NCBI GenBank assembly: GCA_964016885.1
Contig: OZ024746.1
Coordinates: 49,352,001 to 49,416,000 of the forward strand
Direction: 5' to 3'
Length of the DNA: 64,000 bases
Source: Eledone cirrhosa
Lineage: Eukaryota
The position numbers and the translations under genes are program-made. Within the stretch, counting starts at the first letter, position 1, and each line of letters begins with the position of its first letter. The notes below the pieces were generated by a model, which did not search any database, was not told the DNA's origin, and saw nothing but the letters and a program-made list of their open reading frames with translations. This document shows positions 1 through 64,000 of the stretch, piece after piece.

Positions 1-1688
1 CAGCTTCATCACAGACTTCACAAGTAAATCCAGCCTTTTCTACGGTATCCCTAAAGTACATAAAAGCGAATCAATAAGTAAGGCATGCAAGGAAGCCACA
101 GACATAGTCATCAATGTCCCTCACCCAATGATCTCAAATTAAGACCTATAATAGCAGGCCCCGCTTGCGAAACGCACCGTCTTAGCAACTTCATTGATAC
201 CCTTCTCAAACCCTTCCTCAAGCACATCAAAAGCTATATAAGGGACGACCTAGATATGCTCAATCACCTCCCTAATATGCCACTTTCTGAACAAACCCTA
301 CTAGTGACGTTCGATGTAGTCAACCCATACTCCAACATCCCCCACAACCTAGGAATAGAAGCTATCCAATTCTGGCTGGATAATTTCCACAATGAACTCC
401 CACAACGCATCAAAAAAGAATTCGTGATAGAGGGACTCAAATTTATCTTGGAGAACAATTACTTCGTTTTCAATAACAAACCCTACAGGCAGAAATCTGG
501 GACCGCTATGGGAACGAAAACAGCCACTACTTATGCCAACCTAGTCATAGGATACCTGGAAATCACCCTCTACACTAAAGTCCTAAATTAATTTGGAAAC
601 ACCCTCCACTTACACATTGAAAGGAACTGGAAGCGATATCTAGATGACTGCTTCATCCTTTGGCACGAAAACATCGAAAAACTTAAAGAATTTCACGCCC
701 TTATAAATGGGCTCAACACAAATATTAACTTCACGATGGAATACAGCCATCAACAACTCCCCTTCCTCGACATCCTCATTAAGATCCATAACAAAAAAAT
801 AGAAACAGACATATACTACAATCCCACAGACTCCAAGCAATATCTCCCCTTCAACTCTTGCCACCCTAGACACGTTAAAATTAATATTCCCTACAACTTA
901 GCCAAGAGAATCTGTACTATAGTCTCCAATAAAAACATCTGCTACTTACGGCTACAAGAACTAAAGGACACACTCATAGGCAGGGACTACCCTGCATCAC
1001 TAATTGACAATGGAATCCAACGTGCCCTAAAACTCAGTACCCAGGACCTTAGACACCCTAAAGTAAATCAACCGAAACTAAAAGCTCTTCCATACATCTC
1101 CACACACAACCCCCTCAACAATGAGGCCTTTGACACCATCCTCCAGAACATCCCTGTGTTGAAAAAGGACCATAGAATGAACCAAATCCTACGAACACAC
1201 GATATCATAAAGAGCAAAAGACAATCCAAGTCAATGAAAAACATCCTAACACATGCCAAAGTATAACAACGAAGCCCACAGTAAAAAAAATGCGATAGAC
1301 CCAACTGTGGCATTTGCATCAACCTAATAGAGGGTTCGGAATTCTATTTCAAAGAAGGACAACGTTTTATAGTAAACACAATTTCACATGTGCATCGGAA
1401 AATCTAATATATGTATTAACTTGCTCAGGTTGTCGAGAACAATACATAGGCCAGACCAAAAACAGCCTCCGCCAACGCATGACTGTCCATAGATCCCAAA
1501 TTAAAATACGGGAATACAGGAAAATACCACAGAGTGAACAGATTGATACCTGTGCCGCCCAAAATCATCCAAACTTCAGAATCTTTCCCCTCTACAAATT
1601 TAAAGATAATGCCACCCACACCCAGCGCATCAGCAAGGAATCTTACTTCATTAACAAATACGGACCCCGTCTAAACACTTCTCCCTAA
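1..1688 (+). mobile_element. Penelope-like retroelement (RT + GIY-YIG endonuclease), disrupted ORF, runs off the window start; Cys-rich linker suggests Neptune-type
   Basis: RT motifs across ORF pieces 85-591 and 736-1266: KVHK..LRPIIAG, LVTFDVVNPYSNIP, QKSGTAMG, WKRYLDDCF (~628-654), LPFLDI. Cys motif CDRPNCGIC at ~1290-1318. GIY-YIG motif NLIYVLTCSGCREQYIGQT..R...H in ORF 1314-1688. In-frame TAA at 589-591 and frameshifts. Confidence 0.93.
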
Positions 1689-1799
1689 GACGAACCCACA
1701 ACATATACACGTCAACATACAAACCTACATCAGCACACATCTCTACCACATACAATGACATACGTAAACACACATGCTCTATGGTGCAACACAAACAAA

Positions 1800-1833
<34 letters not shown>

Positions 1834-2303
1834 GTGAATATATGTATGTATATATATATATATAGTGAATATCATTTCACACCTTTTATTGTTAAGATTT
1901 TTTATGTTCTATTAAGAGAACCGATTTTACTGAAATAATCGAATAATGTACACCATTTTATCAGGGGAAAAAAAATACTGGTCCACACACACACACACAC
2001 ATATATATATATACACACACACATACACACGCGTACATTAACATACAAAGAGACGTATACACACACACACACACACTTCTCCGTATAAGACAAAAGCTGA
2101 AAAATATCTTTTGACATGCTAAAATACCCCCCACTGCTTACAGACACATTTCTACTGACCATCCCTGCTACCACGAATTACTCTGCTACACACACACACA
2201 CACACACACTTATCTTAATAGCCATTTGACACACATCCCTGCTAACCATTATCACAACATCGAACACCTTACTACTACTACTACACACACACACACACAC
2301 ACA
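1800..2303. repeat. Cluster of (TA)n and (CA)n microsatellites downstream of the Penelope ORF
   Basis: Directly visible dinucleotide runs. Confidence 0.9.
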
Positions 2304-2328
2304 TATTTGTTGTGAAAGAGTCATTTCT

Positions 2329-2573
2329 CAGTCTTGGCGCCAAATCAATTTTTTATTCACATGACCTCTACCGACCAATCAAAATTGTTTTGACCACAAG
2401 AATTTTTGCAAACACCAAGTAGCGCTGGAGCCACTTTTTAACATAAAACCAGTCTTGGCGCAAAATCATTTTTTAGATTCACATGACCTCTACCGACCAA
2501 TCAAAATTGTTTTGACCACAAGAATTTTTGCAACACCAAAGTAGCGCTGGAGCCACTTTTTTAACATAAAAAC
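2329..2573 (+). repeat. Tandem duplication of a ~121-bp unit, probably part of the Penelope pseudo-LTR
   Basis: Two near-identical copies starting CAGTCTTGGCGC at 2329 and 2450, each with GACCAATCA and ending AACATAAAA. Confidence 0.9.
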
Positions 2574-2633
2574 AGGTAGAATTCCCAAAACTAATCAGAT
2601 CAGAGCAAACAACACGGGCACTCTATCTCAAAA

Positions 2634-2676
2634 TTATTTTTGAAAAGCATTTAGAAATGCGCAACCGGTAAAAAAC
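2634..2676 (+). ncRNA. Minimal type I hammerhead-ribozyme variant of the Penelope pseudo-LTR
   Basis: TTGAAAA (2640-2646, U3-A8 core), stem II GCATT-taga-AATGC, GCAA in place of GAAA, palindromic ACCGGT stem III, GUA triplet. Stem I is a weak T/A helix. Confidence 0.6.
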
Positions 2677-2792
2677 TTAAAAACTTAAAACCACAACTGA
2701 ATACTAACCCATACAATTATTAATACTCTTTTATTCCTAATTAAACCATTTTTCAACTGTGAACAATTTGTCAGCATTTTCTATTCCGTTTA

Positions 2793-2933
<141 letters not shown>

Positions 2934-3505
2934 TGTATCTTTAACCTCTCTAACAATCACTCTCTCTGTTAGCCTCTTCCTCACCCTTCACTCACTCACT
3001 CTCTGTTACTACTTCTCCTCCTCCCCCTCCTTCTTCCCGTTTGACCTGTGCGTAATTCTTTTCTTTCGCACGCTTGGCCAGGCTGGTTCGCCTTATCTCT
3101 CTCGTCTACGATTTTACAGAACTTATGTTCACCGAATTCACAGACTAGATTCCTTCTTCCTCCCGTTAGACCTGTACGGAATTCCTTCCTTGTTCACATT
3201 CCAACCAGGTTTGATGGTCTATATTCTCTCTCGTTCACGATTTCACCGAACTTATATTCATAGAAATTTGGGACTTGACTCGTTCTTCCTCACTTTTCGT
3301 TGCTTCACCATCTTTGTTTGTTTACACTCTCGCTGTACCCTTTATTTACGTGTCCCAACGATTTTTTTAGCCGTTGCTCGCACCAACCGGAGGTATATGG
3401 TCTTTAAAGCGAAGAAATAACTGTGATGGTTGGAAGATCACTGATGAAGGACCACTTTATTCATATATATATATATATAAAGGAGGAACATAATCAATAC
3501 TATGT

Positions 3506-3564
3506 AGTAGACGTAATTTCGATATAATTCAATTATTTAAATATAATTAACTATTTCTAGTACC
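3506..3564 (-). pseudogene. Degenerate hammerhead motif, likely a second Penelope pseudo-LTR remnant
   Basis: Minus strand: GGTA-CT[GATG missing]A, long stem II GAAATAGTTAATTAT/ATAATTGAATTATATC, then GAAA-TTAC-GTC-TACT. Confidence 0.45.
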
Positions 3565-5902
3565 TCGTTTGAGACAGGTCTTTACATAATATGATTCCAG
3601 CGAGAACCTTGTAGTAGTAGGTTATATTAGCTATATGTGTTTATGCGTGTCAGCCTGTTAGAGCGTATGCGCGGGTGTTTGTATTTGTGTGTATGTGTAT
3701 GTGTGTCTGTGTTTATGCATGTATGTCTGTGTGCACGTGTATGTGTATGTGTACACAGAATAACTGAAAGTTTACGACATTTGCCTACAAGACACGCGAT
3801 CCTGGGTTTGATCCTTCTCTGTGTCATCGTGGACATGTGCATTTACTATAGTCTCGGGTCTGTACAATTCTTGTGAGTACATTTGGAGAGACGGATACAC
3901 TGCAGAAGCCTGTCGGTTTGGTTTTACCTGTAACTCTATATCCAGCCATGCCACATACTGTCACACCGATGCTGCCCCGGTTTACGTTGAGTATCCATGT
4001 CTGTGGAATACTCAGACACTGATTTGCTAATTCAAAGAACAGTTGATTCAGTTAATTTAACAACTGAACAACTATCATCAAACCCGACGGAGATCCCTTT
4101 ATGTAACTTTTTTGTCACTAAATCTATTTGTATATTATTGATAATGATTTCTTTATAGTTATTGTAATGGCGTAATAGCTAGAGAATCTGCGTTTCATGA
4201 CATGACAGACTGAGAGGTAAACAAAATGGGGGATGATTTGTTGATCTTCATTCTATCTATTCAGAAATGTTGCGTTTTAAATACATTGATCTATCAATTG
4301 GACACACGGATACGATCAAATACATGCATGTAATGATGCGGTAACCTAACCGAAGAACTAATGTACCAGAGGTAATACTTTGTAGTATTTTGTGTATTCC
4401 CGTTCATAGTTTGAGTTTAAGTTCTGCTTCCCCGACTGCCTTTCCTTTTTGTTATTTTAATCTATATTATTCTGCTCTGCAAATCTCTGGCTTCTATCAT
4501 ATTTAAACGAAGTGAGGAAGAGATGTAAAAGAAAACTTTGTTTAGATCCCCATTTCCGAAGACAGGGCAATATCATAGACGCTTATTACGACCTTCAAAA
4601 TTGATATGAGATATTGGGGGAGCTATTTTTAAAAGGGAAAGGTGGCCAGAACATTTACACCACAGAAAATTCCACTAAAACACCTAAGGACCAGGTTGTG
4701 GTGCGAAATCCTGTGAAGGATCATGGTTACAAACAATACAGAACACAGTGGAATTGACACAAAGATCACAAAGAACTGCTAGATGGATGACAGCTTTCGA
4801 TTAGTAATTTAAGTATTCAATCTAGAATTATGAAACGAAAATGTTGACTTTGGAGTACTGAATACTGTGAGGTTCGTATCTGTGGTTTCAGAACCATAAA
4901 AATATTTATACTAAAATAAAAGTTTTCTATTTGAAAATTTTTTGTTCTCCGATACGAAAGATTAGTTCCGAATCCTCGATTCCACATCTCCCAAACTAAC
5001 AACATTAGAACTTACCCAAACTCATGAATTTCATAGTAAAATATTGTCGAACACAGACAACCACTGGTTTCCCTAGACTCTATTTTGTTTATGGATTTAA
5101 TACTGTTTTACTTATAATTCAGAGATAAACTAACAAGATAGAAATGTATTTATCTTATTACTACAAGATTTTAGCTACTGAGATTTTGTAAAGTTCATTT
5201 CAGTGCATTTTTTTAAAGGCGTAAATCATCGAGCCAAAATCGAACTTTCATGATGTCGCTTAACCTACTGGAAATAGCAGTCTTATAAACAGAAAGACAC
5301 TAAAACATTTAGCCCTAGTTACATGATAAAGTAGGATTTCCACGAGTGGGACACTTTTTATCATCGATCTGGAGCAGATCGATGTTCCAGAATGGCTAAG
5401 TTTAAACATCAGTTCGAATTCATTAAATATGGAAGTTTTAATATTTCTATTTTTTAGTTTATCAAGACATATGAATAAAGTATTTTAGTCGTGACCATCA
5501 AGATTTTTAGTAATATGTGAAACAAAATTATTTCATGTAGTTTATTCTCAATTAATTAAGATGTTGTGTGTGATTTGATTGAGATTTCGTTGCTGGCTAA
5601 AATAAGACGAGGGGCCTCGCAGATGTTCCTTCGCTGGCTCTTGGGCGTGTTGTTCTTTGTTTGGGGTGTTTTCTCAATATGCCCACATTCAACTAGTTGT
5701 AGCTACTAAAAGTTTTGAAGAGCATTAACTATAATCTTTCCTTCTACTATAGTGCCTACACTGCAAAATAATTCCAAATATTGATTTATGTCTTGTACTG
5801 AAACTTTTTTTAAAGGTCAGAATAAAACTGTGTCGTGTACGTCTCTCCCAGAAGTACTGATGGTGGAAATAAAGAAAATTGGCTTTAGATATAAATAATA
5901 AT

Positions 5903-6163
5903 TGTTTCTACTTTTGGCACAAGGCCAGGAATTCACCAGTGCATTACTGGTACTTTATTTTTAAAATAATAATTGTTTCTACTTTTGGCACCAGGCCAGC
6001 AATTATCTCAGTGCATTACTGGTACTTTATTTTATCGACCCCGTAAGGATGAAAGGCAAAGTTAACCTCGGCGGGATTTGAACTCAGATCATAAAGGGAG
6101 GTAACTCTATGCTTCAAAGCATGGCGCCCGACCCTCTACCGATACTGCCAATCCACCGCCCTT
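5903..6163 (-). mobile_element. tRNA-derived SINE: 3' fragment (5903-5960) plus full copy (5974-6163)
   Basis: Family sense strand: GGGCGGTGGATTGGCAGTATCGG (A-box-like), GAGTTCAAATCC (B box), GCCTTTCATCCTTACGGGGTCGATAAAAT core, GGCCTTGTGCCAAAAGTAGAAACA end. Flanked by TTATTTT(T/A)AAAATAATAAT repeats. Confidence 0.92.
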
Positions 6164-6339
6164 ATTTTAAAAATAATAATAACTTGGGATTACAATCATA
6201 AGTTCAAATATTGATTTTTTACTTCAGTATAGACTCATGTTCATAACAGTCTCTTTATTGGTTTGGCCTGACGAAAGGTCTGTGTTTACTTCCTTCACAA
6301 TACCCATGGGAGTGATAAGATCTTGGTGGTTAATGTTCC

Positions 6340-6730
6340 CCTTGAATTGTTACAAATGACGACTAGGGGAAAAGAATAAGCTTCAAGAAAATTCCAGATG
6401 GTTGATGTCTGAGGAGAAAGGATTAGATGTAGAGATTAGAGTATAAGCTGTTGGTGGATACATAGGTGACGGGAATAAGAGAGACAAGTAAGTCGGGAAT
6501 ACTCGCGTAGGGTTTCTCGGAGGAGCACAGTCCACTGCAATAATAATGGTAGAAAAGGGAACGAAGAGTGATAGTGCCTTTGTGGTTAGAATGTGTAGAC
6601 AATATATTCTATATTTATCAGTCGGGTTCTTCGCAAACTAAGATGTTTCTATGTCTAGCAAAATTTTTAACCCAATTATGGGAGCAGAACTTCATTGTGG
6701 GTCACCCACGACATTTTATAGGTTTTGGAA
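6340..6730 (-). mobile_element. Heavily decayed CR1/Jockey-group LINE, C-terminal ORF2 remnant
   Basis: Minus-strand peptides PTMKFCSHNW (~6682-6710), SLFYHYYCSGLCSSE (~6517-6561) and PQTSTIWNFL (~6384-6413), in the order of the P.MEYCS.IW / LFYRYY / PRT..LWN.LP motifs of this group. Confidence 0.6.
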
Positions 6731-7062
6731 GTTGTTGAGTGATGTTGTATTTTCTGGTCTTGGAAATAGTCAATAAGATTATATTATCTTCCTCAGAGGC
6801 CTTAGAGTTACCAATGAAAGGAATTGAGCCCGGCTGTGAATCGAACAGATTTAAAAAAATCATATATGATCTTTGTTTCTAATTCATTACACCATTATAT
6901 ATAAACTTAATGTATATGTATTGGGTCAGGACCGTAGTCAAGAGGATGCCAGGTGATGCCCGGCATTCCCTATCAAAAGCAAATTTAGTTTTGGCATCCC
7001 CATCAAAAAAGATTTTATTTTAAAAATTAACACAACTGGTAAAGGCAAAATAAACCATTAAT

Positions 7063-7620
7063 TGTTTCTACTTTTAGGCACAAGGCCAGCAATTACCCAG
7101 TGCATTACTGGCACTTTATTTTATCGACCCCGTAAGGATGAAAGTCAAAGTCAACCTCGGCGGGATTTGAACTCAGATCGTAAAGGGACGTATCTATGCT
7201 GGAAAGCATGGCAAAATAAAACATTAATTGTTTCTACTTTAGGCACAAGGCCAGCAATTACCCAGTGCATTACTGGTACTTTATTTTATCGACCCCGTAA
7301 GGATGAAAGGCAAAGTCCAAAGTCAACCTCGGCGGGATTTGAACTCAGATCGTAAAGGGACGTAACTATGCTGGAAAGCATGGCGTCCGACCCTCTACCG
7401 ATACTGCCAATCCACCGCCCTTAAAATAAAACATTAATTGTTTCTACTTTAGGCACAAGGCCAGCAAATTACCCAGTGCATTACTGGTACTTTATTTTAT
7501 CGACCCCGTAAGGATGAAAGGCAAAGTCAACCTCGGCGGTATTTGAACTCAGATCATAAAGGGACGTAACTATGCTGGAAAGCATGGCGTCCGACCCTCT
7601 ACCGATACTGCCAATCCACC
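7063..7620 (-). mobile_element. Three tandem SINE copies (7063-7212, 7229-7422, 7439-7620)
   Basis: Same SINE family; copies separated and flanked by AAAATAAAACATTAAT-like sequence. Confidence 0.95.
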
Positions 7621-7847
7621 AAAACATTAATGACACAGAATAAGCCTATATAAGACAATATCACAATATTATACGGTTTGACTTGTATTTTGGACAAAGC
7701 ATATATACAATATACATATACGAATAGGAGGAGAGAGAATATACATACACATCTTATAATATCTTTCTATTTGTTTAAATATTTGCATGAGGTATCACAT
7801 GTATACAGGACATATTTTATATAATTACCTATCATTAATATATATAT

Positions 7848-8021
7848 TGGATTGGCAGTATCGGTAGAGGGTCGGACGCCAAACATAGAGTTACGGCCCT
7901 TGCCATTCTGAGTTCAAATCCCGCGGAGGTTTACTTTGCCTTTCATCCTTACGGATTCGATTAAATAAAGTACCAGTAATACACTGGGATAATTGCTGGC
8001 CTTGTGCCAAAAGTAGAAACA
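7848..8021 (+). mobile_element. SINE copy with a 15-bp target-site duplication
   Basis: ATTAATATATATATT at 7834-7848 and 8022-8036. Confidence 0.93.
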
Positions 8022-8631
8022 ATTAATATATATATTTTACTAAACAATATTTCTTTATTTTGTTTTGGCATCCCCATGTTTTAACATATATTCGAATGGC
8101 ATTACCTGGCAAAAAACCTGGCTACGGGTTTGTATTGGGTTGTAACATAAATTCCCGTCGTTTTCTATTAAGAAGTTTGATAACAACGGCAGGAATTTAT
8201 GTTACAATCCAAATATATTTGTATAACTCACTAACAACAAAATAAAACACACTAACACATCAAAGGTGTGTAATAGTTATGTTGTTATTCCTCCTGTATA
8301 AACTCAGCTCAACAGTGATGGAGGAAATGCTTGATCAAAGACATTCCAGCCTTGATCATCCCGTCTTGTAATATATCAAGTAGTACGTGGTCATACAGAA
8401 TGCTGAAAAACAAAATGTTGACTATCAAAATACTGACAGTCAAATGTCAACATGGCAGCATTTCGATGAGACAATATGCTAGCAGTTAAATTGTCGTCAT
8501 TCAAAATTTAAATAGCTTTAACTTGATAAAAACCTTATTTGTTTTAAAACTGAAGTAATTTCTTAAATACGTACGAGAAGGTTGCCAAAAATTCATAGAC
8601 AGTAAAAAACAAATTAAATGAATATTTGTTT

Positions 8632-8764
8632 TTAAATAAAGTAATATATTAAGGAGAAGAATGCTGTTTAAAAGAATCAGGAGAAGAATGCTGTTTAAAA
8701 GAATCAGGAGAAGAATGCTGTTTAAACAAAGTAATATATTAAGGAGAAGAATGCTATTTTAAAA
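8632..8764. repeat. Short minisatellite: AGGAGAAGAATGCTGTTTAAA, 4 copies with 27-bp and ~34-bp spacing
   Basis: Direct inspection. Confidence 0.85.
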
Positions 8765-10965
8765 TTAACGAAACTTATTGAAATGAAACTATAAATTGGT
8801 ATATTTGTGTTATTTATTTCTGTCACGTTAGCCACAAGATATATTTGTTTAATAATTAACTCAGTGTTATCTTATTCTATCTGGATTTTCTCGGCCAGTT
8901 TAGGCATGGTTTCATAGGTTATCGAAAGTCTTGTATTGAAAGTTTGTTGAGAATTGATTTTCCTGGGTAAATTCTAATCATTTTGGCTAAAAGTAAATCA
9001 TAACTCTATCTACGTGGCTGGGCACATTCGACGACTTCGTTTAACAAAGCCGAGCCATGTTCTGTCAATATAATTTAAATGATCCGTATAGCATTGTTTC
9101 TACTTCGTGGTGCAATAAGTTCACAATTTCAGTATATATCTTCCACTCGCCATGTAGAGAAACAAATGCTAAATCTCTTAGTTGAATGGTACAGAACTCA
9201 CTTTCTACTTTCTGAATTGAAATAACAATTTGTTAGTCCAAAATGTTCATTTTTGCACCATAAGAACCAAAGTGAAGCGAACAAACTATATATCACATTG
9301 AGAAAACACTTTCAGCGATGTTTAGAACAACGGTTTCCAATTCACTGGAAGTGATTTAGAATAGCTATTTCTCTTTTTAAGCAAATTGAAAATGATATCG
9401 TAAGATTTTTCGTCTTTATTATTGGTAATACAGAAAACTAAGAGTAAAGTGTTAGTTTCGGGAAATATAGCAGAAGGAGTATAAAACTACATTCCAAGAA
9501 GCAGGTAATAAAACGTCCCATTACTAAAACTTTTACTTGGTTATAACCTTTCATTGTTTAATAAATATAAACATCCTCATTTTCTAGCAATAAAGATTTA
9601 TCAACTATATTGTCGTTAGTGCTAAATCATTTTTAGCATCATTGCTCTTTCTTATTCGTTGTATACTGGGTGATAGTGAGTCTAATTTACAGTAACCAAA
9701 TAACAATGAAGCAGATTTTGTCAAGATTAAAAAATATATTCATATTTTTCAATATTTTGAAGAAACAGCATTTTGTCCTATTTTCAGTTTGTCTTGTTGA
9801 TATTTTGTTTTAGCATTTTTTCATGGCATTTTGTTTTATGCGTGTTATGACTGTCGGCGTTCTAACTACAAACTGTTAATATGTTTTTCTCAACTCCTAT
9901 AGTTTAATTTAGGAGATATAACCTATAAGATGTACTTTAACGATCAAAAATATATAGATGCTCCCTACCAAAGAAATCAATATCACACAGTTACAACCAA
10001 ATAACTGTGTGAATGATGTCTGGTTTGATAGCGTTAGCAACGGATGATGAAACTAATAGGTTTCCAGTCCACCAGTTCCCTTGAGTCGAACGTTCGTGTT
10101 CTATCACCATATCATATTTATTAAGTGGCCAAGATACTTAGCCTTCACTAACCAATAAGATGTTAAAAAATAGTCCGAGAAAAATGGTGGTGATCCATCT
10201 AGACAAACTTTGCCTATTGAACTTCCTTTGTTTTTTTGACAGTTGAAAACATTATTTTCTCTAAGATCATAAACCTCAGATTCCAGTGTTTCCCAATGCA
10301 TAAAAACTTATCCAAACCTACAAAATACAATTTCGCGTAAATCTGAGAAGGAATCGGAGATGCTTTTGTTGTTGTTATTTAGCCCCATTTAAGCACTGAT
10401 TCAGCAATTCTATGCTTAAAGGCTTTCCAGTTGTGATCATCACGTCTGTTCGTTTTCAGCCACAGTGTATTACTCAGACTCAATGTATTCTTCATTCGTA
10501 AGACGGAAAAGTGTAATTTAAAGATTTAGCTGCTATATCTAGCAGGTCAAATGGTCAGAGAGAAAATTCCTCGTTGTTGTTGTTTCGCCCTTGACTGGCC
10601 CTGTTTGAGTAGGATAAAACGAATACAATAGCCAATTTTACATTCCATTTTTAAGATAGTAGTGTATTATTTAAACAAGATTTTGATGCTATCTCAAATC
10701 GGCTGGTCAATCACATATATACTTCCTCATTGGCACCTATCGTGTGTATTATAACACTACTGCAAGCAGAACTAACGCTATAAATCTTAAAAGGGTTCAT
10801 TGGCTCCCAGCGTTGTGCCCAAATTCCCCATTCCTTCTTAAATAAGATACCTACGACATAGACTAGCGTATTGTTAAGACTTTGGTGTGTCAACACATTT
10901 CATTTTTTTCATTTAATTTTATTTTCAATAATCGTCCTTGTCTTTCATTATTGTGGATTAGCAGT

Positions 10966-11154
10966 AAGGGCGGTGGATTGGCAGTATTGGTAGAGGGTCG
11001 GACGCCATGCTTTGATGCAATGAGTTACGGCCCTTTCCATTCTGAGTTCAAATCCCGCCGAGTTTAACTTTGCCTTTCATCCTTACGGGGTCGATAAAAT
11101 AATGTACCAGTAATGCACTGGGTAATTGCTGGCCTTGTGCCAAAAGTAGAAACA
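10966..11154 (+). mobile_element. Full-length SINE copy
   Basis: AAGGGCGGTGGATTGGCAGT...GTAGAAACA, preceded by a short extra copy of its own 5' motif (GTGGATTAGCAGT). Confidence 0.93.
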
Positions 11155-11713
11155 ATTATATTAAGTACACTTCAAAATTGATATTATTTTCATTGGTTAA
11201 AGTTATCATGGTCAGCACATTAAATATGTTACTATATATTTCACTATTATTATAGGTCTAATCTTGTTTAAGTCCACGGAAAGTAAAACTCTATGAAGTC
11301 GAATAGATTAATTTGCTGCAATGAACGCAAGCCTGACATTTCGACTAGAACGACCAATCCCTTGTCATCAGAAAGAAGTGAAATGTATTTTTTTCTGATA
11401 ATGCAGAATAAATGAATAAGAAATAGTGTGCGAGAGGGGGCGAGAAAAGGAATAACAGTAGACAGTAAGGGAGAAGGAAGTGGGAGAATAAGGTGAAATA
11501 TGTAAGTAGAATTACAACGGTCAACATGGGGAAATAAACGACAAGTATGCTTAAAAACTCGAAAGAAAAAACGTGGGAAGAAAGGAGTTTAGATCAGGAA
11601 AATAAAGTTATAGAGAAAGTTGTGTATACGGAGAATGCGAAGAAAGAAAAAAGCAATAGTTAATGCCACTACTATTCTGTTCTTGCTTTTTCTTCAGTTG
11701 TTATTGCTGTTGT

Positions 11714-11714
<1 letters not shown>

Positions 11715-11749
<35 letters not shown>

Positions 11750-11797
11750 GGAGGAGGAGGAGGAGGAGGAGGAGGAGGAGGAGGAGGAGGAGGAGGA
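11715..11797. repeat. Compound (GAT)n(GAG)n microsatellite
   Basis: Direct inspection. Confidence 0.95.
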
Positions 11798-12240
11798 ATT
11801 GGGATTGGTATAATGTCGTTATGGAAACTATAACCAATCACCTGTATTGGTAATAATTCTGATTCTGGAAGCTTTAGTAAGTGGTTTCAATAGGATTTTT
11901 GTTTCAATAGATCGCAGATTTGTATCTACTTGCAATCATTCTACTACATCCTTCCTCAAGCTATCTAACTCAAATAATTAGCTCAGACAAGTTAGCTGGA
12001 TAATTCATATCCAGAGAAGATAACACTAGAAGCAGATGGTACGCAGTATAATTAATTGATAATCATTTTGCCTACATAGAGATCTTTGTAGTTATAATGA
12101 TCCCTCTGTAGCCAGAAGAATAAGGGCCATTATATTCTGATAAGAGGACAATAATCTCTGAATCCATGAAGAAAATCTATTATATTTATCTTTTGTTTGG
12201 TGTACAGAAAAATAGTTGATATTTCGTTCTCGAATTATTT

Positions 12241-12415
12241 GGTGGATTGGTAGAGGGTCTGACGCCTTGCTTTATAGCAAAGAGTTACGGCTCGTTCTGG
12301 TCTGAGTTCAAATACTGCCGAGGTTAATTTTGCCTTTCATCCTTACGGGGTCGATAAAATAAAGTACAAGTAATCCACTGGGATAATTTCTGGCCTTGTG
12401 CCAAAAGTAGAAACA
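12241..12415 (+). mobile_element. Diverged SINE copy
   Basis: Same family; AATTATTT on both flanks. Confidence 0.9.
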
Positions 12416-12540
12416 ATTATTTTTTAATGAGGTTTCTCATTTAAAAAAGAAATGTAAATATATTTGCATTAAATTTACTTTAAATCTTTTAATATACGGT
12501 GTGTTCTGAATTGATATTTATTTTATCTATGTGAATTTAG

Positions 12541-12665
<125 letters not shown>

Positions 12666-14270
12666 TTTGCGTAAATATACGACAGCAAATTGGAAAGCTA
12701 TGCAATGTTATACATCCCCTGGTATATGTTCCGAGTAAGATGCTTAACGTAATCTCATTTTTCTTAGCGTTGCAGTATTTCAGAAATCTACCCAACCCAA
12801 GTTATTTAACTGCCGATTTACCTTCTCTTAGTAAATATTCATATGTACTATATAAGGAGAAAATGAAAATACACTGCGAAGGCTAATTTATAGAAAACAA
12901 TAGCTAAAAGGCTATCAGAAAAAACTGTAACTTACAATAACAAGTGGAAGTGGAAATTATAGATTTATATAGGAACGTACGGAAGATTTTCGATTTTGGA
13001 GATGGACATGACATTTATTTCTATTCTTCTATTGCTTGTAATATCTTTCATTTAGCTCAATGCAAATGTCTCTTAAACATCTCCTCTTTCTACAAATGAA
13101 ACATAAAATCTATGTATATACATAATCACCCACCAACCTGAGAATGTTTTGTAGATTTATTATATCAATTTCTAACATAATGAAATTAGCATTATGCCAA
13201 CAATGTCCAATTCCAAGCCGGCTGGAAAAGTGCTGACAACCACTACTCTCCTTCTATTGCATACATTCTAAATTATAATACTTGGAGATTTGGCCATATC
13301 GTTATTTCAAATTGAGTCGATTCTTACTTATTTGGAACACAAGAATCGAAAAACGAGCACTCCAGACTGCTAATTTTATGTTTGATGTAACATATCACAA
13401 ACATAGATTTACTTCACTAACTAATGTGGAAGTTTTTATGTTTTCGTGCGATCTGCTAGAAATAGCTCAAATCTCCATCGGTCAGATCCTATTGTCTTAA
13501 AAATGAAAGAATGTATTGGACAGTCGAGTTTTAAATATACAAAATTTGAAAATAGAGACATCATGATCACAACTGGAACACATGCAGTCATAGGTTTACT
13601 TCATCAAAGGTTAAACAACAACAACAACAAAGGTTTCAAATTTTATTTTGAAATAATTGTTTATTTCGCTCTCACAACTACTGCTAGAGAAAACTTAATT
13701 AAGTTAAAACTATATTGTCTCAAAGAACCGGTGATTGAGCTACATAGAAAAATAAACCAAGCAGATAATTTGTAAACAACAAAGGAGATATTGTTTAGCG
13801 CGACTAAATTCGTTTGCGTTTTCACAAACAGAGCATCTAGTTTTACATATAAATAATGTTATGAATATGGTAAAATATTTTGTTTCGCTTTGTTTTTACT
13901 TTGTTTTGCTAGATTTTGCATATAATTTGTTAATGGGCTGGGAAGTTTAACAATGAAAATGATGTTCCAAAAGCAATCTTCCTATGAGAATCGATTCAAA
14001 TGAATTTAAAACAAAAGATAAAAAATAAATAAACCATTAAGATGGCTAGAATGATTATAACTAACAAAGAATGAAACATTTAGTAATAGAGTCTATAGAG
14101 ATGAATGGATATTAGGTATATTCTGTGAATTGTGTAAAATTTATAACGTTCATTTTATAAAGCTTATCATGTAGGCAACGTTTTAAAAGCATAGTTAGCA
14201 TACTGCAATTCTCTATGAGAGCTCTTGCACGTACGTCGGAACATAATTTCTATACATCTATAAGTATAAT

Positions 14271-14541
14271 TGTTTCTACTTTAGGCAAAAGGCCAGCAAT
14301 TTGAAGGGAATGTATTGCTGGTGCTTATTTATCGACCCTGTAAGGATGAAAGGCAAAGCTAACCTCCGCGGGATTTAAACTCAGAACGTAAATGGCCGTA
14401 ACTCTATGCCGCCAAGCATGTTGTCATTCTGAGTTCAAATCCCGCCTAGGTTAAGTTTGCCTTTCATCCTTACGGGGTCGATAAAATAAAGTACCAGTAA
14501 TTCACTGGGTAATTGCTAGCCTTGTGCCAAAAGTAGAAACA
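14271..14541. mobile_element. Head-to-head pair of 5'-truncated SINEs (14271-14420 minus, 14426-14541 plus)
   Basis: Both halves match the SINE family, in opposite orientations. Confidence 0.9.
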
Positions 14542-15800
14542 ATTATTTGTTTCAACAATAAAACCAATGAAACTCGTAACAGATATGTTTGTGCTGGGAG
14601 AACTCATATTATAGAATTTTAAGAAATATATAATTTAACAGTTGGAGGTTATTTAAGAAACAGTCTTTTGCAGAAATGTTTTCAGTATTTGAACATTTTT
14701 CTACTTTACCCTTTGTCAACATTTTGTAAATTGGGACACATTTCAGAATACCCAATCAAGTTCCATCTTGAGAAATAAAACAAAAATGTTACTTAAAAAC
14801 CTTTCGTGATTATATTTCTAATGAAATATAATCGAGACTAACTGTGTTTCAAAATAATTTCCAATAACAATAATATTTTGGATTTAGTAAAACATAAAAA
14901 AATTTGAATGAAAAAAAAAGTTATCTCTGATTGAGACGAAGCGAAGGGTTTTCTCCTTTTTATATACATTTATAACTTTATATATATTATACTGGTGTTG
15001 AACGGATATCTTATGCCATTATTCATGCTATGAGATTTGGATCAATATATTAATTTAAATTCCAACACTCAAATATTTTGAAATTAATGGGGCTGAATAC
15101 ATTTTGTCTTCTAAGTGAAATCCTTGAAGCATGAATAATTAGACTGGCAAGCTATCAGTTGAAAGATTGATACTTATCACCGTGTTACTGTTACTGAGTT
15201 GCGATAGTAATCAAGGCATTTTATATGCAAGAAACCAGCTCATCTAGTTATAAATTGGAATCATGTGAGTAGTCCAGAATCGAGGACTTAAGCATGGAGA
15301 ATATGTGATAACTAAATATTAATTTCACGAAATAGTAATTCTGAGTTCATGCCCAACATAATTTGGCTCTCAGCCAACTATAAGTGAATCAATAGCTTGC
15401 CTATACTGCATTGTATCTATTAACAAATGAAATACCGTCTAGATTTCTTACGTAAACAGAAAGCATTACATGTTTTTATATTATAGGATAACATAGCCTT
15501 CGTTGTGTGGTTAGGAAGTTTATTTCACAATCACATGATGGTAACTTTTTTCGCATTACACGGCAACCCGCGTAAGGGACTTCCACCCAAACTTTGCTTG
15601 GTGTCAAGTTAACAAGCTAACAATGTGACAAAACAAGGAAAAGAGCGACAATGGCTTAAGAAAGCATTAACAATATACAACATTTATTTATTTAGTGTGG
15701 TAGTCAATCATATCTTTCACATTCAAAATATTCGTTTAAATCAGTCATGTTGAGAGTAATAACTATTGATTTCTGAAACGCAAGAGCGAAAATAAATTGA

Positions 15801-15803
15801 AAA

Positions 15804-15850
<47 letters not shown>

Positions 15851-15853
15851 ATA
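15801..15853. repeat. (AAAT)n microsatellite
   Basis: Direct inspection. Confidence 0.95.
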
Positions 15854-16232
15854 TATTTTTAAGACAGAAAGTGAGGAAAAGTGGTTCTGTATAGAGTTAA
15901 TTCAAACAGGTCGGTGAGAGGTGATTTCATGCTTTACGGCTCTTGCCTGGAATTCTTAGATGATCTTATTAACCATTTTTGTGCACAAAAAAAAAAGAGA
16001 ATATTAAATAGTATAGTAGCAAATAAAGAAATGGACACATTGGATAATATAGTCACTCGCCAAAAAAATAAAGAAAAAAGAATGGGATGGCCACAGCTAG
16101 AACGTCTTTGATTGCAAAACTGTTCAGTCAACGCTAATCTGTCGAAGCAAAAGCCGCCAACAATAACAACACCCACCACCACCATCACCACCACCACCAC
16201 CAACACCACCATAAAAAGACATAAATAATAAT

Positions 16233-16414
16233 TGTTTCTACATTTGGCACAAGGCCAGCAATTATCCCAGTGCATTACTGGTACTTTATTTTATCAACCC
16301 CGTAAGGATGAAAGGCAAAGTTAATCTCGGCGAGATTTGAACTCAGATCATAAAGGGCCGTAACTCTATGCGTCAAAGCATGGCGTCCGACCCTCTACCA
16401 TTACTGCCAATCCA
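16233..16414 (-). mobile_element. SINE copy with a 12-bp target-site duplication
   Basis: ATAAATAATAAT at 16221-16232 and 16415-16426. Confidence 0.93.
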
Positions 16415-16522
16415 ATAAATAATAATGTTTCTTCCTTCCCTTCCTAAAGAAAACGATAAGCAGTTGGCAAGGCTGGTCCGGTAGACAGGTTGTAGGAATG
16501 TAATTTCACATTCACTGCTAAT

Positions 16523-17421
16523 GTATTTGTATAGGTTGTTTTTCTCCATCTGAACACAGTCCTCTATGCTGATAAGACCTCTTCCACCCTCAGATCTCCT
16601 TAGGTAGAGTCTATCGACATCACTCCTCTTGTGGAACATGTTGTAGATAGTCAATAGCTTCCTAGTCTTCCTATCCATTTCTTTTTGTTCAGCAACATTC
16701 CATCTCAGAATTCCCGCACTGTACCTAATAATAGACACAGCTCGGGAATTTACTGCGCTTATGGCATTTCTGCTGTTCAGATGTGACTTCAATACGCTCC
16801 TTACTCTCCGAATGTATTCAGTTCTTAACAATTCCTTCATTTTTTTGTTCTTTATGCCATCAGCCTCCAGAACGCCCAAATACTTGTATCCTTCCTCAGA
16901 GACAATTTCCTTTATCATTTCACCTGTTGGTATCTGGATCCCGTTACTTCTGCTCAACCTACCCCTCCTCATCACAATGACTCCACATTTACCAATACCA
17001 AACTGCATACATATATCATTGCTGAAAATACGGACAGTGTCAACAAGCACATCCAACTCCTTCTCACTTTTCCCGAAGAGCTTAAGATCGTCCATGAAGA
17101 GGAGGTGATTGATGGTAAGCTCTCCCCTTCCCAACTTGTATCCTGCTCTCACTTTTCGCAGCATAATGGTCAAGGGCATCAGGGCAAGGACAAACAACAG
17201 AGGGGACAGGCTATCTCCCTGGAAGATACCTCTCTTGATCTTCACGCTTCCCAAGGATACTCCAGTTGATGTCAACTCTGTCTCCCAGGACCCCATACTC
17301 CTGCCCAGCAACTGTCTGATGTTGTCTGCCACCCTGAAGATCTCCAGGCTTTTGGTGATCCAAGAATGAGGCACCATGTCAAATGCCTTTCTGTAGTCTA
17401 TCCATCCCATGGCAAGATCAG
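16523..17421 (-). mobile_element. R4/Dong-type non-LTR retrotransposon, family B, internal RT fragment truncated at both ends
   Basis: WIDYRKAFD, RGIFQGDSLSPLLF, HLLFMDDLKLF, YKYLG, GGRGL. Similarity to the copy at 33174-33548 stops at ~16523. Confidence 0.9.
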
Positions 17422-20400
17422 TATTATTATTATTATTTGCATTTATCTTGCTTTATGTTTATACGAGTTATCACCAAGTCACAACCAGTGACCTCAAGAG
17501 ACAACAAGGTCCGCCATGTTCAAGAAAGAACACACATATTCACACATGCATCCTTAGTGTTTAGACTTGTGATGTACTTATATTGACAGGATCTTCCTTA
17601 GTATATGGGCAGTTCCCATTAGTACTATCTTTTGTATTTCTCCTATACGCGGGTTTCCTGGGATTTGCGATAAGTAGTCGTTAGACCCCTTAGGTATCAT
17701 TCCCAGAGCGCCTACAACCACTGGTATTGTTTTAGTTCTCAATTTCCACATTTTTCCAATTTCTATCTCCAGGTCCTTATACTTGCTCAATTTTTCAAAT
17801 GTTTTTATAGATACATTCTTGTCTATTGGAACAGACATATCAATTAGCAGGCATACCCTCCTTTGAAAGTCCTTCAATATTATATCAGGTCTATTTGCAT
17901 CTATTTTTCGGTCTGTTTGGATGCTAAAGTTCCACAAGATTGAGATGTGATCTTTTTCAAGTATGGGAGGTGGTTGATGCTCCCACCAATTCTTTTGATG
18001 GGGCAGGTCAAAATGCTTACACATTATCCAATGTATGTATTGTGCAGCTCTGTCATGCCTGTTTAGGTATTCGGTTGGAGCTATAGGACTGCACATTGAA
18101 ATTATATGGTCAATGGTCTCTGGTTGTTTTTTGCATACACGGCATAATGGGCTGCACCCATTTTTTATTATGTTGGCTTGGTAATTTTTTGTTGGCAGAC
18201 ACTGATCTTGTGCGGATATAATCAGTCCTTCAGTCTCCGATTTCAGTCCAGAGGATGCCAACCACTGATGGGTTAAAGTTTTGTCAACATCAGGATTGTT
18301 AGCTCGCTCTGGGTATTTTCCATACAGAGGCTTTTCTTGCCATTTCTTAGCCAGTTTCTGTAGCAGTTCTTTCTTTGCAGTTACTTTTACCTGCTTTGCT
18401 TTTTCTGTGTTTTCCATTTCAGCAGTAAATGGGACTTCTGAAATTTGTAGTCCATTACTGTATCTTTGTGCATCTTTTGTAATGGAATATGATCGTTTGG
18501 TGCTTTCGTGTTTCAAAACGAGTTTCATCATCCAATCATGTGATTCCCTTAGATATGTGGATAATCCAATTGTTGCAGTTTTCAACGCAATGTCTAACTG
18601 GATTAACCCACGTCCTCCTTCTTTCCTAGGGAGATATATTCTATCTATGTCTGCCTTAGGGTGATGCATTCTGTGCATGGTTAAGAATTTTCGGATTTTT
18701 GTATCGAGCCTACGGATCTCTGTGCTTGACCAGTTGATGACATTGTAACTGTAGGTTACTACTGGTATGGCAAGCGTGTTTATGGCATCGATCCTATTCC
18801 TTGCATTCAATTCCGTTCTTAAGATTGCTCTGACTCTGCGGTAACATTCCTTCCTTATCCTTTCCCTCATTGTCGAGTGCTTGATTCCGTCTCCTTCACA
18901 AACACCTAGATATTTGTAAGTTTGTTCTTGATCAAGCTCTCTTATCACGTTCCTCCGATCAAGATTAATGTCTGAACTCTTCAGCAGCTTTCCTCTGGTG
19001 AACGTTGCTTTGGCGCATTTATCCAGTCCAAACTCCATTTTAATGTCATCACTGAACTGCTTCACAGTGGATAATAGCCCTTGCAATTGTTCATCATTTT
19101 TTGCAAATAGTTTCAGGTCATCCATGTAGAACAGGTGATTAATGGTTTTGTCATAGACTCTATATCCATGTTTTGTTTCATTGAGCATTTTACTTACTGG
19201 TATAAGTGCGATGCAGAATAAAAGCGGTGATAAAGAGTCACCCTGAAAAATTCCACAATTAATGTTAACTTCTCCAGCTTCCAGTGATTTTGTTTCACTA
19301 TTCAAAAGGAGTGTCGTTCTCCATGTCCTCATACTGAATGACAAAAACCTCCTGACAACGGGGGATATTTTGAAAATCTCTAAACATTTTTCAATCCAAC
19401 TGTGTGGCAAACTATCAAATGCTTTTTTATAATCTATCCAAGCAATCGATAGATTTTTGTGTCTATTATGACAATCTTCCAGTATCATTTTGTTAACCAG
19501 AAGCTGATCCTTACAGCCATATGAGCCTCGTTTACACCCTTTCTGCTCAATGGGAAATAGGTCATTTGTTATCAGGTGGTCATATGTGTATTCAGTTAGG
19601 ACTGATGTTAAAATTTTATACATTGTGGTCAAGCAGGTTATCGGTCTGTAATTTTTGGGATTGTTTGTCTCATCATTCTTCGGTAGCAGGAATGTAATGC
19701 CGTTAACTAGCCATGATGGTATCTTTTCTGGCTCCTTAACTATTTCATTGTAAAGTTGGGCTAACAGCTCATGAGACTCTGTGAAGGCATTTATCCAAAA
19801 GTTTTGTATTTTGTCTTTTCCTGGGAATTTCCATTTGCTGGTTTTTCTTAGAGCCAAGCGCAGCTGTTCAACTGTTATATTTTCCCATGTTTGTTCTTCA
19901 AGGTGAGCTGTTTCTTTCATTTGTCTGTCTATCCATGGGGCATGTATGTTATGAACTTTTTCTTCGGCCCAGATCTTTTTCCAGAATTCTTGCACTTCCT
20001 CCTTGGGTGGTATTGATTTAGCAGTTATTGTTGACTTACCAATTTTTCTGTAGAAGTTTCTTTGGTTGTTTTTGAACATATTATTGTCCTTATAGAATCT
20101 AGATCGTTTTTCAAAGCGCCTTATACGAGCAGCTTTGGCCGACACTTTTTGCTTGATTGTTTCTATCAGCATGTCTATGTCACATGTTGATCTTATACTG
20201 TACTTTTTTTTCAATTTTCTAAGTTTAGTTTGTTTAACATGTTCACCTACTTTATAGTTTGTTAAAATTTCTATGTCAGATCGGAGAAGGTTTATTTGGC
20301 GATTGATGTTATCTTGCCAAGTAGATTTCTTGTGGGAATTCCTTTGTTTTTTCATCTTCACTCCACATAAGTGAGTGGTGACTTTAGCCGATGCATAATA

Positions 20401-21470
20401 GAGATGATTTAAGTCAGTAATGTTTATTTTGTTTGTGATGATAATGTTTTTGAGAATTATGTTAGTCTTGTGTATTATCTTTTGGTTCTGTTTGGAGTTC
20501 TGGATCTTAGGGGGGGTGTCTCGTTCCCCCATGTCAGATTCTTTCATTTTCATCCATTCGATCATAATTTCATCCTTCAAGTTGGCAAGTTCATTCTCAT
20601 TCATTTCTTTATCATTTACGATCTCATTATTTTCATTTGGAGTTTCATCCTGAGCATGCACTCCCTCCACTTTCTCGCTCCTTTCTTTAATTTGTTCTGT
20701 TGCCAGTGATTCCGCCCCAACTCTGGGATTCGAAGTGTTACAGTTTACCTCGTTCCCACCGACACATGCCTCATCCTCCCTTCGCTGACTTTGTGCTACT
20801 AGCTTGATCTGATCAATTTCTATATCAGTTAGTAACTTTTTTCTTACAATATTTCTTCGTATATTGGCTAGTTTGTTACTGTCAATATAGCCTCTGTTTT
20901 CGGGATGTTTCTTTTTCCAGTTGATATATGTTTGCTCTGTATTCGATGTATTTGATGGGTAGTACATGGCAGTGTAGAAAGCCTCAAGGACTTCTTTATT
21001 ATCTTCCCTTGACCATTTTTCTCTCTTTTTCTTTGGATTTCTTGGTGGTGAGCATGGAGGGCCAACAGTAGGAGTATTCCGGTTATGGGAGGTCTCCAGC
21101 TCCGAAGTGATGGGAAGGTTTGAACCATTAGCTGATTTTTCGACCCCAGTCTGGTTCCTCTCTGAGGGACGCGGCCCTTTTTTACCCGGGTGACGGCCGA
21201 TCCGGTATGAGATTTCATCATTAGACATCTACTTTATTTTGTCGCGTTTTATCCTTATCCGCCAAGGGGTAATCGTGTTACCACTTCTAGAACGAGTGTC
21301 AACCAAGACTAGAGGGGTCGTTCTCCCCTAGAGACATGGCTATTCCCCGCCGGCCGCCATCCCGGTATTTCTTGGTCACGGGGTTTTCTTTTTGTTGTTT
21401 TTTTTAAATTGTTATTATCATGAGTGGTTCCTTAATGTGAGCATTGCGTGGCTTAAGAATGAAATTATTA
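17422..21470 (-). mobile_element. Full-length R4/Dong-type RLE non-LTR retrotransposon, family A copy 1
   Basis: About 240-bp 5' UTR, single ORF, ~140-bp 3' UTR ending in (TAA)n at 17422-17436; TAATAAT at the 5' boundary. Confidence 0.93.
17578..21228 (-). CDS. Intact 1216-aa retrotransposon protein: Myb-like N-terminus, RT, CCHC knuckle, restriction-like endonuclease
   Basis: KKREKWSREDNKEVLEAF (Myb-like); NYRPITCL, WIDYKKAFDS, GIFQGDSLSPLLF, YMDDLKLF, YKYLG; CRVC-X8-H-X4-C; RPDIILKD..LIDMSVP..K..KYKDL. Confidence 0.95.
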   Translation of the reverse strand: MSNDEISYRIGRHPGKKGPRPSERNQTGVEKSANGSNLPITSELETSHNRNTPTVGPPCSPPRNPKKKREKWSREDNKEVLEAFYTAMYYPSNTSNTEQTYINWKKKHPENRGYIDSNKLANIRRNIVRKKLLTDIEIDQIKLVAQSQRREDEACVGGNEVNCNTSNPRVGAESLATEQIKERSEKVEGVHAQDETPNENNEIVNDKEMNENELANLKDEIMIEWMKMKESDMGERDTPPKIQNSKQNQKIIHKTNIILKNIIITNKINITDLNHLYYASAKVTTHLCGVKMKKQRNSHKKSTWQDNINRQINLLRSDIEILTNYKVGEHVKQTKLRKLKKKYSIRSTCDIDMLIETIKQKVSAKAARIRRFEKRSRFYKDNNMFKNNQRNFYRKIGKSTITAKSIPPKEEVQEFWKKIWAEEKVHNIHAPWIDRQMKETAHLEEQTWENITVEQLRLALRKTSKWKFPGKDKIQNFWINAFTESHELLAQLYNEIVKEPEKIPSWLVNGITFLLPKNDETNNPKNYRPITCLTTMYKILTSVLTEYTYDHLITNDLFPIEQKGCKRGSYGCKDQLLVNKMILEDCHNRHKNLSIAWIDYKKAFDSLPHSWIEKCLEIFKISPVVRRFLSFSMRTWRTTLLLNSETKSLEAGEVNINCGIFQGDSLSPLLFCIALIPVSKMLNETKHGYRVYDKTINHLFYMDDLKLFAKNDEQLQGLLSTVKQFSDDIKMEFGLDKCAKATFTRGKLLKSSDINLDRRNVIRELDQEQTYKYLGVCEGDGIKHSTMRERIRKECYRRVRAILRTELNARNRIDAINTLAIPVVTYSYNVINWSSTEIRRLDTKIRKFLTMHRMHHPKADIDRIYLPRKEGGRGLIQLDIALKTATIGLSTYLRESHDWMMKLVLKHESTKRSYSITKDAQRYSNGLQISEVPFTAEMENTEKAKQVKVTAKKELLQKLAKKWQEKPLYGKYPERANNPDVDKTLTHQWLASSGLKSETEGLIISAQDQCLPTKNYQANIIKNGCSPLCRVCKKQPETIDHIISMCSPIAPTEYLNRHDRAAQYIHWIMCKHFDLPHQKNWWEHQPPPILEKDHISILWNFSIQTDRKIDANRPDIILKDFQRRVCLLIDMSVPIDKNVSIKTFEKLSKYKDLEIEIGKMWKLRTKTIPVVVGALGMIPKGSNDYLSQIPGNPRIGEIQKIVLMGTAHILRKILSI

Positions 21471-21475
21471 ATAAT

Positions 21476-21520
21476 TGTCTCCACTCCAGGGACAAGGCCA
21501 GCAATCACCCAGTGCATTAC
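21476..21520 (-). mobile_element. SINE 3'-end fragment abutting the 5' end of Dong copy 1
   Basis: TGTCTCCACTCCAGGGACAAGGCCAGCAATCACCCAGTGCATTAC aligns without gaps to the SINE tail. Confidence 0.85.
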
Positions 21521-22309
21521 AATAATATAATATACTTTTTGTTGTAGTTGGCTGTTATTGCTGCTGGCTATGTCGGTGGTGGTGCCGGGGCTTTTTATAT
21601 TGTTGGTGAGGAAGGGGTGAGCCAGCAGTCCCATAATTGTTGATGTAGACGTTTGTCCGTGGCAAGGTCACCAAGTCAATCTATTTATATCTTTTGCTAG
21701 CCTCTCTCTTGTCTAGTGCTACCACCACCTTCCCTTTTCTCTCTCAAGTTAACAGGGGAATAGTGTCAGTAGCATTGAATGAGTGGTGGCGGCGATGATG
21801 GATGTGGTGGGGTGGTGGCAGCGGTGGTGTTGTGGTTACTGATATAGTATCTATGAGTTTGTGTTCGTATGTTTAATATATATTTTCATTATATTTTGTG
21901 TTGACATATTCCCGTAAAATTTGAATTAAACATTTTTTAAAATTTGAGACAATAATAATAGTAATTATTATTATGATGCCGGTGAAGTTGCCGTTATATT
22001 TAGTGTGATGGGATAGGTAGTGTATCAAGTTTCTGGTGTTGGTGAAATTGAAATTGCCGCTGTTCTATATAGTGTAGACAGAGGGTGTTTTGTTCCATTT
22101 ATAACCATTTTCTTTTTTTGAATACAAAATATATAATACAAAGTTGAATATTTGAGCGATACAACAATATAATATGGATCCGAAACTTTATGGGACCTCA
22201 TTCGGTGCCTTTATGCAACATTTGTGCTAAGAATTGTTCTTTCACAATTGATTTAAATATGTTAAAAATCAAAAAACTTACGGGAGCAATTTCGTGACGT
22301 TCTACCACC

Positions 22310-24680
22310 TTATTATTATTATTATTATTATTATTTGCATTTATCTTGCTTTATGTTTATACGAGTTATCACCAAGTCACAACCAGTGACCTCAAGAGAC
22401 AACAAGGTCCGCCATGTTCAAGAAAGAACACACATATTCACACATGCATCCTTAGTGTTTAGACTTGTGATGTACTTATATTGACAGGATCTTCCTTAGT
22501 ATATGGGCAGTTCCCATTAGTACTATCTTTTGTATTTCTCCTATACGCGGGTTTCCTGGGATTTGCGATAAGTAGTCGTTAGACCCCTTAGGTATCATTC
22601 CCAGAGCGCCTACAACCACTGGTATTGTTTTAGTTCTCAATTTCCACATTTTTCCAATTTCTATCTCCAGGTCCTTATACTTGCTCAATTTTTCAAATGT
22701 TTTTATAGATACATTCTTGTCTATTGGAACAGACATATCAATTAGCAGGCATACCCTCCTTTGAAAGTCCTTCAATATTATATCAGGTCTATTTGCATCT
22801 ATTTTTCGGTCTGTTTGGATGCTAAAGTTCCACAAGATTGAGATGTGATCTTTTTCAAGTATGGGAGGTGGTTGATGCTCCCACCAATTCTTTTGATGGG
22901 GCAGGTCAAAATGCTTGCACATTATCCAATGTATGTATTGTGCAGCTCTGTTATGCCTGTTTAGGTATTCGGTTGGAGCTATAGGACTGCACATTGAAAT
23001 TATATGGTCAATGGTCTCTGGTTGTTTTTTGCATACACGGCATAATGGGCTGCACCCATTTTTTATTATGTTGGCTTGGTAATTTTTTGTTGGCAGACAC
23101 TGATCTTGTGCGGATATAAGCAGTCCTTCAGTCTCCGATTTCAGTCCAGAGGATGCCAACCACTGATGGGTTAAAGTTTTGTCAACATCAGGATTGTTAG
23201 CTCGCTCTGGGTATTTTCCATACAGAGGCTTTTCTTGCCATTTCTTAGCCAGTTTCTGTAGCAGTTCTTTCTTTGCAGTTACTTTTACCTGCTTTGCTTT
23301 TTCTGTGTTTTCCATTTCAGCAGTAAATGGGACTTCTGAAATTTGTAGTCCATTACTGTATCTTTGTGCATCTTTTGTAATGGAATATGATCTTTTGGTG
23401 CTTTCGTGTTTCAAAATGAGTTTGATCATCCAATATGTGGATAATCCAATTGTTGCAGTTTTCAACGCAATGTCTAACTGGATTAACCCACGTCCTCCTT
23501 CTTTCCTAGGGAGATATATTCTATCTATGTCTGCCTTAGGGTGATGCATTCTGTGCATGGTTAAGAATTTTCGGATTTTTGTATCGAGCCTACGGATCTC
23601 TGTGCTTGACCAGTTGATGACATTGTAACTGTAGGTTACTACTGGTATGGCAAGCGTGTTTATGGCATCGATCCTATTCCTTGCATTCAATTCCGTTCTT
23701 AAGATTGCTCTGACTCTGCGGTAACATTCCTTCCTTATCCTTTCCCTCATTGTCGAGTGCTTGATTCCGTCTCCTTCACAAACACCTAGATATTTGTAAG
23801 TTTGTTCTTGATCAAGCTCTCTTATCACGTTCCCCCGATCAAGATTAATGTCTGAATTCTTCAGCAGCTTTTCTCTGGTGAACGTTGCTTTGGCGCATTT
23901 ATCCAGTCCAAACTCCATTTTAATGTCATCACTGAACTGCTTCACAGTGGATAATAGCCCTTGCAATTGTTCATCATTTTTTGCAAATAGTTTCAGGCCA
24001 TCCATGTAGAACAGGTGATTAATGGTTTTGTCATAGACTCTATATCCATGTTTTGTTTCATTGAGCATTTTACTTACTGGTATAAGTGCGATGCAGAATA
24101 AAAGCGGTGATAAAGAGTCACCCTGAAAAATTCCACAATTAATGTTAACTTCTCCAGCTTCCAGTGATTTTGTTTCACTATTCAAAAGGAGTGTCGTTCT
24201 CCATGTCCTCATACTAAATGACAGAAACCTCCTGATAACGGGGGATATTTTGAAAATCTCTAAACATTTTTCAATCCAACTGTGTGGCAAACTATCAAAT
24301 GCTTTTTTATAATCTATCCAAGCAATCGATAGATTTTTGTGTCTATTATGACAATCTTCCAGTATCATTTTGTTAACCAGAAGCTGATCCTTACAGCCAT
24401 ATGAGCCTCGTTTACACCCTTTCTGCTCAATGGGAAATAGGTCATTTGTTATCAGGTGGTCATATGTGTATTCAGTTAGGACTGATGTTAAAATTTTATA
24501 CATTGTGGTCAAGCAGGTTATCGGTCTGTAATTTTTGGGATTGTTTGTCTCATCATTCTTCGGTAGCAGGAATGTAATGCCGTTAACTAGCCATGATGGT
24601 ATCTTTTCTGGCTCCTTAACTATTTCATTGTAAAGTTGGGCTAACAGCTCATGAGACTCTGTGAAGGCATTTATCCAAAA

Positions 24681-24683
<3 letters not shown>
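22310..24683 (-). mobile_element. R4/Dong family A copy 2, 5'-truncated, catalytically dead
   Basis: Near-identical to 17422-19803. YMDD changed to YMDG; 18-bp in-frame deletion (LRESHD). (TAA)n tail at 22310-22335. Confidence 0.95.
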
Positions 24684-24737
<54 letters not shown>

Positions 24738-26117
24738 TTATTATTATTATTATTATTATTACAGTTGCATTTATCTTGCTTTATGTTCATACGAGTTATC
24801 ACCAAGTCACAACCAGTGACCTCAAGAGACAACAAGGTCCGCCATGTTCAAGAAAGAACATACACACTCACACATGCATCTTTAGTGTTTAGACTTGTGA
24901 TGTACTTATATTGACAGAATCTTCCTTAGTATATGGGCAGTTCCCATTAGTACTATCTTTTGTATTTCTCCTATACGCGGGTTTCCTGGGATTTGCGATA
25001 AGTAATCATTAGACCCCTTAGGTATCATTCCCAGAGCGCCCACAACCACTGGTATTGTTTTAGTTCTCAATTTCCACATTTTTCCAATTTCTATCTCCAG
25101 GTCCTTATACTTGCTCAATTTTTCAAATGTTTTTATAGATACATTCTTGTCTATTGGAACGGACATATCAATTAGCAGGCATACCTTCTTTTGAAAGTCC
25201 TTCAATATTATATCAGGTCTATTTGCATCTATTTTTCGGTTTGTTTGGATGCTAAAGTTCCACAAGATTGAGATGTGATCTTTTTCAAGTATGGGAGGTG
25301 GTTGATGCTCCCACCAATTCTTTTGATGGGGCAGGTCAAAATGCTTACACATTATCCAATGTATGTATTGTGCAGCTCTGCCATGCCTGTTTAGGTATTC
25401 GGTTGGAGCTATAGGACTGCACATTGAAATTATATGGTCAATGGTCTCTGGTTGTTTTTTACATACACGGCATAATGGGCTGCATCCATTTTTTATTATG
25501 TTGGCTTGGTAATTTTTTGTTTGCAGACACTGATCTTGTGCTGATATAATCAGTCCTTCAGTCTCCGATTTCAGTCCAGAGGATGCTAACCACTGATGGG
25601 TTAAAGTTTTGTCAACATCAGGATTGTTAGCTCGTTCTGGGTATTTTCCATACAGAGGCTTTTCTTGCCATTTCTTAGCCAGTTTCTGTAGCAGTTCTTT
25701 CTTTGCAGTTACTTTTACCTGCTTTGCTTTTTCTGTGTCTTCCATTTCAGCAGTAAATGGGACTTCTGAAATTTGTAGTCTATTACTGTATCTTTGTGCA
25801 TCTTTTGTAATGGAATATGATCTTTTGATGCTTTCGTGTTTCAAAACGAGTTTGATCATCCAATCATGTGATTCCCTTAGATATGTAGATAATCCAATTG
25901 TTGCAGTTTTCAACGCAATGTCTGACTGGACTAACCCACGTCCTCCTTCTTTCCTAGGGAGATATATTCTATCTATATCTGCCTTAGGGTGATGCATTCT
26001 GTGCATGGTTAAGAATTTTCGAATTTTTGTATCGAGCCTACGGATCTCTGTGCTTGACCAGTTGATGACATTGTAACTGTAGGTTGCTACTGGTATGGCA
26101 AACGTGTTTATGGCGTG

Positions 26118-26120
<3 letters not shown>
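24682..26120 (-). mobile_element. R4/Dong family A copy 3, 5'-truncated, variant 3' end
   Basis: ORF 24906-26006 (CCHC + RLE). 3' end reads TGCAACTG(TAA)n; tail at 24682-24760. Confidence 0.95.
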
Positions 26121-26174
<54 letters not shown>

Positions 26175-26188
26175 GAATTATTATTATT
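26119..26188. repeat. (TTA)n microsatellite between Dong copy 3 and the Tx1-like element
   Basis: Direct inspection. Confidence 0.95.
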
Positions 26189-26577
26189 GTTGACGAGGCG
26201 CGGTTCTGTAAGGTATTGTAAATTTTGACCGCTATAACAATTGTAAATTATTTAAAACTTTAACCAAATTGTAGACAAAAACACCCTCCTCCTCGTGAGA
26301 GGGTTCTTTCTGTCCGTTATTTGGCCCTTCGGGGTTAAATAACCGCTTATTGGCGTTTTGTGCCCAATATTTATTTTAAACAAAAAAAAACATGGCTACG
26401 AAAAAGAATTTTCACAAGTCACTCACACTCATTCCGTCTTCTTCTTCCTCAATCGTCACTACAGCAGAGAGAAGATTGTCTCTCTCTCTCCCTTCTCTAA
26501 ATGTGTCTCTCCCCCTCCCTTCTCTTTCGCAAGCGACGCCAGTAAAGTAAAATAGTTTCCAAAATCACGTGCAAAAC

Positions 26578-28560
26578 ATGAAACATTTCTCCACGACGGC
26601 GACAACGACGAAAAAGGTGTGCGGTAAATACGAAAACCCATTTCATTCGTCTGACGTCATGAATAATAGCAGTAGCAGCCTTAATAACAGTAGCAGCAGC
26701 AACAGTGACAAGGAAAACAACAGTAGCAGACGAAACAGCATCGGCAGCAGCATAAACAACAGCACTAGCAGCAACAGCAACAACAACAGCAACAGCAGCA
26801 ACAACAACAACAACCACAGCAACAGCGGCGGCGACAGTAGTCGTAGTACCTGCAGCAACAACAAAAGTAACAGCAGCTCTGACGACAACAACAACAACAA
26901 CAACAGCAGCAACGAAAAACCAATCTCGTTTGCAGGTATCGCAAAGGATCTGCAAACTATCCTCATAACGAATGAGGAATTACAGGAAGCGAAGAAGATG
27001 GTGACGAAAACCGGACACCGAGCAATCTGCAAGGCAGCCGAAAAATGTTTAGAAACCCAACAGCACTGTACGGTCACGTACCGTACAGTAAGCACAAAAT
27101 CCCTTAGGGTCTGTGTGGCAGCGGAAAACGCATATCACCCGAGGCAAGAAATATGCCACCGTAGACGTGCTTTTTGCCACACCCCAGGAGGCAAAGGCTC
27201 AATCCTTAGTGACCCTAAGGAGCGAGGAAATGGTGTTGGTGTCCTCCTACTGCGGGCCAAAAATTGTGAGGGTCAAACTGACCCCCCCCCCCCCCCCCCC
27301 CCCACCCCACCGGGATGGCCCCTTCTTGGCTGGCCGCGTCTGTCCTCGTTGGAATGAAGGACAAAACAACTGTACTGCAAGTACAGAAAAGAGTAAGAGA
27401 AGATTGGGTCGGCACCTCCATTGAGATGTTAATCCAAACCAACCAGGAGTGCATCGAAGCTATCCCGGATGTGATAGACTTCGATAACGGCACTCAACTG
27501 CCTATAAGTGTTGAGGGCAAACGCCCGAAATGCTTTCGCTCTGGATCGAAGACTCACCTCAGGGCCTTCTGCAACGAGAAGACCCTGAGAAAGGAGAAAG
27601 CCCCCTCCTTCCGAAACCGGCTCCACTGCTACCAGCAACAGGACAAGCGGCAACCAGGAACTATAGGTCCGTGGCACCCATACCCACGCCGCGGAAATCA
27701 AGAATAGCAACAGCAGTGGAAGTATTAACAACAACAACAGTAATACCAACTGCAGTTCCAACAGAGACTCCACTGCAAACATCACCAACAACAAGTGAAA
27801 GAGTGGGGCTGGTACCCCTCCACGACATCACACAATCAGACATGGAGTGTGAGGTGAGAGAGGGATGGCAAAAGGTCGCAAGAAGGCACAAACGCTGAAG
27901 CAGCGCATCGTCGCCTTCGAAAAGGGAGGAAAGAAATGAAAAAAGGGCAAAGACTACTGCAAAGAGACTCACAGCAGCAACACCACCAACACAATCACCA
28001 CCGACACTAGCACCACCATCACCACCGGCGACAACCCCACCGCCAACAACAACAACACCTTCAACACCACCACCACAAGCACCAACATCGCAAACACAAC
28101 AACAAAACACACACACCCAGCAGCAACGACAAGAAAATAGCAGAACCACACCTCACCCCCAGAAAAACAAATGCACAGCAATAAATACACACAAGAAACT
28201 AATGACTTACATAATTGAACACACAGACATTTCACAGCACGACTACATAATACCAGCACCAATCAAAACACCAACGAACATAAGACTGGTAAGAATTACA
28301 CAGAAACAATACACAAACATTAAAGCGAAATTCCCCAACGCAGTTGGTGATTTCAGAGACCTAGGAGGGACTCTCAACCGGAGAGTATATTCGGACATAC
28401 TCATAGAAGAGTCGACGACCAGCCGAGGGGACGATTCAACGGTCCCTTCACCAGACGATCAAGTGAAAAGGGATGGAGAAACCATCCTTCCTCTACGAAA
28501 AGTACGGTAAGTGGTCTTTCCCATCTTTTCCACTCCATTTTAAACATGACCTCACTCAGA
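26578..28560 (+). pseudogene. Tx1-like ORF1 (gag-like), several frameshifts
   Basis: N/S-rich leader, ISFAGIAK motif, degenerate knuckle KCFRSGSKTHLRAFC, P/T-rich tract, EGWQKVARR. Split over frames 26569, 27113, 27315, 27530, 28202 and 28473. Confidence 0.7.
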
Positions 28561-31500
28561 ATAGGCAGCATAAATGCGCGTGGCTTGGGGTCGTCATGGA
28601 AGCAGAGACGCCTGCTCAACGACCTCAGGTCACTAAACATAGATGTAGTGGCCATCAGCGAGACCAGAATCTCCGAAGCACGGGCCTTCGCACCGATCTT
28701 CGGCGGCTACGATGTGTACGCATCTCCCAGCCGTCCTGGATCGGGGGGAGGAGTTGCTGTGCTTTTTCGGAGAGGTTTCGATCTCGCCATACGGGACATC
28801 TTCCTAGACCCAGAGGGTAAGTTGGTGGTGCTGGACGTGACCAGCGGAGACGGGCAAGCTTTCAGGCTAGTGGCCGTCTATGCCCCGACAGGAGCAGGGC
28901 GGCCTGATTTCTTCCGGTGTCTGGAGACCTTTCTTGGAACGTCCCGCTCTTTAGTGTTAGTGGGCGACTGGAACGGGACCTTAGATGCACGCTGGGACTG
29001 TGTGGGATTAGCTGATAGGGGAGTAGGGTGCAAGAGCCTCACCAACCTGCTCACGCGTTTTGAACTGTCTGACAGGTACCGATTAGATTTCCCGAATGTG
29101 CCAATGTGGACTTGGACAAATCGGATAGGGTCATCCAGATCATATCTAGATAGAGTATTTTGTAGGGAAATAGATAGGTCTAGCATAGGCTGTCCACAAT
29201 TCAAGATAGTCAGCTATACGGACCACAAATTCGTGATCTGTGTGCTTGACTTAGACAGGTTTCATAGACGAGGACCCGGCTACTGGAAGCTAAACGCGTC
29301 ATTAACAGCGCGCAAGGCCTACAGAGACCGGATTAGCGATCTAGTTAAGCGGGCGTTGACAGGGGCCATCGTCAACAACAAGTGGTGGTTTGCTCTGAAA
29401 AGAGCGATTAGAATAGAGTCCATTAGGTTTAGTAAAGCTTTAGCAATAGAGAAAAATAGAGCAGAGGGAGAACTAGTTAGAAAATTAGACGAGGCGCTTA
29501 GCAAAGGCGTCGCGACCGACGTGCTTGCGGCGAAATTGGACCTTGACCAATTCTTCAATGCAAAGCACGAAGGCTGCGTTGTCAGAGCTAGGGTGCGTGC
29601 TCTCAGACACGAGGGGACGAAAACCGTTCAATGGGCCAGACTGGCGGAGGCGCGTCGTGGCAACAAAGCCACGATCCGGTCTTTGGTGGACCACGACGGG
29701 CGCATCTCGATCCCGGGCAAATGTGTGAAGCTTTTCAGCGACACTTCGCTCAGCTGTTCGGGGGAAGCGGTGGGCCGGATCGAGGGATGAACTTTAGTGT
29801 CTACCTCGACAGACTGCCGCGGCTCTCGGCCACTGAGGCGGAGTGTTGCGAAAAGTCGATAACAGCCGCTGAAGTACGGGAGGCAATGACTGGCTGCACA
29901 AGGGGTAAATCGCCTGGTTTGGATGGTCTGCCCTATGAACTTTACGTACAAATGCCAGACTTGTTCGGAGGCCTCTTGGCGGACGTCTACTGCAACTGGC
30001 AATAGAACGGGAGAAATCCCAGCTCTGTGAACCGAGGAGCGGTGGCACTGCTGAGAAAGGATCCGAACAAGGGGGATAACAGATAATTTCAGGCCCATAA
30101 CTCTGCTAAACACAGAGTTCAAGATTTTGGCCAAGGTGCTAGCAAAGAGGTTGGCGCTTGTCGTTGGTGGTCTGGTGGGAGAGGCGCAGACATGCGCCAT
30201 TCCCGACAGATCCATCCACGACGACCTCCACCTCATGCGATGCATCGTAGAGAGGGTAGCTAGGGAACCTGGCACGGGTGGGTCTTTGATCAATTTAGAT
30301 CAGTCGAAAGCTTTCGATAGGGTCGACCATCGTTACCTAGCGGCAGTCCTGAGGGCGGCTGGCTTTGGGCCCGTCTTCAGAGGCTGGATCGCTGCCATGC
30401 ACAGCGACATCTGCTCTGTGGTGAGAGTGAACGGTCACCTTTCGGAACCGTTCAACATCATGCGCTCGGTCCGCCAAGGATGTCCCCTCTCGTCCCTCTT
30501 GTACGTATTAACTCTCGAGCCATTACTGCACAAACTGGAGACGTTGAGGAGCGTCCCGCGCGAACTAGGATGCGGAAGATCTGTGTCAGCATATGCGGAC
30601 CGTAGTGGTGTCGAACGCCAAACACATCGAGGCGATCTGCACTACACTAAGAGAATACGAAGCGGTGACAGGAGCAATGATCAACCAGGAAAAGTCAGTG
30701 GGCCTGCAGCTCGGCACCTGGAGAGGCAGGTCCATGCCATCCAACAGCGTCGTAGGACGCTTGACGGACGGACCGGTTAAATTGCTAGGGGTCTAGTTCG
30801 GTCCGGACCTCCAGACGGACAAAAACTGGGACGAGGTGACAAGCAGGGTGACTTCTCTCACCCAGAATTGGGCGGAGAGGAAGCTATCCCTGAAAGGTCG
30901 AGCGGAGGTGGCTAACGCGTACATCGCGTCTGTCATCTGCTACCGCCTGACCGTCGTACCTTGTCCTAAGCCCCGCCTGACTGCGCTGGAGCGTTTGCTC
31001 TTTTGCTTTTTGTGGAAGGGACGCGCTCCGATGGTCAGGCGGTCCATCTGTTGTCAACACCTACTACGTGGAGGGCTGGGCATGCCGTGGCTGATGATGC
31101 GCAGACACGCGCTCAGGCTACGACATCTCCACATCTTCCTCGACGGTGATCAGGTGTGGTCTCCGTTTGCTAGACGCGTCTTTCCCCAGCTTGTCTCCTT
31201 GACGGAGCTGCAGTCCTGGGTCAAGCGAAGACTGAGAGGGAGCGCTTGGAGACTGGAATGTCTTCAGGCGCTCACAGCCCTCGACCAATCGGGCAATGTG
31301 ATCGGTGGAAACTCCACCTTGGCGTTCTATAGAGGATTAGTGGAGGGGAAGAGCGACGACGTACTTGGGGAAACTCTAGGCGTCGACGAAAATCAACTAG
31401 CCAATCTCTTCGGAAGAACTTTCGGGCCGGGGCCTATGGACAACTTCCAGAAATCCCTGGCCTGGCAGTGCTACCGAGGAGCTTTGCCAGTTCGCGATAA

Positions 31501-31957
31501 ACTCTACAGGCATGGAGGTGCCGTCAGCCGGGAATGTCCGAGATGTGCGCAGGGCGACGAAACCGTCCTGCACGCACTCGTCCAGTGTCCGAGCATTGCT
31601 GACTTGTGGGTTTATGTCGAACACCTGCTGTCGCGTGTGGGACGGATCCAGCTATCAGCTGAGTCCATCGTCAGGATTGCCCCGCCCCCGCCCTCTTCCT
31701 TTAGCCGGGAAGGGCAGGCAGTTTTTATCTGTCTTGTGGCCATGGCGAAAGAGATAGTATGATGGACACGTTTGAAAGGGCTGAAGACGAGCACTTACCT
31801 CTTCGATGATGCCCTGATTAACTTTTTCAAATTTCATTTGAAAAGGAAAATCAGGGTAGAAAGGGAAGTGCTTTCTTCCCAGCATTTTTTTGAAAGATGG
31901 GTGAGAGAGGCAAGATTGGCCCGAGTGAATGGGCCTACTCTGAGTATGTGTCTGTAA
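28546..31957 (+). pseudogene. Tx1-like ORF2 (APE endonuclease, RT, C-terminal zinc finger) with frameshifts and stops
   Basis: SINARGL, ISET, VYAP, GDWN, YLDR, TDH, WKLN; KSPGLDG, NFRPITLLN, DQSKAFDRV, RQGCPLS, YAD (frameshift ~30600); CPRC-X7-H-X4-C. Stops at 30003, 30794 and 31760. Confidence 0.93.
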
Positions 31958-32205
31958 ATTAAAGGTGGAAAACTGGGAGCGGGCACTTGCCTGGTGGTCA
32001 GGGTCACTGTGGCTTTTTAATGGGCTTTCTCCACGAATCACCCTCGGAAGTCTCCCCCCTATTTGGGAATTTTTTCATTGTTCTATTATTACATCCTCTG
32101 TTTCTTGTTTTCTACACGCAGAAATACCCATTTGTATCGCCTTGTATTGTCCTGTACTGTCCTTAATGTCTACTTTATGTAGACCCTTGTTGTTAATAAA
32201 GAAAG

Positions 32206-32206
<1 letters not shown>

Positions 32207-32240
<34 letters not shown>

Positions 32241-33548
32241 TTTGAGTCTCAGTCATTGATGTTAGTTAACTGGAAAGTTTGTTGAAATGAATATCAAGCC
32301 ACTACCTGCAGCCTCAGATATTCAGGACGTATCGGAGGGTTCCTGCTGTTCCCAGCAAGCATGCCTTTTGAAGCGTTCCAAAAAGCGTGAAGGGGCCAGT
32401 TTTCTTTAACCATCCCTGGAAACTTTTTGAGATAGTACCTAGTGAGCCTATGACAATCGGGACCACTTTGACTTCATGGCAGTTCCAAATTCTTTTTACC
32501 TCCCACTTTAAGTCCTGGTATCGGTTAATTTTCTCCCTCTCCTTCTCTTGTACTCTCGTGTAGAATGGGCAGGCCACATCCACAATCAGGCACAATCTTT
32601 TTTCCTTGTCCAAAACCACCAGGTCAGATCTATTGTGTTCCAGTTTCTTGTCCGTCTGTATCCTAAAATCCCACAGCACCTTCACCTGATCGTTTTCTAT
32701 CACCGACTCTGGCTTATGCTCATACCACTTCTCAGAATGTGGTAAATTGTTTACTTTGCATAGGTGCCAGTGGATCACCCTGCCCATCATATCATGTCTC
32801 CAGCCCTTATAGTGAGTCTGGGCTAGGTGTTTACACTCGGATACAATGTGAGCCACAGTCTCCTCTGTCTCTCCACAGATCCTGCACAGTGTGCTAGCCT
32901 CCTCCTTGTAAATATGGTGTTTCAACCACTTTGTTTTGAGGGCCTGCTCTTGCGCAGCCATTAACATTCCTTCTGTAGCCTTTTTAAGGTCTCCTCTTTT
33001 CAACCAGTTCTATGTCTGTGGATCTCTGAATTCAGTTTTCTCAAAGAAGGTACTATGAAGGGATTTTTCCTGACGGCTGCTCTTTCTCCTTGTTATTTCT
33101 TCCTTGGACATCCCCTGGTCTATTGTCCTCTCCTTCAGTACAGTTCTGAGCATTGGTTCCTTACTATCAGTCACGTATTTGTGTAGGTTGTTTTTCTCCA
33201 TCTGAACACAGTCCTCTATGCCGATAAGGCCTCTTCCACCTTCAGATCTCCTTAAGTAGAGTCTATCGACATCACTCCTCTTGTGGAACATGTTGTAGAT
33301 AGTCAATAGCTTCCTAGTCTTCCTATCCATTTCTTTTTGTTCAGCAACATTCCATCTCAGAATTCCCGCACTGTACCTAATAATAGACACAGCTCGGGTA
33401 TTTACTGCAGTTATGGCATTCCTATTGTTCAGATGTGTCTTTAATACGCTCCTTACTCTCCGAATGTATTCAGTTCTTATCAATTCCTTCATTTTTTTGT
33501 TCTTGATGTCATCAGCCTCCAGAACACCCAAATACTTGTATCCTTCTA
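32207..33548 (-). mobile_element. R4/Dong family B copy 2, 5'-truncated, with (TAA)n tail
   Basis: YKYLG..GGRGL, then CRICGETEETVAHIVSEC and RSDLVVLD..IVDVACP..K..RYQDL. Premature TAG at 33010-33012. Confidence 0.92.
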
Positions 33549-33559
33549 TTATTATTATT

Positions 33560-33610
33560 GTACCAGTAATGCACTGGGTAATTGCTGGCCTTGTGCCTAA
33601 AGTAGAAACA
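33560..33610 (+). mobile_element. SINE 3' fragment inserted in (ATT)n between two Dong copies
   Basis: GTACCAGTAATGCACTGGGTAATTGCTGGCCTTGTGCCTAAAGTAGAAACA with ATT repeats on both sides. Confidence 0.92.
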
Positions 33611-33626
33611 ATTATTATTATTATTA

Positions 33627-33663
<37 letters not shown>

Positions 33664-34579
33664 CATTACAGTTGCATTTATCTTGCTTTATGTTCATACG
33701 AGTTATCACCAAGTCACAACCAGTGACCTCAAGAGACAACAAGGTCCGCCATGTTCAAGAAAGAACATACATACTCACACATGCATCTTTAGTGTTTAGA
33801 CTTGTGATGTAATTATATTGACAGAATCTTCCTTAGTATATGGGCAATTCCCATTAGTACTATCTTTTGTATTTCTCCTATACGCGGGTTTCCTGGGATT
33901 TGCGATAAGTAGTCATTAGACCCCTTAGGTATCATTCCCAGAGCGCCTACAACCACTGGTATTGTTTTAGTTCTCAATTTCCACATTTTTCCCATTTCTA
34001 TCTCCAGGTCCTTATACTTGCTCAATTTTTCAAATGTTTTTATAGATACATTCTTGTCTATTGGAACAGACATATCAATTAGCAGGCATACCCTCTTTTT
34101 AAAGTCCTTCAATATTATATCAGGTCTATTTGCATCTATTTTTCGGTCTGTTTGGATGCTAAAGTTCCACAAGATTGAGATGTGATCTTTTTCAAGTGTG
34201 GGAGGTGGTTGATGCTCCCACCAATTCTTTTGATGGGGCAGGTCAAAATGCTTACACATTATCCAATGTATGTATTGTGCAGCTCTGTCATGCCTGTTTA
34301 GGTATTCGGTTGGAGCTATAGGACTGCACATTGAAATTATATGGTCAATGGTCTCTGGTTGTTTTTTGCATACACGGCATAATGGGCTGCATCCATTTTT
34401 TATTATGTTGGCTTGGTAATTTTTTGTTTGCAGACACTGATCTTGTGCTGATATAATCAGTCCTTCAGTCTCCGATTTCAGTCCAGAGGATGCTAACCAC
34501 TGATGGGTTAAAGTTTTGTCAACATCAGGATTGTTAGCTCGTTCTGGGTATTTTCCATACAGAGGCTTTTCTTGCCATT
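33611..34579 (-). mobile_element. R4/Dong family A copy 4, 5'-truncated, same 3' variant as copy 3
   Basis: Matches 24760-25673; RLE ORF 33813-34331. Confidence 0.95.
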
Positions 34580-35029
34580 AAATAGTATTTAGAAAACGTG
34601 AGGGGAAACACAAACACAAGAACAATTCCCGCTCATCGGCTGTCTTCTGTTTCGAACACGTTAAAGAAAGTTCATTTCACCACAGTGCGTAAATTGCTAT
34701 ATATGACTATTCAATATTTATTTTAGTGAGAATATTTCTGACATTCTAAGTAAAATGGGGCAACACTGAAAATTATGTTAATACATTAATTGTTAATGTG
34801 GCGCCTATATTTTTGAAACATGATGTTTCGATCATCATTTAACATTTTACGAGCCATCTGTACCAGACTATTATTTATTTTACACAAAATCTCAGTTTGT
34901 ACATAAAACTGTGCTTTTGTACACAGTGTAGAGTGTTACTGACAGACATTGGAGTAGAGGTAACATATTCATAAAGATACTCCGCTTAGTGAATGTCGTT
35001 GTTATCGTCGTCACCGTTGTTGTTGGGTT

Positions 35030-35055
35030 TTGTTGTTGTTGTTGTTGTTGTTGAT

Positions 35056-35087
<32 letters not shown>

Positions 35088-35088
35088 A
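35030..35088. repeat. (GTT)n and (GAT)n microsatellites
   Basis: Direct inspection. Confidence 0.9.
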
Positions 35089-35705
35089 GGCGCGGGGTGA
35101 TTTTTGCTGTTGTTTTTGTTGTTGTTGTCGATGTTTTGTCCCAGGTTTCAAGTCAGAACTGTCACAAGAAATCTATAAAAAGAAAAAACAGTCTTTAAAG
35201 ATGTAACTATCCTGTTTTGTATTTTGTTTTTACATGTTTTACTAAGAATAAAATTTCCGATGTATCCTTTTCTTTTTTCAAGATAGTAAATTAGAGTTGT
35301 TTTTTTTTCGGCAGGGGCTAGGGGCGGATTTAGTTGCTATTCTGACAAGTCGAAACACTGCATAGAAGTTCCTGCGGTGCCTCATAATCGATGTTGATAT
35401 ATGTCTTGTACTCATTTTGGCTTCAATTACCTTCAATTAGGCAGTTATTGACCTTTTCGAATGTATTAGCATTACGATTACTGTTTCTCTCTATTCTCCC
35501 TTTTCTCTCTCTTCTCCCTCACTCTCTCTCTCTCCCTCCCCCTCTCTCACTCTCTATCTCTCTCTTCTCTCACTCTTTCTTATCTAAATATTTGAGTATA
35601 TGCCTATGTAAGATAGTAAGATTGTCGATAATGAAATGTAACATGAAGTAGCGTCTCTTTCATAAATATGAGGCATGCTATGCTTGCATTATTTATATAT
35701 CAATA

Positions 35706-36168
35706 GGGCGGTGGATTGGTAGTATCGGTAGAGGGTCGGACGCCATGCTTTCCAGCATAGTTACGTCCCTTTGCGGTCTAAGTTCAAATCCCGCCGAGGT
35801 TAACTTTGCTTTCATCCTTACGGGGTCGATAAAATAAAGTCCCAGTAATGTTCTGGGTAATTGATGGCCTTGTGCCTAAAGTAGAAACAATTATTTATAT
35901 ATCAATAAAGTACCAGTAATGCACTGGATAATTGCTGGCCTTGTGCCTAAAGTAGAAACAATTATTTATATATCAATGTAAATATAAGGGAGGTGGGTTG
36001 ATAGTATTGGTAGAACGTCAGACACCATGCTTTGCAACACAGAGTTACGGCCATTTATGTTCTGAGTTCAAATCCCGCCGAGGTTAGCTTTGCCTTTCAT
36101 CCTTAGTAGGTCGATAAAATAAAGCACCAGTAATTCACTGGAATAATTGCTGGCCAAAAATAGAAACA
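35706..36168 (+). mobile_element. Three tandem SINE copies (35706-35889 full, 35908-35960 tail, 35986-36168 diverged)
   Basis: Separated and flanked by ATTATTTATATAT(C/A)AAT at 35688, 35890, 35961 and 36169. Confidence 0.94.
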
Positions 36169-36423
36169 ATTATTTATATATAAATGAACGTAAATAATGA
36201 AAATAACGAATATTGCTTTTCATATAAATCTTTTATTTATTTTCATAGGAAACAGCTGGAAGGACGGCACATGTTATATGCGTCCTATTTCAATTATATG
36301 GTTTTGAATAATAAAGTTATACGTTCTGGACCAGTTAAAATGTAAATTCTGCGTATGAAGATCTTTATAGATTCTCACCTCTCTCTTTCGTAAATTCTCT
36401 TTTATTCTGTCTTTCATTCACCT

Positions 36424-36597
<174 letters not shown>

Positions 36598-37041
36598 TCC
36601 TTCCATCACTTTCTTAATTCTAAATTCGATTACGATTTTTTTTCATTTTTAATTGAACGTGATATTATAAAATCGTCCCTTTGGAAAACGATCAAAGGTC
36701 TCTTCCCTATTATGCAATCGATTTCTCCCATCTAAAACTTCAAGAAGAAAATCTATAATAGGAACATCATCTGCGTATTTGAAAAGAGACATGATTGAAA
36801 CAGTTGTGTTGGTTTGATCTTCGATTGTCCCACAGGAGTTACTATTGTAAACGTACTGGGAATTACAGCTTCTTCTCTATATCAACACAGTCGTATTCCA
36901 TGTAAAACATTACATTACCAGAGAGGAAAATATATGAGAAAATATCATTGATTTGTTAAAATAAAGCTAAAGCTAGAAGTATCTATTACTTTCAATCTTT
37001 ATTTCCGACAAGAGATTTTTGCATTTAATGTGTGTTTCAAA

Positions 37042-37085
<44 letters not shown>

Positions 37086-37561
37086 AAAATATGGATTGAG
37101 GAAGGCGAGGCTGTGTGGTTACTGATAATGAGTGTTAGATTGTAAGGCGATACACACACACACAAATATATATATATATATATATATATTCATAAGGATA
37201 TATATGTATATATATTTAGACATAGTCACAGATACATATATGAGTGTGACTACCTTCCACGGTGTGGCTCAATGAGAAAATTAATTAAGCAAATAATTAT
37301 TAATCAGAGCTATATAAAATTATAGACAGTCAGACAAAAAAATTATAGACATCGAACAGTCAGACAAAATATATCCAATTTTTCTTCTCCTTAACTAGAT
37401 AAATAATAACTTAAACGGAGCTAAGTTTAAAATGTAACTTCGAAGAAATAGCAGATAAATGTCACAGACTATCACTTGTGAGATAAAATTTACCCAGTCT
37501 TTCTTCTTAGCCAGTAGAAATTAACTAGACAAATAATCAATTAAACGGAGCTAAGTCTAAT

Positions 37562-37605
37562 ATGCCATTAAAATATAAATATGATGACTGAAATGCCATT
37601 AAAAT
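37562..37605 (-). repeat. Inverted copy of the 40-bp satellite monomer outside the array
   Basis: ATGCCATTAAAATATAAATATGATGACTGAAATGCCATTAAAAT is the reverse complement of array sequence with a short internal deletion. Confidence 0.9.
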
Positions 37606-37656
37606 TTAATGCAAGTTTGAAGAAAAAATGTATATAAACTTTACAGAAATGTTTCT

Positions 37657-37748
37657 AATCCCGACTATCGATAGTTAGTTTCGCTCGTACTTTGTGGATA
37701 TGTCCAATCCTGGTATAATCCATGAGGTTTCGAGCTTCTCAAGGGACT
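37657..37748 (-). ncRNA. Type I hammerhead ribozyme, U3-A8 core variant, extended stem II
   Basis: Minus strand: AGTCCC [I] TTGAGAA GCTCG [II] 43 nt CGAGC [II'] GAAA CTA [III] ACTATCGA TAG [III'] TC^ GGGATT [I']. Predicted cleavage between 37663 and 37662. Confidence 0.8.
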
Positions 37749-37780
37749 CCCTCAGTATGACAAAAATTTCTACAGTGATC

Positions 37781-40700
37781 GCCATTTCTGTCAAACATCT
37801 CATTATATTTATATTTCAATGGCATTTATGTCAAAGATCTCATCATATTTATATTTTAATTGCATTTATGTCAAGAATGTCATCATATTTATATTCTTAT
37901 GGCATTTCTGTCAAAATATCTCATCATATTTATATTTTAATGGCATTTATGTCAAACGTCATGATATTTATATTTTAATGGCAGTTATGTCAAAAATGTC
38001 ATCGTATTTATATTTTAATGGCATTTCTGTCAAAAATCTCATCATATTTATATTTTAATAGAATTTCAGTTAAAAGTCTCATCATATTTATATTTTAATG
38101 GCATTTTTGTCAAAAATCTCATCGTATTTATATTTTAATGGCGTATCGCTTAAAAATCTAATCATATTCATATTTAAATGGCATTTCTGTCAAAAATCTC
38201 ATCATATTTATATTTTAATGGTTTGCCTCTCAAAAATATTATCATATTTATATTTTAATGGTATTTCTGTCAACAATCTCATCATATTTATATTTTAATG
38301 ATATTTTTGTAAGAAAATTTCTTCCTATTTATATTTTAATGACATTTCTGTCAGAAATATCATCATATTTATATTTTAATGGCGTTTCTGCCAAGAATAG
38401 CATCATATCCATATTCTTATGGCATTTCTGTCAAAATATCACATCATATTTATATTTTAATGGTATTTATGTCAAAAATGACAACATATATGTTAATGGC
38501 AATCATGTCAAAATCTCATGATGTTTATATTTTAATGGCATTTCAGTCAGAAATCTTAATTGTATTTCTGTGAAAGTTCTCATCATATTTATATTTTAAT
38601 GGCATTTCTGCAAAAATGTCATCATATTTATATTTTAATGGCATTTTTGCAGAAATAAATTATCACTGTATTTATATTTTCATGGCATTTTTTTTCAAAA
38701 GATTTCACCATATAAAATATTTTAATGGTATTTCTGTAAAGCATATCATCGTATTTATATTTTAATGGCAATTCTTTCAAAAATATCATCATCTTTATAT
38801 TTTATTAGGTTTTCTGTCAAAAACCTCATCATATTTATATTTAATGGTATTTCTGTCAAACATGTCATTATAGTTATATTTTATTGGCAATTCTGTCAAA
38901 AATCTCAACATGTTTATATTTTAATTATATTTCAGTCAGAAATCTCACCATATTTATATTTTAATAGTATTTCTGTCAAATTTCCAGCATATTTATATTT
39001 TAATGGGATTTATGTCAAAATCTCATAATATTTATATTTTTATAGCATTTCTGTCAAATCTTCATTATATTTATATTTTAATGACAGTTCTGTCACAAAT
39101 CTCATCAGTATATTTTAATGGCATTTCTGTCAACCATATCATCATATAAAATATTTTAATGGCATTTCTGTAAAAAAATATAATCATATCTTATGTTTTA
39201 ATGGCATATATGTCAAAAATATCATCATATTTATATTTTAATGGTATTTCTGTCAAAAATGTTCATCATATTTATATTTTAATGGCAATTATTTCAAAAA
39301 TATTATCATCTTTATATTTTATTACGTTTTCTGTCAAAAATATCATCATATTTATATTTTATTAGGTTTTCGATCAAAAATTTCATCATATTCATATTTT
39401 AAATGCATTTCTGTCAAAGATTTCATTATATTTATATTTTTATGGCATTTCTGTCAAAATATCTCATCATATTTATATTTTAATGGCATTTATGTCAAAA
39501 ATGTCAACATATATATATGTTAATGATAGTTATGTCAAAAATCTCATGATGTTTATACTTTAATGGCATTTCAGTCAGAAATCTCATCATATTCAAAGTT
39601 CTCATAATATTTATATTTTAATGACATTTCTGCAAAAATGTCATCGTATTTATATTTTAATGGCATTTTTTTGGAAGATTTCACCATATAAAATATTTTA
39701 ATGGCATTTCTGTAAAACATATCATCATATTTATGTTTTAATGGCATCTCTGTCAAAAATATCAACATGTTTATATCTTAATGGCATTTCTATCGAAAAT
39801 CTCATAGTATTTATATTTTAATAGCATGTCTCTTTAAATTCTTATCATATTTATATTTAAATGGCATTTCTTTCAAAAATCTCTTCATATTTATATTTTA
39901 ATGATATTTTTGTAAAAGAATTTCTTCCTATATATATTTTAATGACATTTCTGTCAGAAATCTCATCATATTTCCATTTTAATGACATTTCTGTCAAAAA
40001 TCTCATCATATTTATATTTTAATGGTATTTCTGTCAAAAATGTCAACATATATACATGTTAATGGTAATTATGTTAAAAATCTCATGATGTTTATATTTT
40101 AATTGCATTTCAGCAAGAAATCTCATCATATTTATATTTTAATGGTATTTCAGTCAAATTTCTCTTCATATTTATATTTTAATTGCATTTTTGCAAAAAT
40201 ATCATCGTATTTATATTTTAATGGCATTTTTTTTCAAGAGACTTCAACATATAAAATATTTTAATGGCATTTCTGTAAAACATATCATCATATTTATATT
40301 TTAATGGCATTTATGTCAAAAATCTCATCATATTTATATTTTAATAGCAATTCTTTCGAAAATATCATCATCTTTATATTTTATTAGGTTTTCGTTCAAA
40401 AGCCTCATCATATTTATATTTTAATGGTATTTCTGTCAAAAATCTCATCATATTTTTATTTTAATAGAATTTCACTTAAAAGTCTCATCATATTTATATT
40501 TTAATGGCATTTCTGTCAAGAATAGCATCATATTCATATTCTTATGGCATTTCTGTCAAAATATCACATCATATTTATATTTTAATGGTATTTATGTCAA
40601 AAATGACAACATATATGTTAATGGCAATTATGTCGAAATCTCATGATGTTTATATTTTAATGGCATTTCAGTCAGAAATCTCATCATATTTATATTTTAA

Positions 40701-43700
40701 TTGTATTTCTGTGAAAGTTCTCATCATATTTATATTTTAATGGCATTTCTGCAAAAATGTCATCATATTTATATTTTAATGGCATTTTTGCAGAAATAAA
40801 TTATCACTGTATTTATATTTTTATGGCATTTTTTTCAAAAGATTTCACCATATAAAATATTTTAATGGTATTTCTGTAAAGCATATCATCGTATTTATAT
40901 TTTAATGGCAATTCTTTCAAAAATATTATCATCTTTATATTTTATTTGGTTTTCTGTCAAAAACCTCATCATATTTATATTTAATTGTATTTCTGTCAAA
41001 CATGTCATTATAGTTATATTTTATTGGCAATTCTGTCAAAAATCTCTTCATGTTTATATTTTAATTATATTTCAGTCAGAAATCTCACCATATTTATATT
41101 TTAATAGTATTCTGTCAAATTTCCAGCATATTTATATTTTAATGGGATTTATGTCAAAATCTCATATTTTTTATATTTTTATAGCATTTCTGTCAAATCC
41201 TCATCATATTTATATTTTAATGACAGTTTTGTCACAAATCTCATCAGTATATTTTAATGGCATTTCTGTCAACCATATCATCATATAAAATATTTTAATG
41301 GCATTTCTGTAAAAAATATAATCATATCTTATGTTTTAATGGCATATATGTCAAAAATATCATCATATTTCTATTTTAATGGTATTTCTGTCAAAAATGT
41401 TCATCATATTTATATTTTAATGGCAACTATTTCAAAAATATTATCATCTTTATATTTTATTAAGTTTTCTGTCAAAAACCTCATCATATTTATATCTTAA
41501 TGGTATTTCTGTCAAAAATATAATCATATTTTTATTTTAATAGAATTTCTGTTAATAGTCTCATCATATTTATATTTTATTAGATTTTCGATCAAAAATT
41601 TCATCATATTCATATTTTAAATGCATTTCTGTCAAATATTTCATTATATTTATATTTCAGTGGCATTTCTCTCATGAATATCATCATATTTATATTCGTA
41701 TGGCATTTCTGTCAAAATATCTCATCATATTTATATTTTAATGGCATTTATGTCAAAAATGTCACCATATATATATGTTAATGGCAGTTATGTAAAAAAT
41801 CTCCTGATGTTTATATTTTAATGGCATTTCTGTCAGAAATCTCATCATATTCAAAGTTCTCATAATATTTATATTTTAATGGCATTTTTGCAAAAATATC
41901 ATCGTATTTATATTTTAATGGCATTTTTTTTTAAAGATTTCACCATATAAATATTTTAATGGCATTTCTGTAAAACATATCATCATATTTATGTTTTAAT
42001 GGCATCTCTGTCAAAAATATCAACATGTTTATATCTTAATGGCAGTTCTATCAAAAATCTCATCGTATTTATATTTTAATAGCATGTCTCTTTAAATTCT
42101 TATCATATTTATATTTAAATGGCATTTCTTTCAAAAATCTCTTCATATTTATATTTTAATGATATTTTTGTAAAAGAATTTCTTCCTATATATATTTTAA
42201 TGACATTTCTGTCAGAAATCTCATCATATTTCTATTTTAATGACATTTCTGTCAAAAATCTCATCATATTTATATTTTAATGGTATTTCTGTCAAAAATC
42301 TCAACATATATATATGTTAATGGTAATTATGTTAAAAATCTCATGATGTTTATAATTTAATTGCATTTCAGCAAGAAATCTCATCATATTTATATTTTAA
42401 TGGTATTTCTGTCAAAGTTCTCTTCATATTTATATTTTAATTGCATTTTTGCAAAAATATCATCTTATTTATACTTTAATGGCATTTTTTTTTGAAGAGA
42501 TTTCAACATATAAAATATTTTAATGGCATTTCTGTAAAACATATCATTATATTTATATTTTAATGGCATTTATGTCAAAAATCTCATCATATTTATATTT
42601 TAATAGCAATTCTTTCGAAAATATCATCATCCTTATATTTTATTAGGTTTTCGTTCAAAAGCCTCACCATATTTATATTTTAATGGTATTTCTGTCAAAA
42701 TCTCATCATATTTATATTTTAATAGCTATTCTTTCGAAAATATCATCATCTTTATATTTGATTAGGTTTTCGTTCAAAAGCCTCATCATATTTATATTTT
42801 AATGGTATTTCTGTCAAAAATCTCATCATATTTATATTTTAATGGTTTTCCTGTCAAAAATATTATCATATTTATATTTTAATGGCATTTCTGTCAACAA
42901 TCTCATCATATTTATATTTTTATGACATTTCTCTCAAAAATCTCATCATATTTATATTTTAAAGGCATTTCTGTAAAGAATATCATCATATTCATATTCT
43001 TATGTCATTTCTGTCAAAATATCTTCACATATTTATATTTTACTGGTATTTATGTCAAAAATGTCACCATATATATATGTTAATGGCAATTATGTCAAAA
43101 ATCTCCTAATGTTTATATTTTAATGGCATTTCAGTCAGAAATCTCTTTATATTCAAAGTTCTCATAATATTTATAATTTAATCCCATTTCTGCAAAAATA
43201 TCATCGTATTTATATTTTAATGGCATTATTTTTTCAAAAGATTTCACCATATGAAATATTTTAATGGCAATTCTTCCAAAAATATCATCATCTTTATATT
43301 TTATTAGGTTTTTTGTCAAAAATGTCATTATATTTATATTTTAGTGGCAATTCTGTCAGAAATCTCATCATGTTTATATTTTAATGATATTTCAGTCAGA
43401 AATCCCACCATATTTATATTTTCATAGTATTTATGTCAAAGTTCTGATCATATTTATATTTTAATTGCATTTTTGCAAAAATATCATCTTATTTATACTT
43501 TAATGGCATTTTTTTTTGAAGAGATTTCAACATATAAAATATTTTAATGGCATTTCTGTAAAACATATCATTATATTTATATTTTAATGGCATTTATGTC
43601 AAAAATCTCATCATATTTATATTTTAATAGCAATTCTTTCGAAAATATCATCATCCTTATATTTTATTAGGTTTTCGTTCAAAAGCCTCACCATATTTAT

Positions 43701-46700
43701 ATTTTAATGGTATTTCTGTCAAAATCTCATCATATTTATATTTTAATAGCTATTCTTTCGAAAATATCATCATCTTTATATTTGATTAGGTTTTCGTTCA
43801 AAAGCCTCATCATATTTATATTTTAATGGTATTTCTGTCAAAAATCTCATCATATTTATATTTTAATGGTTTTCCTGTCAAAAATATTATCATATTTATA
43901 TTTTAATGGCATTTCTGTCAACAATCTCATCATATTTATATTTTTATGACATTTCTCTCAAAAATCTCATCATATTTATATTTTAAAGGCATTTCTGTAA
44001 AGAATATCATCATATTCATATTCTTATGTCATTTCTGTCAAAATATCTTCACATATTTATATTTTACTGGTATTTATGTCAAAAATGTCACCATATATAT
44101 ATGTTAATGGCAATTATGTCAAAAATCTCCTAATGTTTATATTTTAATGGCATTTCAGTCAGAAATCTCTTTATATTCAAAGTTCTCATAATATTTATAA
44201 TTTAATCCCATTTCTGCAAAAATATCATCGTATTTATATTTTAATGGCATTATTTTTTCAAAAGATTTCACCATATGAAATATTTTAATGGCAATTCTTC
44301 CAAAAATATCATCATCTTTATATTTTATTAGGTTTTTTGTCAAAAATGTCATTATATTTATATTTTAGTGGCAATTCTGTCAGAAATCTCATCATGTTTA
44401 TATTTTAATGATATTTCAGTCAGAAATCCCACCATATTTATATTTTCATAGTATTTATGTCAAAGTTCTGATCATATTTATATTTTAATGGGATTTATGT
44501 CAAACATGTTATCATATTTATATTTTAATGGCATTTCTGTAAACAATCTCATCATATTTATATTTTAATGGTATTTTTGTGAACAATCTCATCGTATTTA
44601 TATTTTAATGGAATGTCTCTCAAAATCTCATCGTATTTATATTTTAAAGGCATTTCTGTCAAAAATCTCATCATATTTATATTTTAATGGTTTTCCTGTC
44701 ATAAATATTATCATACTTATATTTTAATGGTATTTCTGTCAAAAATCTCATCATATTTATATTTTAATGGTTTTCCTGTTAAAAATATTATCATATTTCT
44801 ACTTTAATGGCATTTATGTCAACAATCTCATCATATTTATATTTTTATGACATTTCTCTCAAAAATCTCATCATATTTATATTTTAAAGGCATTTCTGTA
44901 AAGAATATCATCATATTCATATTCTTATTTCATTTCTGTCAAAATTTCTCATCATATTTATATTTTACTGGTATTTATGTCAAAAATGTCACCATATATA
45001 TATGTTAATGGCAATTATGTCAAAAATCTCCTAATGTTTATATTTTAATGGCATTTCAGTCAGAAATATCATCATATTTATATTTTAATGGTATTTGTGT
45101 GAACAATCTCATCGTATTTATATTTTAATGGAATGTCTCTCAAAATCTCATCGTATTTATATTTTAAAGGCATTTCTGTCAAAAATCTCATCATATTTAT
45201 ATTTTAATGGTTTTCCTGTCAGAAATATTATCATACTTATATTTTAATGGCATTTCTGCAAGAATATCATCATATTCATATTCTTATAGCATTTCTGTCA
45301 AAATATCTCATCATATTTATATTTTAATGGCATTTATATCAAAAACGTCAGCATATAAATATGTTAATGGCAATTATGTCAAAGATCTCATGAGGTTTAT
45401 ATTTTAATTGCATTTCAGCCAGAAATCTCATCATATTTATATTTTAATGGTATTTCTGTAAAACATATCATCATATTTATATTTTAAAAGTCTCTTCATA
45501 TTTATATTTTAAAGGCATTTCTGTGAAAAATCTCACCGTATTTTTATTTTAATGGTATTTCTGCCAAAATGTCATCTTAATGGAATTTCTCGAAAAGATT
45601 TCATCATATAAAATATCATCGTATTTATATTTTTCATGGCATGTTTTTTCAAAAGATATCAATATATAAAATATTTTAAAGGCATTTCAGTCAGAAATCT
45701 TATCATTTTTACATTTTAATAGTATTTCTGTCAAACTTCTCGTCATATTTATATCTTAATGGCATTTTTTTTAAAAAAGATTTCAACATATAAGATATTT
45801 TAATGGCATTTCTGTAAAACATATCATCATATTTATATTTTAATAGAATTTCAGTCAGAAATCTTATCATTTTTACATTTTAATAGTATTTCTGTCAAAC
45901 TTCTCGTCATATTTATATTTTAATGGAATTTCTGCAAAAATGTCATCGTATTTTCTTCAAACGATTTCACCATATAAAATATTTTAATGGCATTTCTGTA
46001 AAACATATTATTATATTTATATTTTAATGGCATGTCTGTCAAAAATATCATCATATTTATATTTTAATGGTATTTATGTCAAAAAATCTCAGCATATTTA
46101 TATTTTAATGGCAATTCTTTCAAAAATATCATCATCTTTATATTTAAATGGCATTTCTGTCAAAAATCTCATCATATTTATTTTTTAATGATTTTCTTGT
46201 CAAAAATATCATATTTATATTTTAATGACATTTTTGTAAGAAAATATCTTACTATATTTTCTTATATTTTAATGCCATTTATGTCAAAAATGTCAACATA
46301 TATATATGTTAATGGCAATTATGTCAAAATGTCATGATGTTTATATTTTAAAGGCATTTCAGTCAGAAATCTCATCATATTTATATTTTAATTGTATTTC
46401 TGTCAAAGTTCTCATCATATTTATATTTTATTGTCATTTTTGCAAAAATGTCATCGTATTTATATTTTAATTGCAGTTTTCAAAAGATTTCATCTCATAA
46501 ATTATCACTGTATTTATATTTTAATGGAATTTTCTTTTTAAGATTTCACCGTATAAAATATTTTAATGGTATTTCTGTAAAACATATAATGATATTTATG
46601 TTTCAATGGCATCTCTTTTCAAAAATATTATCATATTTACATTTTAATGGCATTTATGTCAACAATCTCATCATATTCATATTTTAATGCCAATTCTGTC

Positions 46701-49700
46701 AAAAATATCATATTTATATTTTATTAAATTTTCTGTCAAAAATATCATCATATTTATATTTTATTAAGTTTTCTGTCAAAAATATCATCATATTTATATT
46801 TTAATGACATTCCTTTCAAAAGTCTCATCATATTTATATTTTAATGACATTTCTGTCAAAAATCTGACCATATTTATATTTTTGTGGCATTTCTGTCAAA
46901 AATGACAACATATACATATATAAATGTCAATTATGTCAAGAATCTCATGATGTTTATATTTTGATGGCATTTCAGTCACAAATCTCATCATATTTATATT
47001 TTAAGGGTATTTCTCTCAAAGTTCTCATCTCATCTATATTTTAATGGCATTTTTTTCAAAAGATTTCATCATATAAAATATCATCGTATTTATATTTTAA
47101 TGGCATGTTTTTCAAAATATTGCCCCATGTAAAATATTTAATGGCATTTCTGTAAAATATATCATCATATTTATGTTTTAATGGCATCTATGTCAAAAAT
47201 ATCATTATATTTATATTTGAATGGAATTTCTGCAAAAATGTCATCGTATTTATATTTTAATGGTATTTTTTTCCAAAGATTTCATTATATATATATCATC
47301 GTACTTATATTTTAAAGGCATTTAAAAAAAAAATATTTCACCATTTCAAATATTTTAATTGCAATTCTGTAAAACATCATCATATTTATATTTTAATGGC
47401 ATTTCTGTCAAAAATATCATCATATTTATATTTTAATGATTTTCTTGTCAAAAATGTCATAATATTTTTAATGCCATTTTTGTAAGAAAATATCTCACTA
47501 TTTATATTTTAATGATATAAATCTCATCATATTTATATTTTAGTGACATTGCTGTCAAAAGTCTCGTCATATTTATATTTTAATGGCATTTCTGTCAAGA
47601 ATATCATCATATTCATATTTTTATGGCATTTCCCTCAAAATAACTCATCATATTTATATTTTAATGGCATTTATGTCAAAAATGTCAACATATATATATA
47701 TGTTAATTGCAATTATGTCAAAAATCTCATGATGTTTATATTTTAATGACATTTCTGTCAAAAATCTCATCATATATATATTTTAATGCCAATTCTTTCG
47801 AAAATATCATTATCTTTATATTTTATTAGGTTTTCGGTCATAAACCTCATCATATTTATATTTCAATGTTATTTCTGTCAAAAATCGAACATATTTATAT
47901 TTTAATAGAATTTCTGTTAATAGTCTCATCATATTTATATTTTAATGGCATTTCAGTCAGAAATCTCATCATATTTATATTTTAATTGTATTTCTGTCAA
48001 AATTCTCATCATATTTATATTTTAATGGCATATCTGCAAAAATGTCATCGTATTTATATTTTAATGGCATTTTTCCAAATTATTTCATCATATAAAATAT
48101 CGTATTTATATTTTAATGGCATTTTTTTCGAAAGATTTCACCATATAAAATATTTTAAGTGCATTTCTGTAAAACATATCATCATATTTATGTCATTATG
48201 CCATCTCTTTCAAAAATATCTCATCATATTTATATTTTAATTGCTTTTGTGTCAAAAATCTCATCTTATTTATAATGGCAATTCTTTCAAAAATATCATC
48301 ATATTTATATTTTAATGGCATTTCTGTCAATAATATCATCATATTTATATTTTATTAAGTTTTCTGTCAAAAATATCATCATATATATATGTTAATGGCA
48401 TTCCTGTCAGATATCTCATCATATTTATATTTGAATGGCATTTCTGTCAATAATATCATCATATTCATATTCTTATGGCATTTCTGTCAAATTATCTCAT
48501 CATATTTATATGTTAATGGCATTTATGTCAAAAATGTCAACATATATATATATGTTAATTGCAATTATGTCAATAATCTCATGATGTTTATATTTTAATG
48601 GCATTTCGGTCAGAAATCTCATCATATTTATATTTTCAAAGCATTTCTGAGAAAAAATCTCATCGTATTTATATTTTAATTGTATTTCTGTCAAAATCTC
48701 ATCGTATTTATATTTTAATGGCATTTCTTTAAAAGATTTGATCATATAAAATATCATCGTATTTATATTTTAATGGTATTTTTTCCCAAAAGATTTCACC
48801 ATATAAAATATTTTAATGGCATTTCTGTAAAACATATCATCATATTCATATTTTAATGGCATTTCTGTTAACAATCTCATCATATTTATAATGTTATGGC
48901 ATTTCTGTACAAATATCTCATCATATTTATATTCTAATGGCATTTATGTCAAAAATGTCAAGATATATATATGTTAATGGCAATTATGTCAAAAATCTCA
49001 TGATATTTATATTTGAATGGCATTTCAGTCAGAAATCTCATCATATTTATATTTTAATTGTATTTCTGTCAAAGTTCTCGTCATATTTATATTTGAATGG
49101 CATTTCTGCGAAAATGTCACCGTATTTATATTTTAATGGCATTTTTTTTTATATCTCATCATTTCAAATATTTTAATGGCATTTCTGTAAAACATCATAT
49201 TTATATTTTAATGGCATTTCTGTCAAGAATATCATCATATTCATATTTTTATGGCATTTCTCTCAAAATAACTCATCATATTTATATTTTAATGGCATTT
49301 ATGTCAAAAATGTCAACATATATATATATTTTAATTGCAATTATGTCAAAAATCTCATGATGTTTATATTTTAATGACATTTCTGTCAAAAATCTCATCA
49401 TATATATATTTTAATGCCAATTCTTTCGAAAATATCATTATCTTTGTATTTTATTAGGTTTTCGGTCATAAACCTCATCATATTTATATTTCAATGTTAT
49501 TTCTGTCCAAAATCGAACATATTTATATTTTAATAGAATTTCTGTTAATAGTCTCATCATATTTATATTTTAATGGCATTTCAGTCAGAAATCTCATCAT
49601 ATTTATATTTTAATTGTATTTCTGTCAAAATTCTCATCATATTTATATTTTAATGGCATTTCCGTCAAAAATCTCATCTCATCGTATTTATATTTTAATG

Positions 49701-52700
49701 ATTTTCTTGTCAAAAATTTCATAATTTTAATGACATTTTTGTAAGAAAATATTTTCCTATTTATATTTTAATGACATAAATCTCATCATATTTATATTTT
49801 AATGACATTTTTGTCAAAAATCTCATCATATTTATATTTGAATGGCATTTCTGTCAATAATATCATCATATTCATATTCTTATGGCATTTCTGTCAAATT
49901 ATCTCATCATATTTATATGTTAATGGCATTTATGTAAAAAATGTCAACATATATATATATGTTAATTGCAATTATGTCAATAATCTCATGATGTTTATAT
50001 TTTAATGGCATTTCGGTCAGAAATCTCATCATATTTATATTTTCAAAGCATTTCTGAGAAAAAATCTCATCGTATTTATATTTTAATTGTATTTCTGTCA
50101 AAATCTCATCGTATTTATATTTTAATGGCATTTCTTTAAAAGATTTGATCATATAAAATATCATCGTATTTATATTTTAATGGCATTTTTTCCCAAAAGA
50201 TTTCACCATATAAAATATTTTAATGGCATTTCTGTAAAACATATCATCATATTCATATTTTAATGGCATTTCTGTCAACAATCTCATCATATTTATAATG
50301 TTATGGCATTTCTGTACAAATATCTCATCATATTTATATTCTAATGGCATTTATGTCAAAAATGTCAAGATATATATATGTTAATGGCAATTATGTCAAA
50401 AATCTCATGATATTTATATTTGAATGGCATTTCAGTCAGAAATCTCATCATATTTATATTTTAATTGTATTTCTGTCAAAGTTCTCGTCATATTTATATT
50501 TGAATGGCATTTCTGCAAAAATGTCACCGTTTTTATATTTTAATGGCATTTTTTTTTATATCTCATCATTTCAAATATTTTAATGGCATTTCTGTAAAAC
50601 ATCATATTTATATTTTAATGGTATTTCTGTCAAGAATATCATCATATTTATATTTTTATGGCATTTCTCTCAAAATAACTCATCATATTTATATTTCAAT
50701 GGCATTTATGTCAAAAATGTCAACATATATATATATTTTAATTGCAATTATGTCAAAAATCTCATGATGTTTATATTTTAATGACATTTCTGTCAAACAT
50801 CTCAGCATATATATATTTTAATGCCAATTCTTTCGAAAATATCATTATCTTTATATTTTATTAGGTTTTCGGTCATAAACCTCATCATATTTATATTTCA
50901 ATGTTATTTCTGTCAAAAATCGAACATATTTATATTTTAATAGAATTTCTGTTAATAGTCTCATCATATTTATATTTTAATGGCATTTCAGTCAGAAATC
51001 TCATCATATTTATATTTTAATTGTATTTCTGTCAAAATTCTCATCATATTTATATTTTAATGGCATTTCTGTCAAAAATCTCATCTCATCGTATTTATAT
51101 TTTAATGATTTTCTTGTCAAAAATTTCATATTTTTAATGACATTTTTGTAAGAAAATATTTTCCTATTTATATTTTAATGACATAAATCTCATCATATTT
51201 ATATTTTAATGACATTTTTGTCAAGAATATCATCATATTCATATTCTTATGGCATTTCTGTCAAAATATATCATCATATTTATATTTTAATGGCATTTAT
51301 GTCAGAAATGTCAACATATATATATATGTTAATGGCAATTATGTCAAAAATGTCAACATATATATATATGTTGATGGCAATTATGACAATAATCTCATGA
51401 TGTTTATATTTTAATGGCATTTCAGTCAGAAATCTCATCATATTTATATTTTATTAGGTTTTCGGTCAAAAACCTCATCATATTTATATTTCAATGGTAT
51501 TTCTGTCAAAAATCTAATCATATTTATATTTTAATAGAATTTCTGTTAATAGTCTCATCATATTTATATTTTAATGGCATTTCAGTCAGAAATCTCCTCA
51601 TATTTATATTTTAATTGTATTTCAGTCAAAATTCTCATCATATTTATATTTTAATGGCATATCTGCAAGAATGTCTTCGTATTTATATTATAATGGCATT
51701 TTTTTTCAAAAGATTTCACCATATAAAATATTTTAAGTGCATTTCTGTAAAACATATCATCATATTTATGTTTTAATGCCATCTCTGTCAAAAATATTAT
51801 CATATTTATATTTTAATGGCTTTTGTGTCAAAATTCTTATCATATTTATATTTTAATGGCAATTCTTTCAAAAATATCATCATATTTAGATTTTATTAAA
51901 TTTTGTGTCCAAAGTATCATCATATTTTTATTTTATTAAGTTTTCTGTCAAAAATATCATCATATTTATATTTTAATGGCATTCCTGTCAATAATATCAT
52001 CATATTCATATTCTTATGGCATTTCTGTCAAATTATCTCAACATATTTATATTTTAATGGCATTTATGTCAAAAATGTCAACATATATATATATGTTAAT
52101 GGCAATTATGTCATTAATCTCATGATGTTTATATTTTAATTGCATTTCAGTCAGAAATCTCATCATATTTATATTTTAAAGGCATTTCTGTGAAAAATCT
52201 CATCGTATTTATATATTAATGGTATTTCTGCCAAAATGTCATCGTATTTATTTTTTAATGGCATTTCTTTAAAAGATTTCATCATATAAAATATCATCGT
52301 ATTTATATTTTAATGGCATTTTTTAAAATAAGATTTCACAATATAAAATATTTTAATGGCACTTCTGTAAAACATATCATCATATTCATATTTTAATTGC
52401 ATTTCTGTCAAAAATATCATCATATTTATATTTTAATGGTTTTCCCGGCATTCAATGGCATTTCTCTCAACAATCTCATCATATTTATATTGTTATGGCA
52501 TTTCTGTACAAATATCTCATCATATTTATATTCTAATGGCAATTATGTCAAAAATCTCATGATGTTTATATTTGAATGGCATTTCAGTCAGAAATCTCAT
52601 CATATTTATATTTTAATTGTATTTCTGTCAAAGTTCTCCTCATATTTATATTTGAATGGCATTTCTGCAAAAATGTCATCGTATTTATATTTTAATGGTA

Positions 52701-55700
52701 TATTTTCCAAAGATTTCATTATATAAATATAAAAAAGTTTTCACCATTTCAAATATTTTAATGGCATTTCTGTAAAACATCATCATATTTATATTTTAAT
52801 GGCATTTCTGTCAAAAATCTCATCATATTTATATATTAATGATTTTCTTGTCATAAATGTCATAATATTTTTAATGATTTTTTTTAAGAAAATATCTTCC
52901 TATTTATATTTTAATGATATACATCTCATCATATTTATATTTTAATGACATTTATGTCAAGAATATCATCATATTCATATTCTTATGGCATTTCTGTCAA
53001 AATATCTCATCATATTTATATGTTAATGGTATTTATGTCAAAAACGTCAACATATATATATGTTAATGGAAATTATGTCAAAAATCTCATGATGTTTATA
53101 TTTTAATTGCATTTCTGTCACAAACCTCATTATATTTATATTTTAAAGCCAATACTTTCAAAAATATCATCATATTTATATTTTAATGATTTTCTTGTCA
53201 AAAATGTCATAATATTTTTAATGCCATTTTTGTAAGAAAATATCTCACTATTTATATTTTAATGATATAAATCTCATCATATTTATATTTTAGTGACATT
53301 GCTGTCAAAAGTCTCATCATATTTATATTTTAATGGCATTTCTGTCAAGAATATCATCATATTCATATTTTTATGGCATTTCCCTCAAAATAACTCATCA
53401 TATTTATATTTTAATGGCATTTATGTCAAAAATGTCAACATATATATATATGTTAATTGCAATTATGTCAAAAATCTCATGATGTTTATATTTTAATGAC
53501 ATTTCTGTCAAAAATCTCATCATATCTATATTTTAATGCCAATTCTTTCGAAAATATCATTATCTTTATATTTTATTAGGTTTTCGGTCATAAACCTCAT
53601 CATATTTATATTTCAATGTTATTTCTGTCAAAAATCGAACATATTTATATTTTAATAGAATTTCTGTTAATAGTCTCATCATATTTATATTTTAATGGCA
53701 TTTCAGTCAGAAATCTCATCATATTTATATTTTAATTGTATTTCTGTCAAAATTCTCATCATATTTATATTTTAATGGCATATCTGCAAAAATGTCATCG
53801 TATTTATATTTTAATGGCATTTTTCCAAATTATTTCATCATATAAAATATCGTATTTATATTTTAATGGCATTTTTTTCGAAAGATTTCACCATATAAAA
53901 TATTTTAAGTGCATTTCTGTAAAACATATCATCATATTTATGTCATTATGCCATCTCTTTCAAAAATATCTCATCATATTTATATTTTAATTGCTTTTGT
54001 GTCAAAAATCTCATCTTATTTATAATGGCAATTCTTTCAAAAATATCATCATATTTATATTTTAATGGCATTTCTGTCAATAATATCATCATATTTATAT
54101 TTTATTAAGTTTTCTGTCAAAAATATCATCATATATATATGTTAATGGCATTCCTGTCAGATATCTCATCATATTTATATTTGAATGGCATTTCTGTCAA
54201 TAATATCATCATATTCATATTCTTATGGCATTTCTGTCAAATTATCTCATCATATTTATATGTTAATGGCATTTATGTCAAAAATGTCAACATATATATA
54301 TATGTTAATTGCAATTATGTCAATAATCTCATGATGTTTATATTTTAATGGCATTTCGGTCAGAAATCTCATCATATTTATATTTTCAAAGCATTTCTGA
54401 GAAAAAATCTCATCGTATTTATATTTTAATTGTATTTCTGTCAAAATCTCATCGTATTTATATTTTAATGGCATTTCTTTAAAAGATTTGATCATATAAA
54501 ATATCATCGTATTTATATTTTAATGGCATTTTTTCCCAAAAGATTTCACCATATAAAATATTTTAATGGCATTTCTGTAAAACATATCATCATATTCATA
54601 TTTTAATGGCATTTCTGTCAACAATCTCATCATATTTATAATGTTATGGCATTTCTGTACAAATATCTCATCATATTTATATTCTAATGGCATTTATGTC
54701 AAAAATGTCAAGATATATATATGTTAATGGCAATTATGTCAAAAATCTCATGATATTTATATTTGAATGGCATTTCAGTCAGAAATCTCATCATATTTAT
54801 ATTTTAATTGTATTTCTGTCAAAGTTCTCGTCATATTTATATTTGAATGGCATTTCTGCAAAAATGTCACCGTATTTATATTTTAATGGCATTTTTTTTT
54901 ATATCTCATCATTTCAAATATTTTAATGGCATTTCTGTAAAACATCATATTTATATTTTAATGGTATTTCTGTCAAGAATATCATCATATTCATATTTTT
55001 TTATTGCATTTCTCTCAAAATAACTCATCATATTTATATTTTAATGGCATTTATGTCAAAAATGTCAACATATATATATATTTTAATTGCAATTATGTCA
55101 AAAATCTCATGATGTTTATATTTTAATGACATTTCTGTCAAAAATCTCATCATATATATATTTTAATGCCAATTCTTTCGAAAATATCATTATCTTTATA
55201 TTTTATTAGGTTTTCGGTCATAAACCTCATCATATTTATATTTCAATGTTATTTCTGTCAAAAATCGAACATATTTATATTTTAATAGAATTTCTGTTAA
55301 TAGTCTCATCATATTTATATTTTAATGGCATTTCAGTCAGAAATCTCATCATATTTATATTTTAATTGTATTTCTGTCAAAATTCTCATCATATTTATAT
55401 TTTAATGGCATTTCTGTCAAAAATCTCATCTCATCGTATTTATATTTTAATGATTTTCTTGTCAAAAATTTCATATTTTTAATGACATTTTTGTAAGAAA
55501 ATATTTTCCTATTTATATTTTAATGACATAAATCTCATCATATTTATATTTTAATGACATTTTTGTCAAGAATATCATCATATTCATATTCTTATGGCAT
55601 TTCTGTCAAAATATATCATCATATTTATATTTTAATGGCATTTATGTCAAAAATGTCAACATATATATATATGTTAATGGCAATTATGTCAAAAATGTCA

Positions 55701-58700
55701 ACATATATATATATCTTGATGGCAATTATGACAATAATCTCATGATGTTTATATTTTAATGGCATTTCAGTCAGAAATCTCATCATATTTATATTTTATT
55801 AGGTTTTCGGTCAAAAACCTCATCATATTTATATTTCAATGGTATTCCTGTCAAAAATCTAATCATATTTATATTTTAATAGAATTTCTGTTAATAGTCT
55901 CATCATATTTATATTTTAATGGCATTTCAGTCAGAAATCTCATCATATTTATATTTTAATTGTATTTCTGTCAAAATTCTCATCATATTTATATTTTAAT
56001 GGCATATCTGCAAGAATGTCTTCGTATTTATATTATAATGGCATTTTTTTTCAAAAGATTTCACCATATAAAATATTTTAAGTGCATTTCTGTAAAACAT
56101 ATCACCATATTTATGTTTTAATGCCATCTCTGTCAAAAATATTATCATATTTATATTTTAATGGCTTTTGTGTCAAAATTCTTATCATATTTATATTTTA
56201 ATGGCAATTCTTTCAAAAATATGATCATATTTAGATTTTATTAAATTTTGTGTCCAAAGTATCATCATATTTTTATTTTATTAAGTTTTCTGTCAAAAAT
56301 ATAATCATATTTATATTTTAATGGCATTCCTGTCAATAATATCATCATATTCATATTCTTATGGCATTTCTGTCAAATTATCTCAACATATTTATATTTT
56401 AATGGCATTTATGTCAAAAATGTCAACATATATATATATGTTAATGGCAATTATGTCATTAATCTCATGATGTTTATATTTTAATTGCATTTCAGTCAGA
56501 AATCTCATCATATTTATATTTTAAAGGCATTTCTGTGAAAAATCTCATCGTATTTATATATTAATGGTATTTCTGCCAAAATGTCATCGTATTTATTTTT
56601 TAATGGCATTTCTTTAAAAGATTTCATCATATAAAATATCATCGTATTTATATTTTAATGGCATTTTTTAAAAAAAGATTTCACAATATAAAATATTTTA
56701 ATGGCACTTCTGTAAAACATATCATCATATTCATATTTTAATTGCATTTCTGTCAAAAATATCATCATATTTATATTTTAATGGTTTTCCCGGCATTCAA
56801 TGGCATTTCTCTCAACAATCTCATCATATTTATATTGTTATGGCATTTCTGTACAAATATCTCATCATATTTATATTCTAATGGCAATTATGTCAAAAAT
56901 CTCATGATGTTTATATTTGAATGGCATTTCAGTCAGAAATCTCATCATATTTATATTTTAATTGTATTTCTGTCAAAGTTCTCCTCATATTTATATTTGA
57001 ATGGCATCTCTGCAAAAATGTCATCGTATTTATATTTTAATGGTATATTTTCCAAAGATTTCATTATATAAATATAAAAAAGTTTTCACCATTTCAAATA
57101 TTTTAATGGCATTTCTGTAAAACATCATCATATTTATATTTTAATGGCATTTCTGTCAAAAATCTCATCATATTTATATATTAATGATTTTCTTGTCATA
57201 AATGTCATAATATTTTTAATGATTTTTTTTAAGAAAATATCTTCCTATTTATATTTTAATGATATACATCTCATCATATTTATATTTTAATGACATTTAT
57301 GTCAAGAATATCATCATATTCATATTCTTATGGCATTTCTGTCAAAATATCTCATCATATTTATATGTTAATGGCATTTATGTCAAAAACGTCAACATAT
57401 ATATATGTTAATGGAAATTATGTCAAAAATCTCATGATGTTTATATTTTAATTGCATTTCTGTCAAAAACCTCATTATATTTATATTTTAAAGCCAATAC
57501 TTTCAAAAATATCATCATATTTATATTTTAATGATTTTCTTGTCAAAAATGTCATAATATTTTTAATGCCATTTTTGTAAGAAAATATCTCACTATTTAT
57601 ATTTTAATGATATAAATCTCATCATATTTATATTTTAGTGACATTGCTGTCAAAAGTCTCATCATATTTATATTTTAATGGCATTTCTGTCAAGAATATC
57701 ATCATATTCATATTTTTATGGCATTTCCCTCAAAATAACTCATCATATTTATATTTTAATGGCATTTATGTCAAAAATGTCAACATATATATATATGTTA
57801 ATTGCAATTATGTCAAAAATCTCATGATGTTTATATTTTAATGACATTTCTGTCAAAAATCTCATCATATATATATTTTAATGCCAATTCTTTCGAAAAT
57901 ATCATTATCTTTATATTTTATTAGGTTTTCGGTCATAAACCTCATCATATTTATATTTCAATGTTATTTCTGTCAAAAATCGAACATATTTATATTTTAA
58001 TAGAATTTCTGTTAATAGTCTCATCATATTTATATTTTAATGGCATTTCAGTCAGAAATCTCATCATATTTATATTTTAATTGTATTTCTGTCAAAATTA
58101 TCATCATATTTATATTTTAATGGCATATCTGCAAAAATGTCATCGTATTTATATTTTAATGGCATTTTTCCAAATTATTTCATCATATAAAATATCGTAT
58201 TTATATTTTAATGGCATTTTTTTCGAAAGATTTCACCATATAAAATATTTTAAGTGCATTTCTGTAAAACATATCATCATATTTATGTCATTATACCATC
58301 TCTTTCAAAAATATCTCATCATATTTATATTTTAATTGCTTTTGTGTCAAAAATCTCATCTTATTTATAATGGCAATTCTTTCAAAAATATCATCATATT
58401 TATATTTTAATGGCATTTCTGTCAATAATATCATCATATTTATATTTTATTAAGTTTTCTGTCAAAAATATCATCATATATATATGTTAATGGCATTCCT
58501 GTCAGATATCTCATCATATTTATATTTGAATTGCATTTCTGTCAATAATATCATCATATTCATATTCTTATGGCATTTCTGTCAAATTATCTCATCATAT
58601 TTATATGTTAATGGCATTTATGTCAAAAATGTCAACATATATATATATGTTAATTGCAATTATGTCAATAATCTCATGATGTTTATATTTTAATGGCATT

Positions 58701-61700
58701 TCGGTCAGAAATCTCATCATATTTATATTTTCAAAGCATTTCTGAGAAAAAATCTCATCGTATTTATATTTTAATTGTATTTCTGTCAAAATCTCATCGT
58801 ATTTATATTTTAATGGCATTTCTTTAAAAGATTTGATCATATAAAATATCATCGTATTTATATTTTAATGGTATTTTTTCCCAAAAGATTTCACCATATA
58901 AAATATTTTAATGGCATTTCTGTAAAACATATCATCATATTCATATTTTAATGGCATTTCTGTCAACAATCTCATCATATTTATAATGTTATGGCATTTC
59001 TGTACAAATATCTCATCATATTTATATTCTAATGGCATTTATGTCAAAAATGTCAAGATATATATATGTTAATGGCAATTATGTCAAAAATCTCATGATA
59101 TTTATATTTGAATGGCATTTCAGTCAGAAATCTCATCATATTTATATTTTAATTGTATTTCTGTCAAAGTTCTCGTCATATTTATATTTGAATGGCATTT
59201 CTGCGAAAATGTCACCGTATTTATATTTTAATGGCATTTTTTTTATATCTCATCATTTCAAATATTTTAATGGCATTTCTGTAAAACATCATATTTATAT
59301 TTTAATGGATTTTCTGTCAAGAATATCATCATATTCATATTTTTATGGCATTTCTCTCAAAATAACTCATCATATTTATATTTTAATGGCATTTATGTCA
59401 AAAATGTCAACATATATATATATTTTAATTGCAATTATGTCAAAAATCTCATGATGTTTATATTTTAATGACATTTCTGTCAAAAATCTCATCATATATA
59501 TATTTTAATGCCAATTCTTTCGAAAATATCATTATCTTTATATTTTATTAGGTTTTCGGTCATAAACCTCATCATATTTATATTTCAATGTTATTTCTGT
59601 CAAAAATCGAACATATTTATATTTTAATAGAATTTCTGTTAATAGTCTCATCATATTTATATTTTAATGGCATTTCAGTCAGAAATCTCATCATATTTAT
59701 ATTTTAATTGTATTTCTGTCAAAATTCTCATCATATTTATATTTTAATGGCATTTCCGTCAAAAATCTCATCTCATCGTATTTATATTTTAATGATTTTC
59801 TTGTCAAAAATTTCATATTTTTAATGACATTTTTGTAAGAAAATATTTTCCTATTTATATTTTAATGACATAAATCTCATCATATTTATATTTTAATGAC
59901 ATTTTTGTCAAAAATCTCATCATATTTATATTTGAATGGCATTTCTGTCAATAATATCATCATATTCATATTCTTATGGCATTTCTGTCAAATTATCTCA
60001 TCATATTTATATGTTAATGGCATTTATGTCAAAAATGTCAACATATATATATATGTTAATTGCAATTATGTCAATAATCTCATGATGTTTATATTTTAAT
60101 GGCATTTCGGTCAGAAATCTCATCATATTTATATTTTCAAAGCATTTCTGAGAAAAAATCTCATCGTATTTATATTTTAATTGTATTTCTGTCAAAATCT
60201 CATCGTATTTATATTTTAATTGTATTTCTGTCAAAATCTCATCGTATTTATATTTTAATGGCATTTTTTCCCAAAAGATTTCACCATATAAAATATTTTA
60301 ATGGCATTTCTGTAAAACATATCATCATATTCATATTTTAATGGCATTTCTGTCAACAATCTCATCATATTTATAATGTTATGGCATTTCAGTACAAATA
60401 TCTCATCATATTTATATTCTAATGGCATTTATGTCAAAAATGTCAAGATATATATATGTTAATGGCAATTATGTCAAAAATCTCATGATATTTATATTTG
60501 AATGGCATTTCAGTCAGAAATCTCATCATATTTATATTTTAATTGTATTTCTGTCAAAGTTCTCGTCATATTTATATTTGAATGGCATTTCTGCTAAAAC
60601 GTCACCGTATTTATATTTTAATGGCATTTTTTTTTATATCTCATCATTTCAAATATTTTAATGGCATTTCTGTAAAACATCATATTTATATTTTAATGGT
60701 ATTTCTGTCAAGAATATCATCATATTCATATTTTTATGGCATTTCTCTCAAAATAACTCATCATATTTATATTTCAATGGCATTTATGTCAAAAATGTCA
60801 ACATATATATATATTTTAATTGCAATTATGTCAAAAATCTCATGATGTTTATATTTTAATGACATTTCTGTCAAAAATCTCATCATATATATATTTTAAT
60901 GCCAATTCTTTCGAAAATATCATTATCTTTATATTTTATTAGGTTTTCGGTCATAAACCTCATCATATTTATATTTCAATGTTATTTCTGTCAAAAATCG
61001 AACATATTTATATTTTAATAGAATTTCTGTTAATAGTCTCATCATATTTATATTTTAATGGCATTTCAGTCAGAAATCTCATCATATTTATATTTTAATT
61101 GTATTTCTGTCAAAATTCTCATCATATTTATATTTTAATGGCATTTCTGTCAAAAATCTCATCTCATCGTATTTATATTTTAATGATTTTCTTGTCAAAA
61201 ATTTCATATTTTTAATGACATTTTTGTAAGAAAATATTTTCCTATTTATATTTTAATGACATAAATCTCATCATATTTATATTTTAATGACATTTTTGTC
61301 AAAAATCTCATCATATTTATATTTGAATGGCATTTCTGTCAATAATATCATCATATTCATATTCTTATGGCATTTCTGTCAAATTATCTCATCATATTTA
61401 TATGTTAATGGCATTTATGTAAAAAATGTCAACATATATATATATGTTAATTGCAATTATGTCAATAATCTCATGATGTTTATATTTTAATGGCATTTCG
61501 TTCAGAAATCTCATCATATTTATATTTTCAAAGCATTTCTGAGAAAAATCTCATCGTATTTATATTTTAATTGTATTTCTATCAAAATCTCATCGTATTT
61601 ATATTTTAATGGCATTTCTTTAAAAGATTTGATCATATAAAATATCATCGTATTTATATTTTAATGGCATTTTTTCCCAAAAGATTTCACCATATAAAAT

Positions 61701-64000
61701 ATTTTAATGGCATTTCTGTAAAAGATATCATCATATTCATATTTTAATGGCATTTCTGTCAACAATCTCATCATATTTATAATGTTATGGCATTTCTGTA
61801 CAAATATCTCATCATATTTATATTCTAATGGCATTTATGTCAAAAATGTCAAGATATATATATGTTAATGGCAATTATGTCAAAAATCTCATGATATTTA
61901 TATTTGAATGGCATTTCTGTCAATAATATCATCATATTCATATTCTTATGGCATTTCTGTCAAATTATCTCATCATATTTATATGTTAATGGCATTTATG
62001 TCAAAAATGTCAACATATATATATATGTTAATTGCAATTATGTCAATAATCTCATGATGTTTATATTTTAATGGCATTTCGGTCAGAAATCTCATCATAT
62101 TTATATTTTCAAAGCATTTCTGAGAAAAAATCTCATCGTATTTATATTTTAATTGTATTTCTGTCAAAATCTCATCGTATTTATATTTTAATGGCATTTT
62201 TTCCCAAAAGATTTCACCATATAAAATATTTTAATGGCATTTCTGTAAAAGATATCATCATATTCATATTTTAATGGCATTTCTGTCAACAATCTCATCA
62301 TATTTATAATGTTATGGCATTTCTGTACAAATATCTCATCATATTTATATTCTAATGGCATTTATGTCAAAAATGTCAAGATATATATATGTTAATGGCA
62401 ATTATGTCAAAAATCTCATGATATTTATATTTGAATGGCATTTCAGTCAGAAATCTCATCATATTTATATTTTAATTGTATTTCTGTCAAAGTTCTCGTC
62501 ATATTTATATTTGAATGGCATTTCTGCAAAAATGTCACCGTATTTATATTTTAATGGCATTTTTTTTTATATCTCATCATTTCAAATATTTTAATGGCAT
62601 TTCTGTAAAATATCATATTTATATTTTAATGGTATTTCTGTCAAGAATATCATCATATTCATATTTTTATGGCATTTCTCTCAAAATAACTCATCATATT
62701 TATATTTTAATGGCATTTATGTCAAAAATGTCAACATATATATATATTTTAATTGCAATTATGTCAAAAATCTCATGATGTTTATATTTTAATGACATTT
62801 CTGTCAAAAATCTCATCATATATATATTTTAATGCCAATTCTTTCGAAAATATCATTATCTTTATATTTTATTAGGTTTTCGGTCATAAACCTCATCATA
62901 TTTATATTTCAATGTTATTTCTGTCAAAAATCGAACATATTTATATTTTAATAGAATTTCTGTTAATAGTCTCATCATATTTATATTTTAATGGCATTTC
63001 AGTCAGAAATCTCATCATATTTATATTTTAATTGTATTTCTGTCAAAATTCTAATCATATTTATATTTTAATGGCATTTCCGTCAAAAATCTCATCTCAT
63101 CGTATTTACATTTTAATGATTTTCTTGTCAAAAATTTCATATTTTTAATGACATTTTTGTAAGAAAATACTTTCCTATTTATATTTTAATGACATAAATC
63201 TCATCATATTTATATTTTAATGACATTTTTGTCAAAAATCTCATCATATTTATATTTGATTGGCATTTCTGTCAATAATATCATCATATTCATATTCTTA
63301 TGGCATTTCTGTCAAATTATCTCATCATATTTATATGTTAATGGCATTTATGTCAAAAATGTCAACATATATATATATGTTAATTGCAATTATGTCAATA
63401 ATCTCATGATGTTTATATTTTAATGGCATTTCGGTCAGAAATCTCATCATATTTATATTTTCAAAGCATTTCTGAGAAAAAATCTCATCGTATTTATATT
63501 TTAATTGTATTTCTGTCAAAATCTCATCGTATTTATATTTTAATGGCATTTTTTCCCAAAAGATTTCACCATATAAAATATTTTAATGGCATTTCTGTAA
63601 AACATATCATCATATTCATATTTTAATGGCATTTCTGTCAACAATCTCATCATATTTATAATGTTATGGCATTTCTGTACAAATATCTCATCATATTTAT
63701 ATTCTAATGGCATTTATGTCAAAAATGTCAAGATATATATATGTTAATGGCAATTATGTCAAAAATCTCATGATATTTATATTTGAATGGCATTTCTGCA
63801 AAAATGTCACCGTATTTATATTTTAATGGCATTTTTTTTTATATCTCATCATTTCAAATATTTTAATGGCATTTCTGTAAAAAATCATATTTATATTTTA
63901 ATGGTATTTCTGTCAAGAATATCATCATATTCATATTTTTATGGCATTTCTCTCAAAATAACTCATCATATTTATATTTTAATGGCATTTATGTCAAAAA
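37781..64000. repeat. Satellite DNA array, 40-bp monomer ATGGCATTTCTGTCAAAAATCTCATCATATTTATATTTTA, continuing beyond the window
   Basis: ATCATATTTA-type motif recurs at 38041, 38081, 38121, 38161, 38201, 38241 and 38281 (period 40). Diverged monomers are arranged in near-identical kb-scale blocks. Confidence 0.98.

Follow-up and report, generated by a model that had tools for sequence, protein, structure and literature searches.

A hammerhead ribozyme motif lies on the minus strand of a 64,000-nt stretch of the Eledone cirrhosa genome (contig OZ024746.1, positions 49,352,001 to 49,416,000; the whole stretch is called the window here), and its predicted cut at 37663/37662 falls 120 nt from the first monomer of a 40-bp satellite array (37783). 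This neighbourhood raises the question whether the ribozyme acts on satellite transcripts or belongs to an element of its own. A sequence-only reading of the locus had suggested that the ribozyme might define the 3' end of a satellite RNA, or that the satellite might be cargo of a non-autonomous Penelope/retrozyme-like element. In our judgement it is quite probable that the motif sits in a truncated, roughly 6%-decayed copy of a ~690-nt repeat, likely copied from RNA by a Penelope reverse transcriptase/endonuclease and likely in contact with the satellite by chance. The features on which this judgement draws are collected in Table 1.

Table 1. Features of the locus in window coordinates.
Feature	Position	Strand	Basis or remark
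Hammerhead, type I, U3-A8 core, N7 = G at 37738	37657..37748	minus	sequence, descriptor, fold
Predicted cleavage site after GUC, C17 = 37663	37662..37663	minus	sequence and hammerhead consensus
Helix III: 12-nt palindrome (37675-37664) and 4-nt duplication	37664..37679	minus	copy alignment
Upstream segment, predicted pairing partner of the 3' strands in helices I and III	37749..37773	minus	folding only
5'-truncated copy of the dispersed ~690-nt non-coding unit	37188..37783	minus	genome search, alignment
47-nt satellite fragment, inverted relative to the array, inside the element downstream of the ribozyme	37561..37607	minus	alignment
Proximal 3' end (site A, unit ~417)	37310..37322	minus	where most family copies stop; the window copy reads through
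(TA)n tract at the element 3' end, usual family target	37166..37189	.	sequence
40-bp AT-rich satellite, 655 copies in the window, ~40 kb further beyond	37783..64000	plus	neighbour, outside the element

A type I hammerhead with a U3-A8 core

Read on the minus strand, stem I consists of AGUCCC (37748-37743) and GGGAUU (37662-37657), 6 bp with one G.U, and is followed by the core segment UUGAGAA (37742-37736), in which the 3-8 pair is U3-A8. Stem II is GCUCG/CGAGC with the G10.1-C11.1 pair, helix II carries a 43-nt structured extension, and GAAA (37682-37679) leads into stem III, CUA/UAG with an 8-nt loop, next to which stands the GUC triplet. The sequence-only reading had described the three stems, both core segments and the triplet, a C3U/G8A exchange that keeps the 3-8 pair, and a stem II with canonical G10.1-C11.1 and an extension, and each of these was confirmed at its minus-strand position. 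The motif has what defines a type I hammerhead, namely the conserved core (positions 3-9, 12-15.1, 16.1 and 17) with a 3-8 pair and three helices in register (6/5/3 bp), helix I being open-ended.

With a descriptor allowing any 3-8 pair, 37748-37657 was the window's sole match whose stems reached 6/5/3 bp or more, and in 30 second-order Markov simulations (37.8 kb each, both strands) the same stem thresholds gave 0.03 matches per run, and none when G10.1-C11.1 and C17 were included. The hammerhead is the minimum-energy fold of the 95-nt motif alone (-21.7 kcal/mol, ensemble share 0.38). When flanks are added (37650-37755), the minimum-energy structure lacks both stem I and stem III and is no more stable than shuffled sequences (z -1.11; 32 of 200 shuffles fold equally well). 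A search of 30000-45000 against Rfam at E<=1 returned no hammerhead model, the only matches being TA-repeat miRNA noise.

The ribozyme is part of a dispersed ~690-nt unit

The hammerhead is part of a scattered retroelement unit that is separate from the satellite. Searching the genome with 37625-37775 gave 536 candidates, 40 of which were scored and share 85-90% identity with the window copy; the segment upstream yielded 696 candidates, of which 40 were scored or listed, and a 29-nt 3' pattern had 111 exact genome matches, compared with 0 for its reversed control. From these counts and a divergence of ~7%, the copy number would be estimated at several hundred to about a thousand. The window copy begins 7 nt upstream of unit position 1, terminates at the distal 3' end (site B) and is 5.9% substituted relative to the family majority, the family median being 6.9% (127 pieces).

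The unit is circularly permuted, because long copies carry the same sequence upstream of the ribozyme as downstream; its period is 685-691 nt, partial tandems are many, and it contains an internal 110-nt direct repeat. When the majority unit is doubled, its GC content is 35% and its longest ATG-started ORF has 49 codons, and the unit has the make-up by which retrozymes are recognised: non-coding, with one type I hammerhead and GC below 45%. Two complete same-strand ribozymes at unit spacing occur at one of 144 loci (L015), a partial second motif in three more, and the window copy is without a second ribozyme-bearing tandem unit. Contigs from three runs of one sample, whose kind is unrecorded, contain many unit copies and are silent on expression. 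Membership in a non-autonomous Penelope/retrozyme-like element, as suggested from the sequence alone, is supported, and the U3-A8 core was already known. Among the papers listed for octopus hammerheads and cephalopod Penelope ribozymes, none dealt with the ~690-nt family, which Repbase or Dfam may hold.

The neighbouring satellite array

The array, given as 26 kb in the sequence-only reading, measures ~66 kb with two insertions and reaches about C6:49,456,040. Regular adjacency of element copies to the satellite had been set beforehand as a test of their connection, and it is absent: within 1.5 kb of a hammerhead-anchored copy the satellite occurs at the window locus only and is missing at 67 of 67 others. 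It was likewise absent from all 103 mapped 3'-anchored sites and from 58 additional loci, some of which also belong to those sets. The 21-mer spanning the junction, searched with at most one mismatch, occurs once in the genome. Three other satellite loci, 9 kb each, gave no match to the element, and its missing 5' part had no match at the far array end (L198, L199, L200, L203, L204 and L205). Neither a ribozyme in every monomer nor a regular tie to the satellite, either of which would mark a hammerhead satellite, was found here.

That the ribozyme makes the 3' end of a satellite RNA from minus-strand transcripts, or that the satellite is cargo of the element, is therefore very unlikely: the link fails because the satellite is absent at the other copies, the junction is unique and other satellite loci are without the element. 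The geometry would fit satellite processing, as the cut site lies 120 nt from the array with the polarity that a minus-strand read-out would have. Also in its favour, a satellite piece sits inside the element, and the window copy has lost much of an inhibition predicted by folding (1.2 kcal/mol, compared with at least 4.5 in 18 of the 21 others; see below). However, the loci examined hold no second case of adjacency, the window copy is as diverged as the rest of its family, and an unrelated hammerhead element and an LTR retrotransposon also lie in the array. With adjacency absent at all other loci examined, the junction unique and three satellite loci without the element, the proposed role in satellite RNA 3'-end formation and the cargo proposal are both unsupported. 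Incidental cutting of read-through RNA may occur, but it would be no system.

The contact between element and satellite is probably a one-off accident. Insertions in or beside the array are common, as the unrelated hammerhead element and the LTR retrotransposon also landed there. The 47-nt inverted satellite piece was found in no other copy examined and probably arose when, during insertion or repair, copying jumped to nearby DNA as its template.

The unrelated hammerhead element (L203:1580-2320, G000:C6:~49,427,580-49,428,320) has a CUGAUGA core, a 7-bp stem I, a minimal palindromic helix III and an inverted arm, and the LTR retrotransposon (L199:1-5570, G000:C6:49,436,001-49,441,570) interrupts the array over ~5.5 kb; its terminal repeats are direct, and its long frames on the minus strand, read by eye, are gag- and pol-like. 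The satellite itself shows a higher-order repeat of ~4,345 bp, marked by recurring variant monomers, in window 47000-64000. On C4 (L227:2430-6330, G000:C4:~105,726,900-105,730,800) the 40-bp satellite occurs with a related shorter variant in alternating orientations, in a block bounded by ~100-nt inverted terminal sequences and flanked by (TA)n, and on C11 (L226:4140-4830) it forms a short head-to-head pair. The satellite may thus be carried about by another mobile element, of the foldback or Penelope type.

Other repeats in the window

The first part of the window (1-1700) holds fragments of Penelope-like reverse transcriptase and endonuclease frames that are 45-63% identical to the L007 and L029 peptides. 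In 16300-34600, several frames were labelled by eye as LINE-type reverse transcriptases, among them a 1216-aa frame on the minus strand (17581-21228) and an L1-like set on the plus strand (~26500-31800). SINE-like repeat copies at 5893-7620 and 35833-35977 belong to a repeat which we take to be typical of octopus genomes.

Insertion footprints and a probable Penelope link

The manner in which copies begin and end points to the machinery that may have inserted them. The 3' ends of the family are fixed at two points, site A (unit ~417) and site B (unit ~524), 107 nt apart. Among 156 motif matches at site A, 93 run into (TA)n, 41 continue and 22 do otherwise, and the corresponding numbers among 63 matches at site B are 16, 41 and 6, in a sample that was in part picked by a site A pattern. 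The 5' ends, on the other hand, spread over about 900 nt. An inverted arm stands at the 5' junction of 13 of 68 hammerhead-anchored loci (86 before the removal of 18 positional duplicates) and of 21 of 103 3'-anchored sites, a set from which six duplicates and one unmapped anchor were removed, in which one L017 alignment is counted twice and in which a few 5' ends are mis-registered owing to the internal 110-nt repeat. Within one insertion, redundant parts agree at subfamily sites in 64 of 81 direct and 90 of 101 inverted comparisons, compared with 53% between loci, and hence derive mostly from one template or one homogeneous source.

At least 47 of the 103 3'-anchored copies run upstream past the cut site and two start at it (unit 109-110), a number indistinguishable from the local density of 5' ends, so that the insertions carry no genomic sign of in vivo cleavage. 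Among the first loci, 5' ends had seemed to gather at unit -8 to +4; this proved to be an artefact of query selection, with only two of 103 ends falling there in the 3'-anchored set.

The family has the combination expected of insertions mobilised by Penelope, namely 5' truncation, partial tandems, an inverted 5' arm, AT-rich or microsatellite targets and two fixed 3' ends. The EN+ Penelope-like elements described in PMC8557442 are marked by partial tandems, inverted 5' copies, a tail and microsatellite targets, and for one Penelope-like element reverse transcription was reported to start in vitro at two internal sites on uncut RNA (PMC11167929). The unit would share with these elements (PMC8557442; PMC11167929) the 5' truncation, the partial tandems, the inverted 5' copy and the microsatellite targets as well as two internal starts of reverse transcription on an uncut RNA template. 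It differs from them in being without a reverse transcriptase or endonuclease of its own and in the distance between its 3' ends, since 107 nt exceeds the 30-40 nt of the Penelope tail, which weakens the explanation favoured here.

An abundant endonuclease-bearing Penelope-like family is present in the genome (14,611 candidates). In 28 of 30 of its loci (L087-L116) the 3' UTR holds a hammerhead-like minimal motif with a U3-A8 core, about 350-730 nt past the ORF end in most of them; in this motif U faces U where helix II begins at its base, and helix III is a 6-nt palindrome. The unit has no DNA similarity to this family, compared as one family at 30 endonuclease loci, with the exception of L087, where the locus holds a copy of the ~690-nt element. 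As the abundant family is without DNA similarity to the unit, the driver enzyme can be named by kind only.

A further reading takes the unit as the pseudo-LTR or 3' UTR of an autonomous Penelope family whose full-length copies are rare or lost. It would leave the same insertion footprints, the majority of Penelope copies are 5'-truncated (PMC4209133), and the family was sampled in part (40 of 536 and 40 of 696 candidates). However, every long copy, reaching up to a full turn, continues upstream into the 3' half of the unit and never into an ORF. No sense-strand Penelope ORF leads into the unit at the 68 and 58 loci searched, where only weak hits (E~1e-5 to 1e-7) appeared; Pfam returned only a weak RVT_1 match for three neighbouring peptides, and no ORF with reverse transcriptase and GIY-YIG between pseudo-LTRs, as in an autonomous Penelope-like element, was found. 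Two copies on C18, 4.76 kb apart and considered as pseudo-LTRs around an ORF, are the product of a local duplication, and the stretch that separates them contains no Penelope ORF. We regard an autonomous parent as unlikely. Penelope ORF fragments beside L007 and L029 are separate insertions on the opposite strand, 200-700 nt beyond the 3' end of the element, and those on both sides of L030 are separate insertions as well.

The favoured reading, copying of a non-coding unit by a borrowed enzyme, can be put as a sequence of steps. A Penelope enzyme would nick AT-rich DNA, and reverse transcription would start internally on the RNA, either at site A or at site B, ~300 or ~410 nt past the cut site. 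The template would be a circular or tandem uncut RNA that is copied around, which would explain copies longer than one unit in which the cut site is read through. In source elements the ribozyme would cut multi-unit transcripts into monomers, acting as a monomer or as a palindrome dimer, while in the template RNA the upstream segment would keep it mostly off. The window insertion would have landed between the (TA)n tract and the satellite, gaining the inverted 47-nt piece during insertion or repair.

A strand asymmetry among the copies bears on such an RNA stage. On the sense strand A>G exceeds T>C about twofold per site among rare variants (315 vs 222 counts, shared variants being counted repeatedly), and among polymorphic columns A/G outnumbers C/T (27 vs 10, p 0.008). 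The excess might fit editing of an RNA intermediate or a biased reverse transcriptase. It must be weighed lightly, since it shows no avoidance of a 5' G, which ADAR would give, since shared variants were counted repeatedly and since the asymmetry of a Penelope UTR comparator leans the other way.

Apparent selection on the ribozyme across copies

The descriptor is still passed by 22 of the 80 copies that span the motif, the other 58 being broken, as expected for decaying insertions. In a polymorphism set of 108 loci, chosen without regard to their hammerhead sequence, a single column of the 685-nt unit has three alleles, and this is N7 (G22/T20/A12), the one core position that is free to vary. 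Polymorphism is absent from all 40 columns of the core and stems, whereas 36 of 415 background columns show it (one-sided Fisher test, p 0.032 at a 15% threshold; p 0.057 at the stricter 20% threshold). On account of these two patterns, the ribozyme seems to have been under selection in the source elements. At the end of stem I the pair varies from A-U to G.U (63/13 in a gap-placed alignment), and a double change in helix III of L149 preserves both pairing and palindrome. The 12-nt palindromic helix III recurs in a sister family, in which stem I differs and the core of L233 is C3-G8.

The missing Rfam match, the ordinary z-score with flanks and the 58 broken copies would each agree with a chance or long-dead fold that was unselected while the family spread. 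Against this stand a chance rate near zero, the N7 pattern, the structural columns without polymorphism, the covarying sister family and the compensated double change in L149, and we consider such a fold very unlikely.

The sister family, which is older, was seen at L233:1390-1525, L234, L236, L237, L239, L240, L247, L248 and L249. Its helix II is branched and ~90 nt long, L233 folds as a hammerhead (-42.7 kcal/mol), and the family appears permuted with a period near 620 nt.

Palindromic helix III and a predicted upstream clamp

The sequence-only reading had noted a palindrome overlapping loop III and had suggested dimeric cleavage through it. The overlap is real in the window copy, where a 4-nt duplication private to that copy (1 of 80) has displaced the palindrome towards the loop; elsewhere in the family, the 12-nt palindrome and helix III are one and the same. 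A dimer route through a palindromic helix III is described for metazoan hammerheads (PMC4209133), and it fits the family in fold prediction, where helix III can be either a monomer hairpin or a 12-bp intermotif duplex with A15.1-U16.1 in place. It fits the window copy less well, whose best predicted helix III oligomer dimer uses a shifted register that displaces A15.1, and for this reason the window copy, if active at all, is more likely to act as a monomer.

In most copies the segment upstream of the motif is predicted to hold the ribozyme off by pairing with the 3' strands of both helix I and helix III, and two substitutions weaken this pairing in the window copy. For the family majority the modelled cost of reaching the active fold is 0.9 kcal/mol without the upstream segment and 6.3 with it (short context), and 5 of 200 shuffles of the segment raise the cost as much. 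Among 22 intact copies the predicted cost is at least 4.5 kcal/mol in 18 and 1.2 in the window copy; a duplicated L202 copy was left out of the folding. These folds might indicate a self-clamped hammerhead, in which 25 upstream nt imitate the helix I 5' strand and tie up the 3' strands of both helix I and helix III, an idea we put forward tentatively and hold to be doubtful. If true, clamped RNA would stay an uncut template for reverse transcription and would be cut after release by palindrome dimerisation or by a Penelope protein, which would explain how a single RNA serves both as ribozyme substrate and as read-through template. The predicted clamp would allow the way in which such ribozymes are kept inactive to be tested cheaply at the bench.

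Relation to known ribozyme-bearing repeats

Among known systems, the metazoan non-LTR retrozymes share with the unit a non-coding sequence with one type I hammerhead and GC below 45% (PMC7229834; bioRxiv 10.64898/2026.07.22.740005), and also the head-to-tail permutation and the coexistence with Penelope-like elements (PMC7229834). They have been proposed to be non-autonomous Penelope derivatives (PMC7229834; bioRxiv 10.64898/2026.07.22.740005). The unit, at ~690 nt, compares with 150-450 nt for the retrozymes described in PMC7229834 and with family consensus lengths of 51-972 nt in bioRxiv 10.64898/2026.07.22.740005. Unlike retrozymes, it was found almost only as dispersed copies, from sub-unit length to 1.4 units, with no arrays found and no homologous pseudo-LTR. 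Further differences are its U3-A8 core and long helix II, and that it is known from DNA alone. The loop I-loop II tertiary contact of type I hammerheads is absent from mussel retrozyme motifs.

The hammerheads of Penelope pseudo-LTRs, including Schistosoma Cercyon, show the same U3-A8 covariation and conserved G10.1-C11.1 pair, a palindromic, dimer-suited helix III and an occurrence mostly as single dispersed motifs, some of them near each other on opposite strands (PMC4209133). In contrast to the pseudo-LTR motifs described there, the present helix III can close as a monomer (3 bp and A15.1-U16.1, with a 4-nt loop), stem I has 6 bp, no extra base follows A9 and no ORF is attached. Satellite 2 of newts and salamanders (cited in PMC7229834) shares the association of a hammerhead with tandem DNA; its ribozyme is in every monomer, whereas here the 40-bp monomers are without one and a separate element carries it.

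Taken together, these comparisons suggest that the unit works like a non-LTR retrozyme and would be neither an autonomous Penelope-like element nor a hammerhead satellite. A satellite-processing ribozyme would have been a surprise, and what remains is another ribozyme-bearing, non-coding family of Penelope passengers. Its decayed copies appear to record purifying selection on the ribozyme of their source elements, even though uncut RNA would be the template, and within the ribozyme variation between subfamilies is confined to N7 and to loop bases.
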